Positions 1-64,000 of a stretch of DNA of 64,000 bases are shown here, piece by piece. The notes beneath the pieces were generated by a model. The model was not told the origin of the DNA. It did no database searches and saw only the letters and a list, made by a program, of their open reading frames with translations. Both the position numbers and the translations under genes were made by a program. How positions within the stretch are numbered: position 1 is the first letter of the stretch; the number at the start of each line of letters is the position of its first letter. The DNA comes from Myxococcota bacterium (lineage in GTDB: Bacteria > Myxococcota_A > UBA9160 > SMWR01): the NCBI GenBank assembly GCA_022447545.1, contig JAKVBI010000022.1, forward strand, positions 30,903 to 94,902, written 5' to 3'.

Positions 1-1
1 G

Positions 2-547
2 ATCTATGTGTTGATCGTGGAAGTCTTGATTCGCCGAGAGATTCCTCTCCGGTCGATGCCGGCTCTGATGCGGGAGTCCATGGTTCTGGTGGGCGGAATC
101 CTGCTGATCCTGGGAGTCTCTCTGGCCTCGACCAACTATCTGATCGACACGGAGGTCCCAACGCGCTTGTTCGAAGCGGTGCAGCAACATGTGTCGAGCC
201 GCACCACTTTTCTGGTGTTGTTGAACATCTTTTTGCTCGGTCTGGGCATGATTCTCGACATCTTCTCGGCACTCGTCATCATCGTGCCGATCATTCTGCC
301 CATCGCCATCGGGTATGGAATCGATCCGGTGCATCTGGGCATCGTCTTTCTCGCGAACATGCAGATCGGCTACTTCACCCCTCCGGTGGGGATGAATCTC
401 TTCATCGCGAGCTATCGCTTCGAAAAGCCGGTGATGGATCTCTACCGCGCGACGTTGCCCTTCTTCTTCCTCTTGATGTTCGTGGTGCTCGTCGTCACCT
501 ATTGGTCCGATTTGAGCCTTGCCCTCGTTCGTGACGCCACGCCCTGA
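2..547 (+). CDS. dctM: TRAP transporter large permease, C-terminal part (5' truncated by window edge)
   Basis: Hydrophobic ORF open from the window start, with DctM motifs GMILDIFSA, GIDPVHLGIV and GYFTPPVGMNLF. Confidence 0.9.
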   Translation: MYVLIVEVLIRREIPLRSMPALMRESMVLVGGILLILGVSLASTNYLIDTEVPTRLFEAVQQHVSSRTTFLVLLNIFLLGLGMILDIFSALVIIVPIILPIAIGYGIDPVHLGIVFLANMQIGYFTPPVGMNLFIASYRFEKPVMDLYRATLPFFFLLMFVVLVVTYWSDLSLALVRDATP

Positions 548-583
548 TTCGAGTTCCGAGCCTCGGGTTCGTTGTCACGCGTG

Positions 584-589
584 TATACT
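584..589 (+). promoter_or_regulatory. Putative sigma70 -10 element TATACT for the CoA-transferase
   Basis: TATACT in the gap after dctM; SD-like GAGAGG at 613-618 precedes an in-frame TTG at 626. Confidence 0.5.
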
Positions 590-625
590 CGCCGCGCTAG
601 TCGTGAACGTTTGAGAGGCGAATCG

Positions 626-1822
626 TTGGAGCGTCGGACTGGGGCAACGGGTCCCTGCGTGGGATACCGAGTCATTGATTTCACCACGATGGTGTCCGGG
701 CCTGTCTGTACTCAGTACTTGGCAGATCTGGGTGCCGATGTGGTGAAGGTGGAAGCGCCCGTGGGAGATCCCTCGCGGGTGACGGGCTCCACCCATCGAA
801 AGGGTTTGTCGGGTTTTTTCGCCCAACTGAATCGCAACAAGCGAAGCGTCGTGATCGACTTGCGGGCGGATGGGGGCCCTGATGTGGCCAGACGACTCGC
901 GGCAAAAGCGGACGTCGTGGTGGAGAACTTTCGGCCGGGAGTCGCGGATCGGCTGGGGATCGGATACGAGACTCTGCGGGCTCTCAATCCTCGACTGATC
1001 TATGCCGCGATCAGCGGCTTCGGTCCGAGTGGACCCTATTCCGCACACCCCGCTTACGACCACATCCTTCAGGGGCTTACGGGAATGATGCCCATTCAAG
1101 GGGGCGAAGAAGAACCGCGAATGTTCCAGAGTGTGGTTGTCGACAAGGCGAGCGGCTTGGCGGCCGGTTCGGCGATTCTTGCCGCTCTCCTGGGCCGCGA
1201 GCGATCCGGGGGAGAAGGCCAGCGGGTCGACGTTCCCATGCTCGACGCCTACGCCGCCTACATGCTCCCCGAGAGCCTGGGAAGTCACGCCTACCCTGAG
1301 TTGCCAGCTGGCAACTCGAATACGAGTCAGATCTTTCGAACCTGGAAAACCCGGGATGGCTTCATCGTGGGAATCGCGGTACAGGATTCGCAGTTCCAGG
1401 GGCTCTGCCGTGCCATTGAGCGAGAGGACCTGCTCGAGGACGAGCGATTCGCCCGCATGGAGGCTCGGTTCCAACATGTAGAAGAGGTCTACACGATCCT
1501 CCAAGAGGAGTTTCTGAAGTGGGACACCGCTGAGATCGTTGAACGCGCTCGGCACTTCGGGGCTCCCTTCGGGCCGGTTCATGATTTCGAGGGCTTTCTC
1601 TCGGACCCCCAAACCCGTCACAATGGCACGGTGTTCGAAGTCGCCGACGAGGCGGGCGATGTGACTCGCTACCTCACGCACGCGGCGAGATTCTCGAAAG
1701 AGGCTCCTTCGTTCCATCTCGAACCGCCCAGCTTGGGGCAACACACGGATGAGGTGCTGGAGCAGGTGGGCTTTTCGGCCTCGGAGATCCAGTCGCTGCG
1801 TCAATCGCAGAGTGTTGGGTGA
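626..1822 (+). CDS. CaiB/BaiF family (class III) CoA-transferase
   Basis: RVIDFTTMVSGPVCTQYLADLGADVVKVE, NRNKRS, DVVVENFRPG and PPSLGQHTDEVL. Start moved from 572 to TTG 626 on SD evidence. Confidence 0.93.
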   Translation: MERRTGATGPCVGYRVIDFTTMVSGPVCTQYLADLGADVVKVEAPVGDPSRVTGSTHRKGLSGFFAQLNRNKRSVVIDLRADGGPDVARRLAAKADVVVENFRPGVADRLGIGYETLRALNPRLIYAAISGFGPSGPYSAHPAYDHILQGLTGMMPIQGGEEEPRMFQSVVVDKASGLAAGSAILAALLGRERSGGEGQRVDVPMLDAYAAYMLPESLGSHAYPELPAGNSNTSQIFRTWKTRDGFIVGIAVQDSQFQGLCRAIEREDLLEDERFARMEARFQHVEEVYTILQEEFLKWDTAEIVERARHFGAPFGPVHDFEGFLSDPQTRHNGTVFEVADEAGDVTRYLTHAARFSKEAPSFHLEPPSLGQHTDEVLEQVGFSASEIQSLRQSQSVG

Positions 1823-1837
1823 GCGCGGTCTCAGTTT

Positions 1838-2824
1838 TTAACGCGCATCGGTGGTGCGGATCCCAGCATTGAGACCGGGGCGTGTATCCGAGGCGGAAGC
1901 TTCGATCGCATGGGCAAGGGTCGGTACCACGATGCGTGCCGCTTGGGGGCGGATGCGGACTTCGAGCCTTTGAACATCCCCGCGAAAGTCTCCGTCAATC
2001 TGGTAGGGGAAGGGTCGGTCGGATTCGAGAAGGACCTCGCTGCAGGTTCCGTATTCGGCGATGAAACGAGGCGATCGTGTGCGGAGCATTGCGGCGAAAG
2101 TCTGCCAGCCAACGGCGATGATGCCTGGGCGGGTTCGGGCCTGGAAGTGGAGTTGCCCGCTTTGAAAATGTGCTTCCGGCGCCATGCTCCAGCCCTTGGC
2201 GTAGGTTCGGAAGTTGCACAGAACCGTGGATGCATACCTCGGTTGTGAGGTCGTGCCATCGAGGGTCAGTCGCAGTCGCAGGTGACGGGATTGAAGCGCG
2301 GAGGCAACGCCGGCAGCGAGGTAAAGGCTGTCCCCCCATTGTCGGTACCAGTGAGTGCCCACTGCGCTCGTGCGCAGTCTCGTTACGTAATCGACGGCGC
2401 GGGCGTCGAATCCGACACCCACCATGGCGACACAGGTTTCCCCATTGGCTTCGGCGAGGTCGACGGGTACCGGCGTTCCTCGGAGCAGCGATTCGATCGC
2501 TCGGGCGGGCTGGCGGGGAATTCCGAGCTCTCGTGCCACGACATTGGCATGGCCGACAGGGACGATTCCCAGCTGGAGTTGGTCACTTGCTCGTCCGAAC
2601 CCCTCCAGGGTCTCGCGAATCGTTCCGTCGCCACCCACCACGATCACGTAGTCGATGCTTCCCGGCAGACCGGCCGCTAGCCGTCTGGCTCCATTGGGCT
2701 CGCGGGTGGCACACCGCTCGGTCGTCCAACCGGAGCGCGTCAGTTGGTGCTCTGCGATCGCGGAGATCTCTTCGGCTTCGCCCGAGCCAGAGACGGGGTT
2801 GTAGATGACCAACGCTCGTCTCAC
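1838..2824 (-). CDS. Diacylglycerol kinase / YegS-like lipid kinase
   Basis: IYNPVSG, GGDGT, PVGHANVVARELG and YQIDGD motifs. Confidence 0.88.
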   Translation of the reverse strand: MRRALVIYNPVSGSGEAEEISAIAEHQLTRSGWTTERCATREPNGARRLAAGLPGSIDYVIVVGGDGTIRETLEGFGRASDQLQLGIVPVGHANVVARELGIPRQPARAIESLLRGTPVPVDLAEANGETCVAMVGVGFDARAVDYVTRLRTSAVGTHWYRQWGDSLYLAAGVASALQSRHLRLRLTLDGTTSQPRYASTVLCNFRTYAKGWSMAPEAHFQSGQLHFQARTRPGIIAVGWQTFAAMLRTRSPRFIAEYGTCSEVLLESDRPFPYQIDGDFRGDVQRLEVRIRPQAARIVVPTLAHAIEASASDTRPGLNAGIRTTDAR

Positions 2825-2831
2825 ACGGGGC

Positions 2832-2837
2832 AGGATA
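2832..2837 (-). promoter_or_regulatory. -10 element TATCCT, 7 nt before GTG 2824 (leaderless-type)
   Basis: Minus strand reads TATCCT-gccccgt-GTG; no SD. Confidence 0.5.
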
Positions 2838-2873
2838 GCTCACCGTCAGGATCCCCCCCCGGTGAAACGTGGC

Positions 2874-4781
2874 TCAGGTTCGCGGTCGACGATTCTCCGC
2901 CAAGGTTCCTGGTGAATCGATGATCCATGCCGAATCAGGCTTGAGGGCCACACTGTCTCCGAGGTACACGAGAAAGAAGTTGCGCTTGGAGTCTCCTGGG
3001 TTGCGTGGAATTTCCACCACCATTCCCTGTCGGCTCCCCTTTTGCCAGAACTCGGCGTCCCTGCCGGGTCCCTGCTTTCGATAGGTCTGGTTCCACGGGG
3101 ATGGGGTGGGGTAGGCCCGTCGATCGACATCGATCGTGAGCCGGGCGTCGTCGGGGTCGAAGCGGACCCGTGAGGCCAGGACCGCCGGGTCGCGAACGCT
3201 TCCCACCAGATACGTCAGGCCCACGACCTCCAGATCGAGTTCGGGTAGGGCAAGATCGACCCAGCCCTGAATTGAATGTTCGAGAAAGATCGGTCGCTCT
3301 CGCAGGTGTTGGCGGCGCTCGGCAACCCAGAAGGGGAAGTTGACGAGATAGACCCGGCTCCCTTCAGGCAGTTCCCGAGCGCTCTCCCGCGTTTGTTCAA
3401 GGGTGCGGCGTGCCACTTCTCCGGCGTGGCGCCATTCGGCCAGGGAGCGGCCGCTCCAGGCGCCCTCGATGATCGACACGGAGACCCCGATGGAGATCAC
3501 TCCCGCTACGGCAGCCGATAGCCAGTCGAGTCCATGCTCTGCAGGGCGCGGAGGCCCTGTACGTTGAGGTGAACGCCATCGGAGGAAAAGGGTCGAGCCG
3601 GCCGAGAGGATCGACCACGCCACGATTTGGCTGAGAAAGATCGATGCGGTGTAGAGGGTTCGGGGAAGTGCGACGGTACGCGTGGCGACGTAGACGAACC
3701 CCAGGGCTCCGAGAGCCAGGCCAGAAAAGTACAGCCTCGCCCGAGCGCCATCCCGGTCCGAGCGGATTCGGTGTGCGAGCCAGGCACAGGACAGAAGCCA
3801 CGCGACGGCCACGGTAAATATGACAGCCTGCGATGTGGTGGCGCAGCGATCGAACCGGCCTGGCCACAACGCGGTGCAGATCGAGACATCCAGGCTGAGA
3901 GCAGCAGTCTCCAAGAAGCCCGCGTGTGAGGCATGTACATAGCCACCCATGCCTCCCAGGATGTTGCTCCTCCAGGCGAGAACCACGGCGATGGCGAGTG
4001 CGGGTGGCCAGGTCCACCGGGCACAGCGTACCAGTCGTGTCCGGACGGGAGCGGGGGACGAAAAGCACCAGACCATACTCGTGGCCATGGCCGGGATCAC
4101 CACTGCCGAGTCCTTGGAGGCGAAGCCCAGGGCTGCGGTGAGTCCACCTGCCAACAGGGCGATCTTGGAGTTGTGGGTGACTGCTCGGTGCGTGGCATGG
4201 AGGGTCAAGAGGGCAAACAGCGCGAACAAGAGGTCGGGGCGCCTGGCCAGAGCTGGGACGGTCTCCATGGTGAGGGGGTGAATGGCAAAGAAGAAGCCAG
4301 CCAGGGTGGCTTCCCAGTCCCCACGACGGATTGGAGGAGAGTTTGGGGACGCTGGGGGAAGAGCCAGGAACAACCGATAGACGAGAAGGGAATTGACCAG
4401 ATGGAGTAGGAGATTGGTGAGGTGAAAGCCAAAGGGTTCCAGTCCCCAGAGGTACCAGTCGAGTCCCCAACTCAAACTCGAGAGCGGGCGGAAGAACAGC
4501 GCATTGGGCATGAGACCCTGCATGAGGGGCGACGACAGTACATTGACGAGTTCAGCGCTGTCTGACACCCGTCCAGTGGAGATGAGGGGGAAGGTGTCGA
4601 CGTCGGTGAAGTAGAAGCCGAGTTGCTCGGAGTAGATCCACGCGCCCGCCAGGGTGATGGCCAGGGTGCCAGCGATGCGGAATCGGGTGCGACTCAACGT
4701 GTCCCCTCGAGTGCCCAGGACTTCTCGGGAGCAGGTTCTGTGGTGAACGTGAGGAGAATCGGGAGTTGGCGGGGATCCCAC
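2874..4781 (-). CDS. Polytopic membrane protein, TMTC/PMT-like GT-C glycosyltransferase without TPRs
   Basis: FFRPLSSLSW, FHLTNLLLHLVNSLLV, HPLTMETV..RPDLL and SKD motifs shared with the TMTC-like genes; C-terminal soluble domain. Start uncertain. Confidence 0.7.
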   Translation of the reverse strand: MGSPPTPDSPHVHHRTCSREVLGTRGDTLSRTRFRIAGTLAITLAGAWIYSEQLGFYFTDVDTFPLISTGRVSDSAELVNVLSSPLMQGLMPNALFFRPLSSLSWGLDWYLWGLEPFGFHLTNLLLHLVNSLLVYRLFLALPPASPNSPPIRRGDWEATLAGFFFAIHPLTMETVPALARRPDLLFALFALLTLHATHRAVTHNSKIALLAGGLTAALGFASKDSAVVIPAMATSMVWCFSSPAPVRTRLVRCARWTWPPALAIAVVLAWRSNILGGMGGYVHASHAGFLETAALSLDVSICTALWPGRFDRCATTSQAVIFTVAVAWLLSCAWLAHRIRSDRDGARARLYFSGLALGALGFVYVATRTVALPRTLYTASIFLSQIVAWSILSAGSTLFLRWRSPQRTGPPRPAEHGLDWLSAAVAGVISIGVSVSIIEGAWSGRSLAEWRHAGEVARRTLEQTRESARELPEGSRVYLVNFPFWVAERRQHLRERPIFLEHSIQGWVDLALPELDLEVVGLTYLVGSVRDPAVLASRVRFDPDDARLTIDVDRRAYPTPSPWNQTYRKQGPGRDAEFWQKGSRQGMVVEIPRNPGDSKRNFFLVYLGDSVALKPDSAWIIDSPGTLAENRRPRT

Positions 4782-4836
4782 CAGCGAACGTATCCGATCG
4801 CCAATCTCCGCAACAGCACGAAGGCAGGGCAGAAGG

Positions 4837-5832
4837 TCATGGGCGAATCAGGAGTTCGAGGATCGTGCCAAGGCGCCGGCTGTTCCGGGCGAACCCGGGA
4901 TCATCGGAGCGCCCGCTTACGACGAACGATAGGACGTCGACCTGGTCGAGCAGCGAAGTGACGACAGTCAGGTCCTGGGAGGTCTGACAGGAGAAGAAAT
5001 TCTGAACGAGCGTATATCCGGGCTCAGTCGCCACGGGGGGCGTGGTGGTCTTCACCTCGCCGGCACAGTCGGACATGAAGAGTTCCCGTTGGTCCCGGCT
5101 CAGTTCGTCCAGGGAGCGAAGGGCGCGAAGTTCGACGATGGATGCTCCGTGGCTGGTATCGGTTTCCCAGGCGATGGACGAAGCGGGGAGGCCCATCCGG
5201 CCCGGGGGAATGAGGTCGACCTCGCCGAAGCCCGACAGGCGGAGAAGGGTGTAAACCTGCCGCCGGCGAGGCGTCCCTGGTTTGTCGGCCGGGTGCAGTC
5301 GTCGTAGACCCGGAGGGCGTCTCGCGTCGAAGGACGCCGCCAACTCCGCGCAATCGATCAGTTTCTCGACCGAGTTCGCGGTGCCCGGGTTCAAGCGTGC
5401 AGAGACGGCCCGTTGCTCCCCGTTCAGGGAGATCTCTCGAGCGTCACGCAGTGCCATCAGGGCCTCGGTGCTTTCGTCGACGCGGACTCCCCAACTCGAC
5501 AACTGGCTTTCGGACACGGGGTGTTGGCCCATGGGTTCGCCGTCCACGGACAGCTTCAACGCTGCTGAGGTGGGCGGTGGCAGAGTCGAGTTGATGCTGA
5601 GCCCGAGGGCCAGAGGCTTGCGGATCTCGAGTCGCAACGAAGGACCGCGTTCCTGGGTCAGTTGTTCTGCGACACAGCTCGTGGGGCCCATTTCATCCGT
5701 TTCGCCAACGAATCTCAGATTCCATCCGTTGGACCGGTCGTCGTAGAGCGCCGTCGGCTCGGCAACGGCCAACCCGCATAGGCCGGTGGCGGTCATCGCG
5801 GTTGCGTACAGGAGGAGTCGTTTACTCCGCAA
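4837..5832 (-). CDS. Hypothetical secreted protein
   Basis: Signal-peptide-like N-terminus ending AVA-E; start overlaps the cytochrome stop codon region; several Cys. Confidence 0.65.
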   Translation of the reverse strand: MRSKRLLLYATAMTATGLCGLAVAEPTALYDDRSNGWNLRFVGETDEMGPTSCVAEQLTQERGPSLRLEIRKPLALGLSINSTLPPPTSAALKLSVDGEPMGQHPVSESQLSSWGVRVDESTEALMALRDAREISLNGEQRAVSARLNPGTANSVEKLIDCAELAASFDARRPPGLRRLHPADKPGTPRRRQVYTLLRLSGFGEVDLIPPGRMGLPASSIAWETDTSHGASIVELRALRSLDELSRDQRELFMSDCAGEVKTTTPPVATEPGYTLVQNFFSCQTSQDLTVVTSLLDQVDVLSFVVSGRSDDPGFARNSRRLGTILELLIRP

Positions 5833-7822
5833 TTCGGATCTGCCGATCGTCGCGACGTTGGATCACCTCATCGACGGCTTCCCGATCGAGTCCACCATCG
5901 GCTGAGACGAAGAGCGCGGATGAGGCGGGGAGCGGATCGAGGGAGCGGCGTTCGCTCCAGGTGCGGTGAGTCCACTCCCGGGCTTCATTTCGCTTTTCTG
6001 GAGTGTCGACGTAGTCGTAGGAGAGCTCCTCGAAGCCGTCGAGCTTGCCCAATGAGCGGGCAGCGATGTAACGAACTGCGGCGTAGGGATCAACCAGGGC
6101 CTCGGCGAGGAATGGGGCCATCCATTGCTTTCCCGAAGCATCGAGGGCCGGCCCCCAACCCATGTGCCAGGCCACGAGGGCTCGTTGTACTGCGTTTCCG
6201 CGAAGCAACCAGAGAGCGGCCGCAGACCGGGTGGCTTCTTCCTCGCTGGGGAGGGCGGCGACTGGGCGCCCCGTCCACGCTTCCAGGTGTTGCGCGGTCC
6301 AGCCGAGACTGCGGTCGAGGTGGCACAGGTTGCAGGCGTTTGGACGATTCGATTCCAGACTCTCCTCCACCGACGGACTGGCCCCCAGGGTGTGGCTGCG
6401 GATCGCCTTGAAAAGCCCGTAGGTGGTGTGTGGCATGTGACAGTTGGCACATCGGCTGCCGCTGGATTCGGGGTCGTGGCGGGTATGGGCTCGGAGGTCT
6501 TCGCGGTAGGTCTCATGGCACTGGAGGCAGGCTTCGTCGCCCTCGAAGCCACGCGCAAGTTGATCCTCGGGTTCGCTGTCGTGCATGGAATGGCAGGACA
6601 GGCACGTGAGCTGTCCGCCCCGAGCGCATTCCGATTTCAAGATCCCGTTGTAGTCGCGGCCTGACGTGCGGACTTGGCCATCCGACCAGGTGTGGCTTTC
6701 GAAGTAGGACCAACCACTGCTGTAGTCAAATGGGGACATCCAATCGCGCACACTGCGTCCGTGTGGTCGCTCCAGGACGCGGCGGGTCGCCTTCAGGTCG
6801 TCGCCTGGGCGGTATGTGAAGCCACTCTGCCACCACTCTTGGGCTCTTTTCTGGCTCGAAAAGCTGGTGACGCTGTGGCACTGGCCACAGACATCATTGC
6901 TTCGGTCCGTGGACAGTTTCTCGGGGTGCACGATCGTGTCGTCGCCTCGGCCAGTCAGGTGTAGCGCGTAGCGCCGGAGCCCTCCCAGGATTCCTTGATT
7001 CGCCGCAACGTGATCCTGGCCCGGGCCGTGACAGGCCTCGCAGCTGATTCCGAGTTCGCCGACGTGGGTGTCGGTGTGGCCGGTGGTCAGGTCCACCCGG
7101 GGACGCCCCGCCGTGGTATGGCATTTGATGCATTGCTCGTTCCAGATCACCGAGTATTCGTCTTCGGCATCTGGACCCAGGAAGCTGTGTTCGTAGGGGA
7201 TCCAGCGCTCGTCTTCCACCATCCAGGTGAAGGGCAGCAGGTGGAGCCTTCGGTCTTCCCCCGCAGCGATCCAGTAGACCTGCTGGTGGTGGGAGCCGGT
7301 GGCCATGAGAACCCTGACCTCCACCCGTTGGGTTTCGTTGTCACCTCGGAGGACTCGAAAGGGGGTGCGCTCGTTGCTGCCGTACTGGGGGTCGAGCATG
7401 TCGACGTAGAACTGGTCCCCCCTGCGGATCAGGTGGTAGTCGCGATTCCGAATGGTCACGGTTCCGCTCCAATCGGGGATCATGGTTTCGGGACTCACGA
7501 CCTGGGTCATGGTTCGGTGGTGGGTCTCGTACCAACTCTCGTATTCCCGCGGGTGGCAGGAGCGGCAGGCACGCGATGACACGTAGCCCCCCTCGGAATC
7601 CACTCTGGGGCGCTGTGCATTCGCGGGATCATCGGGGCCGCCCGCTCGCTGGGCGCGCGGGTACCAACTCGTGGCGGACGCGGCCAGCAGTAGGCCGGCG
7701 AGCAGGCCGAGACCCACCGCTTGCCAAGATGAGTGATGCCCTCGGCTTTCCCGCTTCACGCGATGGCTCCGAGTCCGCGAAACGTTCTCCGGAGAGTCAT
7801 GGCGATGGGGATGGCTCGGCAT
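5822..7822 (-). CDS. Multiheme (8 CxxCH) c-type cytochrome, N-terminally membrane-anchored
   Basis: CRSCH, CIKCH, CEACH, CGQCH, CLSCH, CLQCH, CANCH, CNLCH; N-terminal hydrophobic helix; C-terminal HEAT-like segment (DPYAAVRYIAARSL). Confidence 0.9.
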   Translation of the reverse strand: MPSHPHRHDSPENVSRTRSHRVKRESRGHHSSWQAVGLGLLAGLLLAASATSWYPRAQRAGGPDDPANAQRPRVDSEGGYVSSRACRSCHPREYESWYETHHRTMTQVVSPETMIPDWSGTVTIRNRDYHLIRRGDQFYVDMLDPQYGSNERTPFRVLRGDNETQRVEVRVLMATGSHHQQVYWIAAGEDRRLHLLPFTWMVEDERWIPYEHSFLGPDAEDEYSVIWNEQCIKCHTTAGRPRVDLTTGHTDTHVGELGISCEACHGPGQDHVAANQGILGGLRRYALHLTGRGDDTIVHPEKLSTDRSNDVCGQCHSVTSFSSQKRAQEWWQSGFTYRPGDDLKATRRVLERPHGRSVRDWMSPFDYSSGWSYFESHTWSDGQVRTSGRDYNGILKSECARGGQLTCLSCHSMHDSEPEDQLARGFEGDEACLQCHETYREDLRAHTRHDPESSGSRCANCHMPHTTYGLFKAIRSHTLGASPSVEESLESNRPNACNLCHLDRSLGWTAQHLEAWTGRPVAALPSEEEATRSAAALWLLRGNAVQRALVAWHMGWGPALDASGKQWMAPFLAEALVDPYAAVRYIAARSLGKLDGFEELSYDYVDTPEKRNEAREWTHRTWSERRSLDPLPASSALFVSADGGLDREAVDEVIQRRDDRQIRIAE

Positions 7823-7970
7823 ATCACGGTCAATTCTTCGTCAGGACCTCGAGCAAGGGGTTCCCTCATTCTATCTCCGTTGGCTCGAGAAGGCCGGATC
7901 CGGGTCGATCGACCTGTGAACGTGGGCGCAACACCGGCGTTAGGCGCACATTCCCGCTAACAATTCGAGA

Positions 7971-9350
7971 ATGATGGGGAGACGAACGGCCAGACAGTGG
8001 CACCCGGTGTCGCGAGGGATTGGCATTGCCACCGTGGTGTGGATCGGGTCGTTCTGGGCCCAGGTGTCGCTGGCAGCCCCTGGCACTGCGAAACCCCACG
8101 ATTCCTCTTTGGGTATCGATCCCGATGGCCGCATCCCTTATGTCGAGCGGCCGGCGGACCTTCCCAATCCCGCACGGTGGCGGTACATCCCACCGGGCCG
8201 CATTCGGGAAGGCAACGTGCTCGACCGATTGTTCGTCACGAGCTTCGTGGCCCCCTACGTGTTTCGTTTCACGGACGCGGGCTGGGGAGGTGGCTTCGGT
8301 CTCGGGGATATCGATTTTCGCAACCAGCGTCGTCGCGAGACGGCGGTCATCTTCGGCTCCTATTCGGCCGAGCAGCAACAGAACTACGGGATGATCTGGC
8401 GGCGAATGCTCCACACCATCGACCTGCCGGGGGGAGGGGTGTTGCAGGACGAGCGCAGTTTTCTCAGCGCTCGCGCCGGTTACTCGAAGACCCGGACCCG
8501 TCGATTCTTCGGATTGGGTGCCGATTCTCAGGAGAGCAGCGAGAGTAGTTATACCGATGACCTGTGGCTGATCGACCTCGGGGTTCATCTTGCCCTGCCC
8601 GATGCGGGTTCGAACTGGGTCCTCAGTGGAGGGGCAAGGATGGAGCTGCACGAACTCTCCCAGGGGATCGTGAGTGGTATTCCGAGTACCGAACAGGCCT
8701 TTCCCGAGATCTTTCGCGCCGGTGAGCACCGCGACATGGGTTGGCTGCGGCTGGGTCTCGCGTACGACACCCGTGACAGCCAGGTGAACCCATACCGCGG
8801 CTGGTTCGTGAAGGCGGCCGTCGATTCTGCGGTGGCTCAGACGGATGGAGACGTGGGGGCGCTGTTCTCGGTGACTGGGGGACGGGTGTTTCCATTGCCC
8901 GGGCTCTTCTATCGAGAGAAGGACTTTCAGGGGGAGGAGAATCCGCCCACCGATACCCTGTCTCTTGGGCTTCGCGGTGAATTCACAGCTGGAGATCTGC
9001 CCTTCTACTCGCTTCCGTCTCTCGGGGGGCGTTTCGGAATGCGTGGTTTCGTCTTTGGTCGCTTCCGCGACCGTGCCAGTTGGTACGGCCGGGCCGAATA
9101 CCGATTCTGGGTTCTCCCAAGGGGAGTTGGCTTCTCTTCCACCGCGAGACTCGAGAGGGTGGGCTTGGCGGCGTTCTACGAGATGGGCTCGGTGGCCGCA
9201 GGTGGAGGGGATTTGTTCCACTCGAAGGTGCTGCAGAGCTATGGAGCCAGCGTCGTTTTTAGTGTCGAAAGGGCGGTTCCCTTCCGCCTGAACTTTGGTT
9301 TTTCCGAGGACGGTTTCGAATTCAGCGCAGGGGCGGGGCTGGCATTCTGA
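7971..9350 (+). CDS. Omp85/BamA-TamA-family outer membrane beta-barrel, no recognisable POTRA domains
   Basis: Signal peptide; AYDTRDS..NPYRG; loop-6 RGF motif (MRGFVFGRFRD); C-terminal GAGLAF. Confidence 0.8.
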   Translation: MMGRRTARQWHPVSRGIGIATVVWIGSFWAQVSLAAPGTAKPHDSSLGIDPDGRIPYVERPADLPNPARWRYIPPGRIREGNVLDRLFVTSFVAPYVFRFTDAGWGGGFGLGDIDFRNQRRRETAVIFGSYSAEQQQNYGMIWRRMLHTIDLPGGGVLQDERSFLSARAGYSKTRTRRFFGLGADSQESSESSYTDDLWLIDLGVHLALPDAGSNWVLSGGARMELHELSQGIVSGIPSTEQAFPEIFRAGEHRDMGWLRLGLAYDTRDSQVNPYRGWFVKAAVDSAVAQTDGDVGALFSVTGGRVFPLPGLFYREKDFQGEENPPTDTLSLGLRGEFTAGDLPFYSLPSLGGRFGMRGFVFGRFRDRASWYGRAEYRFWVLPRGVGFSSTARLERVGLAAFYEMGSVAAGGGDLFHSKVLQSYGASVVFSVERAVPFRLNFGFSEDGFEFSAGAGLAF

Positions 9351-9392
9351 GCCAATCGGTGCGGACTGCGAAATACGGATCGGAGAACGGGA

Positions 9393-10337
9393 ATGGATGG
9401 AAGCGTCGAGGGGCGAATGGATCCGAAGGGAATGGATCCGAAAGAGTTGGAGGAGTTGGCGCGGCCCCCGGGAGAGCAGATTGCTCGCGCGCTCGAAACC
9501 TCCGAGCCCGAGGCGCTCGGCCTTTTCGATCGATTGGTGGGCGGGTATCAGTCCTTCATCGAGGGCTTCCATGTCTGGGTCGCGTCGATTCAGGGGTTTC
9601 TCTATGAGCGGTTTGGTCCCGAAGGACTGGCGTTGACGGCGACTTTGGAGGCTCGGCTGGCAGCGGCCCGGCCGACGAATCACCAACTCGCGGCGATGGG
9701 TGCGAATTTTCAGCGCGAGCGGCGGGAATTCGAGCAGCAGTTCCTGGCCGGAGAGACGGTTGCCGCTCAGTCAGTCTTCGACTCGTTGGAGGCGCGGTTG
9801 CGTGGGTCCCACGACTACCACCTCGACCGTGTCTCGCTGTATCTCTCCCATGTGTATCGTGAATACGGGATCGAATGTCTCGAAGAGAGTCTGCGTTACA
9901 GCGGGGAGCGCACCCTGTTGCGATGGATGCCGAAAGATCTGTCGCGCGAACCCGAGAAGCGTCTCCGTACCTGGGCCAGCATGCTTCTGGGCAACTTTGC
10001 GACCCTTCGAATCGAAGAGGACGACCAGAAGTTCAGTCTCATCCAGGATCCCTGTGGCACGTGTACCCGCCAACTGCGCTCGGGAGCCTACGCACCCCCT
10101 CTGGATCTGGCGCTGGTGCGAGAGTCGCACCCCATCACCTACGGCCAAGGGGATCTGCCGGTGTATCGATGCCACGTTGCCGTCATGCACTTCCTGATGC
10201 CCATCGAACGGGAGGGTGTGCCCTGGCCCGTCGTCGAGTGCCCGAGAGGGCAGGGTGAGGGGCCCTGCCGGATTCTTTTGTACAAAGACCCCAGCAGGAC
10301 GCCGGCCCGTCATGGGGCTCGCGTGGGTCTTGGGTGA
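9393..10337 (+). CDS. Hypothetical cytoplasmic Cys/His-rich protein
   Basis: GGAG SD before ATG 9393; motifs DPCGTC, YRCH..MH and ECP..GPC..LYKDP. Confidence 0.7.
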   Translation: MDGSVEGRMDPKGMDPKELEELARPPGEQIARALETSEPEALGLFDRLVGGYQSFIEGFHVWVASIQGFLYERFGPEGLALTATLEARLAAARPTNHQLAAMGANFQRERREFEQQFLAGETVAAQSVFDSLEARLRGSHDYHLDRVSLYLSHVYREYGIECLEESLRYSGERTLLRWMPKDLSREPEKRLRTWASMLLGNFATLRIEEDDQKFSLIQDPCGTCTRQLRSGAYAPPLDLALVRESHPITYGQGDLPVYRCHVAVMHFLMPIEREGVPWPVVECPRGQGEGPCRILLYKDPSRTPARHGARVGLG

Positions 10338-10360
10338 AGGACCCGATGGCACAGGGGTTG

Positions 10361-10380
10361 AACCCTCGATAGGGTTTTCT
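10361..10380 (+). terminator. Possible weak intrinsic terminator
   Basis: AACCCT-cgat-AGGGTT hairpin followed by TTCT, 23 nt after the stop of 9393..10337. Confidence 0.3.
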
Positions 10381-10468
10381 GGAGGGCCAGAACTTCGATC
10401 TCGGATTTCGGTCCCGAGAGGCGTTGCTCCTGTCTTACTGTCGACCGTGACCTCACGGAGATCTCGGT

Positions 10469-11593
10469 ATGCGCCGACTGCTATTGGAATCGACTTTCAG
10501 GATGTCGTTGACCTTCTCGTGGGTTGGGTCGACCCCACCGTGGGTTCTCGTGGGGCTGATGCCTTGGGTGGCGTTCGCGCTGGCCCTGGGGGGGGCACCG
10601 TTGAGATCCGAGGCGCAGAACCTGGAGGTGTCTAGAGATCCAGGGGTTCGGACCTTTCCGTCCGGGGTCGAATCCACCGGGCCCCGCAGCGCTGAAATAC
10701 GGACGACTTCCGCCTGGCTCGCCCCGCGTTTTCAGCGGAAGATCGAAGAGGCTGAGAAGTGGATCGGTGAACGCCGTTTCGCGCAAGTCGATCGTCTGCT
10801 CGAAGATCTCGAGGGGGGGAGATTGGATGTCTATGAGCGTGTGGCGATCGAGCAGGTGCGTGCGATTTCATTCGTCCATCGGCGCAGGTTGACGGAAGCT
10901 GTCGAGAGTTACCGAAGGGCGCTCGGGTACATCGAGTTGGATCTGGCAACACGCCGGCATCTGAGTTCGAATCTGGGGCAGGTGCTGGTCACAAGCCGAC
11001 GCTTCGTCGAGGCGGTTTCAGTGCTCGAGCCAATCGCTCTCAATGCTCCTTTGGGTGGCGATCCGTCGACTCTTCTGGCCCTCGCTCATGCTTACGCGGG
11101 AACGGATCGAGAGGGCGAAGCGGTTAGAGTTGCGGAGGCGGCCATGGAGTCGTCCGGCGGGGTGGCCCGTGAACCTCTGCGTCTGATCACGGCCATTCAT
11201 CTACAGCGGGCTGATTTGGAACGTGCGTCTGAGACCGCGTCGGAACTCGTGCGACACTTTCCCGACCAGGCGGCCTGGCTTCAACTCGCGGCGATATACG
11301 GCCGCCAGGGAAAACATTCCGAAGCGCTCGCAGCCCTCGACACCGCCTACGAGGAGGGAATGATCACGGAGGAACGTCCGATTCTTTTGCTCGCGCGAAT
11401 GATGCTGGGGCAGAACCCCGCACGAGCTGCGGTGATCCTCGATCAGGCGTTGGTGAAGGGTGCGATTTCTCCCGAGGGAGAAGGCGGGCGTTTGCGGGCT
11501 GAAGCGTGGAAGGCCGCGGGTCGGCCCGAGTTGGCTCTTGGGTCTTCGAGTGGGGACGAGGAATCGGGGCGTCACGCTTCGGGCAGGCCGTGA
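10469..11593 (+). CDS. Periplasmic TPR-repeat protein
   Basis: GGAG SD; N-terminal hydrophobic segment; TPR-like helices (NLGQVLV, WLQLAAIYGRQGKHSEALAAL). Confidence 0.75.
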   Translation: MRRLLLESTFRMSLTFSWVGSTPPWVLVGLMPWVAFALALGGAPLRSEAQNLEVSRDPGVRTFPSGVESTGPRSAEIRTTSAWLAPRFQRKIEEAEKWIGERRFAQVDRLLEDLEGGRLDVYERVAIEQVRAISFVHRRRLTEAVESYRRALGYIELDLATRRHLSSNLGQVLVTSRRFVEAVSVLEPIALNAPLGGDPSTLLALAHAYAGTDREGEAVRVAEAAMESSGGVAREPLRLITAIHLQRADLERASETASELVRHFPDQAAWLQLAAIYGRQGKHSEALAALDTAYEEGMITEERPILLLARMMLGQNPARAAVILDQALVKGAISPEGEGGRLRAEAWKAAGRPELALGSSSGDEESGRHASGRP

Positions 11594-11634
11594 AGGGGAC
11601 TCGCCGCAGGGGACGACGAGGATTCGCGGGTGGC

Positions 11635-12234
11635 TCAACTTGGAAACGCGTCCACTTGCCGGACCTGTTCGTCATCGGCCTCACGCCCAACTCGACGAGC
11701 CCAGTTCACCCACATCGTCACCACGGCCACGATCAGGATTCCTGGCCAGATGACCAGGTGGGCGGTGTGAAAGGTGTCCTCTGAGTATTGGGCACCGATG
11801 ATGTACAGGCTCACGACCCGAATGAAGTTCACTGCCTGGAGCAGTGCGATGTTGGTCAGGATCCCCACGGCCTTGCTACGCCAGGGGGCGGGGAACGCGA
11901 GGATGGCCGAAGCCAGGAGTGTGCAGAGTTGGACGGCATCGCATTCGGGCGCAATGTCGACCATGAAATGACCGTTCCAGATGGATGTCCCGAGTACATC
12001 GACCTCCTGGCCCAAGAGGTTCAGGATTGCGCCGCTGACGATGGCGATGCCCTCCAGGTAGACCTCCAGCATTGGGCTGCCCAGAAGAATGGCGTAGTAG
12101 AACAACTCGCTACTGATCCCGAGGAAGGCGAAGATCAGAGCGAACCGCAACCAGGGGTCCATGCGACGAGGAGGCTCGGCTGCCGTTTCCTGATCGGACC
12201 CAGGGGGCGGGGGATCGGTTTCCGGATTCTTCAA
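11635..12234 (-). CDS. xrtH: Exosortase/archaeosortase-family transpeptidase (exosortase H-like)
   Basis: Cys (DIAPECDAV), Arg (NFIRVVSL) and His (AHLVIW) triad in a small polytopic protein; TTGA overlap with the upstream gene. Confidence 0.8.
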   Translation of the reverse strand: MKNPETDPPPPGSDQETAAEPPRRMDPWLRFALIFAFLGISSELFYYAILLGSPMLEVYLEGIAIVSGAILNLLGQEVDVLGTSIWNGHFMVDIAPECDAVQLCTLLASAILAFPAPWRSKAVGILTNIALLQAVNFIRVVSLYIIGAQYSEDTFHTAHLVIWPGILIVAVVTMWVNWARRVGREADDEQVRQVDAFPS

Positions 12235-13832
12235 GGGGTCCTTCCGGGAACGTTCTCGTCAGAGGCTTCGGGCGGCACGGTCTGGCGGATCTTGGCTGTG
12301 TCGGGATGCGGTATGAAGCGCACGCCATTCACACCCGAATGCAGCAGCCAAAGAGTGTGGTCCGGGAAGTGGTTGGCGATTTCACGGTTTGCATCCTCGC
12401 CGAGATCCAACGCCCAGACCATTCTCGCACCGTCGATGTCAGCATCGTTCCGAGTCCAATCGTATTCGACGTGGTGCCCCTGGGCGTAGTGCGCGAGGGC
12501 CAGGTGGCTCCCGGGATTTGAGAGGGCGATGTCCTCGAGATAATTCTTTTCGTAGGTGGGGCGGAGTTGGAGTTCGATAGAGTGGTCATCATATCGATCC
12601 AGCATGGCATTCCACGACCAGGCGATGAGGCCCGTGATGACGATCAGGCCCAGGGGGACGGGACCTGCTCGGAAACTTCCAATACGCGCCGTAGATGCGA
12701 GGAGCACGACGAGCCCCAGAGGAACGAAAGGTCCCAGGAATTCGGTTCGCTCGAAGGTCTGGGCTGCAAGACCTGCTCCGAACAGGAGGAGCGAGGCGCA
12801 CGCGAAACGGACGTCGGGGTCGCGCATGCACCAGGGGAGACCCAGTAGGAGTAGGAGAAGAGGAAACGGCAACAAGAAATTGCCGTAGAGCTTTGCCTTC
12901 TCCGCGAGTCCGCCCAGGAAGCCCACCAGGTCCTGCCGATCGGTATAGGGTTTTGTGAATCGCGTGTCCTTGGAGTAGAGAATTTCCAGCGAGATGTTGG
13001 GGTAGTCCTTCGCGGGGGGGCGCTCCATGAACAGCAGGTCTGGAACCGACGCGTAGGTTTCGTTGTAGAGCGAACGAGGGGATTGGAGCGGGTCTTCGGT
13101 GGTGCGCCAGTTGAAGTACCCGGTGAAAGTGACCGTCGCGAGGAGCAGGAGGAGCGTGGGTAGAAGCTTGTTGAGAGTGAGCTTGTTCGCGCCAGCCGAC
13201 GGGGGACGAATTCCATCGCGCAAGAGAATCCAGGCGGCGGGGACGCAGGCCAAGAGGCCCTCGTAGGGCCATGACAGCCATAGGATCGCGGCGCCCAGTC
13301 CGAGAACCCAGGCGTGGGCAGAATGGGGCGCCTTGCGAAGGCGGAAGGTGGCGCCGTACACGAGGGCGGCGCCCAGCATGCCCAGGGATGCGCCGGTGTA
13401 GCCAATTCCCCAATCGATGAGGAGATTGGGATGGGTTGTCAACACCATGGACCCCAGGAACGAGTATCCGGCCGAGATTCCTCGGATCGCGCTCAACATC
13501 CACCACACGCTCACACAGGCCAGCGCGAAGGTCAGGATGCTGGCGCGTCCGGGGTCCCCGAGCGCGTTGCCCGCGAGAGCGACCAGGGCCGGCAACGGCG
13601 TGGCAATGGAGACGTACTTGGGTTGGACGAGTTGGTAGGGGCGCTCGAAGTACGTTGGCAGGGCGGGGGGTGGGTTGGCGAGCCGACCGTTGGAAAACGT
13701 GTCGGCGGCGAGTAGTACGCTGAAGTCTTCGAGAGTCGTCGGGCGGGGCTCGATCCAGAGAAAGGCCCAGTAGCAACTCGTGACGGCCATCAGCAGCACG
13801 AGGATCGGTTGTTCGATCCGTAAACGTGTCAC
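12231..13832 (-). CDS. Polytopic membrane protein, putative GT-C (ArnT/PMT-like) glycosyltransferase
   Basis: Acidic first-loop motif LEDFSVLLAADTF..GRLANP; about 10 hydrophobic helices; SWPYEG; C-terminal periplasmic domain. Confidence 0.6.
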   Translation of the reverse strand: MTRLRIEQPILVLLMAVTSCYWAFLWIEPRPTTLEDFSVLLAADTFSNGRLANPPPALPTYFERPYQLVQPKYVSIATPLPALVALAGNALGDPGRASILTFALACVSVWWMLSAIRGISAGYSFLGSMVLTTHPNLLIDWGIGYTGASLGMLGAALVYGATFRLRKAPHSAHAWVLGLGAAILWLSWPYEGLLACVPAAWILLRDGIRPPSAGANKLTLNKLLPTLLLLLATVTFTGYFNWRTTEDPLQSPRSLYNETYASVPDLLFMERPPAKDYPNISLEILYSKDTRFTKPYTDRQDLVGFLGGLAEKAKLYGNFLLPFPLLLLLLGLPWCMRDPDVRFACASLLLFGAGLAAQTFERTEFLGPFVPLGLVVLLASTARIGSFRAGPVPLGLIVITGLIAWSWNAMLDRYDDHSIELQLRPTYEKNYLEDIALSNPGSHLALAHYAQGHHVEYDWTRNDADIDGARMVWALDLGEDANREIANHFPDHTLWLLHSGVNGVRFIPHPDTAKIRQTVPPEASDENVPGRTP

Positions 13833-13886
13833 CGTTCAGAGGTCTCTATCGTGTGGTCGAGTCTCAAAGGGCCAGTTCCGAGTCGA

Positions 13887-13892
13887 ATTATA
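13887..13892 (-). promoter_or_regulatory. Consensus -10 TATAAT upstream of the GT-C/exosortase operon
   Basis: Perfect TATAAT on the minus strand, 54 nt before GTG 13832; no clear -35. Confidence 0.55.
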
Positions 13893-13994
13893 TCCCACCC
13901 ATTCCCGATGGTCCCGGGTTCGTTCCCGCGGCTGGCCTCGGGTGGGTTGGGTGGAAAATCATGAGAAGGCAGCGTGTACGCAACTGCTGGTCGG

Positions 13995-15389
13995 TCAGAA
14001 CTGGAAGTAGATGAATGGCTGCGAGTGAATGGGGTCGAAAGCGAAGGCCAGCCCAAAGAGCACCCCGTAGAGCACCGCGAATCCGACTGCGGGGATCTGC
14101 CTCCATGCGTCCCGGATTGGAAGCTTTTGAGTTGCGATTTGAGCAAGGGCCAATGCCCCAAGGACAAAGAACACGTGGGGATCGGCCGATTGCGAGCCCG
14201 GAGATTCAAACAGCACAAAGCTGCGACAAATCTCGAGTGCTGTGGCGAGGTTTGTTGCCCGAAAGAAGATCCAGGCCACGCAGACCCACCAGAACGTCAA
14301 TGCGAGGCCGAGGATTTCGGGAAGTCTGCCCTCGCCGACATGGCGCTTCCACTCCCGGTGAACGATCAAAGCGAATCCGTGCAGCAAGCCCCAGATCAGA
14401 AAGTTTCCCGAGGCGCCGTGCCACAGTCCCCCCAGCACCATGGTGATGAGGAGGTTGCGATAGGTCGTGAGGCGTGGGCCTCGGCTGCCGCCCAGCGGGA
14501 TGAATAGGTAGTCCCGAAGCCAACTCGACAGGCTGATGTGCCAGTGCCGCCAGAAACTTGCAATGTTGGTGGTCAGGTACGGGGCTCGAAAGTTGGCCCC
14601 CAGCCGATAGCCGAGGAGCCCCGCCGACGCGATGGCCATGTCCGAGTAGCCCGAGAAGTCACAGTAGATCTGCACCGCGTAGGAGAGCGCGGCCAGCCAG
14701 GCTCCCGATGCGTCCCAGGCGGAGGGGTTGGCGAAGTAGGTGTCTACGAAGGGTGAGAGATTGTCGGAGATGCAGGCTTTCTTGACAAACCCGACCAGGA
14801 ACAAAACGAGGCATGCCCGCAGGGGAACGTCGAGAGGGCTTCTCGGGGTCGTGAGTTGGGGGAGAAAGTTGGCGGCTCGTACAATGGGGCCCGCAACGAG
14901 TTGGGGGAAGAAGCCGACGAACAGCGCCAGATCGAGAAAGTCACGGGTTGGACGAAGGGTGCCCCGATGGATGTCGAGGGTGTAACTCATGGATTGGAAG
15001 GTGTAGAAGCTGATGCCCACTGGCAGGACCAGATCGAGGGTCGTGTGGCTGAGGGGGAGCCCGAGCCACCGCCCGAGTTCCACCGCCGATTGGCCGAAGA
15101 AATCGTAGTACTTGAAGATCCCCAGCATGCCGAGATTGACGACAAGGCTCGTGACCAGCCAGGCTCGCTGGGTTCGAGGGGATCGCGCCGTGGCGATGCC
15201 GAGCCCTGCCGCGTAGTCGACCGCTGTCGAGAGCAGGATGAGCGCCAGGAATCGCCAATCCCAGGCCGCGTAGAAGGCGTAGCTCGCGGCGAGTAACCAG
15301 AGCTTTCGCGCTCGAGTTCGCTTGAGGCTCCAGTGGACGGCTAGGACCACAGCCAGGAATAAGAGAAAACGCATTTCGACAAAGAGCAC
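13995..15389 (-). CDS. MBOAT O-acyltransferase (AlgI/PatA-like)
   Basis: LPVGISFYTFQ, FFPQLVAGPI, QIYCDFSGYSD, FWRHWHISLSSWLRDYL and GLWHGA. Confidence 0.95.
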   Translation of the reverse strand: MLFVEMRFLLFLAVVLAVHWSLKRTRARKLWLLAASYAFYAAWDWRFLALILLSTAVDYAAGLGIATARSPRTQRAWLVTSLVVNLGMLGIFKYYDFFGQSAVELGRWLGLPLSHTTLDLVLPVGISFYTFQSMSYTLDIHRGTLRPTRDFLDLALFVGFFPQLVAGPIVRAANFLPQLTTPRSPLDVPLRACLVLFLVGFVKKACISDNLSPFVDTYFANPSAWDASGAWLAALSYAVQIYCDFSGYSDMAIASAGLLGYRLGANFRAPYLTTNIASFWRHWHISLSSWLRDYLFIPLGGSRGPRLTTYRNLLITMVLGGLWHGASGNFLIWGLLHGFALIVHREWKRHVGEGRLPEILGLALTFWWVCVAWIFFRATNLATALEICRSFVLFESPGSQSADPHVFFVLGALALAQIATQKLPIRDAWRQIPAVGFAVLYGVLFGLAFAFDPIHSQPFIYFQF

Positions 15390-16478
15390 CTAGTGGGCTC
15401 CTGTCTTGGTCCGCCGAACGAACATTCGTGCGAGTTGTCTGGAGAAGTGGTGGGCCCCCTGACGGTTGAGATGGGTCCGGTCGGAGAAGTAGCGAGGGTT
15501 CTTGCCGTCGGGGCTCTCCAGGGGATCCTCGAGGTCGAGTAGGGTTCCGGGCAACTGCCCCGACGCGAAAGTCGTGCGGAAGGGTTCGCTCTTGGAAACT
15601 CCAAAAAATGGCATGATCACCCAGGAAATCTCTGCACCATCGGGCACTCCCTCGGCAATGGCTCGGAAACGAGATGTGGCGGCCTTGGGAAGGGGGGATT
15701 TGTCCACCGCCGTGAAGTCGCTCGATACGATGCCTTCTCGCATGCTTTCGATCAGTTTCTGAAAGGCGCCCCTTCGGATCGCAATCTCGTTCGGGTAGGC
15801 GTCCTCGATGGCCACGAACCCCTGGCCCTCGTCGAGGGGGGTTCTCGAAGCAGGAATGGAAGCGGTGGAACGCGCGAGTTCTCCCGCGGCCACGGCATGG
15901 TAAGCGGCTGCGAGGAGATGGTTGGCCATGGACGTCAGTTTGTCGTCGAAATCGAGTCTTGACGAGGCGAGCAGTCGTAGGACCTGAAGGGTGTTGGCCG
16001 AATCGTGAACGGCGACGACACGGGCTGTCGTGACGTTCTCGTAGTCGAGCCAAACACGGGTATTGGGCTCGACGATCACCCAGCGTAATGAGGCTGGGGC
16101 GTCTTTCAGATAAGCCTCGAGAAAGCGCTGCCCATCTGCGAAAGTCAGGCCGGGGATTCCGGCATTGAAGGAGCGGGTGGGTGCGCCGAGGCGTGCGGTT
16201 TCTGCATCGAAGACTCGGGGGTCGATGCCTCGATAGAGCGAACTGGTGCCGAATAGGAGCACGTCGAACTCGGCGGCGTTCTCCTTCCAGAAGGTCAGCT
16301 TGTCGCTCAGTTGCCGCACCTGTGGCAGGGGGCTGCTCTGCTGCACTCCGGAGCGGACCAGACTCGTCGTCGCGAGCAAGCTGGTGACGCAGAGCAGGGC
16401 GTAGAGGCACAACTGCCTTGCAGAGGCACGGGTAGCCCCCTCTCCTTGAGGCGGCAGGGGCTCCGGGGTGCGCGTCAT
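15390..16478 (-). CDS. SGNH-like periplasmic protein (AlgJ/PatB/DltD-like partner of the MBOAT)
   Basis: N-terminal TM; LLFGTSS (block I) and DRTHLN (DxxH); TAG stop directly abuts the MBOAT GTG. Confidence 0.7.
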   Translation of the reverse strand: MTRTPEPLPPQGEGATRASARQLCLYALLCVTSLLATTSLVRSGVQQSSPLPQVRQLSDKLTFWKENAAEFDVLLFGTSSLYRGIDPRVFDAETARLGAPTRSFNAGIPGLTFADGQRFLEAYLKDAPASLRWVIVEPNTRVWLDYENVTTARVVAVHDSANTLQVLRLLASSRLDFDDKLTSMANHLLAAAYHAVAAGELARSTASIPASRTPLDEGQGFVAIEDAYPNEIAIRRGAFQKLIESMREGIVSSDFTAVDKSPLPKAATSRFRAIAEGVPDGAEISWVIMPFFGVSKSEPFRTTFASGQLPGTLLDLEDPLESPDGKNPRYFSDRTHLNRQGAHHFSRQLARMFVRRTKTGAH

Positions 16479-16594
16479 GCGGGGCGCTCGAGCGGCATGG
16501 GACGTGTGATAGGTTAGAAGTCGGTGGGAGGGAAGTCGAATGGCCGCGACGTTGCGGCGCTGTGTGGGGCTGCTACGAATCCTCGCAACGAGCC

Positions 16595-17797
16595 ATGAGG
16601 GACTCCGGAACGCCGTCTTCGATGCAAACGAGTGAATCTGCGGCGATCGAACTGTCGATCGTGATGCCGTGCCTCAATGAGGCAGACACCCTGGAAGTCT
16701 GCATCGAGAAGGCGCAGAGGTCCCTGCGAGAGCTGGGAATCCAGGGCGAGGTCGTTGTTGCCGACAATGGGAGCGACGATGGTTCGCCCGAGATTGCCGA
16801 ACGCTGTGGCGCGCGGGTCGTCCGAGTCGCAGAGCGAGGATACGGGAGCGCTTTGATGGGAGGCATCGAGGCCTCTCGTGGTCGGTACATCCTCATGGGG
16901 GATGCCGATGACAGCTACGATTTTCTCGAAATCGAGGGGTTCGTCGAGAAATTGCGCCAGGGAAATGACCTGGTTCAGGGGTGTCGGTTGCCGGGCGGCG
17001 GAGGTCGAATCGTCTCGGGAGCGATGCCGGTGCTGCATCGATGGTTCGGGAATCCTCTTCTTACGCTCATGGTGCGGTGGATGTTCGGCGCTCCGATTCA
17101 CGACGCCTATTGTGGACTGAGGGCATTCACGAAGAGCCACTACGATCGCCTGGACCAACGGTGTACCGGGATGGAATTCGCGACCGAGATGATCGTGAAG
17201 TCATCGTTGCTGCGCGCGAAGATTGCAGAAGTTCCCATCACCCTGCATCCCGATGGTCGCAGCTCTCATGGCCCTCATCTGCGAACGTTTCGCGACGGCT
17301 GGCGAACGGTCCGATTCTTCCTGATGTATAGCCCGCGATGGCTCTTCCTTTATCCAGGGCTTCTGTTGATCGCATTGGGCGCGTTGGGCTACGCGGTGGC
17401 GCTCCCTGGACTCGAAATCTTCGGTCTGGGCTTCGATGCACACACATTGCTGTTCGCCAGCCTGTTTGTCCTGATGGGTTATCAGTCCGTTCTGTTCGCG
17501 CTGTTGACCAAGACCTTCGCGGTCACAGAAGGCCTGATGCCCGAGGATCCACGTCTCGATCGGTTTTTCGAGATGGCGAAGTTGGAGGCGGGCCTGGTTG
17601 TGGGCCTGGGGGCGTTGTTCTGCGGAGGGGGCCTGTTGGTTGGTGCAGTGGAGCAGTGGAGAGAATCCGGGTTTGGGTCTCTGGACTACGCGCATACCAT
17701 GCGCTGGGTGATTCCAGGGGTGACTTTGGCTGCACTCGGCTTCCAGACGGTTCTCTGGAGCTTCTACGTGAGCATTCTGGGAATGCGACGCCGATGA
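16595..17797 (+). CDS. GT2 glycosyltransferase, polyprenol-phosphate sugar synthase-like, with C-terminal TM helices
   Basis: LSIVMPCLNE, ADNGSDD, MGDADDSYD, GMEFATEM, then hydrophobic helices. Start could be 16562, 16595 or 16622. Confidence 0.9.
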   Translation: MRDSGTPSSMQTSESAAIELSIVMPCLNEADTLEVCIEKAQRSLRELGIQGEVVVADNGSDDGSPEIAERCGARVVRVAERGYGSALMGGIEASRGRYILMGDADDSYDFLEIEGFVEKLRQGNDLVQGCRLPGGGGRIVSGAMPVLHRWFGNPLLTLMVRWMFGAPIHDAYCGLRAFTKSHYDRLDQRCTGMEFATEMIVKSSLLRAKIAEVPITLHPDGRSSHGPHLRTFRDGWRTVRFFLMYSPRWLFLYPGLLLIALGALGYAVALPGLEIFGLGFDAHTLLFASLFVLMGYQSVLFALLTKTFAVTEGLMPEDPRLDRFFEMAKLEAGLVVGLGALFCGGGLLVGAVEQWRESGFGSLDYAHTMRWVIPGVTLAALGFQTVLWSFYVSILGMRRR

Positions 17798-18447
17798 ATT
17801 GGTTTCGCCGTCTCCACGAGCACCACCATAGGACGCGGCGGACTGAAGCATTGACGCGACATCTGAGCCGATTGATCCCACCGGCATCTCGTCTGTTGGA
17901 TGTGGGTTGCGGCGATGGTTTGTTGACGAGTCAACTGGCGGAGCAGTGCGTTGATGTTGCGGTGACCGGGGTGGATGTTCTGATTCGGAAAGATACTCAC
18001 GTTCCGGTGAGCTCTTTCGACGGCGTGTCTCTGCCGTTTTCAGATGGGTCTTTCGATGTGGTGATGATGGTGGATGTCGTCCATCACAGCGACGACCCTT
18101 TTCGGCTGCTCTCCGAGGCGGCGAGGGTCGCCAGCCGCTGCCTCGTTCTGAAGGACCACACTTTGCAGGGTGCGCTGGCGGCACCGACCCTGGCCTACAT
18201 GGATCGATTCTCCAACCTACGTCACGGCGTCGACGTGCCGTGCAACTACTGGACGCCGGAAACCTGGTCCCGCGCGTTCGGCGACCTGCAATTACACGTC
18301 GAAGAATGGGATTCACGGCTCGCTCTCTATCCATGGGGGTCGAGGTGGCTGTTGGAACGTTCGATGCACTTCGTTGCGCGCCTGGGTGTGCGTACAACGG
18401 CAGCGATGCAACTGCCGGACTCCGAGCCATTTGACGCCGCGCTCTGA
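17794..18447 (+). CDS. Class I SAM-dependent methyltransferase
   Basis: LLDVGCGDG and LPFSDGSFDVV..DVVHH; ATG 17794 overlaps the GT2 stop (ATGA). Confidence 0.88.
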   Translation: MNWFRRLHEHHHRTRRTEALTRHLSRLIPPASRLLDVGCGDGLLTSQLAEQCVDVAVTGVDVLIRKDTHVPVSSFDGVSLPFSDGSFDVVMMVDVVHHSDDPFRLLSEAARVASRCLVLKDHTLQGALAAPTLAYMDRFSNLRHGVDVPCNYWTPETWSRAFGDLQLHVEEWDSRLALYPWGSRWLLERSMHFVARLGVRTTAAMQLPDSEPFDAAL

Positions 18448-19765
18448 GTCGAACACGCTGCTCTGTGTCGCTCTAGGTGTCGCGGCGTGGGTTCGCTGGC
18501 TGGCTCTCGAGCAGTTCGCTGGCGCTCATCTGGCGGGTGATGAGACCTACTATGTGCATCTGGCCGAGGCCATTGCCAACGGAGAGGGGCACGATAGCGC
18601 ATGGCGCCCCCCGCTGTATCCGTTGTTTATGGGGTGGGTGATCTCGCTGTGGCCATCGCTGGATGCTGTGCGTTGGGTACAGATTCTGCTCTCGGTCATC
18701 TCGGTGGGTGTTTTGTTCCGCGTTTGCGACCGTCGGTACGGTGCGCGTCCCGCCTTCGTGACCGGACTGGCTGCGGCACTGTGCCCAGCGCTGGTCCACT
18801 ATGGTCATTTCCTTTGGTCCGAGGCTCTGGCAGCGCCCCTGATGGCGGTCTTCGTCTGGTGTGCGGACCGTTTCGATCGCATGGGGCGTGGGCGCGATGC
18901 CTTTGCGTGCGGAGTGGTTCTGGGGTTGCTGGCTCTCACGAAGGAGGTCTGGGTCTACTTCGGTGCAGTGGTTCTGGTCTGGATGGCCTGGCGCCAGCGA
19001 GCCCGAGCGGCCCGAGCCTCCTCGGTCCTCGCTGCTTGTGCGTTGGGTCTGGCCTGCGTGGTTTTGCCGTGGACGGCCCGAAATTATCTCCAGTCCGGGG
19101 GGTTCGTCCTGATCTCCATGAATCGCTGGTTCCCGATCGCCATGGGGAATTTCTATCCCGACGATGATTGGTATCTGGGTAGCTACAGCCATGATCAGCG
19201 TGAAGCCCTGAAGGATCGAGTCGTGTCCATGTCGGGGCCGGAATACGACGCCATGTGGCAAGAGATCGCACTGGAGTTGATTGCCGATCATCAACCCTGG
19301 TGGGCCTTTCAGAAAAGCATACGGGGCGTAGTTGGGCTCTACAACGTTCGCAGTCAGCCACTTCGATTTCTCGAAGAGGGCTGGGTGAAGCCTTCCCCGT
19401 CGGGTGCGGTGACTCTGGTCGTGACTGAGGTCGGTGGCTACTACGTCTTTATGCTGCTTGGAATTGCGGCATTGTGGTTGGTTCCAGGGGGAGGGCTCAA
19501 ACCACTGGTGGTGCTCGCGGTCCTCTACGTGACGGGCGTGCACCTGATCGCGAATGCGACTCCGCGCTTTCATGTTCCGCTGCTGCCGCTCTTCGCGATC
19601 TACATCGGTCCTCTGATGGCGATGGGGCGCGGGGTGGGCGGACTCCCTCGTTGGCAGAGAGTTGGTGCGGCGATCACCCTGGTCGCTTTCGTCCTGATTC
19701 CGTTGCCGCGTTCCTGGTCGGTGATGGTGGACGTCTGGAATGGAATCGGTGGGGGGACGGGCTGA
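18431..19765 (+). CDS. ArnT/PMT-like GT-C glycosyltransferase
   Basis: AGDETYY, WRPPLYPLF, LWSEALA, LALTKE, VLPWTARNY and PRFHVP; TTG 18431 is the inferred start. Confidence 0.78.
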   Translation: MTPRSESNTLLCVALGVAAWVRWLALEQFAGAHLAGDETYYVHLAEAIANGEGHDSAWRPPLYPLFMGWVISLWPSLDAVRWVQILLSVISVGVLFRVCDRRYGARPAFVTGLAAALCPALVHYGHFLWSEALAAPLMAVFVWCADRFDRMGRGRDAFACGVVLGLLALTKEVWVYFGAVVLVWMAWRQRARAARASSVLAACALGLACVVLPWTARNYLQSGGFVLISMNRWFPIAMGNFYPDDDWYLGSYSHDQREALKDRVVSMSGPEYDAMWQEIALELIADHQPWWAFQKSIRGVVGLYNVRSQPLRFLEEGWVKPSPSGAVTLVVTEVGGYYVFMLLGIAALWLVPGGGLKPLVVLAVLYVTGVHLIANATPRFHVPLLPLFAIYIGPLMAMGRGVGGLPRWQRVGAAITLVAFVLIPLPRSWSVMVDVWNGIGGGTG

Positions 19766-19766
19766 G

Positions 19767-21191
19767 GTGAGCTTTCGTCCTCGTCGGAACTCGAGGAATG
19801 GCCCGGGGCGAATTCTTCGGGGCATGTGCTTCTGCCTGGCTGCGACATTCTGGGTGGGTGTGGGGAGTTGGACTGCGTGTCGACCTTCCGCACCCCCCCG
19901 CCCGGACATCATATTGATCTCCCTCGATACGCTGCGGCGCGATGCAGTCGGTGCTCGAACTTCGGACGGTCGGCCGGTGACTCCAAATCTGGACGCGCTG
20001 GCTACCCGCAGTGTTGAATTCACCCGTGCCTACGCACCTGTGCCTTTTACCCTGACGTCCCACATGACACTCTTTACCGGCTTGAGACCGGCGGTTCACG
20101 GGATGGAGGGGCGAGGGGATCGTCTGAACGCGAAGGCGACGACGCTACCTCAGTTCCTCGAGCGAGCGGGTTACGCAACTCTTGGCGTTTCCACCAACGC
20201 GTGGATGAAGGGCGAGTATGGGTTCGATCGCGGATTCGACCACTACGGAGAAATTCCGCCGGGCGATACGTTTGCCGACCGTGCCATCGATCGCGCACTC
20301 GAGTGGGTGGACGAGAGGCCTCCGGACTCCCCGTTGTTTCTTTTTCTGCATCTGCTCGATGCCCACTCGGATTGGCGGAACCTTCCGTACGATTCGCCCG
20401 ATGAGTACCGCGAGGGCCTGGCCGTTGCCGAGACCACCTTTTGCAGTGACGAGGGGGTGTGTGCCACCCGATTCTTGATCGATTCGGATCGCTCCGACAG
20501 GGAGTTCTCGCAGCGAGAGATGGAGATTCTCCACGAGTTGTACCTACGGGGTGTGGCCTACCTCGACGCTGAACTCGGTCGTTTGTTCGCCGCTCTGGAG
20601 CAGCGAGGGATCTTCGAGCAGGCACTGGTGATCGTGACTTCCGATCACGGGGAGGCGTTTCGAGAACATGGCCGGTTTCTCCACGGACAACCCTACGAGG
20701 AGACCCTTGCCATCCCTCTCCTGATCAAGTTGCCCGATGCGGAAGGGGTGAAACCCCGGAGAGTGTCGGCCCTGGTGTCGAACGAGGATTTGCTGCCCAC
20801 GGTGCTCGAATATCTCGAAGTGACGATCCCTGATGACCTCCAGGGCCGGAGCATGGTTCCTCTCTTGCGGGGGGAAGATGGCGCGCGTGACGTGGTGGTG
20901 GGGGGGGATGCCGTCCATCGCCGTCGTGCCATCGCGGACGATCGGTATCGCCTGGTCGTCGGGTTGGAAGATTCCCGGGTTGAATTGTTCGACCTGAAGC
21001 GGGACCCCCAGGGAGGGGCAGCATCGCGTGTGGAACGGCCGGAGAGGGTGAGGGCACTTCGGTCTCGGCTCGACGAACAAGTTCTCAGAGACACGGAACT
21101 CGCCCGCGAGTACGCGCCGATCCGAGATGGTGAAAGCGTTCTCGACGGTGACGACGAGCGTTGGCTTCGAAGCCTGGGGTACCTGGACTGA
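19767..21191 (+). CDS. Alkaline-phosphatase-superfamily ('sulfatase-like') lipoprotein, Thr-type
   Basis: Lipobox-like WTAC; LDTLRRD, FTLTSHMTLFTG and TSDHGE; C-terminal LRSLGYL. GTG 19767 follows the upstream stop. Confidence 0.85.
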   Translation: MSFRPRRNSRNGPGRILRGMCFCLAATFWVGVGSWTACRPSAPPRPDIILISLDTLRRDAVGARTSDGRPVTPNLDALATRSVEFTRAYAPVPFTLTSHMTLFTGLRPAVHGMEGRGDRLNAKATTLPQFLERAGYATLGVSTNAWMKGEYGFDRGFDHYGEIPPGDTFADRAIDRALEWVDERPPDSPLFLFLHLLDAHSDWRNLPYDSPDEYREGLAVAETTFCSDEGVCATRFLIDSDRSDREFSQREMEILHELYLRGVAYLDAELGRLFAALEQRGIFEQALVIVTSDHGEAFREHGRFLHGQPYEETLAIPLLIKLPDAEGVKPRRVSALVSNEDLLPTVLEYLEVTIPDDLQGRSMVPLLRGEDGARDVVVGGDAVHRRRAIADDRYRLVVGLEDSRVELFDLKRDPQGGAASRVERPERVRALRSRLDEQVLRDTELAREYAPIRDGESVLDGDDERWLRSLGYLD

Positions 21192-21218
21192 GGCGAGTCA
21201 TGCGGGGGTCCAGGGCGG

Positions 21219-22538
21219 GTGGTACGCTCGATCCAGCGTCGTGATGGTTCGGCGCGGCAAGCAACTGGGATGGTTGGTCCTTCACCTCGCTTTCGCCTTT
21301 ACACCACGCCCCGCAGCTATTGGACGCTCGTGCGGGAGAGCGCGCTATCGGGGTTCTCGGTAGGAGACGCCCTTCCTCGGCTGGAAGATGCCGTGGCACG
21401 GCGTGTGGGACTCCCCCACGCCGTGGCGACCGCCCGTGCGAGAACGGGTCTTTTTCTGGCCGTTCGCCAACTCGTCGAGCCTGGACGAGAAGTGGTCTTG
21501 TCGCCCTACACGATTCACGAAGTTGTGAACATGGTGATCTGTGCCGGGGGGGTGCCCGTGTTCGCAGACATCGACCGTGCGACCTGCAATCTAGATCCTG
21601 CGGCAGCCCAGGCGGCGATCACAGAGTCCACGGGAGCGGTGCTGGCAACGCATCTTCACGGTCTTGCCATGGACCTGGAACCCATGGCGAGATGGTGTGC
21701 TGCGCGCGGTATCGCCCTCATCGAGGACGCTGCTCAAGCGTTTGGAGCTCGAGTGGGTGGACGATCCGTAGGAAGTTTCGGCGATGCCGGGGTGTTCAGT
21801 TTCGGGATGTACAAGAATCTCACGAGCTTTCTCGGAGGGATGTTGGTGACGCCTCACCAGGAGGCCGCGGATGGCTGGCGCCGTGCGAGGTCCTCGTACC
21901 CTGCGACACCATTCGGAGAAATTCTGGGGGAGATGGGCCGTGCGGCGAGTACCGACCTGGCCACCTGGCCACCGCTCTTCCGTCCTCTGGTGTTCCCCCT
22001 GTTTCGCTTCGGGTACCTGCGCGGGATTGGCTGGCTCAACAGTCGTGTGACGGTCGAAAGCAATCCCTTGGCGCGAGAAGGAGAACCCCGGGAGTACATG
22101 GTGCAGATGCGTTCTGCCCAGGCGAAGGTGGCCCTCGATCGGATGGAGGGTGTCGATGAGGATGTAGCCGTTCGCATCGAACACGCGCGTCGGTATCAAG
22201 AGGGGCTCGGGGATCTGGATGCGCTCTTGTTGCCTCCGTGGCGGGAGGATGGATCTCACACGTACAGCTACTTCCCCGTTCAGTTCGAAGACCGCGAAGC
22301 GCTGATCCGTCACATGATGCGTTCGGGTTGTGATGTTGCTGCTCAGCACCTGAGAAATTGTGCCGACCTGCCGTGTTTCGAGGCCTACGCCCGGGATTGT
22401 CCCCAGGCCAGGCTGACGGCGGCTTCCACCATTCTGCTGCCCACCTATCCGCGGTACGGGGTCGAGGACGTTGAACGCAACGTTCGCGCGATCCGTTGCT
22501 TCTTCGGTAGGAATCCGGGTGGGGCGGTGTTTTCGTGA
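21219..22538 (+). CDS. DegT/DnrJ/EryC1/StrS PLP-dependent sugar aminotransferase
   Basis: IEDAAQAFG and SFGMYKNL (PLP lysine). Start 21219 or ATG 21270. Confidence 0.88.
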   Translation: MVRSIQRRDGSARQATGMVGPSPRFRLYTTPRSYWTLVRESALSGFSVGDALPRLEDAVARRVGLPHAVATARARTGLFLAVRQLVEPGREVVLSPYTIHEVVNMVICAGGVPVFADIDRATCNLDPAAAQAAITESTGAVLATHLHGLAMDLEPMARWCAARGIALIEDAAQAFGARVGGRSVGSFGDAGVFSFGMYKNLTSFLGGMLVTPHQEAADGWRRARSSYPATPFGEILGEMGRAASTDLATWPPLFRPLVFPLFRFGYLRGIGWLNSRVTVESNPLAREGEPREYMVQMRSAQAKVALDRMEGVDEDVAVRIEHARRYQEGLGDLDALLLPPWREDGSHTYSYFPVQFEDREALIRHMMRSGCDVAAQHLRNCADLPCFEAYARDCPQARLTAASTILLPTYPRYGVEDVERNVRAIRCFFGRNPGGAVFS

Positions 22539-24208
22539 CGGTCGCCGTCATTGGATCGGGTCCGTCGGGCGTGGCCGTGGCTAGTGCGTTGCTCGAAGGA
22601 GGGGTCGAAGTCGAGATGCTCGACTTTGGACACGTCATCGATCCCGAGGCGGAGAGTCTGGCCCAGGCGTTGAGGGAGGAGTCGGCGGGCCCGGAAGACC
22701 GGAGGCGCTTGGAGTCCGTGGGGGCTCGGAGGGACTTCAAGGCCTCGTTGCTTCACTGGCTCGACGTCCTGCGGGGGAAGGCACCCCTGCTCGATGTCAC
22801 CGAGAAACTGCGGCTGGGGTCAGGTTTTGCGTTCGAGGATGTCGGGTGGGGGGTCCCGGCCCGCGCGGGTGGGGCGCCCCTGGCGAGATCCCTGGCGCGC
22901 GGGGGGTTGTCGAACGTCTGGGGAGCGGCCTGTTATCCCTTGGCGAAGGGTGAGTTCACAAACTGGCCCCTGGCCGAAGTCGATCTATCGCCCCATTACA
23001 CGGAGGCCACGCGCATCCTGTCTCTGAGTCAAATCGAGGACGGGCTTAGCAGCGTCTACCCCCTCTACGGCAAAGCCTCGGGCAGTCTGCCTCTCAACGA
23101 AGCGGCCCGGGGCCTTGCCAATCACTGGGCGTCTCGGGGGGATCGCCTGGCGGCACTGGGTGTCCACGCGGGTAGAGCGCGTCTCGCCGTGCGGAGCGAA
23201 GACAACGAAACCGGTGTCGGTTGTCGCTCGTGCGGGCTTTGCCTTTCGGGTTGTCCCTACGACTCGATCTACCGAGCAGATTGGACATTGGAACGGTTGG
23301 AGGAGCACGCTTCGTTTCGCTATCAGGGCGGCCTGTGGGTCCAGCGTTTCGTCGAGGACTCATCGGGGGTGCGCGTGGAGGCGCTTGCTGTCGAAGGGCG
23401 GGAGCGGGTGGAAAAAACCTATCGCGCGGTTTTTCTGGCCGCTGGAACCCTCTCGAGCCTCCGGATTGCGGCACAGTCCCTGGGGTATCTGGATCGACCG
23501 GTGCGCCTGTTCGACAACGATCTGTATCTGGTTCCTCTTTGGTGTAGAGCGGAAACCGCGGTGTCGAGTGCACCCCCCCGTTTCAGTCTCAACGAGTTGG
23601 CGCTGCGGATCGAGGTGGAGGGGGAGCCCCTCCACGTCCAGTTGTACGCCATGAGTTCCCAGGTGGTTGAGCGCTTTCGGCCTCTGCTGTCGATTCTTCC
23701 CAAGGCGGTGCAGGGATGGATCGATGGACAGATGGGACGTCTGATGTTGGGATTCGTCTTTCTGCCGGGCCGGAGTTCAGCACGGATCGAGGCCAGGGTC
23801 GTGGGGGACGACCCCGTCGCCGAAGTGAGGTTGAGTCAGCAGCGCAACGCCGAGGGGCGCAAACGAGTGGGGGAATTGATGCGTTTCCTGCGCCGTCACC
23901 GGGAGGATCTGGGCCTGGTGCCTGTGTGGACCCCTTTTCGTTCGACACCAGCGGGTCACAGCGGAGGGCACCTGGCGGGAGGACTCCCCATGACCGCGAG
24001 CCCCGGCGTGCTGGAAACGGATTCGAATGGCCAGTTGCAGGGTGCGGAGGCCGTGTTCGCTGTGGACTCAGCGGTGTTGCCCGATCTGCCCGCCCAGAAT
24101 TCGACCTACACCATCATGGCCAACGCCCATCGGATCGGTGTTGCATACGCGGCCGGTCGAGGATTGCGACCGAGTGATTCGCCAGGGTCAGAACCACTCC
24201 CGGAGTAG
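22535..24208 (+). CDS. GMC-type FAD oxidoreductase with Cys cluster
   Basis: VIGSGPSG, RGGLSNVWG, CRSCGLCLSGCP, GHLAGG and AVDSAVLP; GTGA overlap with the DegT stop; no signal peptide. Confidence 0.82.
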   Translation: MTVAVIGSGPSGVAVASALLEGGVEVEMLDFGHVIDPEAESLAQALREESAGPEDRRRLESVGARRDFKASLLHWLDVLRGKAPLLDVTEKLRLGSGFAFEDVGWGVPARAGGAPLARSLARGGLSNVWGAACYPLAKGEFTNWPLAEVDLSPHYTEATRILSLSQIEDGLSSVYPLYGKASGSLPLNEAARGLANHWASRGDRLAALGVHAGRARLAVRSEDNETGVGCRSCGLCLSGCPYDSIYRADWTLERLEEHASFRYQGGLWVQRFVEDSSGVRVEALAVEGRERVEKTYRAVFLAAGTLSSLRIAAQSLGYLDRPVRLFDNDLYLVPLWCRAETAVSSAPPRFSLNELALRIEVEGEPLHVQLYAMSSQVVERFRPLLSILPKAVQGWIDGQMGRLMLGFVFLPGRSSARIEARVVGDDPVAEVRLSQQRNAEGRKRVGELMRFLRRHREDLGLVPVWTPFRSTPAGHSGGHLAGGLPMTASPGVLETDSNGQLQGAEAVFAVDSAVLPDLPAQNSTYTIMANAHRIGVAYAAGRGLRPSDSPGSEPLPE

Positions 24209-25420
24209 GGGGAAGGTGGGGTCCATGCGGTGGGCTAGTGGCACCGCATACCAGAAAAGGCCACTCGCGAGGTGGAGCGCGAAGGCGCCCCCGCACACGC
24301 GGACGCGAATTCGCGTTCCCGGGGCCGACACGTCGGGGAGCGCGGCCTTGTCCATCAGGAAGCGCAATGAGCAGACGAACAACAGGAACAATGCGATCTG
24401 CGCCGACCAGAGGAAATTCCCATCGAGGTTCCTTGGGCCCGTTTCTGCCAGCAGGTACGCGTAGAGGGAACCCACCACGAAGGTCGACCAGGCGAGAATC
24501 AGCGAGCGGCTGCGTCGCGTTTCGCTCCACCAGGCTCCCAGAACCAGGGCCGGAAAAAGAATCGACATTGCGTACTTGATCGCGAGGTGGTCAGGGGACA
24601 GGGTGCCCATGACCGCTAGCGGCGCCCATTCGATGGAACTGGGGGTGTGGCTCGGATGGGCGGCCTGACCTGCTGAGTACGTGTACAGGTACTGCCACGC
24701 GAGCACGGCACAAGCCGGAAAAGCAATTCCCATCCCCAATGCCCGCAGGTCGGGAAGCGGTTTCGAGCGTCGAGTTAGGAAGACCGCGGCGCAAAGCGCG
24801 GGGAGCAGGGCGATGGTGTAACTGGGCTTCGCGAGGGTGGCGAGGATGACGATGGCCGCCGTCCCCATGATTCGTCCCAGGCCGACGTGTGCGCCCGGTT
24901 CGAGGGATCGGCAAGCCGCGATGAAGACCCATAGGGCGAGGGGTTTGAGGAGGGCCATGCTGGGGCTGTGGTGGGCGCTGATGGCGACGTACCCGTGATA
25001 GAGGTTGCGGTCGCCGGCGGTGAAGAGGTTCACGGGCATGACCAGCATGAGGCTCAAGGTCAGGCCTGCGATCACGAGGGGGGCTCGAAGACCGTGGGCC
25101 CTGGTCCGGCTTTGTTCGAGGAGCGAATAGAGGAGGGTGGCCAGGAGCAGTTGTGCGAAAAGGGAAACTCCGAAGGCGGCATTCAGGCTCGACAGCCCGG
25201 GAACCGCGAGGTGAAGGAGCGCGGTCAGACCGGCGAAGAGAAAATTGGGAAGAGGGATCCGGGTGGTTCCGTGGCGAGCCCAGTGTTCGGCCTCTCTCGC
25301 GTGAACCGTATAGTCCGATTCGCCGCCCAGGGCCCACAACATGCCGCTTGCTAGAAGCGCTGTGCTGATCAGCAGGAGGGTCAGGCCGCCGGGAAGCGGC
25401 TGCGAGGGGTGCGAACTCAC
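24188..25420 (-). CDS. Polytopic membrane protein, putative GT-C glycosyltransferase
   Basis: SDYTVH in the first loop, HHSPSMALLKP, LAKPSY and about 10 TMs; GTG 25420 overlaps the upstream stop (GTGA). Confidence 0.55.
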   Translation of the reverse strand: MSSHPSQPLPGGLTLLLISTALLASGMLWALGGESDYTVHAREAEHWARHGTTRIPLPNFLFAGLTALLHLAVPGLSSLNAAFGVSLFAQLLLATLLYSLLEQSRTRAHGLRAPLVIAGLTLSLMLVMPVNLFTAGDRNLYHGYVAISAHHSPSMALLKPLALWVFIAACRSLEPGAHVGLGRIMGTAAIVILATLAKPSYTIALLPALCAAVFLTRRSKPLPDLRALGMGIAFPACAVLAWQYLYTYSAGQAAHPSHTPSSIEWAPLAVMGTLSPDHLAIKYAMSILFPALVLGAWWSETRRSRSLILAWSTFVVGSLYAYLLAETGPRNLDGNFLWSAQIALFLLFVCSLRFLMDKAALPDVSAPGTRIRVRVCGGAFALHLASGLFWYAVPLAHRMDPTFPLLREWF

Positions 25421-27555
25421 GGCGCCGCCGTCAGGCGGGCCAAGCTCGCCTGTGCTTGTGCGTGGTGGGGGGCTTTCTCTATGACCTGGGTCCAGACACG
25501 TCGTGCTGCCTCGACGTCGCCCATCAAGTGGAAGCAGGCGCCCAGGTCGAACCCATGGTCCGGGGGGCGCGTCTCGGGTCGGGAGGACTCTCGATGACGG
25601 GCGATCCGGCTCTGGCAATTGGCGGCTCGTTTGCGGTTGAGCACCTCATGGGCAGCTCTTACGTCCGGTCGTTCCAGGGTCTTCGGCTCCACCCGGGAAA
25701 GAGCGTCGCCGGCGCCCACCGGGTCGCCCAGGACATCCCGCAGCAAGCCCAGGTGTAGCCAGTAGTGGGGGTCGTCGGGGCGTAGGTCGACCGCTTGTTC
25801 GTAGGCGTCCCGTGCGGCTCTAAGGGACCCCATGGTGATCAGCAGTTTTGCCATGCTATCGACGCCGCTGGCGTCTGGAACCTGTGGGAAGACTCCATCG
25901 AGCCAATTGGCCGGTGTGTCGAAGCGCGGTGGCGTGGCATGCGGGCGAATGGGGTCACTCCAGTCGATCGCCAACTCCTGGAGCTTGGCCTGGGTGTTCG
26001 GTGTCAGTCGCACGAAGGCCGCGTAGGCTTCATCGAAGTAGACAGCGATCCATTCCGGGTGTTGCTCGAGGGCTGCGATGACATCCATCCGGTAGAGGTG
26101 CCGTAACACCGCCGTGTTCAGACCCTGTTCGTCGAGGATTTGGAGATAGCCCTCGGGCGTCTCCAACTGGGTCAGTAGGTTGCCGAGCAGGTCCTGACCA
26201 TAGACCTCGAGTCGCCCGTCCAGGAAGACGCTCCGTTCGCCGCCGCGATAGAGCAGATACCCCCCATCGCTCAAGTCTCCCATGACGGGCCGGGGGAGCC
26301 CCTGCTCCTCGATAAAGGCCCAGGCGCGGATCGGAAAGCGCTCCTCCACCACCCCAAAGCCGAAGGCATGGGGCATGCGTTGGGAGCGCCAGAAGTGGTT
26401 GGTGGCCGCGGAGAGGCAAAGCGCCAGCGAGAGCGTCAAGGTGATGGCTCTGGCCATGCCTGGCAAGCCGTCGTAGAGCCACCGGGGTGCCGGAGAGAGT
26501 TCCCGCGGTGCGGTGAGCCATTCTCTCAGGTTCGCGGTGAGCACGACGCCGGCCACGATTCCGAACAGGGATGCGTTACGAGTCGATAGGAGAGAGAGGA
26601 GGAGAAAACCCGTCCACCAGGCCAGTCGGGTGAGGACGAACCTCTGGGGGCAGAGCAGGAAGGAGGCCGACGACACCCAGAGCACGCCCAGATAGGCCAT
26701 GAACTGGAAGTTCAGGCGACCGTCGAGCAGCGGGCTGCGAAGTTCGTCGATCATCAGGCTCATGTCGCTCCCCGCCTGAATCTGTTGCCAGAGGGTGACG
26801 GGGTAGAGGGCGCCATCCAGGAAGTAGGGGGTGGCCAGACCGCACAGAGAGAGCAGGACGGCCGTTGCCGTGAGTGCAGTGAGGCGCCGACCCCGTACGG
26901 GGTGAAGGTCTCCCGTTAACACATTCCACCTGTGTGCGAGGGTTCCCTGGGTGGCTTCGCAGATCACCGAGGTCCAGAGCAGAACGGGTCCGAGGATGGA
27001 AAGCGTATGGGTGTTGGCCCAGAGGATCTGGATGAGTGGGAGAGAGAGCAGCCAACCGGTTTGACCTCGTCGCTTGTACTGGTCGAGGCACAACAGCGTC
27101 GCCGAAAGCCACAAGAAGCTCATGACCTCGGGACGTAGACGCAACCGCGGATAGATGAGGATGAGGGCACAGAGGAGACCCAACGGACGAACCCAAGTTG
27201 CGCCTGCCCTCATGGTCTTCGCCAGTACGAGAAATGCGATCACGATCAGGGCGGTCTTTGCCAGGATCAGGCCGTTGAGTCCAGAGACGGCGGCGATCCC
27301 GTGGATCAGCAGGTAATAGAGCCAGCGTAGTTCGATCCAGGGTCGGTCGGGGAACGCGAAGCTGAAGGGATCGAGACGGGGTAACCCGTTTTCGAGGATC
27401 CAGCCGCCGGTGGCGTACTGCCACCAGAAGTCCACGGCAATGATTTTGTGCACCGACAGGGCGATGACAGCCGAGAAGAGGGCTGCCAGGGTGAGGCGGT
27501 CTAACCAGCGCCACCTCAGCGAGTCCGGTTTCTGACCCGGATCTGATTGGTACAT
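25417..27555 (-). CDS. GT-C-like membrane protein with C-terminal TPRs
   Basis: AVDFWWQYATG..DPFSF, LRLRPE, LWANTH and VFLDGRLEVY; TPR helices near the C-terminus. Confidence 0.65.
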   Translation of the reverse strand: MYQSDPGQKPDSLRWRWLDRLTLAALFSAVIALSVHKIIAVDFWWQYATGGWILENGLPRLDPFSFAFPDRPWIELRWLYYLLIHGIAAVSGLNGLILAKTALIVIAFLVLAKTMRAGATWVRPLGLLCALILIYPRLRLRPEVMSFLWLSATLLCLDQYKRRGQTGWLLSLPLIQILWANTHTLSILGPVLLWTSVICEATQGTLAHRWNVLTGDLHPVRGRRLTALTATAVLLSLCGLATPYFLDGALYPVTLWQQIQAGSDMSLMIDELRSPLLDGRLNFQFMAYLGVLWVSSASFLLCPQRFVLTRLAWWTGFLLLSLLSTRNASLFGIVAGVVLTANLREWLTAPRELSPAPRWLYDGLPGMARAITLTLSLALCLSAATNHFWRSQRMPHAFGFGVVEERFPIRAWAFIEEQGLPRPVMGDLSDGGYLLYRGGERSVFLDGRLEVYGQDLLGNLLTQLETPEGYLQILDEQGLNTAVLRHLYRMDVIAALEQHPEWIAVYFDEAYAAFVRLTPNTQAKLQELAIDWSDPIRPHATPPRFDTPANWLDGVFPQVPDASGVDSMAKLLITMGSLRAARDAYEQAVDLRPDDPHYWLHLGLLRDVLGDPVGAGDALSRVEPKTLERPDVRAAHEVLNRKRAANCQSRIARHRESSRPETRPPDHGFDLGACFHLMGDVEAARRVWTQVIEKAPHHAQAQASLARLTAAP

Positions 27556-27766
27556 CCCGCGACGCCTGTCTCCCGTGGCCGGTCATGCGTTCTCATCCTG
27601 CCCCGATGGTGGATGCCGGAGGAGCCTGTAGTGCCAAACGGTTTCTCGGTTACGCGACCTGAGAAAAGAAGGTGATGGTCAGTGCTGGGCGGGGCGCCCT
27701 AGAGTGTACCTAACGGGCGGAGAGGCCGTGGTGCTCCACCCGGGGTGGGGCATTGGTTCCGTTGGG

Positions 27767-28843
27767 TCAGCGGTCGCCCACCCAACTAAAGCGCAGGCCG
27801 GCGTGTGCCACGATCGAGTATCGATCGTAGGTCTGCCTGAGTTCGCCTCGGCCCGGTACGCCCACCCGTGCCGCATCGTTTCCCGTCGGGGCAGGCACGC
27901 GGGAGTTCTCGTTTCTGGGTGGAACTGCCGTGCTGATTCGGCTGAAGCCGATGGTGCGGTTGCTGAGGTAGATGGGGACGAGGGCGTCGGCGTACACGCC
28001 GATCAGAATCGGGCCTCGTCGTCCGAGGTCGACGCTCAACCCCAAACCGGGCGCGAGGGCGTGGAAGACGTCGGTCTGAGAGTAGTACTGCTTGAAGCGC
28101 TGCTGGTTGGCTCCGGTGATGGGGGTGGTGCCGGGTGTCGGGTACTGGGCCAGCAGCTCCCTGTAGCTCACCAGATGTTTGATTCGATCGCCGTAGTAGT
28201 TGATGGAGGGCTTGATGGCGACCTTGTACTCACTCAGGGGGACATCGAAGGAAAGGCCAGCTCCGACCCACCACAGTCCCTTGGGAGTTGCGTCGGCGAT
28301 ACCGAAGATTTCCGTACTGCCGATCGGGTCTACGCGGGTGCCCGTTGGGTTGAGTTCTTTGATCGCACGGACCGTTCCGAGCTCTTTGTCGATTCCCTGA
28401 GGAAAGCCGTATCCCGCGTGGATGAAGGCGCGAGGTTTTCCCGCGAGCTGCTCGATCTCCGGGGAGAGGAATTCGAGCGAAAGGGGAACCACCGCTCCCG
28501 CGAGGCTCGCCGAATTCGTGTTTCCCAAAGGAAGCACACAGGGGTCGGCGCCGACCAGGTTCAACCGGCCGTCGCAGAACGCCGCGTTGCTCACGCCGTA
28601 GATGTCGGTGCCGGTGTTGGGGAGCGTCAAGTCGGTCTTCTGGATGTCGCCTGCGAAGCCGCCGAAGAATCGGCTGACGAGGTCGGCGGAGTAGATACCT
28701 ACGCCAACGGTCACCGAGGGGGTCCAACCGGACCACATATCCTTTTTCTTCGGATTCGCGTCTTCGGCCGAGGCCGGAGAGAGGGCCAAGATCAGCAGGA
28801 CGCCGCCCACCAGCGGGCGAATCTTTTGTGTCGGGCGGTGCAT
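27767..28843 (-). CDS. Hypothetical exported protein, probable outer membrane beta-barrel
   Basis: GAGGA SD; signal peptide ending ASA; alternating aromatic/Gly strands; C-terminal AHAGLRFSW. Confidence 0.65.
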   Translation of the reverse strand: MHRPTQKIRPLVGGVLLILALSPASAEDANPKKKDMWSGWTPSVTVGVGIYSADLVSRFFGGFAGDIQKTDLTLPNTGTDIYGVSNAAFCDGRLNLVGADPCVLPLGNTNSASLAGAVVPLSLEFLSPEIEQLAGKPRAFIHAGYGFPQGIDKELGTVRAIKELNPTGTRVDPIGSTEIFGIADATPKGLWWVGAGLSFDVPLSEYKVAIKPSINYYGDRIKHLVSYRELLAQYPTPGTTPITGANQQRFKQYYSQTDVFHALAPGLGLSVDLGRRGPILIGVYADALVPIYLSNRTIGFSRISTAVPPRNENSRVPAPTGNDAARVGVPGRGELRQTYDRYSIVAHAGLRFSWVGDR

Positions 28844-29022
28844 CTATTCCTCGAATCGCGCACTTGAGGTGCACGAGGCAAGCGCCGATAGCGTTGCGCA
28901 GGCCGGATACTACCATGATTCATTCGCCGAAAGTGAAGCGGGATCGGGGTTGAAGGAGGTCGTCTGGGGCCGCCCCTTTCGGGCATGGGGAAAGGGTCGG
29001 ATGGGAGGGCGTGCCCACGAAC

Positions 29023-31230
29023 TCAGGGCGTCGGGTTCACCCGTTCGAGGTATGGGCGGCCTTTTCGGTACCCGTCGGCGCGTTCTAAAATGGCGGCTTC
29101 GGATTCGAGGTCGCTGTCCTGCCGTGCCAGTTCCGCCGCCTGTTCTGCCGCCTCGATGGCGAGATCGAACTCTCCGATAGCAGCCCACGCCGCGCCCAGC
29201 GTGTCCAAGGTGCTGAAGTCGGCGCCGTGTTTCTGGAGGCTGCGCTGGACGAGGGTCATTGCCTGTGGCGGGTTCCGGAGGCCGGAGTCGGGGATCGTTG
29301 CAAGCATCCATGCGAGGTCGTTGGTGATGAACTCGATTTCGGGGTTCATGCGGTGAGCGGTTCCGAGGTGTTGCAGGGCGTCGGCCTGATGTCCCATCTC
29401 CCAGAGGGCGGCACCCAGGTGCGCGTGGGTTTGAGCATCTTCGACCTCGGCCAGCACCCGTTGGAAGTGCCACGCGGCCTTGCTCAGTTGGCCCGATTTG
29501 AGCCTCTCGACCCCGAGATTCAAGTGCGCCGGGATGTACTCGGGGTTGCGGTCGAGTGCGAATTCCAAGAGAAAGATGGCTCTTTCGCTGTCGCCCTGTT
29601 CAGCCCAGATCTTGGCCAGGTTGCTGATGACCCTCTCGTCGGCATAAATGGCCAGAGAGGCATCGTGATGCTCGATGGCTTCTTCGGTCCGGCCCGCTCG
29701 GTAGAGGGCGAGCCCGAGACCTCCCTGGGCCTGGAAGTCATCAGGCATCAGGCGGACCGCTTCCTGTAGGTGCAACAGTGCTCCGTCCTGGTCCCCCATC
29801 TCGCTCAGGATCGCTCCCAGGTTGCGGTGGGAGGGCACGTCGTTGGGGTCCTTCTCCAGCGCGTCCCGAAAGTGGACCATGGCTTGGAAAGGACGGCTTT
29901 CACCGTTGTGGGACATTCCCAGGTTCGAGTGGGCCCGAGCGTATTGCGGGTTCTTCTCGACGGCGTCGGCCCAAAGGGTGATGTTGTTTTGCCACGTTGC
30001 ATTGCGGGTCAGGGTTCCTGCGATGAGAACGAGCACCACGAGAACCGCACCAACGACCGCAGAGCGCGGAAAGAGCTCCCGACCGGTCGCGAATGCGAAA
30101 GCGGGTGCCAGAACGACACCTGCCAGGGGAAGGTAGGTCCGGTGGTCGAACATCATCTCCAGCGGCAGGATCGAGGACTCGACGACCAAGTGGAGGAAGA
30201 ACCACAGGATCGAAAAGGAGAAGATTCGCCAACGTCGAGCCAGGGGGATTGCCCAGGCGAGAAGCAATAGGAGAACGAACATCGATCCGGCGGTCGTTGG
30301 GGGGGTGAAGAGGGACGTCGAAGGAATTACATGCTGTGCGATGGTCATTCGCGAAGGATCGGGAAGAAGGATGAGCAGCAGATATTGGACCACCACACGC
30401 GGTTGGGTCAGGAGGCGTTCACCCAGGGTGAAGTCACGGCGCGCGTAACCCAGGTCCGGCCCGTAGACGAGCACGTAATAGATCGCCCCCCCTACGAGAA
30501 CCAGTGGAACGGCCAGGCGCACAGCGCTGCGCTTCATCCATGCGCGGTCGAGATCGCGAAAGAAGAAGGCCTCGTAGAGCCACACGGCGACCGGAAGGGT
30601 GATGGCGTTCTGCTTGCAGCCCAGGGCCAACAGGCCCGAGACCACTGCCCCCGCGTAGGGGATGTGGCGCGCGGAACCGGGAGGCTTCTCGCGCCCCCGG
30701 ATGTACAGCAGGAGTGCAGAGAGGTAGAAGAACGTGGACAGGCTGTTCATGCGCTGAATCACGTAGGTGACGGACTGGACCTGGAGGGGGTGGGCGGCAA
30801 ACAAGAGCGCGGCGAACAGTGCCGTTGTACGCATGCTCGTGGGGTCGAAAGCAGGGCCCGACTGGTTCGGGAGCGAGCGCCAACGTTGGAGAGTCGCCGT
30901 GACGAAGGCGTACACGAGTAGGGAGTTTGCAAAATGGACCGCGACGTTCACCGCGTGGTAGCCGAAGACCTCGTATTGGCCGAACCAATAGTTGAGACCG
31001 AATGTGATGTTGGCGACCGGTCGCTGGTTGTAGGGGACGACGACGGTGTTGTAGAGAGTTTCGAGGTCGATCTGATACCAGCGAACGGCGGGTTGGTGCA
31101 CGATGGTGAAGTAGTCGTCGAAGGTGAATGGGGCCTCGAGAATGCTCTCGTAGAGGCCGAAACAGGCGGCACCGAGGATCACCATCACGAGGACGGTGAA
31201 TTGCCCCGCTTGGTCGGGGCGATTCGTCAA
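29023..31230 (-). CDS. TMTC-like (DD-motif GT-C + TPR) putative protein O-glycosyltransferase, paralogue A
   Basis: FTFDD, RPVANITF, HPLQVQSVTY..QR, CKQ, DHRTYLP and RNATW, followed by multiple TPRs. Confidence 0.82.
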   Translation of the reverse strand: MTNRPDQAGQFTVLVMVILGAACFGLYESILEAPFTFDDYFTIVHQPAVRWYQIDLETLYNTVVVPYNQRPVANITFGLNYWFGQYEVFGYHAVNVAVHFANSLLVYAFVTATLQRWRSLPNQSGPAFDPTSMRTTALFAALLFAAHPLQVQSVTYVIQRMNSLSTFFYLSALLLYIRGREKPPGSARHIPYAGAVVSGLLALGCKQNAITLPVAVWLYEAFFFRDLDRAWMKRSAVRLAVPLVLVGGAIYYVLVYGPDLGYARRDFTLGERLLTQPRVVVQYLLLILLPDPSRMTIAQHVIPSTSLFTPPTTAGSMFVLLLLLAWAIPLARRWRIFSFSILWFFLHLVVESSILPLEMMFDHRTYLPLAGVVLAPAFAFATGRELFPRSAVVGAVLVVLVLIAGTLTRNATWQNNITLWADAVEKNPQYARAHSNLGMSHNGESRPFQAMVHFRDALEKDPNDVPSHRNLGAILSEMGDQDGALLHLQEAVRLMPDDFQAQGGLGLALYRAGRTEEAIEHHDASLAIYADERVISNLAKIWAEQGDSERAIFLLEFALDRNPEYIPAHLNLGVERLKSGQLSKAAWHFQRVLAEVEDAQTHAHLGAALWEMGHQADALQHLGTAHRMNPEIEFITNDLAWMLATIPDSGLRNPPQAMTLVQRSLQKHGADFSTLDTLGAAWAAIGEFDLAIEAAEQAAELARQDSDLESEAAILERADGYRKGRPYLERVNPTP
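30390..30793 (-). repeat. 404-bp inverted repeat, copy 1 (inside TMTC paralogue A)
   Basis: Its reverse complement aligns without gaps to 31757-32160, with 11 mismatches by manual alignment. Confidence 0.95.
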
Positions 31231-31273
31231 CGTTGGAGGTCCTGCGCTGAGGAGTCGATCCTGCGATCTCGGA

Positions 31274-31279
31274 TATACT
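31274..31279 (+). promoter_or_regulatory. -10 element TATACT in the divergent gap between the TMTC paralogues
   Basis: TATACT 49 nt before ATG 31329, in a 98-bp intergenic region. Confidence 0.5.
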
Positions 31280-31328
31280 GTCCTGCGAAGGGAAGGCCGT
31301 CGGTCTTCGACTTGTTCATGGCCACATC

Positions 31329-33257
31329 ATGACGCGAATTGTTCGGGGGCGCTCTATCGAAAGGCGTCGCGCTGGTGCGTGGCTCGGTCTGCTGGCGTTG
31401 GTCACCCTCGGTTCGATCGCCTACTCGGGTGTTCTGCACGCGCCCTTCGCGTTCGACGATCAACGCAACCTTTTGGAAAATCCGGCGATTCGGTGGCAGG
31501 AGGTGGATCTCGACTCTTTTCGTGCGGCCGTTTTCGAGAGTCCTTCGAATCGGCCCGTGGCGAACCTGACCTTCGCACTCAATTACCGGGTGGGTGGGTA
31601 TGAGGTCTCGGGCTACCGCCTGGTCAATGTCGTCGTGCATCTGCTCAATGCACTCCTGGTGCAGTTTTTTGCCCGCACGACGTTTCGGAGGGTGGGCGGC
31701 CTGGGTCCGAACATCGCAGAGCGTGCTGCCTGGTTCGCGGCACTCCTGTTTCTCGTCCACCCCCTCCAGGTTCAGTCCGTCACCTACGTGATTCAGCGCA
31801 TGAACAGCCTGTCCACGTTCTTCTATCTCTCGGCACTCCTTTTGTACATCCGGGGGCGCGAGAAGCCTCCCGGTTCCGCGCGACACATCCCCTACGCGGG
31901 GGCAGTGGTCTCGGGCCTGTTGGCCCTGGGCTGCAAGCAAAACGCCATCACCCTTCCGGTCGCCGTGTGGCTCTACGAGGCCTTCTTCTTTCGCGATCTC
32001 GACCGCGCATGGATGAAGCGCAGCGCTGTGCGCCTGGCCGTTCCACTGGTTCTCGTGGGGGGGGCGATCTATTCCGTGCTCGTCTACGGGCCGGACCTGG
32101 GTTACGCGCGCCGTGACTTCACTCTGGGTGAACGCCTCCTGACCCAGCCGCGTGTGGTGGCTGCCTATGCAGGACTGATGGCCTTTCCACACCCCGCACG
32201 CTTGAGCCTCATTCACGAGGTCGAAGTTTCGACCTCACTCGTGGAACCGCTCACGACTCTGCTGGCAATCCTGGGCCTGTGTGCGGGCGTGGGGTTCGCG
32301 GTTGGGTGGGCACGATCCCGACCGCTTCTGTCCTTTGGGGTCTTTTGGTTCATGCTCCAACTCGTCGTGGAGTCATCGGTGCTCCCTCTCGAAATGATGT
32401 ACGAGCATCGCACCTACCTGCCGTTGGTGGGGGTTTGCCTGGCCTTCGCCCATGTCTGGTACAGCTGGATTGCGAAAACTCCAGCTCGCGTACGTGTCGC
32501 AGATGGTCTGGCGATTGTGGTGACGCTGGCGTTGACGCTTGGAACACTCGAACGCAACCGGGTTTGGCTCACCGCGGAGTCGCTTTGGGCGGACGCGCTG
32601 TCGAAGAACCCGGGAAGCGTACGGGCCCAATCGAATCTGGGCACGGCCCTGGCTATGGCGGGTCGGTTTGACGAGTCCGAGGGCCATCAACTCGCGGCAC
32701 TGGCGATTGCCCCCGATTTCTTTGAAGCGCATATGAATCTCGCGCGGCTTTATCTGCACCAGGGCCGGGCGGGGGAGGCGCAGCGCCACCTGGAACGAGC
32801 GCTGGAGACAAGAGGGGCGGACCCTGAGGTGCTGGCGGATCTTGGGGCCGCCTTCGCGCAGCTGGGTCGGTCTGAGGAGGCTGCTGTGGCGTTCGAGACG
32901 GCTCTCGATCTGGCCCCGGACCATCGCCGCAGCCGGTACAACTATGGGCTGATGTTGTTGGGCACGAACCAGTTCGAGGAGGCGTCTCGCCAGTTGGTGG
33001 AGGCGGCGAGAATCGAACCCGGGCGGCCAGAGACGCATATGTTTCTCGCAAGGGCATTCGCGGGCCTGGGCCGCAGGGACGAAGCGATTCGACAGTATCA
33101 GGAGGTTCTTCGGCTCGTGCCGCAACATGGAGGCGCCCGGGCGGATCTGGAGCTTTTGGTCAGGGAGATGCCGTCGCGGTCTTCGGGGGACGCTCCCCCG
33201 GTGGAGCGACCACCTCAGTCGACGCGATCGGACACCGGAGCGATTCCCCGTCGATAA
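31329..33257 (+). CDS. TMTC-like (DD-motif GT-C + TPR) putative protein O-glycosyltransferase, paralogue B
   Basis: FAFDD, RPVANLTF, HPLQVQSVTY..QR, EHRTYLP and RNRVW, followed by TPRs. Confidence 0.82.
   Translation: MTRIVRGRSIERRRAGAWLGLLALVTLGSIAYSGVLHAPFAFDDQRNLLENPAIRWQEVDLDSFRAAVFESPSNRPVANLTFALNYRVGGYEVSGYRLVNVVVHLLNALLVQFFARTTFRRVGGLGPNIAERAAWFAALLFLVHPLQVQSVTYVIQRMNSLSTFFYLSALLLYIRGREKPPGSARHIPYAGAVVSGLLALGCKQNAITLPVAVWLYEAFFFRDLDRAWMKRSAVRLAVPLVLVGGAIYSVLVYGPDLGYARRDFTLGERLLTQPRVVAAYAGLMAFPHPARLSLIHEVEVSTSLVEPLTTLLAILGLCAGVGFAVGWARSRPLLSFGVFWFMLQLVVESSVLPLEMMYEHRTYLPLVGVCLAFAHVWYSWIAKTPARVRVADGLAIVVTLALTLGTLERNRVWLTAESLWADALSKNPGSVRAQSNLGTALAMAGRFDESEGHQLAALAIAPDFFEAHMNLARLYLHQGRAGEAQRHLERALETRGADPEVLADLGAAFAQLGRSEEAAVAFETALDLAPDHRRSRYNYGLMLLGTNQFEEASRQLVEAARIEPGRPETHMFLARAFAGLGRRDEAIRQYQEVLRLVPQHGGARADLELLVREMPSRSSGDAPPVERPPQSTRSDTGAIPRR
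31757..32160 (+). repeat. 404-bp inverted repeat, copy 2 (inside TMTC paralogue B)
   Basis: Partner of 30390-30793; about 97% identical. Confidence 0.95.
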
Positions 33258-34072
33258 CTCGAGAGGTGGCGCTCGATCTCGTTGCCCAGTTCGGGATCGC
33301 CGCTCTCTCGGGCGAGCTTCAGGGCCGCCAGACCCGCGGCGCGAGCGGCCCCGAATTTTCCGTTGGCAGCCTCGGCCACGGCGAGCGTGTCGAGAATGGC
33401 CGCATCGCTTCGGTCGCTGGCCTCGGCTGCAATCCGAGCCAGGTCGAGGGCTTCGGGAGGAGATCGCAGGCTGGGGTCTGGATGAGTGGCCAGGAGCCAG
33501 GCGAGCAGATTCAGTCGTACCGGGTCCGACGGCGAAGCTTCGAGGGCGGCACGGGCCTGTTCGATCTGCGCTCGCTCCCTCTCGGACCGGTACTCCAAAA
33601 GGTTCGTCAGGAATTCTCGGGCGGGCGCGAAACCCGGCCTCACCGAGAGCGTGAATTCGAGGCGGTCGATCGCCTCGTGAATGCGACCTTTCTCGACCAG
33701 GAGTTGAGCCAATGCGTAGTTCGTGTGGGGCGAGAAGGGTTCGATGGTCAGGGACTCGACCAGCGAGGCATGGGCTTCCTCGTAGCGCCCCGCTTTCATC
33801 AAGGCATGACCCAAGGTGCGGTGGGAAGTCGGCCTGTTGCCGTGATCGAGGTCTGCCGCCATACGGATCTGCTGGATGTGGCGCTCGGTCTCTCCATTGG
33901 CTGCGAGTTCTTTCAGCCACCAGTTGTAGCTGAGTGCGAGTCGAGGAGCCTCGCCTTCGAGCACGAACGATTCGTAGGCACCGCTCAGGAACGCCAGGCC
34001 AAAGATTCCGGCGCTGAGGCCGAGGGCGAGGCGTTTGAGTTCGCGGGAGACGCGGGGGCTAGCGGGTTGCAA
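33215..34072 (-). CDS. Membrane-anchored TPR protein
   Basis: AAGGAG SD 6 nt before TTG 34072; one TM, then TPRs and an NLLAWLLAT..LDTLA module. The upstream part of ORF 33215..34825 is shadow sequence. Confidence 0.72.
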   Translation of the reverse strand: MQPASPRVSRELKRLALGLSAGIFGLAFLSGAYESFVLEGEAPRLALSYNWWLKELAANGETERHIQQIRMAADLDHGNRPTSHRTLGHALMKAGRYEEAHASLVESLTIEPFSPHTNYALAQLLVEKGRIHEAIDRLEFTLSVRPGFAPAREFLTNLLEYRSERERAQIEQARAALEASPSDPVRLNLLAWLLATHPDPSLRSPPEALDLARIAAEASDRSDAAILDTLAVAEAANGKFGAARAAGLAALKLARESGDPELGNEIERHLSSYRRGIAPVSDRVD

Positions 34073-34125
34073 TCCCAACTCCTTCGTTTCTTCAGACGCT
34101 CGGTGTTTCCCTGTTTGCAGGACGT

Positions 34126-35199
34126 TCAGGTGGCTGCGGGTACGCTTTGTTCGACGATGGCGCGATTGCCGCCACGGGAAAGGCGCCAGATGAAGGCGTC
34201 GACGATGAAGTGGTGAACGTTGATCGCGGCCACTACGAGAAGCATGCTCTCCACGAATCCGAATCCGACCAGCACGTAGGCGTGGGGTAGCAGGGCGAAG
34301 AGGCCATAGGCCAGCACGAGGGATGTGGCGTAGAAGCGGGCCACATGATGCACGGCACTGCGCGGATCTCCAGCTTTGCGCTGGTCTTTGAGGTGGAAGA
34401 TGGTCACGATGGCGAGGTATTGGACCCCGTGGAAGACCGTGGCCCAGACGAACGCATCGCGATAGGAGAGCGTGGCCCACCAGACGCCGTTGGTGATGAC
34501 GACGAGCAGGCTGATGAATGGCATGGGCATGCCTGATTGGCGCCAGACCCAGAAGAAGAGTGCGATGGGAGAGGCGAAGATCAGCACGGTTAGGATCTTC
34601 TGGGTCGTGAGGAGTAGTTCGATGACCTGTGGTTCCATCATTACGGACCGCGGCAGCAGCCAGCCGATGCCGACATCGCCGGCTTGCACGATGGCCAGCA
34701 GGAAGGGGAGGAGGCACACCCAGCGCAGGAGTTTCTTGTCGAGGGGGCGCAGACGGCAGCCCGAGTGCATGCTGTACATGACAGCGAGTCCGTACGCCTG
34801 GGCCGCGTAGTGGAAGGGCGACCACGTCAGATAGAGGGATTGCAGGTGGGGCCCCAGCGTGCCGGCTTCGAAAATGCAGAGCGTCAGCATCAGGAATGCG
34901 ACAACAGGAAATGCGAGGGTGAGGAACGGCATGTCTTCGGTGGCGCCGGGCTTGGTGTAGAGACGCACGGTCGAAGAAGCGAAATGAGTGCTGTTGGTGA
35001 GCAAGATCAGCATCGCCATCAGCGAAATGGTGTCGTCACCAAAGGAGATGCTCAGATGCAGGCGACCGGCGTGGTGGATCCAGAGCATCACGAGAAGGCT
35101 CAATCCACCGCCGATGATCAGATAGTCGAAGATCGGGTGGACGAAGGACTGACCGAGCAGTCGAGTCGAAAGGCTCGACGAAGTGCTGTCTCGGTTCAT
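34126..35199 (-). CDS. Hypothetical polytopic membrane protein with several His motifs
   Basis: THFASS, FHYAAQ, FHGVQY and VHHFIVDAFIW in hydrophobic helices; ATG 35199 is the inferred start. Confidence 0.7.
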   Translation of the reverse strand: MNRDSTSSSLSTRLLGQSFVHPIFDYLIIGGGLSLLVMLWIHHAGRLHLSISFGDDTISLMAMLILLTNSTHFASSTVRLYTKPGATEDMPFLTLAFPVVAFLMLTLCIFEAGTLGPHLQSLYLTWSPFHYAAQAYGLAVMYSMHSGCRLRPLDKKLLRWVCLLPFLLAIVQAGDVGIGWLLPRSVMMEPQVIELLLTTQKILTVLIFASPIALFFWVWRQSGMPMPFISLLVVITNGVWWATLSYRDAFVWATVFHGVQYLAIVTIFHLKDQRKAGDPRSAVHHVARFYATSLVLAYGLFALLPHAYVLVGFGFVESMLLVVAAINVHHFIVDAFIWRLSRGGNRAIVEQSVPAAT

Positions 35200-35464
35200 C
35201 GCACGTGGTTCCCCTGCCAGCGGCTGTGCGTCGGTGGCGCTGGAGTTCGGATCGCGGTCGGCCCGCGATCGTCCGAACCGCAGACTCGGGTCGGGAGCAA
35301 AGGATACCCTGCTCTCAGCAAGCCATCCATCGAAGGTGTTTGGTGCGGACCCGTGAGGATCGGCGACACAAGGGTCTGCGGGGTGGCTGGCTGGCAACGC
35401 GTTCGTGGGTGCGGTCGCATGGGGCGATGGCTCGGACGGAGGCAATGATTTCGATGCGGCGGCG

Positions 35465-36937
35465 ATGAACTCCGGCGGAACTCGTCCGAGGCGGTGGCTC
35501 GAAGAGAGGCGGGGCAGCGCGGCCCTACGGGTGTTGCTCTGTCTGCTGTTTGGCGGCTTCGGGCTGGGCTGCACGCCGGCGCGTTCGGGGCCGCCCGACA
35601 TCGTTCTGGTCGTGATCGATACCCTTCGCTCGGATCGGGTGTCGGCCTATGGGTATGCGCGTGAGACGACTCCACGACTCGATGCCCTGGCGCAGCGGGG
35701 GATTCGATTCGATCGCGCGAGTTCGACCTCGAGCTGGACGGTGCCCGCCCACGCATCCCTGTTCACGGGCCTCGCGCCGCTCCAGCATGGGGCTCATCAG
35801 GAACACGCTCGCCTTGAACCGGGAATTCCCACCTTGGCGGAGCGCTTGCGCGACGCCGGGTATGCGACCTTTGGGGCCAGTGCCAATCCGCTGGTGGGTT
35901 CTCGGACCGGTTTGTCCCGTGGCTTCGACGCATTCGCCGAGACCTGGCGACCTGCCGCACGTGAGGGTCGCACCCACCCGAATCAAGACGCTGTGTTGAG
36001 CTTTCTGGGCGACGTCCCGGTGAGCCAGCCGGTGTTCCTGTTTCTGAACTACATGGAAGTTCACGGCCCCTACGATCCGCCGCTGCCCTTTCGGGCCGAG
36101 TTTCTCTCCGCCGCCGAGGCCGACGGTACCTTCAGGGATGATTTCGAGGCGTCGCGTTATTACCTCGACAGGAACTCGATCTCAGACGCTGATTTTCGGA
36201 GGTTGTCAGACCTCTACGACGGGGAGGTCGCTTACGCGGACGCGTTGCTTGGCGAACTCCTCGACGCACTGGATCGGGCGGATCGCTTGGACAACGCCGT
36301 GTTGGTGGTCACCTCCGACCACGGAGAGAACCTGGGGGACCACGGCCACTTTCGCCACGTCTTCAACCTCTATGGAAGCACCGTGTCGGTTCCTCTTGTG
36401 TTCGTTTTGCCCGATGACAGCCGCGCAGGTGAAGTGGTGGAGGCACCGGTCAGCCTTGTGGACGTGTTCGCGTCGATTCTGGCCGCGGCGGGTTTGCCTC
36501 CTGGGGGCGTGGGTCGCGATCTTCTCGGGTCTCCCGTGGATCCCGGGCGAGCCGTTTATGCGGAGTACTTTCGTCCCGCTCAGGCGTTGACGTTGTTTAC
36601 ACCGGGTGAATTCGAGGAACACTCGGATCGCCTTCGCCCTTTCCTTCGGGTGCTGAGATCGGTCGAGCATGGTGGGCTGAGACTGATCTGGTCTTCAGAT
36701 GGGAAGCGTGAACTGTACGACGTGAAGGCGGACCCCGGCGAGCAACGCAATCTGTGGGAGGAGCCCGCCTATGCCCAGCGAGCGATGGATTTGGTGGAGT
36801 TGCTGGAAGGGCAGGGTGGGCGGCCGGGCGAGGCGTCGGAGCAGGGTCTTCTGGATGGGGTCTCGGCGAGTCCCTTTGGGGTGCTCGACGCGGAGGAAGA
36901 GGCCCGCCTTCGCGAGTTGGGCTATCTGCGCCCGTGA
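35465..36937 (+). CDS. Alkaline-phosphatase-superfamily ('sulfatase-like') lipoprotein, Thr-type
   Basis: Lipobox-like GLGC; IDTLRSD, WTVPAHASLFTG and TSDHGE; C-terminal LRELGYL. Confidence 0.85.
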   Translation: MNSGGTRPRRWLEERRGSAALRVLLCLLFGGFGLGCTPARSGPPDIVLVVIDTLRSDRVSAYGYARETTPRLDALAQRGIRFDRASSTSSWTVPAHASLFTGLAPLQHGAHQEHARLEPGIPTLAERLRDAGYATFGASANPLVGSRTGLSRGFDAFAETWRPAAREGRTHPNQDAVLSFLGDVPVSQPVFLFLNYMEVHGPYDPPLPFRAEFLSAAEADGTFRDDFEASRYYLDRNSISDADFRRLSDLYDGEVAYADALLGELLDALDRADRLDNAVLVVTSDHGENLGDHGHFRHVFNLYGSTVSVPLVFVLPDDSRAGEVVEAPVSLVDVFASILAAAGLPPGGVGRDLLGSPVDPGRAVYAEYFRPAQALTLFTPGEFEEHSDRLRPFLRVLRSVEHGGLRLIWSSDGKRELYDVKADPGEQRNLWEEPAYAQRAMDLVELLEGQGGRPGEASEQGLLDGVSASPFGVLDAEEEARLRELGYLRP

Positions 36938-36943
36938 ACGGGG

Positions 36944-38425
36944 TTATTCCAGGTAGCCGAGTTCGCGCAGGGCCTGCACGTCGCGGGTATCTGGCTCGCT
37001 CGAGGGGTCCATGGGGTCAGCGCTCAGCCACGTGTCGAGCTGGGCTCGGAGGCGGGGCAGCGCCGGGTGGTCGACTCGATAGAGGTTGTTCTGTTCGTTC
37101 GGGTCTGAGGAGAGTTGGTAGAGCTCGTAGGCATCAGCTTCAGGGAGGCCGGGTGTATAGATGAGCTTGTGGTCTTCGAGGGTCACGGACCGGAGCTTGC
37201 CTGCGACGTCGAAGCGAACGCGCCGCGGGGTTTCGCGGGGATAGAAACTGCGTCCGCTCTCGGCATAGGTGGCTCGGGGTTGGCGGGTGTCGCGCACGGA
37301 GTGGGGCAGTAGCGATCGCCCGTCCAGTGCCTGGGTTTGCGCGGCCGGTAGACCGAGGTCGAGCAACTCCACGAGTGTCGGCAGGACGTCGACCAGAGAG
37401 ACCCTTTCGTCCACTCTGGCTGGACCTCCAGCCGGGTCGTTGCGTGGGAGGATGATGGCGAGTGGGACACGCAACACGCTTTCGTACAGGCTGTCTCCGT
37501 GATCGTAGTGAAGCCCGTGGGCTCCGAGTTCTTCGCCATGGTCTGCGGCAAAGACGATCAACCAGTCGGGGCCGCGCTCGGCTTTGAACCGGGTCACGAG
37601 TTCGGCGATGGCATTGTCGGTGTAGCGGATTTCCGCGGCGTAGAGGCGGCGAATGTGCTCGTTCACACGCTCGGGAAGTGTGTTGCGGTAGACCGACTTC
37701 ACTTTCCCGAGTTCGGGCGGGTAGGCGCTCTCGCCCGTGCCGCCGGGCGTGGTTCCAAAACGGAGGGCGTAGGGACCCTCGTAGCCCGTATCGAAAGCGA
37801 GAGCCTGCTCGGGTGGTGGGAAGTAGGGAACGTGGGGGTCGATGTAGTGAACCCAGATGAAGAGGGGAGTCCCGTCGGGGGTTCGTTCGAGTTGCTCGAT
37901 GGCCGTTCGGGTGGTGGCTTTTGCATCGCGGGTGTCCAGGCCGTGATCGTAGACGTCGAAGCCACGAGCGAGACCGCGTTCAGGTCCGAGGATGTGGTTG
38001 GAGACCACCGCGACGGTTCGGTAGCCCCGGGCTCGGGCCAATTCTGGGAGCGAGGGCAGGTCGTCTCGAAGCCGGCCAAACAGGGTGCGGACGCCATGGC
38101 TCGGGGGATAGACGCCTGTAAACAGACTGGCGATGGACTGGGTGGTGCGTGGGCTCGGAGTGACTGCACTTTCGAAGATCACGCCTTCTGCAACCAGGGC
38201 ATCGAGAAATGGCGTGGTGGGGCGATCGTACCCATTGCGCGAGAGGTGGTCGGCGCGCAGGGTGTCCACCGTCAAGAGCAGAATGTTTCGGCGGCCCTCG
38301 GGGATCTCGGGTCCCGTGCAGGCCCAGAGGAATAGGCTTCCCCAGAGCAGCCAGCTTCCCCGCATGAGCAGGTCCCTCGACCGCACCAGGGCCCAGTGCG
38401 AGGCATTGCGCGCGGTAGGGCTCAT
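36944..38425 (-). CDS. Alkaline-phosphatase-superfamily ('sulfatase-like') lipoprotein, Thr-type
   Basis: Lipobox LWAC; VDTLRAD, RTTQSIASLFTG and AADHGE; C-terminal LRELGYL; ATGA overlap with the upstream GT (alternative start 38365). Confidence 0.85.
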   Translation of the reverse strand: MSPTARNASHWALVRSRDLLMRGSWLLWGSLFLWACTGPEIPEGRRNILLLTVDTLRADHLSRNGYDRPTTPFLDALVAEGVIFESAVTPSPRTTQSIASLFTGVYPPSHGVRTLFGRLRDDLPSLPELARARGYRTVAVVSNHILGPERGLARGFDVYDHGLDTRDAKATTRTAIEQLERTPDGTPLFIWVHYIDPHVPYFPPPEQALAFDTGYEGPYALRFGTTPGGTGESAYPPELGKVKSVYRNTLPERVNEHIRRLYAAEIRYTDNAIAELVTRFKAERGPDWLIVFAADHGEELGAHGLHYDHGDSLYESVLRVPLAIILPRNDPAGGPARVDERVSLVDVLPTLVELLDLGLPAAQTQALDGRSLLPHSVRDTRQPRATYAESGRSFYPRETPRRVRFDVAGKLRSVTLEDHKLIYTPGLPEADAYELYQLSSDPNEQNNLYRVDHPALPRLRAQLDTWLSADPMDPSSEPDTRDVQALRELGYLE

Positions 38426-40086
38426 GACTCGCTGGCCCGGCGTGTGAAGATCTCGAGGTCCCCGATGCGGATCGCAAAGCGATAGTGATTCTCGATCCAG
38501 GCTTCGAGTTCGGGAAATTCCATGAGCGCGTGATCGCTGTCCACCGGAGTGCGGGCGACCGTCTCGAACACGGCCCGGTCGGAGTGGATGACGACGATGG
38601 CAGCGGGTGGGTCCATTTCGAGGTCCGCGAGCAGTTCGCCTCTTGCCGCGTCTCTCGACCAGATGGCGCGCTGGGGAAGGTTGTAGATGTAGCGTGAGGC
38701 GGGCCGTCTCTTCGCGAGGTCGTAGAGCACCGGCTGGAAGCCCCAGATGTAGATCGATTCGTTCACCGGGGTGTGTGCTTCGATCCATTGCGCGGCGCGG
38801 TGGTTGCCCGGTGTGTCCACATCCCCTTCTGCGTAGAGGTGCTCGCGAATTCCCTGGCGTCCTTGAGGGGCTCCCAGGGCCCAGCCGCGTTGAGCACTCC
38901 GCATCCAGAATTCCTCCAGGGTGCCGGTGCCTGGCGCGGCCGTCGCGAAGACGGCCACCAGGGCTACCGCCGCCACGGCCACACTCCACCACGCTTCGCG
39001 GACCAGCAGCCAAAGCTTCCAGTAGCCCCAGCCTGCCAACAACCCCGTCAGCACGAAGGTCGCTGCGAAGTGGTAGTGGAAGAATTTTCCCTGGAGGGCG
39101 ACGCCGAGCTGGGCCATCAGGATCAACCCGAGCACATGGAGTGCCGCGGATCGCTCGCCGGGGTGCAACGGTCGGAGCATCACGAAGGGGACGATGCCCA
39201 TCAGGTTCAGTGGCGTCATGCGCATGAGCCACTCCCAGGCTGCCCGGCCGAGGAGCATGGGCAGGCGGTCGGGGTGAAAGTCGAGAGCGACGTAATGGGG
39301 GGTGAACACGAAAAGCGCCTGGTGTAGATCGGAGAGTGCCCCCTTGAAGGCGAAGTAGGCGAGGGTGATCAGGAGAGGGAACGCGGCGCCCACCGAAAAG
39401 GCGAGCAGGGGCGGACGGAGTGCCCCCCATGCGCGGGTTCGGGCGGGCTCCGGTGCAGAATTGGATGCCGAAGTCCAACGTTGCCAGGCCACCCAGGCGA
39501 TGCTGACGGCGATACCTCCGCCGAGCGGGGGTTTGAGCAGAGCCGCAGCCCCGTACAGGGCCCCTGCCATTCGCCAGTTCCTGGTGGCTCCCCTTCCCGG
39601 CGGCTGGGTGGCAAAGACCAGCGCCCAGGCCAACAGGGCAGCTCCAAACCCCTCGGGTTGGGCGGTGTTCCAGTACTCGAGGGGCACATAGGCGAAAACC
39701 GCCATGGCAGCTCCGAGAGCGCCGGGCTCCCAGCGTCCCACGGCGCGTCTCGAGAACAGCCCAAAGGCGGGGAAGATCGAGAGCAGGAGCAGGGCCTCGA
39801 GGATCCGAACGGCTCGCTGTTCGGGGCCGAACAGCACTTCACCGACCGCGAAGACGAGGTAGATGCCTGGCGGCTTGAAGTCCCAGGCCGCTCGGTAGGG
39901 GGCCTCGCCGCGCTGGACCGCATCCGCGACCACGGCGTAGATCCCCTGGTCCCGCCCGTAGCCGAAGTCGAGCAACTGGAGCAGGAAGAGTGCCGCTAGG
40001 ACCCCCGTGAAACCCAGCAGCCACCGGTCGCGGCGCATCGGCGGGGCGAATCGGTCATCGGCCCCCGGTTCCTTGGCATGGGTCAC
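38422..40086 (-). CDS. ArnT/PMT-like GT-C glycosyltransferase
   Basis: GRDQGIY..PYRAAWDFKPPG, AQPEGF, LLKP and HYHF; GTG 40086 overlaps the upstream stop (GTGA). Confidence 0.75.
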   Translation of the reverse strand: MTHAKEPGADDRFAPPMRRDRWLLGFTGVLAALFLLQLLDFGYGRDQGIYAVVADAVQRGEAPYRAAWDFKPPGIYLVFAVGEVLFGPEQRAVRILEALLLLSIFPAFGLFSRRAVGRWEPGALGAAMAVFAYVPLEYWNTAQPEGFGAALLAWALVFATQPPGRGATRNWRMAGALYGAAALLKPPLGGGIAVSIAWVAWQRWTSASNSAPEPARTRAWGALRPPLLAFSVGAAFPLLITLAYFAFKGALSDLHQALFVFTPHYVALDFHPDRLPMLLGRAAWEWLMRMTPLNLMGIVPFVMLRPLHPGERSAALHVLGLILMAQLGVALQGKFFHYHFAATFVLTGLLAGWGYWKLWLLVREAWWSVAVAAVALVAVFATAAPGTGTLEEFWMRSAQRGWALGAPQGRQGIREHLYAEGDVDTPGNHRAAQWIEAHTPVNESIYIWGFQPVLYDLAKRRPASRYIYNLPQRAIWSRDAARGELLADLEMDPPAAIVVIHSDRAVFETVARTPVDSDHALMEFPELEAWIENHYRFAIRIGDLEIFTRRASES

Positions 40087-41390
40087 GGCTCGGACCCCAC
40101 GGGGGCTGGTGGGTGGTAGGTGACCCTCCAAATGTGCTGTGAACCATCGTCGAGCACCAGCAGGGATCCATCGGCAAGCAACGTGAGGCCCGTGGGGCGA
40201 CCCCAGACGGGGCCGGGGCCTCCGCCGAAGCCATCGATGAAGGTCTCGAATCCACCTTCGGGGCGACCCGATTCATTCATGGGAATGCGTAGGACCGAGT
40301 AGCCACTCCGCTTGGATCGGTTGTAGGAGCCGTGCAGGGCCACCAGGAGGTCGCCGTCGTAGCCGGAGGGAAACATATCGCCCTGGTAGAAGGCTGCGCC
40401 CAGAGGCGTGCCGTGGGGGGGCAGGAGTACGTCGGGAACGAGGCTTCGGGCGATGGCTTCCGGGTCCAGCTCGGACAGGCGGGGCTCGGGGTTGGGGCCC
40501 AGGTAGGCCCAGGGCCACCCGTAAAAGCCGCCGGATCGGACCGCCGTTGCGAAGTCCGGCGGGAGGTCGTCGCCCAGACCGTCGCGTTCCGTCACGGCGG
40601 CCCACAGGTCACCTGTGTCGGGTTGGATCGCCAGTGACGAGGGGTTGCGGAGGCCCGAGGCGTAGACCCGCGAATTCGAGCCGTCAGGGTTCATAGCGAG
40701 GATCAGGGCACGGTTCGGCGGCTCACGACCCTGTCCGTTGTAGTTCGATTGGGAGCCGATACCCACGAATAGGGTGGCTCCATTGTCTGAGAAGGCGAGG
40801 TCCCGGGTCCAGTGCCCCCCGCCGGGCAGGGAAGCAATGACCTCGGGCTCACTCGAAATTCCCAGGTCTCCGGGCTCGAAGCGCGCTCTCACCACGGCAT
40901 TCTCGAAACCCACATACAGCCAGCCATCGGAATGGGCGAGTCCGTAGGGTCGGCTGGTGCCTTCGAGTAGATCGGCCCGTCGGTCCGGACGACCGTCGCC
41001 ATCGGTGTCTCGCAGAATCGAGACCTTCAGGCCGAAGGATTCAGCCACGATGACGTCGCCGTTGGCGAGAGCCAGGGCCCGACGAGGCCCGGATAGCCCG
41101 CTCGCCCAGGCTTGGACCGAAAAACCCGGGGGTGCGTAGAGGACAGGAATTCCGCCCGGGCGGCGTACCTGGATGTTGCGAGTCGCCGAGACCGTGGCAA
41201 AGGGTTCGGGGAGGGTTTGAGGATCGATGAAGCGCCGTTCTGGCGCTCTGGCGCGTGTCTCCACCGGTTGATTGGAGAACGGCAGGGGGCGGCTCTCGAA
41301 GGGGGGATCTGCGGGCGCAGTACAGGCCACCACCCCCCAGGACAGGGATAGCTGTACCGCGCACTTGCGTGCCAATACCCAACGGGTCAT
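40083..41390 (-). CDS. PQQ-dependent glucose/sorbosone dehydrogenase family beta-propeller, probable lipoprotein
   Basis: VVAC lipobox-like; GGHWTRDL, SGLRNP, ERDGLGDDLPPD, GFYGWP and GRPTGL. Start 41390-41423 uncertain. Confidence 0.85.
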   Translation of the reverse strand: MTRWVLARKCAVQLSLSWGVVACTAPADPPFESRPLPFSNQPVETRARAPERRFIDPQTLPEPFATVSATRNIQVRRPGGIPVLYAPPGFSVQAWASGLSGPRRALALANGDVIVAESFGLKVSILRDTDGDGRPDRRADLLEGTSRPYGLAHSDGWLYVGFENAVVRARFEPGDLGISSEPEVIASLPGGGHWTRDLAFSDNGATLFVGIGSQSNYNGQGREPPNRALILAMNPDGSNSRVYASGLRNPSSLAIQPDTGDLWAAVTERDGLGDDLPPDFATAVRSGGFYGWPWAYLGPNPEPRLSELDPEAIARSLVPDVLLPPHGTPLGAAFYQGDMFPSGYDGDLLVALHGSYNRSKRSGYSVLRIPMNESGRPEGGFETFIDGFGGGPGPVWGRPTGLTLLADGSLLVLDDGSQHIWRVTYHPPAPVGSEP

Positions 41391-41395
41391 ACACT
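41390..41395 (+). promoter_or_regulatory. -10 element TACACT, 8 nt before ATG 41404
   Basis: TACACT-cgaccgcc-ATG; no SD. Confidence 0.35.
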
Positions 41396-41403
41396 CGACC
41401 GCC

Positions 41404-43365
41404 ATGGGGGTCGGTCGTAGCATATCTCAGGCCGCTCTCTCTCCGAGGCGTCTGGCAGCCGCGGTGGGGGTGTTCCTGGGGGCGGCTCTGGTGTGGGGTC
41501 TGCACGCCCGCAGTTACCTGCCGTTCCTGTCGGACGACGCGCTGATTTCGCTGCGCTACGCCCAGAGGCTGCTCGACGGTTTTGGCCTGACATGGACCGA
41601 GGGGCCACGCGTCGAGGGCTATTCGAATCTGCTTTGGGTTCTGGCGGCCGCGGGTCTGGGGTCGTTGGGAGTGGGGTTGATCGAGGCCCTGCGCTGGTTG
41701 GGCGTCCTGGGGGCTCTGGCGACCCTGGCGGCGGTGTTGAGGGCAGCTCGGCCCACCGGCGTTTCGGATCTGCTACCGGCCCTGGGCGCCAGCGGATTGC
41801 TCGCGCTGTCGGGGTCGATGGGGGCCTGGACCGTGGGCGGCCTGGAACAACCGCTGTTGGCGGCACTCCTGGCCTGGGGACTGGTGGGGGTGTACCCCCT
41901 GCTCGAACCGCCTCGCCTCGAGTCGGCGCGCGAAGTGGCGAGGCGCGCCCTCGCACCGGCACTCGCCCTGGGGCTGCTGTGCTGGACCCGCCCAGATGGG
42001 GTGTTGTTTCCGGCAGCCGTCTGCCTCGCGATGATGAGTCTCTCTGAACTCGGGCGGGTTCGATGGGCAGCGATCCTCACGATCGGGACTTCGAGTGCGG
42101 TGTTCGTGGCGCTCCAGACGGCCTTCCGGCTCAGCTACTACGGGGCCTGGGTGCCGAACACCGCCAATGCGAAACTGGCGTTCTCGATTTCCCGGGCGTT
42201 CGAAGGCCTGGTCTACCTGGCCTCGGGGCTCGGGGAACATTTTCCCATGGTGCTGTTGGCCGGTTGCCTCGCGACCCTTGCGCTGGGGGATGCGGTTTCC
42301 GCCCGCCGCCTGCGAGTGATCGGGGTGTGTCTCGGGGTCTGGTGCGGATATGTGATCGCAGTGGGAGGCGATACGTTTCCCGCCTACCGACACCTCGTCG
42401 GGGTGGTGGTGTTGCTGTCCCTGGCGTGTGTGGAGGGGCTGCGGGCTGCGCTCCACCGCTGGGCGGAGCGGCCCTGGCTCCCCTGGCTGGCCACGTTGGC
42501 GGCTCTGGGGGGGCTGGCGGGATTGCAGGCCAATTCCTTCGAGAACCAACGGGCCCGGGAGGAAACCTGGGAGTGGGACGGGGAGGTGGTGGGCCGCTTG
42601 TTGGCCCGGGCTTTCGGAGAGCAGCGGCCGCTCATCGCCGTCGACCCCTCGGGCACGCTGCCCTTCTTCTCGGGGCTCCCCGCCGTGGACATGTTGGGCC
42701 TCAACGATCGCTACCTGGGTGAGCATCCACCGCCGGATCTCGGTCGAGGCTGGTTGGGCCACGAGCTGGGCGATGGGGACTACGTGTTGTCGCGGCAACC
42801 CGATCTGGTGTTGTTCTGTACGCCAGCAGGCGGAGCCACGCCGTGTTTTCGAAGTGGCCTCGAGCTCGTTCGTGACCCTCGCTTCGCCGCCGAATATCGG
42901 CTGCTGCACCTGGAGGGTGACGATCCCCATGTGTTCCGCACCCGCATCTGGGCCCGCCGGGACGGGCGCCTCGGATGGGTGCGGGCGGAGGATCACATCC
43001 AGGTCCCCGCCTACTGGCTCAGCGCCAACCCCGACAGCGTGGCCCGCTTGGACCCGTGGGGTGCGTGGTTCGTGGCGGTCGATACCACGACCTCCGCGGG
43101 GATTCGGGATCTGGAGCTGCTGCCCGGGGCGGCGCGCTGGCTTCTGAGCGTCCAGGCCGATGGGGGTCCCTGGGAGATCGTGGCCAGGCCGGCCCAGGGG
43201 GGCGCCTGGGAGGCGCGCGGTCGAGGCGGGAGCCTGACCTTCGAGGTCTCCAGTTCTCAGGCACAGGGGATTGATGTGAGCCTCGTGGCCCTCGATCCAG
43301 GGCAGGCCGTGAGGGTGTGGGGGCTCGAACTCGTCAGGGAGCCGTTGGGGCCGGCACCTGACTGA
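41404..43365 (+). CDS. AftB-like GT-C glycosyltransferase with C-terminal periplasmic domain
   Basis: SDDALISLRYA..DGFGLTW..RVEGYSNLLW, GLEQPL, TRPDG, PNTANAK and DMLGLND. Confidence 0.75.
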   Translation: MGVGRSISQAALSPRRLAAAVGVFLGAALVWGLHARSYLPFLSDDALISLRYAQRLLDGFGLTWTEGPRVEGYSNLLWVLAAAGLGSLGVGLIEALRWLGVLGALATLAAVLRAARPTGVSDLLPALGASGLLALSGSMGAWTVGGLEQPLLAALLAWGLVGVYPLLEPPRLESAREVARRALAPALALGLLCWTRPDGVLFPAAVCLAMMSLSELGRVRWAAILTIGTSSAVFVALQTAFRLSYYGAWVPNTANAKLAFSISRAFEGLVYLASGLGEHFPMVLLAGCLATLALGDAVSARRLRVIGVCLGVWCGYVIAVGGDTFPAYRHLVGVVVLLSLACVEGLRAALHRWAERPWLPWLATLAALGGLAGLQANSFENQRAREETWEWDGEVVGRLLARAFGEQRPLIAVDPSGTLPFFSGLPAVDMLGLNDRYLGEHPPPDLGRGWLGHELGDGDYVLSRQPDLVLFCTPAGGATPCFRSGLELVRDPRFAAEYRLLHLEGDDPHVFRTRIWARRDGRLGWVRAEDHIQVPAYWLSANPDSVARLDPWGAWFVAVDTTTSAGIRDLELLPGAARWLLSVQADGGPWEIVARPAQGGAWEARGRGGSLTFEVSSSQAQGIDVSLVALDPGQAVRVWGLELVREPLGPAPD

Positions 43366-44902
43366 TCTCGTAGATGGCCATGGAGGCCTGCACGTTGTTG
43401 GGGGCGATGGTGTAGGGCGCGGACGAGCGTCGAAAACGCTCCTTCAGCCCCCAGGTGCGGATCCAATCCGCGTCGACGTCCCCGGGAAAGGCGACCAGAT
43501 AATCCGGCCCGAATTCAGCGATTCTGGCGGGTCCATCGCGCAACAACGCGTGGCTGTTGAGACCCGCAAGGTCGAGGGTCTCTCGTCGTCCCACGAAACG
43601 CACGGCCCCGGCATCGAAGGTGGCCACGCGATCCGATGGGTTGGTGTGTCCGCGTAGCCATTCGCCGAGGCGGACCTGCACCTCGAGCATGTTCTGATTG
43701 TTCCAGGCGTAAGTGGCTGCCAGAGAAGCCGCCCGTGAGGGGATGGCCAGTACGATCGGCGCTCCGAGTAGGAGACAGAGGGCCAGGCGTTGGGTGCGCC
43801 GGCCGCCACGAGGGTCCAGCAGCGGGGCCGCACCCAGGCCCAACCAAACGGCCAACAGCGGGACCACCGGGTGCAGGTATCGGGACCAGTAGAAGTAGCG
43901 TGGATCGCCGAGTGAGTGGGTGCCGAGGATGCCGGCGATCAGGCCCAACGGCGCCAGTAGGGTCAGGAGACTCGCGTAACGGAGGCTCGCAGGTTCAGAG
44001 TCGACGCCGAGTCGAATCAACTGCCGAGCCCCGAGGATCATCAGCAGTGCGCCTGCGCCAAAACCGACGAGGCTCAGACTGCCGAGCGCCGAGAATGCGA
44101 AACGCGCATTCCAGACCAGGGCCTCCGCCATCGGCAGCCCGGTCGCCCCGAGGCCCTTGACGTAGAAGGTGGTGGGTAAGGGGTGTCCCGTGACCGCCCA
44201 GCAATACCCCAGCCACAGCGTTCCTGCGCCCAACAGCGGACCGAAGGCCACGGCGCAACGAAGCCATGGCTCACGTTCCTCCCTCAATTGGGAGGCGATC
44301 AGGGGCAGGGCAAGCAGAACCACGATGCCGCACTCGGGGCGTGCCAGGGGAGGGAGGGCCAGGGTCGCCGCCGCCCAGAGCGGCCGCCCCCGCGCCAGCA
44401 GCAGGATCGGGATCAGTAGGCAGGTTGCGGCCAGAACCACCTCCATGCCGGAAACGGAGTCGAACACGAAAGTCGGATTGGTGACGACTGCAGCCCCGGC
44501 CAGTGCGGCAGCCGGGAAGCACCGGGTCAAGCGGTCGACGAGCTGCGCCGTCATCCAACCACAGGCGCCGGCTAGAAGGACCCCCAGCAGTTTTACGGCG
44601 ACGGCGAGTGCTGGATCGGTGCCGAGTCCGAGCCAGAACATGGGGGCGAGCAAGAACACCCACAGGGGACTCGTGAAGCCCGCCTCAGGCTGGGCGGTGT
44701 TGTACGACAGGCCCTGAAAATTCGCGAGACTCTCGGCATACACCAGGTGGATCCAAGCGTCGTCGAGGGGAAACCCGACGAGGGCAGCGTCCGTCCCAGG
44801 GCTGCGGTCGAGGGTGAAGAACAACGCCCCGGCGAATTGCAGTGTCAACAGACTGCAGGTGAGCAGGGGCCAGCGGCTGCGATGGACGGTGGTTTGACTC
44901 AC
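43334..44902 (-). CDS. AftB-like GT-C glycosyltransferase
   Basis: LDDAWIHLVYAE..GFTSPLW, SGME, ARPE, TTFYVK and DLAGLN; ATGA overlap with the upstream TMTC-like gene. Confidence 0.7.
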   Translation of the reverse strand: MSQTTVHRSRWPLLTCSLLTLQFAGALFFTLDRSPGTDAALVGFPLDDAWIHLVYAESLANFQGLSYNTAQPEAGFTSPLWVFLLAPMFWLGLGTDPALAVAVKLLGVLLAGACGWMTAQLVDRLTRCFPAAALAGAAVVTNPTFVFDSVSGMEVVLAATCLLIPILLLARGRPLWAAATLALPPLARPECGIVVLLALPLIASQLREEREPWLRCAVAFGPLLGAGTLWLGYCWAVTGHPLPTTFYVKGLGATGLPMAEALVWNARFAFSALGSLSLVGFGAGALLMILGARQLIRLGVDSEPASLRYASLLTLLAPLGLIAGILGTHSLGDPRYFYWSRYLHPVVPLLAVWLGLGAAPLLDPRGGRRTQRLALCLLLGAPIVLAIPSRAASLAATYAWNNQNMLEVQVRLGEWLRGHTNPSDRVATFDAGAVRFVGRRETLDLAGLNSHALLRDGPARIAEFGPDYLVAFPGDVDADWIRTWGLKERFRRSSAPYTIAPNNVQASMAIYEISQVPAPTAP

Positions 44903-46845
44903 TGCTCAACCGCCTCGGGTGGCCGAGGCGACCTGCGCTGGGCGTCTCGTTCCAGTCGAATTCTTACCAGCTGGGCGCGTGCCGCGGCGTGGCTGGGGTC
45001 CCGGGCCAGGGCCGCCTCCAGGCTCGCCATGGCCGCCTCGAGGTTTCCGCGCTTCCACTGGGCGAGGCCCAGGTTCGCGTGCGCTCTGGCCTGCTCCGGG
45101 GTCAGGCGTACCGCGCGTTGGAAGTGCTCGATTGCCGCGTCGAGGTCTCCTTGGTCAGCGAGGTGGGCTCCCACGGCCTGGTGCGCTTCCGACAGTTCGG
45201 CGGCGTCGGTAGTTTGTATCGTGGCGGCCTCCAGGGCACCGGCGAGATGTTCGTAGGCCTCGTCGACGCGTCCCGACCGTTGGAGCAGGTCCGCGAGTCT
45301 CCCATGGGCCCCGGCATGGTGGGGGGCGAATTGGAGCGCCTGGCGGTAGTGATCCTCAGCCGCTGCGTCGTTGCCCAGGGCGAGGTCCACGTTTCCCAGG
45401 CCGGTATGGCTGTCGGCGTGGTCGGCCGCCATGGCGAGGGCGTTCTGGTAGTGACGCTCGGCACCCTCCAGGTCGTCGAGAGCGAGGCTGACCAGGCCGA
45501 GATTGGCGTGTGTATTGACCTCGGCTTCTGCGGCCAGGGACCTTTCGTAGTGGTGGCGTGCTCGTTCGAAGGCGCCCCGTCGGAGGTATACGGTTCCCAG
45601 GTTGTTGTGGGCGTGACGCGAGCCCGGGTTGATGGCGAGGGTGTTCAGGTAGAGCCGTTCCCGATCCTCGTAGAGGCTCGCCTGATGACGAGCTGTCGAG
45701 ATCTCGGCGGCGATCAGGAGGGCGGGGATCAGCCAGACGGCCGGGCCCGCTCGTTCGGCCAGGCGGGAAAAAACGGCGGCGGTCCCAGCGCATAACGCAG
45801 GCAGCGCCAGGTAGAGATACATGTCGGCCACGGGCGCGAAATTCAGGTGACCGAAATCCAAGAAGCCGAGGACGGGCGCCACCGCCAGTACGAACCAGAG
45901 TAGAACCGCGAAGGGGCTTCGCCCCCAGGCGTGGCGCCCCCACCAGGTGACACCGAGCAGGGCCGCGAATCCGCCGGCTGGCGCCACGGCCGCGACCCAG
46001 CTTCCCGCGGGTTCCCAGGCGGGATACAGAAACGTCAGGGGGTGGGGCCAGAAGGCGGTGACGAGATAGAACCAGAGTGCACGGCCCGCCATCGACGCGC
46101 GTCCGAGCAGGCTGGGGTCGGCGAGAGAGTCGGGGCCGGACATGGGGTTGTTGCTCTCGTAGAGCAGGCCGTTGGCTCCAAACAATCCGGCCAACAGGAT
46201 CATTGGAAGAACAGGCAGCAGGTCGTCGCCGCGCAGTCGACCGGTTTTCCACCAACGGATCAGGGGGAGTGCGAAGGGCACCACGACCACGGAGAGCTTG
46301 CTGAGGAGCCCGAAGAGAAATGCCGACAGCGCCACCGCGTACGCGGCGAGGTTCCGCGGTTCCCCTGCCCGAAAGCGGAGCCACGCCAGGATGCTGATCA
46401 GGCCGAAACTGGCGGCGAGGAGCGTCTTGCGTTGGGAGATCCAGGCAACGGCCTGGACGTTGGCGGGGTGAAGGGCGAACAGCAGCGCCGCCGCAAAGGC
46501 GCCGCGTACCTCCAGGCGCCACAGCAGGCGCCAGACGAGGAGTGAGTTCAGCACGTGGAGCGCGATGTTGGTCCTGCGGTAGCCGCCGGGGTCATCGCCC
46601 CAGACGCGCCACTCGAGCCAGAAACTGGTGTGGGTCAACGCGTAGTAGTCGTGAAACTCCGATCCGAGCCAGATTCGAAGCCAGCCATCGGGTGCCGCGA
46701 TCACGGAATTTCGGGCCACGTAGTCGTAGTCGTCGATCAGGAACTCGCCCGGTAGCGAGGGCAGGTAGGTGATGCAGGTCAGCGCGGCGAGGACGAATCC
46801 GCCCAGCAGCGCCCGCACGGACACGGCCCCCGTTCCCAGCATCAT
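44899..46845 (-). CDS. TMTC-like (DD-motif GT-C + TPR) putative protein O-glycosyltransferase, paralogue C
   Basis: FLIDD, NIALHVLNS, HPANVQAVAWISQR, LSK and ADMYLY, then about 7 TPRs. Confidence 0.8.
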   Translation of the reverse strand: MMLGTGAVSVRALLGGFVLAALTCITYLPSLPGEFLIDDYDYVARNSVIAAPDGWLRIWLGSEFHDYYALTHTSFWLEWRVWGDDPGGYRRTNIALHVLNSLLVWRLLWRLEVRGAFAAALLFALHPANVQAVAWISQRKTLLAASFGLISILAWLRFRAGEPRNLAAYAVALSAFLFGLLSKLSVVVVPFALPLIRWWKTGRLRGDDLLPVLPMILLAGLFGANGLLYESNNPMSGPDSLADPSLLGRASMAGRALWFYLVTAFWPHPLTFLYPAWEPAGSWVAAVAPAGGFAALLGVTWWGRHAWGRSPFAVLLWFVLAVAPVLGFLDFGHLNFAPVADMYLYLALPALCAGTAAVFSRLAERAGPAVWLIPALLIAAEISTARHQASLYEDRERLYLNTLAINPGSRHAHNNLGTVYLRRGAFERARHHYERSLAAEAEVNTHANLGLVSLALDDLEGAERHYQNALAMAADHADSHTGLGNVDLALGNDAAAEDHYRQALQFAPHHAGAHGRLADLLQRSGRVDEAYEHLAGALEAATIQTTDAAELSEAHQAVGAHLADQGDLDAAIEHFQRAVRLTPEQARAHANLGLAQWKRGNLEAAMASLEAALARDPSHAAARAQLVRIRLERDAQRRSPRPPEAVEQ

Positions 46846-46851
46846 GGTGGG

Positions 46852-46857
46852 ATTCTA
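46852..46857 (-). promoter_or_regulatory. -10 element TAGAAT, 6 nt before ATG 46845 (leaderless-type)
   Basis: Minus strand reads TAGAAT-cccacc-ATG; no SD. Confidence 0.6.
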
Positions 46858-46895
46858 TCCAAGGACGGGCCTTTGCCCGCTGGCGGGCAGCCCCC

Positions 46896-48638
46896 TCAGA
46901 ATTCGCGTCCCTGGTGGCTTGCGCGCACGCCACACCAGCGCACCTGAATGCCCTCCAGGCCGGTGCTTCGCCACACTCGCAGGTGCCCGGGGTCAATGGG
47001 TTCGAGGCGTACCTGCGGTTCTGGCCCGGGCGAGGTGATCTCCAATACGACGGGTCCCGTAGGTGCTTCGGACGTCACGTCCAGGACACGGCTACGGTCT
47101 TGCGCGGTGTCCCATTGGAGCGTGGGCTGGGAGTCGCCGTGGAACCGGTAGCCATTGTCCGGAAGGCGGAGTTCGAGCAGTTGGCCGGGGCGGGAGTCTT
47201 CGCGACGCAACTTGAGGCAGTCTAGGGTGGCGCTGCCCGGCGCTCGCAACCAACCCGTCGGGTCATGCAGCTCCCGGTAGTGGCTGGACACGTAGCCGCT
47301 GCGCAACCCCGCGGCGGCCCGGGCCGCGGGCAGGGTCACGATGCTGAGGAGGGCTGCCACGGGCACTGCGAGGATCGCGAACCGGGCCCGGAGACTGCGC
47401 GGTGCACGCAGGTGTGCGGCGCCCACGCCCGCCAGGGGCACCAGCAGGGCGAGCAGGGGGAGCCCCATTCGCGCGTTGCCGATGGAGACGAGGGGCCCCA
47501 CGAAGCTGAGGGCGACCAGTCCCAACAGCAGCGTCTGGTCGCTCCGCTGGACCACCGACGACGTGACGCCGAGCGCGGCCAACGTGAGTAGCCCCAGCAG
47601 TCCGAGGCCCAAAGCCGTTGCCACGGCGTAGATCGCGGGTGTCGACAACGCGGGGTAGTAGACGTGGAGAAGGTGTCGGATCAGGAAGTCGTCGGGAGCC
47701 CAGACCTGTCGTGCGCGCAACCACGATCGCTGCAGGAAACGCGCGGGGTCGGCGGCAATGGCCTCCAGGGCCAGGTCGCGCCCGGCGCGGCTGGGGTGCA
47801 CGCCATCGGATTGGGCTCGTTGAGCGATGGCGTTGCGGACGGCCACTTTCGAGGGGAAGTCGGCGTTGAGCTTGAGCAGGTTGTAGCCACTGGCTGTGCT
47901 CAGCACGATGGGTTGACCTTCGGCTCGCAACAAAACCCATTCCCACGGTGCGAGGGTTGCGATTGCCATGGCCAGGGCCAGCACGGCGGGCACCCAGCGG
48001 CGTGTGGCCCCCCCCATCAGCAGCCAACCTGGCACCCAGAGCAGGGGAACCAGTCCAGCGGCGCGGGTGAGACCCGTCAGCCCCAGTGTGGCCCCGCAGG
48101 CGATGGCGGCCAGAATTTGCGTCCGGGTCCCGGATGCATTGCGGGTTGCCAGTGCCAGGGCGATGGACAGGAACAGCAGCAAGATGTAGAGGGTTTCCGA
48201 CCACAGAAGGTGGGCGTAGGCGACAAAGCTTGGATAGAAGGCATGAATGGCTGCGGCCGCGAGGGCGGAACGGCGGTCCGCCAGGCGACGGGTGACCCAG
48301 AAGATGACGGGGGTGGTCAGGACCGAAATCCAGAGCACCGCCCATCGAGCCACGGCCTCGCCGGTCCCGAGGGCGGCCATGACGGTGCCGATCACGGCGG
48401 GGAACAGAGGCGGCCAGGTTCCATCGGAGTAGAGGCGCTGCAGGTCCAGGGGGTCGAGGGCCATGCCGGCGAGGGTGGCCTGCTCGAGATGCGCGACGGC
48501 CTGGGCACGGTGGAAGTACGCCTTTTCGTCGAAGGCCGGGCGCAGCGGAGAGGCCCATTCCAGGGCCAGGGCGCGCACCAGCCAAGAGATCAGCATCAAG
48601 CCGAGCAGCAGGCCCATATCCCGCCGGGATCGGCTCAT
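46896..48638 (-). CDS. ArnT/PMT-like GT-C glycosyltransferase
   Basis: AFDEKAY, WPPLFP, LWSETLY, LTRAAG and LAPWE; ATG 48638 overlaps the upstream stop (ATGA). Confidence 0.72.
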   Translation of the reverse strand: MSRSRRDMGLLLGLMLISWLVRALALEWASPLRPAFDEKAYFHRAQAVAHLEQATLAGMALDPLDLQRLYSDGTWPPLFPAVIGTVMAALGTGEAVARWAVLWISVLTTPVIFWVTRRLADRRSALAAAAIHAFYPSFVAYAHLLWSETLYILLLFLSIALALATRNASGTRTQILAAIACGATLGLTGLTRAAGLVPLLWVPGWLLMGGATRRWVPAVLALAMAIATLAPWEWVLLRAEGQPIVLSTASGYNLLKLNADFPSKVAVRNAIAQRAQSDGVHPSRAGRDLALEAIAADPARFLQRSWLRARQVWAPDDFLIRHLLHVYYPALSTPAIYAVATALGLGLLGLLTLAALGVTSSVVQRSDQTLLLGLVALSFVGPLVSIGNARMGLPLLALLVPLAGVGAAHLRAPRSLRARFAILAVPVAALLSIVTLPAARAAAGLRSGYVSSHYRELHDPTGWLRAPGSATLDCLKLRREDSRPGQLLELRLPDNGYRFHGDSQPTLQWDTAQDRSRVLDVTSEAPTGPVVLEITSPGPEPQVRLEPIDPGHLRVWRSTGLEGIQVRWCGVRASHQGREF

Positions 48639-50062
48639 GGGGCCGTGCTCTCGAGATACCCCAGGGCACGGAGCGCATCGACGGCGTCGTCGGGAAGTTG
48701 CCGGCTCGGGATCGGCTCCGCTCCCTCCCGCCAGCTCGATTCCCAGGCGAGCCACTCGTCTACCCGACGCTGGAAATCGGTCACCCGTTCGGGGGATAGT
48801 TTTGACAGGTCATGTCCCTCGCCAGGGTCCCGGGCGAGGTCGTAGAGTTCCGGCCCGCCCTTGCGGCGCCGATAGTAGGTTTCGCTTCCCCGGCGAACCA
48901 TGTGCTCGTCCCCGTAGGCGCTCGCAAAGGCTTCCCGCGGTGGTTGGGTGTCGTTGCCGGTCAGCAGATCGAGACCCGGGAGTCCTTCCGGAATCCGGGC
49001 CCCGGCCAGTCGGGCAATCGTGGGAAAGAGGTCGATGGAGCGCACCACCCGCGGATCTCGCACACCCTTGGGCGCTGCATGCCCGCTCAGGATCATGGGA
49101 ATGCGCAGGGTCGCATCGTCGAGGCGTCCTCCGCCGTGTCCGACGCGTCCGTGCTCGAAGAAACGCTCTCCGTGATCGGCGGTCACCACGATCAGGGTTT
49201 CATGGGCCCGATCGGTTCGCTCGAGGACCGACGGGAGTCGGCTCAGGGCGGCATCCTGTTGGGCGAGTTCGGCGTCGTAGAGGTCCACGTATCGCTTCGC
49301 CAGTTCGGGTTCGACGCGGCCCGACTCGAGGGCCTGCATCACCCAGCGCCGGACTTTGTGGACGTACCGGGGGTAGTCATCGAGCGGGACAATTGGCTCA
49401 ACGCGATTGAAGGCCCGATAGAAGCGGTAGTCGGGGTCGAAGGTCACGTGGGCGTCGCGGGACATCAGTAGAAAAAAGAACGGCTGGTCGGGCGGGACGG
49501 TCTGGACCCAATTCTCGAACTCATCGACCATGGTCGATGCGTTGAGACTGGGTGAGGCGATGGCGTTGTCGAAGCCCTGGGTCATGCCGAAGTGCTCACT
49601 CACGTGCACGTTGTTGATACGGGCGGCAGTGGCGTAGCCCGCCTCTTGAAGCGTCTCGGCCAGGGTCACGACGCCGTCGGGAAGCACCCGCTTGGGGAGC
49701 AGTTGTCCCCGCATCACCTCCAGCGGGTCGTAGAAATCCGTCATGCCGTGGGCGTTGGGGGGCAGTCCCGTCAGGAGGCTCGCCGTGGCGGGCTTGGTCC
49801 AGTTCGCAGCGCTCACGGCGTTTTCGAAGAACAGGCCCTGACGAGCCAGATCGTCCAGGAAGGGTGTGGTCTCGCGTGGGTAACCGGCGGCCCCCATGTG
49901 CGAGTACCGGAAGGTGCAGAGCACCACCAACAGAATGTCCGGCGGGCGTTCGTGTGCGGGGTCGGGGGTCGGCGGTGGGTCGAGTTCCTGGCCACAACCC
50001 GTCAGCAGCACCAGGATCGCCAGCGCCGGGGCCACGATGATGCGCCAGCGTCGCCCTCTCAC
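48635..50062 (-). CDS. Alkaline-phosphatase-superfamily ('sulfatase-like') lipoprotein, Thr-type
   Basis: Lipobox LTGC; WTKPATASLLTG and TADHGE; C-terminal LRALGYL; GTGA overlap with the LtaS-like gene. Confidence 0.85.
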   Translation of the reverse strand: MRGRRWRIIVAPALAILVLLTGCGQELDPPPTPDPAHERPPDILLVVLCTFRYSHMGAAGYPRETTPFLDDLARQGLFFENAVSAANWTKPATASLLTGLPPNAHGMTDFYDPLEVMRGQLLPKRVLPDGVVTLAETLQEAGYATAARINNVHVSEHFGMTQGFDNAIASPSLNASTMVDEFENWVQTVPPDQPFFFLLMSRDAHVTFDPDYRFYRAFNRVEPIVPLDDYPRYVHKVRRWVMQALESGRVEPELAKRYVDLYDAELAQQDAALSRLPSVLERTDRAHETLIVVTADHGERFFEHGRVGHGGGRLDDATLRIPMILSGHAAPKGVRDPRVVRSIDLFPTIARLAGARIPEGLPGLDLLTGNDTQPPREAFASAYGDEHMVRRGSETYYRRRKGGPELYDLARDPGEGHDLSKLSPERVTDFQRRVDEWLAWESSWREGAEPIPSRQLPDDAVDALRALGYLESTAP

Positions 50063-52332
50063 GATGCATCCTCTTCGGTCTGTAGCGAGGGAATCGGCGT
50101 GATTTCGAGGCGCGCGGTCAGGATCCGTAGAATGAGATTCTCTCCCCGGCTGTCCGCAACTTTAAGCCGGCACTTGAGGTTTCGGATGGGAGCTTCTGTG
50201 TCCACCTCGTAATCGATGTTCAGCGTTTCGCCGACGTGGAGCTCGGGGAGCTCCGGGCGTGCGAATTCCTGTTGGCTGCTGTCGTCGAGAACGTGGGACA
50301 GGTGAGCGCTGCCCTCGTCCCCGAGGAGTTCGACCTCGATCCGAACCGAAATGCGGGAGTGGCCCGGTACGTAGAGGTTCTGGCCGTCGAGGATCCGCTG
50401 TTGGCTCACGCCCCAGATCGGCACGGTGTCGGGTCGGGCGAGCTCGAAGGCCAGGGAGTCGCGGCCCGCCGACGACCCCAACAGGGAACGACCGACGACG
50501 GCGGCCGGATCCTCGAATTCGCCAGGCTCGAAGTCTGCGGGAACCGGAGCATCTCCGAACAGCCCGGGGCTGGGAGCCGAGAACTTTTCGCAGTGGCTGA
50601 TCGCCTCATCGCAAAGAAAGATGCGGTCGTCTCCCACCACCGCTCCGGTCCGCCTCTGGTGAGTGTTGGAGAAGAAGATCCGCCGCGGTCCCGGGTAGGC
50701 GCGCAGGAAGCTGCGCCCGATGAAGGGCGTGGCGGAAGCTTCCATGCCGAGGGCGTCAACGATGGAAAGAGCGACGTCGCTTTGAGCGAAGGGTTCGTCG
50801 ACCGTGAGGGCGGGCGCTCCGGGCAGAAGGGCGATGAGGACCCCCCAGCTCTGGCTGAGCAGTCTCGCCACCCGCCCGCCCGCCGCCCGCCGCCCGCGAG
50901 ATTCGTCGACACTGATGATCACCAGGGTGTGTTCAAGCACCCCCTGGGCGTCGAGGCCGTCAAGAAAATTCCCGAGGCTTTCGTCCATGTACCGCAGCGC
51001 CGAATCGAGTCGGTTGGTCGGTCCTTCGATCCGGGGTTCTCGATCTGGGGGGAGCGTGAAGGGATGATGGGTTCCGACGGTGAGGAGTGTGACGAACCAG
51101 GGACGCGGCTCTCGTTCGAGGTCTTCGATCAGGGTCGTTGCCTCCTCGAACAGGCTGCCGTCGTCCACCCCCCAGTTCTTGCGGATCCGGGGTGACTGGA
51201 AATGTCGGTCCCCGAGCACGGCGTCGAACCCGATGCGCTCCATGAATGCATCCTTGAACATGAAGCCCAGGGGGGCTCCCTGGAGGTACACGCTGTGATA
51301 GCCGGCGTCGCCCAGCACGGCGGGCAGGCAGCGTCGGGACCCTCCGTCGAGGTACTCGGTCATCTTGGCGAGTTGCGACGCGAGTTTTGGATAGTCGCCG
51401 CACAACAGCGCATACAGGCCGCGATTGGTCTGTCGTTGCTGGGTGATGAACGTCGTGGCTACGAGGTTTTGATTGGCCAGTTGCGAAAGTCGCGGCAGCG
51501 CGAGTTGGGGAACGACACCGTGAGCCTCGGCAATGGGCGCCACGTAGGATCCGGTGACCCCTTCCAGCAAGATCAACAGCACGTTGCTACCGGGTTCGAG
51601 GGGGACCACGTCGGTCTCGAACCGGGGGGTTCCCCTCAGGTCGGCGCGAAATTCTTCGAGAGTCTCGCCCTCGGCCGCCGCGATGGCGGGTGATCCGAGG
51701 GTCAGGATTGCCTGGTGGGCAAAGTGCAACTCCCGCCAGCCCCGTCCGCCCGCGGGCTCCGGCAGGAGTTCCAGGATCATCAACAACCCTGCGCCGCCGA
51801 ATGCGAGGAGCAGGGGGACGCGGGCGCCCGGGCTGCGCGGAGCCAGGGTTGCCAAGACTGCCGGCACGGCGATCAGGGCCAACAACAGGCCGGGCTGGCT
51901 GGGGGTCAGCGCCGAGCCCGTGAGGAACACCGGGTCGAGCAGATAGGCGCCGTACACAGCCTGCAGATTCGCGTCGAGCTCGTGGATGTGTTCAAAGGCG
52001 GCGTATTGCAGAGTGCCCCAGAGCCCGCCGGCCACGCCTGCCAGCAGTCGATGGGTACTGCGGAGGCTCAGCAGGACCGAAGAGACCAGCAGGGCGAGCG
52101 CGAGATCCGAACCCAGTCCCCAGAGATCCGTTAGCGAGACCGGTGTATCGGACTGCGCCAACAGGGTTGCCCGTACCCACAATACCGGAGCCGTGGCGGC
52201 TGCCAGGGTCAGCGCGGCAGGCCTCGTTCCGGTCGTCGTGTCGGCAGTGACGTCGATGGTTCGATCCCCCAGGGGCGTCTCCATGGCGGCGATTTCGGCA
52301 GGGGGGGGCCGACCGACCGGATCCGTGGACAC
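50059..52332 (-). CDS. LTA synthase (LtaS)/EptA-like membrane-anchored phosphotransferase family protein
   Basis: About 5 N-terminal TMs, then ILLEG, RQTNRG, TVGTHHPF and SVDE; start GTG 52332 (alternative ATG 52284). Confidence 0.75.
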   Translation of the reverse strand: MSTDPVGRPPPAEIAAMETPLGDRTIDVTADTTTGTRPAALTLAAATAPVLWVRATLLAQSDTPVSLTDLWGLGSDLALALLVSSVLLSLRSTHRLLAGVAGGLWGTLQYAAFEHIHELDANLQAVYGAYLLDPVFLTGSALTPSQPGLLLALIAVPAVLATLAPRSPGARVPLLLAFGGAGLLMILELLPEPAGGRGWRELHFAHQAILTLGSPAIAAAEGETLEEFRADLRGTPRFETDVVPLEPGSNVLLILLEGVTGSYVAPIAEAHGVVPQLALPRLSQLANQNLVATTFITQQRQTNRGLYALLCGDYPKLASQLAKMTEYLDGGSRRCLPAVLGDAGYHSVYLQGAPLGFMFKDAFMERIGFDAVLGDRHFQSPRIRKNWGVDDGSLFEEATTLIEDLEREPRPWFVTLLTVGTHHPFTLPPDREPRIEGPTNRLDSALRYMDESLGNFLDGLDAQGVLEHTLVIISVDESRGRRAAGGRVARLLSQSWGVLIALLPGAPALTVDEPFAQSDVALSIVDALGMEASATPFIGRSFLRAYPGPRRIFFSNTHQRRTGAVVGDDRIFLCDEAISHCEKFSAPSPGLFGDAPVPADFEPGEFEDPAAVVGRSLLGSSAGRDSLAFELARPDTVPIWGVSQQRILDGQNLYVPGHSRISVRIEVELLGDEGSAHLSHVLDDSSQQEFARPELPELHVGETLNIDYEVDTEAPIRNLKCRLKVADSRGENLILRILTARLEITPIPSLQTEEDAS

Positions 52333-52339
52333 GCGGGAG

Positions 52340-52345
52340 AGTATA
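52340..52345 (-). promoter_or_regulatory. -10 element TATACT, 7 nt before in-frame GTG 52332 (leaderless-type)
   Basis: Minus strand reads TATACT-ctcccgc-GTG, in frame with the LtaS-like ORF. Confidence 0.55.
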
Positions 52346-52444
52346 CGTGGCGCGGTCGGGCAGCACGGGGTCGGTCGGGACGCCGGGCGAGGGGCGGGTA
52401 TCCTCGCTGCTGGGCTCCAGCGGGCTGGGGCAGGGGAGACGGGC

Positions 52445-53998
52445 TTGAAGGACAAAGGGCCGCCGGAAGTCGATGCCGACCCGGTGCTGGAACTCGAACG
52501 GCGGCGCGCCGAACTGGCAGGCGATTTTCCGCGCATCGCCCTGTGCCTGTTCCAGTGGGGTGGGTCTGAGGTCCTGGGGACCATGCTGGCACGTATTCCC
52601 CCGGCTGTGGTGGCGTGTCTGCAGGAGGTGGTCGTGGTGCAAGAAGCCGCCACGAGCCTCTCGGCCGAAGCTTCCGAGGCGATTCATGCCAGGGGTCGCG
52701 CTCTCGGGTTGAAGTTGTCGATTCTCCGCCAGCCGCGCGACCACTCCTTCGGAGGTGCGCGAAAGGCGGCCTTCGAGTTTGCGACGGGGCGTGATTTCGA
52801 CCACGTGATCACCATGCGGGGTGACGGGCTTCATCCACCTGAGGCCCTGCCCGGGCTTTTGAACGCCGCGCTGTCCGGCCCCCCGAGCTTGTGCGTCGCG
52901 GCGCGCGTTCACCGATTGCTGCACCGTCCACCGGGGTTGCCCCTGGCCCGGATGGTCCTCCATCGCGTGGCAACTGGCCTCCAGAATCGGCTACTGGGAC
53001 TCGGTCTCGAGGACTACCACTCGGGCTATCGCATCTATCCCGTGCACGCGCTGCGTCGGATCCCGTTCCAATTGGACGCGAACGAACGTGTCTTCGACAC
53101 GCAGATGGTGATCCAATGCCGCGCTCTCGGCCTGCCCATCAAGGAGGTCGATGTTCCTCCGAGCTGGCAGGAATACGCGAGCGGTGCACGGGGGCTGAGA
53201 GAGGTCCTGCTGGCTTGTGCTGAGGCCATCGACTACCGCCTCCACCAGCTGCACGTCACGCGTCGCGGACGCTACTTCGTGGACCGGGGGGTGCACTACA
53301 CCCTCAAGCAGAGCCCGACGGGCTCGCATATGCAGATCGTGGACGCCATCGAACCCGGCACTCGGGTACTCGATCTCGGATGTTCCCAGGGGCTGCTGGC
53401 CAGGCCTCTTCTCGAAAAGGGCGTCCGCGTCGTCGGGGTGGATAGTGCTCCCCCGGAAACCGCCGTGTTGGCCGACGAACTCGAGGCCTACCACGCCCGA
53501 GACCTCGAGGAGCCTCTGGATCTTCCGCTGGCACGGGAGTTCGACTACGTGGTGATCTCGGACGTGATCGAGCACCTGGGCAATCGCGTCCCCCTGCTTC
53601 GCGAAGCGCGGAAATATCTCAAAGCCGGGGGCCGATTGGTGATCTCGACCCCCAACGTGGCGCTTTGGTTCTACCGCCTCTCGTTGCTGGTGGGTCGCTT
53701 CGAGTACGGGGCCCGTGGAGTGCTCGACGAGACCCATGTCCACTTGTTCACCCGCGCAACCTTCCGGCGGGAGGTGGAGAAGGCGGGGTTCCATGTTCTG
53801 AGGGAGCGGCGCACGGCTCTGCCGTTCGAGGTCGTCTTCGAGTCCACTGGCCGCAGTCGCCTGATTCGAAACGCGGCAGACGTCTATCACGTCCTCGCTC
53901 GGGCCTGGCCCACGATGTTCGCCTATCAGATCATCTTCGAAGCCGAGATCACGACCCTCGACGAAGACTCCATCGAGCACCCTTCCGAAGCGGGTTGA
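52445..53998 (+). CDS. Bifunctional GT2 glycosyltransferase / class I SAM methyltransferase
   Basis: GT2 half with MRGDGLHPPE, DYHSGYRIY and VFDTQMVIQ; methyltransferase half with VLDLGCSQG, DVIEHL and DETHVHLFT. GGAG SD before TTG 52445. Confidence 0.8.
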   Translation: MKDKGPPEVDADPVLELERRRAELAGDFPRIALCLFQWGGSEVLGTMLARIPPAVVACLQEVVVVQEAATSLSAEASEAIHARGRALGLKLSILRQPRDHSFGGARKAAFEFATGRDFDHVITMRGDGLHPPEALPGLLNAALSGPPSLCVAARVHRLLHRPPGLPLARMVLHRVATGLQNRLLGLGLEDYHSGYRIYPVHALRRIPFQLDANERVFDTQMVIQCRALGLPIKEVDVPPSWQEYASGARGLREVLLACAEAIDYRLHQLHVTRRGRYFVDRGVHYTLKQSPTGSHMQIVDAIEPGTRVLDLGCSQGLLARPLLEKGVRVVGVDSAPPETAVLADELEAYHARDLEEPLDLPLAREFDYVVISDVIEHLGNRVPLLREARKYLKAGGRLVISTPNVALWFYRLSLLVGRFEYGARGVLDETHVHLFTRATFRREVEKAGFHVLRERRTALPFEVVFESTGRSRLIRNAADVYHVLARAWPTMFAYQIIFEAEITTLDEDSIEHPSEAG

Positions 53999-54040
53999 AC
54001 CCGCAGAAACTCCCCAGCAGCGACCACGGTTTGCACGGGC

Positions 54041-54901
54041 TCAGAGGCGTTTGAGGAATCGGCTGATGATTCCGTCGGAGAGTTTCGTGTGCCTGCGGAT
54101 GAAGGAGTAGAGGCGCAGGGCGGTTCGGTCTGCGGCCACGAGAAGGCGCTCGCGCAGGGACGATCCCGGAAGCGATCGGTAGTCGGTGGAGGTCAAGGGT
54201 TGAGCGCTCGCTTCCTGACGGAAGTAGTAGAGGGCGATGGATTTCCGCTCCACAGACTCGGGGCAGGCCAGAGGGGCCGGATGGCCGTGGAACGAATGGG
54301 CGGTGGTGTGGAACAGCACGCAGCGGTTGAACAGGGGCGGGATCTTGGTGACACAGTGTTCCAGGGTGGAGTCCCAAAACTCGAGGTCTCCGTTCCACTT
54401 TGGCTGCCAATCTTCGTTGAAGTACAGCAGGAGGTTGATCTGCCGGCTCCAGTCATGATGTTGGGTGTGGGAAAGAAAGTCTGCGTGAACGTTGAGGAAA
54501 CCACCCCGGGGCACTTTGTGGAGGCCGGCGCCGTCGAGCTCCGGATCGGCCAACAGTTCGTCGAGTCCGGTCAGGCGTTGAACGAACTCGACGAAGGGGC
54601 GCGAAATGAGCGCGTCCACGAGGGCACGTGTTCGCGGTGGCATACCATCGAGGTGGGTCAGTGCCGTCTTGTCCTCGTTGTAGTGTCGATAGTGGTCCCA
54701 GCCATCGGAAGCCTGATCGAACTCCCGCGCGACCTCACGGGCAAATTCCCCGGGTAGAAAGTCATCCAAGACGACATGAGGGAACGGCAGCGCTTGGCTG
54801 AAGTCGTCTCGGTGACGATTCGCCAGTGTGTCGAGTTCGCGGTAGTTGAGGACGTCTTCGGCCAGCGGTTCGGCTCCCGCGTTCGTTCCGGCCCGGTTCA
54901 A
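54041..54901 (-). CDS. 2OG-Fe(II) oxygenase (prolyl-hydroxylase-like)
   Basis: GAGLH, NVHADF, HSFHGHP and RKSIALYY. Confidence 0.85.
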   Translation of the reverse strand: MNRAGTNAGAEPLAEDVLNYRELDTLANRHRDDFSQALPFPHVVLDDFLPGEFAREVAREFDQASDGWDHYRHYNEDKTALTHLDGMPPRTRALVDALISRPFVEFVQRLTGLDELLADPELDGAGLHKVPRGGFLNVHADFLSHTQHHDWSRQINLLLYFNEDWQPKWNGDLEFWDSTLEHCVTKIPPLFNRCVLFHTTAHSFHGHPAPLACPESVERKSIALYYFRQEASAQPLTSTDYRSLPGSSLRERLLVAADRTALRLYSFIRRHTKLSDGIISRFLKRL

Positions 54902-55012
54902 GGCGCAGTTCGGAATCGCTCGGGTCGCGCTTTCGATCGAGCCCGGGCTTGCATCCCGTCGGTCGCTGGAGCGTAGTGAGGGGGATGAACCGGGGTCAAG
55001 GGTCGGCTGAGA

Positions 55013-56032
55013 TCAAAGAGCAGGGCGCCGCCCGCGGGCGAGTAGCGCGAGTCCGGCGAGGCCCCAGACGAGGTTTGCTGCGAGGATCGAGAGGGAGAGT
55101 GACAGTGCCACCTCCGGTCGCATTCCGGCGATTCCGAACAGCACGACGTACAGCGATTCCCGCACTCCCGTTCCGCCCAGACTGATGGGCAGAAGGCTGA
55201 CCGCCATCACGAAGGGCACGATGACCGGAAACCAGAAGGCCGGCACGTGGGAGTCGAGAGGCATCGCGAGGGCCCAGACTCCGAGCACGGGAATGGCCTG
55301 GCACGCCAGGCTCAGAGCGAAGACCTCCCCCACGAGTCGGGGCCGGCTGGAGAGATGGGCCAGTGCCGTCAGCACGCGTTGGGTCTCCTGGCCCAGGCGC
55401 GGCGAGAGGCGACCGACTCCCTCGACCGCAGCCCGCGCCAGACGGCGGCCCAGGGGGTGGAAGCAGCCGATGGCGACTGCAAAAAGAGTCGCGCTGGCTG
55501 CGACGAGAGCCCAGGCCCATTGCGTTCCTGTTTCGCTGGCCGGGATGAAGGGGGCAGCCAGTAGACCCACGGAGCAAAGCGCGGCCAGGCCGAGCAGACG
55601 TTCAAGCACCAGGCTTCCGAAGACCTCTGCGCCCCGGCCGCTGTCGCGGCGGGCGTCGGCGAACCGGTAGGCGTCGCCCACCACCGCCGAGGGCAGCGCC
55701 AGGCCCATGAAGTTCGCGATCAGGTATGCCCGGAACACAACGGGCCACCGCCCGGCCAGATCCGCAGCCTGAAGGAGCACCGTGAATCGCACAGCGGCCA
55801 GCGCCGTTGCGATCAGGTATGCGCTGCTGCCCAGTGCGAACCACGCCAAGGACGTGGGCAGGGGCGCCGACCAGGCGCCGAGCAGGGAGGGCAGCAAAGC
55901 TCGCCCGTCGCCCGGAAGCGCCAGACGGATGGCGAGACCGAGGAATCCGACGCTGATGGCCAGGCGCGCAACGGTTTTGACGAGGGTCCGACGTCGATTC
56001 GCCGCTCCTCGATCGGTGTTGGACTCGCTCAA
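55013..56032 (-). CDS. Lysylphosphatidylglycerol-synthase TM-domain (YbhN-like) putative flippase
   Basis: About 8 TMs; LPSAVVGDAYR, ERLLG and PISLGGTGVRE. Confidence 0.82.
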   Translation of the reverse strand: MSESNTDRGAANRRRTLVKTVARLAISVGFLGLAIRLALPGDGRALLPSLLGAWSAPLPTSLAWFALGSSAYLIATALAAVRFTVLLQAADLAGRWPVVFRAYLIANFMGLALPSAVVGDAYRFADARRDSGRGAEVFGSLVLERLLGLAALCSVGLLAAPFIPASETGTQWAWALVAASATLFAVAIGCFHPLGRRLARAAVEGVGRLSPRLGQETQRVLTALAHLSSRPRLVGEVFALSLACQAIPVLGVWALAMPLDSHVPAFWFPVIVPFVMAVSLLPISLGGTGVRESLYVVLFGIAGMRPEVALSLSLSILAANLVWGLAGLALLARGRRPAL

Positions 56033-56041
56033 GTCGTGCCG

Positions 56042-56956
56042 TCAGGCGGGCGGCTGGCGCTTGGAGTCACGCCGCTGCGCTTTGAGGTGTTCCTGCACTG
56101 CCCGGAGCCCGAAGTCGGGATTGAGCAGGTGCGCCAACATGGAGAACGCACGTGAGAATTTCATGCAGGTCCGGTAGGCGCCCACGCGAACTCTGGCGGG
56201 GATTGAGGTGCGGGCATGAGTCCGCCAGTGGGTGCTGTGATCACCGGCGAAATCGGCTGTCGGAGCGCTGGTGTAGTAGTAGAGCGCGATGGATCGGCGC
56301 GGTGCATTGCCAACATTCGGGTTGACCCCGTGTACGGAATGATCGCTGGTGTTGAAGATCGCGCAGGTTCCCCATTCGGGCGTGACTTCGACGCTCGGAT
56401 GGGGATCGTCCTGGCGATGGAGGGTGAGTTGTCCCCCGGCTCCAGGGGTCCAGTCGGGGTTGAGGAAGACCAGTGCGTTGACTCGTCGGTACAGGCCCAG
56501 CGCCTCGTGAACGTGGAAGTCCGTGTGGGGTCTCAGGTGGCCGCCAGGACCGGTGACGTGAAGCCCGCCGCCCTCCAGGTGGGGATCCGGAAGCAATTTG
56601 GGGATGCCGGTGACTCGCTCGAGGAAGCGCAGAAACGGTGCGGCGCACAATTCCTCGATGAGTTCCCGCCAGGGGCTTGGGATGACGCGAAGGTCCCGGC
56701 AGGTGGCCTTGCCGGTCTGATAGCCGTCGGAGAAGCGCTGCCAGTGGGGCCAGGACGCGTCGGGGAACTCGCGTGCGCGGGTGGGGTCGAGGCGGATGGC
56801 GTCGCGGAGGACGAGGTGGGGAAACGGTTCGGCGGACTGGTAGCGCTCGGCGAGTGTCGGGACTTGGGACTCGAGGGCCTCGAGTGCCAGGAACTCCGGG
56901 CGTGCTGGGCTCCCGGGGGAAGGGGGCTCGGTTTCGTCTCCGCCGGCCATCGCCAC
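56042..56956 (-). CDS. 2OG-Fe(II) oxygenase (prolyl-hydroxylase-like), paralogue
   Basis: GGGLH, RPHTDF, HSVHGV and RRSIALYYY. Confidence 0.85.
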   Translation of the reverse strand: MAMAGGDETEPPSPGSPARPEFLALEALESQVPTLAERYQSAEPFPHLVLRDAIRLDPTRAREFPDASWPHWQRFSDGYQTGKATCRDLRVIPSPWRELIEELCAAPFLRFLERVTGIPKLLPDPHLEGGGLHVTGPGGHLRPHTDFHVHEALGLYRRVNALVFLNPDWTPGAGGQLTLHRQDDPHPSVEVTPEWGTCAIFNTSDHSVHGVNPNVGNAPRRSIALYYYTSAPTADFAGDHSTHWRTHARTSIPARVRVGAYRTCMKFSRAFSMLAHLLNPDFGLRAVQEHLKAQRRDSKRQPPA

Positions 56957-56962
56957 GGGAGG

Positions 56963-56968
56963 AGTCTA
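56963..56968 (-). promoter_or_regulatory. -10 element TAGACT, 6 nt before GTG 56956 (leaderless-type)
   Basis: Minus strand reads TAGACT-cctccc-GTG. Confidence 0.55.
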
Positions 56969-57040
56969 CCGAACGAGTCTCTGCGGCGCTGACGAGGGCG
57001 GGATGAGATTTCGCTTCCGGGCGGCGCGAATGGCCGGGCG

Positions 57041-57049
57041 TGATAGTCT
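57041..57049 (+). promoter_or_regulatory. Extended -10 TGA-TAGTCT, 6 nt before GTG 57056 (leaderless-type)
   Basis: TGA TAGTCT-caacgc-GTG; no SD. Confidence 0.55.
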
Positions 57050-57055
57050 CAACGC

Positions 57056-58834
57056 GTGTCGCGCGTACACGGAGGCGAGCCCCCCGCACTCCTGCGACCG
57101 GTCGTGTTCGGCCCGCTGTTGCTCCTGTCCGCCCTCGGGCTGAGTGCGTGGATGCACGACTATCGCCTGCCGGCCAGCGATGAAGGTGCGCTGCTGACCC
57201 AGGCGTCGAAGATCCTGCGCGGCGCCATCTACTACCGCGACCTTGACGCCTACCCGTTTCCAGGGGCCACCTACGCGCTGGCCGCGGCCATGCGTGTGTT
57301 CGGCCTCCATCTCGACGTGGCGCGTGGGCTGGCGTCGGGGGTGTTCTGCACGATCGTGCTGTCGGTCTACGCCATGGCTCTTCGTCTGGTCGGGCCCTCC
57401 CGGGCGGCGGTGATCGGCATCTTGCTGTTGTCGTTCAAGTTTCTCGCCTGGCCCTCGCTGACGGGTTTCTTCTACTGGGATTTTTCGTTCGGCTCCGCCT
57501 GCGTCGCCGTGGCGTTGTTGCTCCGTCAGCGCGAGGCTTCGCAGCCGTGGGGTCTGGTGGCCGCGGGGATGGCCTGCGGCGTGGCGTTCGCGTCGAAGCA
57601 GAGTCTCGGGATCTATCTGGCCGCTGCGGCCGTGGCGACACTCGCGTTTCCGAATTGGTTGCGTGGTGGACCGGTTCGTTCGGGGAGTGCAGGGCGGCGG
57701 GATGCGGCGCTGTTCTGTGGGGGGATGGCGCTGCTGCTGGTGCCCATGCTCGGCTACTTCGCATGGCACGGTGTGCTGTGGCAGATGCTCTACAGCGGAC
57801 TCGTGAGGCCCTTTGTCTCGTATCTGCCGACCAGTGGTCTGTCCTTTTCCACGATGCTGCGCTGGTGGGAGTTGGGTTCCTTCCAGGGGGTGCCGGGGTT
57901 GCCGTATCACATCGAACCCGTCTGGACTCTCCTGATGGACGAGCGTCTCCCGTCGCGGGGCTGGTACCCGGTCTACTGGTTTCTTTCCGAGGCCTTCAGT
58001 CGCGCCCTTTATTCGAGTGTCGTGATTGCCTTCGTGTGGGCCGGCATGCGCTGGTTTCGGGCGGTACGCGCGGGTCGTCTGGAGGAAGAGGGAGACCTGC
58101 CGACGTTTGCGCTGCTGAGCTTTGCGGTCTTTCTCTCGGCGCTGCCTCGGGCCGATTATCCCCACGTGATCAGCGTGTACCCACTGGTTTTGGTCTTGTT
58201 GTTCGCACTTTGGGGAGTGCGGTTTCGAGAGGGTCGCGGTGGGCGGGGGCGGACCTGGTGGCTGCGCCTGGAGGCGGGGTGCGCGGTGGCGCTGTTGGTT
58301 GCAAGCATCGGGCTTTCGGCTCGGCAGTTCTCCTTCATGACCCACACCCTCCACTTCGAGACGGCCGACATGCGAGTGGCTCCGCGCTACGCCTGGGTCG
58401 ATTCGGTGGTTCGCTACGTCGATGAAGTGGTTCCAGAAGACGGACGTCTGCTCGTATTCGGTCACGAGGCGTTCTACTACTTCTTGACTCAGCGCTTCTA
58501 CCCGTGGCCCTTTGCGCAGCTCTATCCCGGTCAGGCGGGGAGCGACAGTGGGGTGAGTTTGGGCAAATTGTTGGAGGAGGACCCTCCGAACCTCGTGCTT
58601 CGCGGCATGATTCGGTTCCCCGGAATGCCCTATCTGCCCGATTACGCCCCCGTCCTCTACAGCGTTCTGGAGGCGAATTACACACGGGACAAACGGGTCT
58701 TCGAGCGCTTTCCTCCCGAGTTCGGGCGACCCCCGCGGCAGAAGGCGTTGACGGTGCTCAAGCCGCGGCGCTTCCTGCAGGAAGCGTTGGATGCCCGGCA
58801 GCGGTCTGGCCCTGGGCAAAGCGGGGTACACTGA
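57056..58834 (+). CDS. ArnT/PMT-like GT-C glycosyltransferase
   Basis: ASDEG..YYRDL..YPFPG, FASKQSLG, PRADYPH and C-terminal periplasmic domain. Confidence 0.72.
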   Translation: MSRVHGGEPPALLRPVVFGPLLLLSALGLSAWMHDYRLPASDEGALLTQASKILRGAIYYRDLDAYPFPGATYALAAAMRVFGLHLDVARGLASGVFCTIVLSVYAMALRLVGPSRAAVIGILLLSFKFLAWPSLTGFFYWDFSFGSACVAVALLLRQREASQPWGLVAAGMACGVAFASKQSLGIYLAAAAVATLAFPNWLRGGPVRSGSAGRRDAALFCGGMALLLVPMLGYFAWHGVLWQMLYSGLVRPFVSYLPTSGLSFSTMLRWWELGSFQGVPGLPYHIEPVWTLLMDERLPSRGWYPVYWFLSEAFSRALYSSVVIAFVWAGMRWFRAVRAGRLEEEGDLPTFALLSFAVFLSALPRADYPHVISVYPLVLVLLFALWGVRFREGRGGRGRTWWLRLEAGCAVALLVASIGLSARQFSFMTHTLHFETADMRVAPRYAWVDSVVRYVDEVVPEDGRLLVFGHEAFYYFLTQRFYPWPFAQLYPGQAGSDSGVSLGKLLEEDPPNLVLRGMIRFPGMPYLPDYAPVLYSVLEANYTRDKRVFERFPPEFGRPPRQKALTVLKPRRFLQEALDARQRSGPGQSGVH

Positions 58835-59001
58835 TCGACGACTCGCGGCCGACGGGCTCACGGTCTGGCCGGCGATCGCCGAAGAGAGGGTTCGGGCCCA
58901 CAGCGTGGGAGAGAAATTGTGAGACGTACCACCCACCTCCTGTACCCGGATTCGAACTCCGATGGCCCGGGTCGATCTCTGCTTGGTTGGTCGGGGGCAG
59001 C

Positions 59002-59883
59002 GTGAGCGAGTCGGGACACCTTCTGCTGTCCATCGTGATTCCGGCCCACAACGAGGCGGAGAACCTGCCTCCCACCGTGGAGGCCCTGACCCGCACCCTG
59101 GGGGCGGAGTCGATCCCCTACGAGGTCATCCTCGTCAATGACAACAGCACCGATGAGACGGGTCGGGTGGCTGAAGGGCTCGCAGTTCGGGATCCCGCGG
59201 TCCGGGTGATCACGAGGACCAAGCTGGGGGGCTTCGGTCGAGCGGTCCGCAGTGGGCTCGAAGCCTTTCGCGGGGATGCCGTCGCCGTGGTGATGGCCGA
59301 TAGCTCGGACGACCCCAAGGATGTGGTCCGCTATTACCGCAAGATCGAAGAGGGCTACGACTGTGTGTTCGGCTCACGCTTTCGAGGTGAGAGCGAGGTG
59401 GTCAATTATCCGCGGGGTAAGTTGATCGTGAATCGCATCGTGAACCGGATGATCCAACTGTTGTTCTGGTGCCGGTTCAACGATCTGACCAATGCGTTCA
59501 AGATCTATCGGCGGGAGGTGGTGCTGCAATGCGGACCGTATTCGTCCAGCCACTTCAATCTCACCATCGAGATGTCCCTGTCGGCGCTGATCCGCCGCTA
59601 CCACATTGCTGAGATCCCCATTCGCTGGTACGGAAGGACCTGGGGGGCTTCGAACCTGAGTATTGTCGCCATGGGGCGACGCTATCTCAGTACTTTGTTG
59701 AAGGTGTTCTTCGAGCGAGTTCTGATTTCCGATGACATTCTCGAGGAGCGCCTGGCCGAACGTGCCCTCACGGCAGATCGTCTGGCTCAGTTTGAAACGC
59801 GTCTCACGTCCGTGGAGAGCGACCTGGTCGGTTTGCGCGAATCAGTTCCTCCGGGGGATCCCGAGTACGGGGACAGTCGGTGA
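59002..59883 (+). CDS. GT2 glycosyltransferase, DPM1/polyprenol-phosphate sugar synthase-like
   Basis: LSIVIPAHNE, VNDNSTD, MADSSDDP, FGSRF and NDLTNAFK; GTG 59002 is the inferred start. Confidence 0.9.
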   Translation: MSESGHLLLSIVIPAHNEAENLPPTVEALTRTLGAESIPYEVILVNDNSTDETGRVAEGLAVRDPAVRVITRTKLGGFGRAVRSGLEAFRGDAVAVVMADSSDDPKDVVRYYRKIEEGYDCVFGSRFRGESEVVNYPRGKLIVNRIVNRMIQLLFWCRFNDLTNAFKIYRREVVLQCGPYSSSHFNLTIEMSLSALIRRYHIAEIPIRWYGRTWGASNLSIVAMGRRYLSTLLKVFFERVLISDDILEERLAERALTADRLAQFETRLTSVESDLVGLRESVPPGDPEYGDSR

Positions 59884-60578
59884 GCGAACCGGTCGACGCG
59901 AGAGAGCGGGTCGATGCCATCTACGCGCAGCGCTTCCCGGACGAAGATCCTGGCCACGCCCGATGGCGTCGGGACCTCTGGAAGGTGCTGGTGGATGACT
60001 TCTTTTCGCATTGGATCCCCGCAGATGCTTGTGTGCTCGACTATGGGTGCGGGACGGGCGAATTCATTAATGCAGTGGAGGCCCGCCGACGCATCGGGGT
60101 GGATTTGCGCTCGGTGTCGCGTGGCGCACTGGACAAGGAGGTGGAGTTCTCAGAGTCCAGGGGGGTGTCGATGCCGGGGGTGGGAGATGGCGAGGCCGAT
60201 GTGGTCTTCTGTTCGAATCTGCTCGAACACCTTCCCGACCGGGAAACCGTGACGAGTCTGTTGCGGGAGTTCTTCCGGGTCTTGGGACCCGAGGGGCGGC
60301 TCCTGCTGTTGGGGCCGAATCTCCGCTATACGCGAGAGGCCTATTGGGATTTTTTTGATCACATCCTGCCGTTTACCCACCATACGGTGGCCGAGGCACT
60401 CGCGACCGCGGATCTCGAGGTCGAAGAATCGATCCCGCGCTTTCTGCCTTATACCACTGTCGGTGCGCGCCAGACCCCGCTTCCCCTGGTGCGCCTCTAT
60501 CTCAAACTGCCATTGGCGTGGAGGGTGATGGGGGCGCAGTTCTTCTTCGTGGCGCGGCGGGCTCCGGTCCGGGGTTGA
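59880..60578 (+). CDS. Class I SAM-dependent methyltransferase
   Basis: VLDYGCGTG, SNLLEHL and YWDFFDH; GTGA overlap with the GT2 stop. Confidence 0.88.
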   Translation: MSEPVDARERVDAIYAQRFPDEDPGHARWRRDLWKVLVDDFFSHWIPADACVLDYGCGTGEFINAVEARRRIGVDLRSVSRGALDKEVEFSESRGVSMPGVGDGEADVVFCSNLLEHLPDRETVTSLLREFFRVLGPEGRLLLLGPNLRYTREAYWDFFDHILPFTHHTVAEALATADLEVEESIPRFLPYTTVGARQTPLPLVRLYLKLPLAWRVMGAQFFFVARRAPVRG

Positions 60579-60585
60579 GGAAGGC

Positions 60586-61650
60586 TCAGGAATCCCGGGT
60601 CTGCAGTTCTTCGTAGATTTCTCGCAAGATGGCTTCGACGTCATACTCGTGCCGCCAGTCGGGAAAGTGTGCCTGGAACTTGCGCACGTCGCTGATCCAC
60701 CAGATGTGGTCGCCAGCGCGGTTCTGTTCTTCGTAGCTCCAGCGCATGGGACGCCCCGTGAGTTGTTCGGCCATGGTGATGGCTTCGCGCATGGAACAGT
60801 TCGAGTGGCGGGCGCCACCCATGTTGTAGACCTCGCCGGCGCGTGGAGATTGGAAGAAATGCCAGAAGGCTCGGACGAGGTCCCTGGAGTGGAGGTTGTC
60901 TCTCACCTGCTTGCCCCCGTATCCGATCACCGTGTAGGGGGTGTCGTCCACCGCACACTTGACCAAGTAGGCGAGAAATCCGTGAAGTTGGGCGCCGGAA
61001 TGGCCGGGACCCGTGAGGCAGCCGCCTCGGAAGGTCCCTGTGTGAAGGCCGAAGTAGCGGCCGTACTCCTGAACCATCAGATCCGAGGCGACCTTGGAGA
61101 CGCCGAACAGGCTGTGCATGCTGGAGTCGAGACTCATGGTCTCGTCGATTCCATGGGGGCCGTAGGGATGGCTGTCGGGTAGTTCCCAACGGGTCTCTTG
61201 TTCCACCAGCGGAAGTTGGTTGGGGGTGTCGCCGTAGACCTTGTTGGTACTCGTGAAGATGAAGACGGCATCTGGGGAGTAGTTCCGAGTCGCCTCGAGG
61301 AGGTTCAGGGTGCCGTTGGCGTTGACGGTGAAATCAGTCTTCGGTTCACGCGCTGCCCAGTCATGAGAGGGCTGGGCTGCGGTGTGGACGATCAGGGAGA
61401 TGTCACGGCCGTAGCGCGCGAACAGGGCGTCGATGCCGGATTCGTCGCGGATGTCGAGGGACTCGTGGCGGTAGCGGTGTAGGTTGCGCTCGAGTTGTTT
61501 GCGACTCCAGTCGGTACTCGCTTCGTCCCCGAAGAAGGTCCGACGCATGTCGTTGTCGACGCCCACGATCTCGAGGCCCTGCTCGTCGAGGTAGCGGCAG
61601 GATTCGGCTCCAATGAGGCCCGCGGAACCGGTGACGATGGCAAGACTCAC
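60586..61650 (-). CDS. rfbE: NAD-dependent epimerase/dehydratase, CDP-tyvelose/paratose 2-epimerase-like (catalytic Tyr replaced by Phe)
   Basis: [32 protein letters not shown] and GKQVRD; GTG 61650 overlaps the upstream stop. Confidence 0.82.
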
Positions 61651-62750
61651 GATCGACCTTCCGCGGCCGAGCCGATGGATTCGGGAGAGAGGAGTGGAGC
61701 CAGAGTGGACCGGTGTTGCCGAATCCAGGTCACGATGTCGTCGACTAGGGTGTCCAGGGATCGGCGGGGTGCCCAACCCGTACTCTCGGTTGCCTGGCGG
61801 TTGTCGGCGACGTAATAGGGGATGTCCGAGGGGTGGGTGTCGGGAACGGCTTCGATCTCGAGCTTTCGGTCCGTGGCCTTCTCGCAGAGGTCGGTCAGTT
61901 CTCGTAGGGACACACTGTTCTCTGGGCCACCGCCGATGGAATGGAGGCGACCGCGGTGGCTGTCGGGATCTCGCATCTGCAGGTCTACAAAATCGAAGAG
62001 GTCGTCCACGTGCAGCACATCGCGAACCTGATGCCCCTCTCCTCCGAAGCCCCGGTAGTTGAGGGGCCCGCCCAGGCAGTGACGTGCCGCCCAGAGAGTG
62101 AAGAATCCCTGGTCGACCTTGCCCATCTGCCAGGGGCCCGCGAGTACCCCGCAGCGGTCGATCATCGCCGTCAGTCCGTACATGTCGACGTATTCCTCCA
62201 CCAGATGCTCCGAGCATAGTTTTGTAGCGCCGTAGAGTGAGCGACTGCCGGCCATGGGGAACTCTGGTGAGATTCCGTGGCATGACCAGCCGGCTCCGCT
62301 GGCTTCCGCGGGCAGTTCGAAGCGCTGGTTTCGGGTTTCCAGGGGCAGGCTCCGCAGGGGGGCGATGGGGTAGACGCGACTCGTGGAGAGGAAGATCACT
62401 CCGGCGTCGAAGCGCCGCGCGGCGTCGAGGCAATGGATCGTGCCGAGCAAGTTGGTGTGAATCAGGTAGCGGTTATCCCCTTCGTAGCCCGCCTGGACCG
62501 ACGGCTCGGCCGAGCACTCGATGAGCCAATCGATGGGGCCGGCGGCTTCGATATCTCCGGGTTGCCGGATGTCACCGTGGCAGAAGAGGACGCCGCCGTC
62601 TCGCAGGCGCGGCAATGCGAGCTCGCTGCCGCGACGTTTGAGGTTGTCGAGGGCGATTACCTCGGAGTCTTCGCGTGTACGCTTGAGGGCCAGAGCCAGC
62701 GAAGAGCCCACGAAGCCCGCGCCCCCCGTCACCAGAATCCTTTCGCCCAT
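61647..62750 (-). CDS. NAD-dependent epimerase/dehydratase, RfbE-like paralogue
   Basis: GGAGFVG, CSAEPS, LSTSRVY, SLYGATK and GHQVRD; start 62750 (alternative 62843). Confidence 0.85.
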
Positions 62751-62910
62751 GCTTCGACTTCTCTTCGGGCTCTCGAGGCCCGTTCGGTGGATGATGTCGT
62801 GTTCTTCGCCTCTTCGGCGGACCGGGGCAGTGACCCGAGCCATCTTCCAACTCGCTTACTGAGCATAGCGGCCCGTGTCTCGATCATCCGGCGAGGAGGG
62901 TCAAATCGGG

Positions 62911-62982
62911 TGCTATCTTGCGCCTGTGGGAAAGGGTTACCCGGTTCTGCGAAACGCCTCCGTGCGGACCTGAGGCGTTCCC
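62911..62982 (+). promoter_or_regulatory. Extended -10, leaderless 15-codon uORF and SD-sequestering hairpin upstream of the MBOAT
   Basis: TGC-TATCTT (62911-62919), 6 nt, GTG 62926 to TGA 62973; stem AACGCCTC (62953-62960)/GAGGCGTT (62972-62979) contains the GAGG SD. Confidence 0.45.
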
Positions 62983-64000
62983 TTGGTCTTTAATTCGCTT
63001 TCGTTCGCTCTGTTCTTCGCCGTCGTTCTCGCCATCCATCACCTGCCGATCTCCTGGAGGCTCCGGAAGCTCAATCTTCTCGGGGCCAGTTATTTGTTCT
63101 ACATGGCGTGGAACCCGCCCTTCGTGCTTCTGCTCTGGATGTCCACCGCCGTGGACTGGCTGGCAGCCCGCAAGATTGCGAGCCATTCCCGCAAGAGTCG
63201 CCGGCGGCTGTGGTTGGGCGTGAGCCTGGCGGTGAACCTGGGCCTGCTGGCGGTCTTCAAGTACGGCGAGTTTCTGGTCTCGAATGTCGTGGCGCTCATG
63301 GGGGGGGTGGGGATCGATTATGCGCCCGCGGCGCCGGACATCATTCTCCCGCTGGGAATTTCCTTCTACACCTTTCAGACTCTGTCCTACAGCTTGGACG
63401 TCTATCGTGGGCAGGAGCGACCCGCCGGGTCGTTTCTCGACTACGCGCTCTACGTGACCTTCTTTCCGCAGCTGGTTGCGGGTCCCATCGTTCGTTCGGG
63501 CGTGTTTTTGCCCCAGGTTGAGAGCTCGCGCCGCGCCGATTCTCAACAATGGACCATCGGGTTGACTCTGTTGAGCCTTGGGCTTTTTCAGAAGATCGTG
63601 TTGGCCGACGATCTGCTGGCTCCCTCGGCCGAGGCACTCTTCGACGGGAGTGCGCCCCCGGACGTTTACTCGGCATGGGTGGGCACACTCGCTTTCTCGG
63701 GGCAGATCTTCTGCGACTTCGCGGGTTATTCTTCCTGTGCGCTTGGTGCTGCGAGTTGTCTGGGGTTTCGCATCCCCGTCAACTTTCGTTCTCCGTACGC
63801 GGCCGTGGGGTTTTCCGATTTCTGGCGCCGTTGGCATGTGTCACTTTCATCGTGGCTACGGGACTACCTGTACATTTCCATGGGTGGTAATCGCGCCGGG
63901 CTCGCGCGTACCTACATGAACCTGATGATGACCATGCTGGTCGGAGGCTTGTGGCACGGGGCTTCCTGGACCTTTGTGGCCTGGGGTGGACTGCACGGGT
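62983..64000 (+). CDS. MBOAT O-acyltransferase (AlgI/PatA-like), 3' truncated; absent from the ORF track
   Basis: My translation from TTG 62983 gives FNSLSF, LPLGISFYTFQ, FFPQLVAGPI, QIFCDFAGYS, FWRRWHVSLSSWLRDYLYI and GLWHGA, open to the window end. Confidence 0.93.
   Translation, partial: MVFNSLSFALFFAVVLAIHHLPISWRLRKLNLLGASYLFYMAWNPPFVLLLWMSTAVDWLAARKIASHSRKSRRRLWLGVSLAVNLGLLAVFKYGEFLVSNVVALMGGVGIDYAPAAPDIILPLGISFYTFQTLSYSLDVYRGQERPAGSFLDYALYVTFFPQLVAGPIVRSGVFLPQVESSRRADSQQWTIGLTLLSLGLFQKIVLADDLLAPSAEALFDGSAPPDVYSAWVGTLAFSGQIFCDFAGYSSCALGAASCLGFRIPVNFRSPYAAVGFSDFWRRWHVSLSSWLRDYLYISMGGNRAGLARTYMNLMMTMLVGGLWHGASWTFVAWGGLHG

Follow-up and report, generated by a model that had tools for sequence, protein, structure and literature searches.

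A probable gene-conversion tract between two divergent bacterial paralogues encoding TMTC-like membrane glycosyltransferases

The window, a 64-kb stretch of DNA from a Myxococcota bacterium sampled by one assembly, includes a cell-envelope glycan locus in which two paralogous genes, A and B, are transcribed divergently. Gene A (29023-31230, minus strand) begins with a TTG start codon and encodes 735 amino acids, with a predicted GT-C-fold membrane glycosyltransferase domain (residues 1 to ~415) followed by a long TPR array. Gene B (31329-33257, plus strand) begins with ATG and encodes a paralogue of A with 642 amino acids and a shorter TPR array. The two proteins are 47% identical overall, a figure in which the nearly identical tract described below is counted. 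A third paralogue of the same family (44899-46845, minus strand), recognized by tblastn and TPR matches, is distant, with 26-27% identity, and lies outside the repeat.

AF2 models of gene A had pLDDT values of 93.9 and 92.7, the latter for residues 1-415. Foldseek was run with the membrane domain alone, the full-length model having returned only TPR proteins, and the top matches in the PDB were ArnT (5ezm/5f15), AglB, STT3, Pmt4, EmbB, and PglB, all of the GT-C type. The probability was 1.00 for most of these matches, with E-values of only 2e-3 to 1e-1 and query-normalised TM-scores of up to 0.53. On the basis of these models, the membrane domain of A is predicted to have the GT-C fold.

Conservation among 36 homologues is consistent with a catalytic domain of this type, as K206 and R364 are invariant and D38, D39, E362, H363, and Y366 are near-invariant. 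Motif definitions for the TMTC and PMT enzymes include an acidic pair in the first loop, a lysine that binds the lipid phosphate, and an ERxxY-type motif (PMC7801869). D38/D39, K206, and the region of R364 appear to be the TMTC/PMT-type motifs, an equivalence set by position and pattern and not by structural superposition. Like TMTC1-4/PMT-clan O-mannosyltransferases (PMC7801869), A and B begin with a polytopic GT-C domain and continue with TPR repeats, and they share the first-loop DD (D38, D39), an RP motif (R70, P71), the invariant lysine (K206 in KQNAIT, compared with KE(T/Q)xxT), and E-H-R-x-Y at residues 362-366 (compared with ERxxY). Unlike these enzymes, A and B are bacterial and have no match to Pfam DUF1736 or PMT_2; the membrane domain had no Pfam match at all, even at E ≤ 10, and NCBIfam matches cover the TPR part only. 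Because no curated family was matched, the proteins are described here by their TMTC-like architecture and not as members of that family.

A repeat search of the locus returned one inverted repeat (30390-30817 and 31733-32160; 428 nt, 96% complementary), and a blastn self-comparison found no other repeat of any kind in the whole window. The 428-nt arms differ at 17 positions when compared base by base, six of them within 24 nt at the gene-5′ edge (30794-30817), which forms the boundary of a 404-nt core. The first core arm (30390-30793, minus strand) covers codons 147-280 of gene A, with weak similarity continuing to 30817, and the second (31757-32160, plus strand) covers codons 144-277 of gene B, with weak similarity from 31733. 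The core arms share the same codon phase and are 2.7% diverged, with the longest identical run reaching 116 nt. The original prediction had described a 404-bp inverted repeat with 11 mismatches, 10 of them synonymous and one Tyr/Ser (Tyr252/Ser249), and the base-by-base comparison reproduced this exactly. The flanks are as clearly diverged as had been stated, since ungapped identity outside the arms falls to 17-40% on the 5′ side and 43-53% on the immediate 3′ side, and both flank peptides quoted at the time, RPVANITFGLNY and RPVANLTFALNY, are present. At least 393 matches in 404 positions would be expected with a probability of 2e-25 even at a background identity of 0.80, which excludes a chance origin of the repeat.

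A 963-bp spacer (30794-31756, unstranded) separates the arms and comprises codons 1-146 of A, codons 1-143 of B, and the 98-bp gap between the two genes (31231-31328). Promoters of both genes are presumably located in this gap; a promoter scan found no sigma-70-like match in 28700-33600, so their positions are putative. Two antisense ORFs, at 30331-30921 and 31227-32216, are mirror images produced by the repeat.

The syntenic relative used for comparison is the lineage of MAG GCA_013215605.1, of which four assemblies were sampled, and gene order is kept between the window and a 32-kb contig of this relative. The orthologue of gene A is A2 (752 amino acids, 53% identity over the full length), and that of gene B is B2 (54% identity over 610 amino acids). 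At the segment that corresponds to the tract, A2 and B2 are 72-74% identical, and their longest identical run of 33 nt falls within the HPLQTQSVTYV motif. The divergent pair at a further related locus, L013, is 67% identical, with a longest identical run of 17 nt. The diverged segments in the relative and in L013 indicate that near-identical arms are not conserved at this locus, and a tract of at least 90% identity was found in 0 of 84 related loci. The orientation of the window is that of all four assemblies of the relative, with A-type N-termini linked to A-type C-termini, and no chimaeric A/B protein was found among 643 homologues. A scan of genome contigs for close strains gave two distant matches only, while a metagenome scan gave 80 loci, none closer than the 55%-identity relative. 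The window's own protein had no record in the contig index.

Substitution rates were obtained by Nei-Gojobori counting for the tract and its flanks. Between the arms, dS is 0.10 and dN is 0.003, compared with dS of ~1.7-1.8 and dN of ~0.54-0.60 between A and B in both flanks. Positions with the same amino acid use the identical codon in 90% of cases in the tract versus 36-44% in the flanks. Four-taxon site patterns (orthology : concerted : crossed) were 37 : 17 : 16 in the N flank and 58 : 29 : 19 in the C flank, but 1 : 65 : 3 in the tract; the flanks pair A with A2 and B with B2, whereas the tract pairs the two paralogues of the window genome. The low dS of the tract, the phylogenetic conflict between tract and flanks, and the diverged segment of the relative together point to lineage-specific gene conversion. 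The repeat is accordingly read as an intrachromosomal (ectopic) gene-conversion tract between A and B, with a probability of about 0.85, and the past conversion proposed in the original prediction is backed by both the dS contrast and the conflict in grouping. In a test for the donor, tract sites split almost evenly, 41 matching A2 alone and 44 matching B2 alone; among amino acids, 16 match A2 and 11 match B2, all measured against a relative that is distant.

Two other accounts of the pattern within the tract were tried and rejected. Codon-level constraint, such as that imposed by an antisense gene or RNA, does not account for the identity of the arms, since the orthologues are near-saturated at silent sites in the same segment (pS 0.62 for A-A2 and 0.56 for B-B2). 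Nested or recurrent conversion was rejected for the 404-nt core, where the mismatches are evenly spread (max-chi-square permutation p = 0.44), so that a single event suffices; the p = 0.0006 obtained for the 428-nt arm is driven only by the 24-nt boundary.

Under the gene-conversion reading, A and B are old, divergently transcribed paralogues encoding TMTC-like enzymes, and the event would have taken place after the window lineage split from that of MAG GCA_013215605.1. About 404 bp from one gene would have overwritten the matching segment of the other, on the assumption of a non-reciprocal transfer, and the copied segment encodes helices in the middle of the membrane domain together with the invariant Lys206. 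The likely route is homologous recombination, by way of heteroduplex or double-strand-break repair with the neighbouring paralogue as template, and RecA dependence is presumed from model organisms. The tract ends where protein conservation in the family is highest, at HPLQ.QSVTYV.QR on the 5′ side and ERLLTQ.RVV on the 3′ side, and its edges lie next to H147, P148 and R278, V279, which are invariant or nearly so. At these motifs the nucleotide sequences of the paralogues may have stayed similar enough for an exchange to begin and be resolved. Changes in both copies after the event would be almost all synonymous, which argues that A and B are both working genes maintained by purifying selection. 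Reciprocal crossing-over between the arms, which would invert the spacer, could occur as a by-product of the geometry.

Such an event is ordinary gene conversion, fairly recent, and represents a clean new case of a known process. The inverted paralogues tufA and tufB of Salmonella enterica are kept similar by RecA-dependent conversion, and inversions between them occur occasionally (PMC5485169; PMC6735719; Abdulkarim & Hughes 1996 and Hughes 2000, as cited there). The tuf genes resemble A and B in that they are two inverted paralogous coding sequences on one chromosome, conversion affects an unbroken tract some hundreds of bp long, the copies differ by ~1-3%, mostly silently, as in the A/B tract, and crossover in the repeats would give an inversion. 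Unlike A and B, the tuf genes are similar along all of their 1185 nt, are separated by 762 kb, and have one and the same protein product. The similarity between A and B is confined to 404 nt of ~2-kb genes whose remaining parts have reached saturation at silent sites, 963 bp separate the arms, and the TPR arrays of the two proteins differ; RecA dependence and recurrence would be putative here. The locus would offer a clear natural case of partial conversion between old bacterial paralogues, with a bounded tract and both genes under selection. It suggests that conserved motifs can serve as recombination landing pads between otherwise saturated genes, which would explain why domain-level phylogenies of such families may conflict. 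The converted segment should be masked in trees and orthology calls for TPR glycosyltransferases of this kind.

An unlikely alternative origin is import of one arm, in which a paralogue fragment from a related strain or species replaced the segment and the 2.7% divergence is older than the event. The arms are non-identical (dS 0.10), consistent with a diverged donor, and the outcome would look like an old internal conversion. However, import needs both the uptake of foreign DNA and its recombination into a non-allelic paralogue, which is less parsimonious, and neither 5.8 billion protein clusters nor the scans of metagenomes and genomes yielded a third sequence close to one of the arms.

The arms could also be the working parts of an invertible element, in which the 963-bp spacer is inverted by homologous recombination often enough to be of use. 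A flip would re-pair the promoter and the N-terminal catalytic-loop module of one gene with the C-terminal helices and TPR array of the other, and would diversify envelope glycosylation within a population. The geometry is permissive, as the two inverted arms share a codon phase, are identical over runs of up to 116 nt, and bracket both 5′ ends and the intergenic gap. Simulation confirmed the earlier statement that crossover between the arms would invert the spacer and give in-frame chimaeras, yielding two open products of ~645 and 732 amino acids. Conversion and inversion are linked outcomes at inverted repeats, as in the tuf genes, and the vsa locus of Mycoplasma pulmonis provides a precedent for inversion that brings a promoter and the promoter-proximal 5′ coding part onto another gene body (PMC4534519).

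Several observations nevertheless weigh against a switch at this locus. The 2.7% divergence of the arms and the even spread of their differences speak against frequent exchange and give no hint that the arms were homogenised later. Neither the relative nor L013 has near-identical arms, no tract of at least 90% identity was seen in the 84 related loci, A-type N-termini stay with A-type C-termini in the window and the four relative assemblies, and chimaeric proteins are missing from the database matches. Because A and B each keep a start and an upstream region of their own, a flip would not turn either gene on or off. As had been predicted, no site-specific recombinase was found nearby, since integrase, resolvase, invertase, and transposase Pfam families were all absent from the 47 ORFs covering the 64 kb (E ≤ 1e-5, or E ≤ 1e-3 for the seven ORFs nearest the repeat; very short ORFs were left out). 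With diverged and unconserved arms and the same orientation in the four assemblies of the relative, the invertible switch raised in the original prediction is left with no positive evidence and is regarded as very improbable. The odds are long, too, that the converted segment doubles as a recombination substrate by which a minority of cells flips the spacer and shuffles modules without a recombinase. If true, this would amount to recombinase-free shuffling of promoter/catalytic-loop modules against TPR (acceptor-recognition) modules in two co-located GT-C glycosyltransferases of a Myxococcota-like bacterium, and to a new mechanism for varying the specificity of envelope glycosylation.

Programmed inversion that gives in-frame chimaeras is known from the hsdS shufflons of type I restriction systems. 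These shufflons and the vsa locus resemble A and B in having inverted repeats within coding sequences and in-frame transfer of a 5′ part by inversion. Their repeats are short or perfectly identical, usually with a dedicated site-specific recombinase nearby, silent cassettes are involved, and both orientations coexist in populations; the A/B locus, by contrast, yielded no recombinase and has arms of 97% identity, two complete genes, and a single known orientation. At the sap locus of Campylobacter fetus, a promoter segment that lies between opposed homologues of an S-layer gene is inverted in a RecA-dependent manner. A single promoter is used there by several homologues that would otherwise be silent and that have conserved 5′ regions in common; switching has a clear antigenic phenotype. 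As at sap, homologous rather than site-specific recombination between conserved segments of opposed paralogues could join a promoter to a different gene body in A and B. Unlike sap, the repeat is internal, and in place of one shared promoter and silent homologues there are two complete genes, each with its own 5′ end, start, and upstream sequence in the spacer.

Least probable of all is an assembly artefact (a chimaeric contig, a strain variant of A's segment threaded into B, or an arbitrary spacer orientation), for although the window contig was seen once, apparently in a metagenome assembly, short-k assemblers may be misled by a 97% repeat that includes 116 identical nt in a row, and ~3% divergence is typical of strain variants, A and B are complete open frames that run colinear with A2 and B2, synonymous differences between the arms outnumber the other kind 10:1, as expected if both copies are under selection, the assembled orientation agrees with the N-flank/C-flank linkage of the relative, and identity collapses a few bases beyond the core, which implies that the junction sequences existed in the reads. 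Short-read assemblers could mis-orient a spacer of this kind.

The relative itself may carry traces of an older conversion of the same segment. Owing to the near-saturated divergence, and because the segment is the most conserved part of the protein, the signal is taken as a hint only: between A2 and B2, pS is 0.47 in the segment versus 0.58-0.62 in the flanks, and the fraction of identical codons is 0.65 versus 0.45 (Fisher p = 0.005).

Genes A (29023-31230, minus strand, 735 aa, TTG start) and B (31329-33257, plus strand, 642 aa) are divergently transcribed paralogues separated by a 98-bp gap, and the inverted repeat that they share is best read as a gene-conversion tract, with an estimated probability of about 0.85. 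A repeat search of the region identified one long inverted repeat (30390-30817 versus 31733-32160, 428 nt, 96% complementary), and a blastn self-comparison found no further repeats in the 64-kb window. Base-by-base comparison placed 6 of the 17 mismatches between these arms within 24 nt at the gene-5′ edge, leaving a core of 404 nt (30390-30793 and 31757-32160, hereafter the tract) with exactly 11, comprising 10 synonymous differences and one amino acid exchange, Tyr252 in A and Ser249 in B, just as the original prediction had described. Both arms share a common codon phase. Just outside the core, ungapped identity is abruptly no more than 17-40% (5′ side) or 43-53% (3′ side), and even if background identity is set generously at 0.80, the probability of at least 393 matches in 404 positions is 2e-25. 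Two antisense ORFs that overlap A and B (30331-30921, plus strand, and 31227-32216, minus strand) encode a near-identical peptide and were rejected as genes, being mirror images of the repeat in GC-rich DNA.

Orthologues of both genes are encoded by a syntenic relative known from four assemblies with a mutual identity of 99.4-99.7%: L003 (NCBI MAG GCA_013215605.1, 'Myxococcales bacterium'), L005 (SPKZ01004019.1), and the ENA contigs L085 and L086. Gene order in L085 (32 kb) is that of the window. The full-length orthologue of A, A2, has 752 aa (53% identity over 726 aa), and that of B, B2, has 614 aa (54% over 610 aa). Downstream of B2, the alignment of L086 with L085 breaks (L086 2215-2226 and 3581-3582) and the called genes encode 306 and 162 aa in L086 versus 278 and 357 aa in L085, which suggests strain-level indels in genes for TPR and membrane proteins.

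Low tract dS relative to the flanks and conflict between flanks and tract in four-taxon site patterns support the gene conversion that had been proposed. By Nei-Gojobori counting, A and B differ by a dS of 0.10 and a dN of 0.003 in the tract core, versus a dS of about 1.7-1.8 and a dN of about 0.54-0.60 in the membrane-domain flanks; in the TPR region, dS is saturated and dN is not informative. Codon constraint is ruled out as the cause of this identity because orthologues are close to silent-site saturation in the same segment (pS of 0.62 for A-A2 and 0.56 for B-B2). When sites in A, B, A2, and B2 were classed as orthologue grouping, concerted, or crossed, the counts were 37, 17, and 16 in the N flank and 58, 29, and 19 in the C flank, versus 1, 65, and 3 in the tract. 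The tract-equivalent segment (4891-5312 and 6263-6684 in L003; 6757-7456 and 8407-9106 in L085) is the most alike part of both of the relative's paralogues, with only 72-74% identity between A2 and B2, so homogenisation of A and B took place in the window's lineage after its split from the relative. The 11 core differences are evenly spread (permutation p = 0.44), and a single conversion event with later decay under purifying selection suffices to account for the data. Of the tract sites, 41 match A2 alone and 44 match B2 alone, a balance that favours neither gene as the donor.

The proteins encoded by A and B are 47% identical overall, tract included, and both have C-terminal TPR arrays. Their N-terminal polytopic domain (∼415 aa) has no match in Pfam or NCBIfam, and its AlphaFold model (pLDDT 92.7) finds its best PDB matches by Foldseek among GT-C glycosyltransferases (ArnT, AglB, STT3, Pmt4, EmbB, and PglB), with modest E-values of 2e-3 to 1e-1 and a consistent list of matches. 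Residues conserved among 36 homologues (D38/D39, R70/P71, K206, and E362-H-R364-x-Y366) follow the pattern of motifs reported for the TMTC O-mannosyltransferases of eukaryotes (PMC7801869). Owing to these fold matches and motifs, A and B are described as TMTC-like in architecture and are not assigned to any curated family. The tract codes for aa 147-280, including the middle membrane-domain helices and the invariant K206, while the predicted catalytic DD loop is encoded in the 963-bp spacer between the arms (30794-31756) and the last helices and TPR array are encoded beyond the tract.

In the motif HPLQ.QSVTYV.QR, the near-invariant pair H147/P148 marks the start of the tract, which ends directly after the near-invariant E271-R272..T275..R278-V279. 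Strongly conserved motifs would be the spots at which otherwise saturated paralogues are still similar enough in nucleotide sequence for strands to invade and the exchange to be resolved, which would account for where the tract lies and why its ends are sharp. A2 and B2 share their longest identical run (33 nt) inside the first of the two motifs. In the tract-equivalent segment, A2-B2 pS is 0.47 versus 0.58-0.62 in the flanks, and the identical-codon fraction is 0.65 versus 0.45 (Fisher p = 0.005); this weak excess of silent-site identity, in data near saturation, may reflect an older exchange at the same segment in the relative's lineage.

Import of the segment from another strain's paralogue would be indistinguishable in appearance from an old internal event, but searches of protein clusters, metagenomes, and genomes found no third sequence closely similar to either arm, and import is less parsimonious than conversion between A and B. 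An assembly artefact is unlikely, given that A and B are complete and colinear with their orthologues, arm differences are 10:1 synonymous, and the assembled orientation fits the orthologous flank linkage. The original prediction also raised an invertible switch, and the geometry it described holds: when a crossover was simulated within the longest stretch of identity between the arms (116 nt), the spacer was inverted and two open chimaeras resulted, A5′::B3′ (∼645 aa) and B5′::A3′ (∼732 aa). Beyond this feasibility, however, switching is unsupported and very improbable. Domain searches of 47 ORFs across the window detected no recombinase or transposase, in keeping with the earlier remark that no site-specific recombinase is nearby, and the arms have drifted to 2.7% divergence with no later re-homogenisation seen. 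Arms this similar occur neither in the relative nor in a second divergent pair, that of L013, where identity is 67% and no identical run exceeds 17 nt; none of the 84 related loci, 16 of them with at least two paralogues, has such arms either. A-type N-termini are joined to A-type C-termini in the window and in all four assemblies of the relative, and each gene keeps a start and upstream region of its own, so a flip would have no on/off effect.

In Salmonella, conversion and inversion between the inverted tuf paralogues occur together, with conversion at about one per 10^5-10^6 generations (PMC5485169, PMC6735719), and by analogy rare homologous inversions may occur at the A/B arms. The process behind the A/B tract is already known, and the tract is a new instance of it, with tufA/tufB conversion as the closest known case; unlike tufA/tufB, the homogenised block is only 404 nt, internal to otherwise saturated genes, and less than 1 kb separates its arms, which belong to a head-to-head gene pair. 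Shufflons such as hsdS or vsa are alike in geometry only, as is the Campylobacter fetus sap system. The testable hallmarks of such systems, namely a recombinase gene close by, near-identical arms that are conserved, and silent cassettes that share one promoter, were not found at the A/B locus. On metagenome contigs, genes of the A/B family (GT-C domain plus TPR array) often form clusters of two to four adjacent paralogues, either tandem (L007, L008, L014, and L021) or divergent (L013/L024, L032, L034, L047, and L079). None of these clusters contains a high-identity tract, the best being 87% over 174 bp at a contig end (L021).

From ∼2.9 kb onward, the gene content of the window suggests a single large cell-envelope glycoconjugate locus. 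The first three ORFs seem to have no connection with it and encode a DctM-like transporter fragment, a CoA-transferase, and a DAG-kinase-like protein. The locus encodes an exosortase-like protein (11635-12234), an MBOAT (13995-15389), GT2 enzymes (16562-17797 and 58504-59883), a GT2 fused to a methyltransferase (51986-53998), PMT_2-type GT-C enzymes (2874-4781 and 18170-19765), a DegT (21219-22538), an LPG-synthase-type membrane protein (55013-56032), two 2OG-Fe(II) oxygenases, epimerases, and methyltransferases. Three minus-strand neighbours without family assignment, also present in the relative, may cooperate with A and B: a 491-aa polytopic membrane protein (34126-35601), a 358-aa protein with a signal-peptide-like N-terminus (27767-28843), and a membrane protein of 712 aa that carries TPRs at its C-terminal end (25417-27555). 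Five proteins belong to the sulfatase/alkaline-phosphatase family (19740-21191, 35405-36937, 36944-38335, 48635-50062, and 50059-52653). In the 844-aa ORF at 36944-39478 (minus strand), the sulfatase domain is confined to the last ∼463 aa, and the Arg/Pro-rich N-terminal 380 aa look spurious, an upstream extension of the reading frame through GC-rich DNA.
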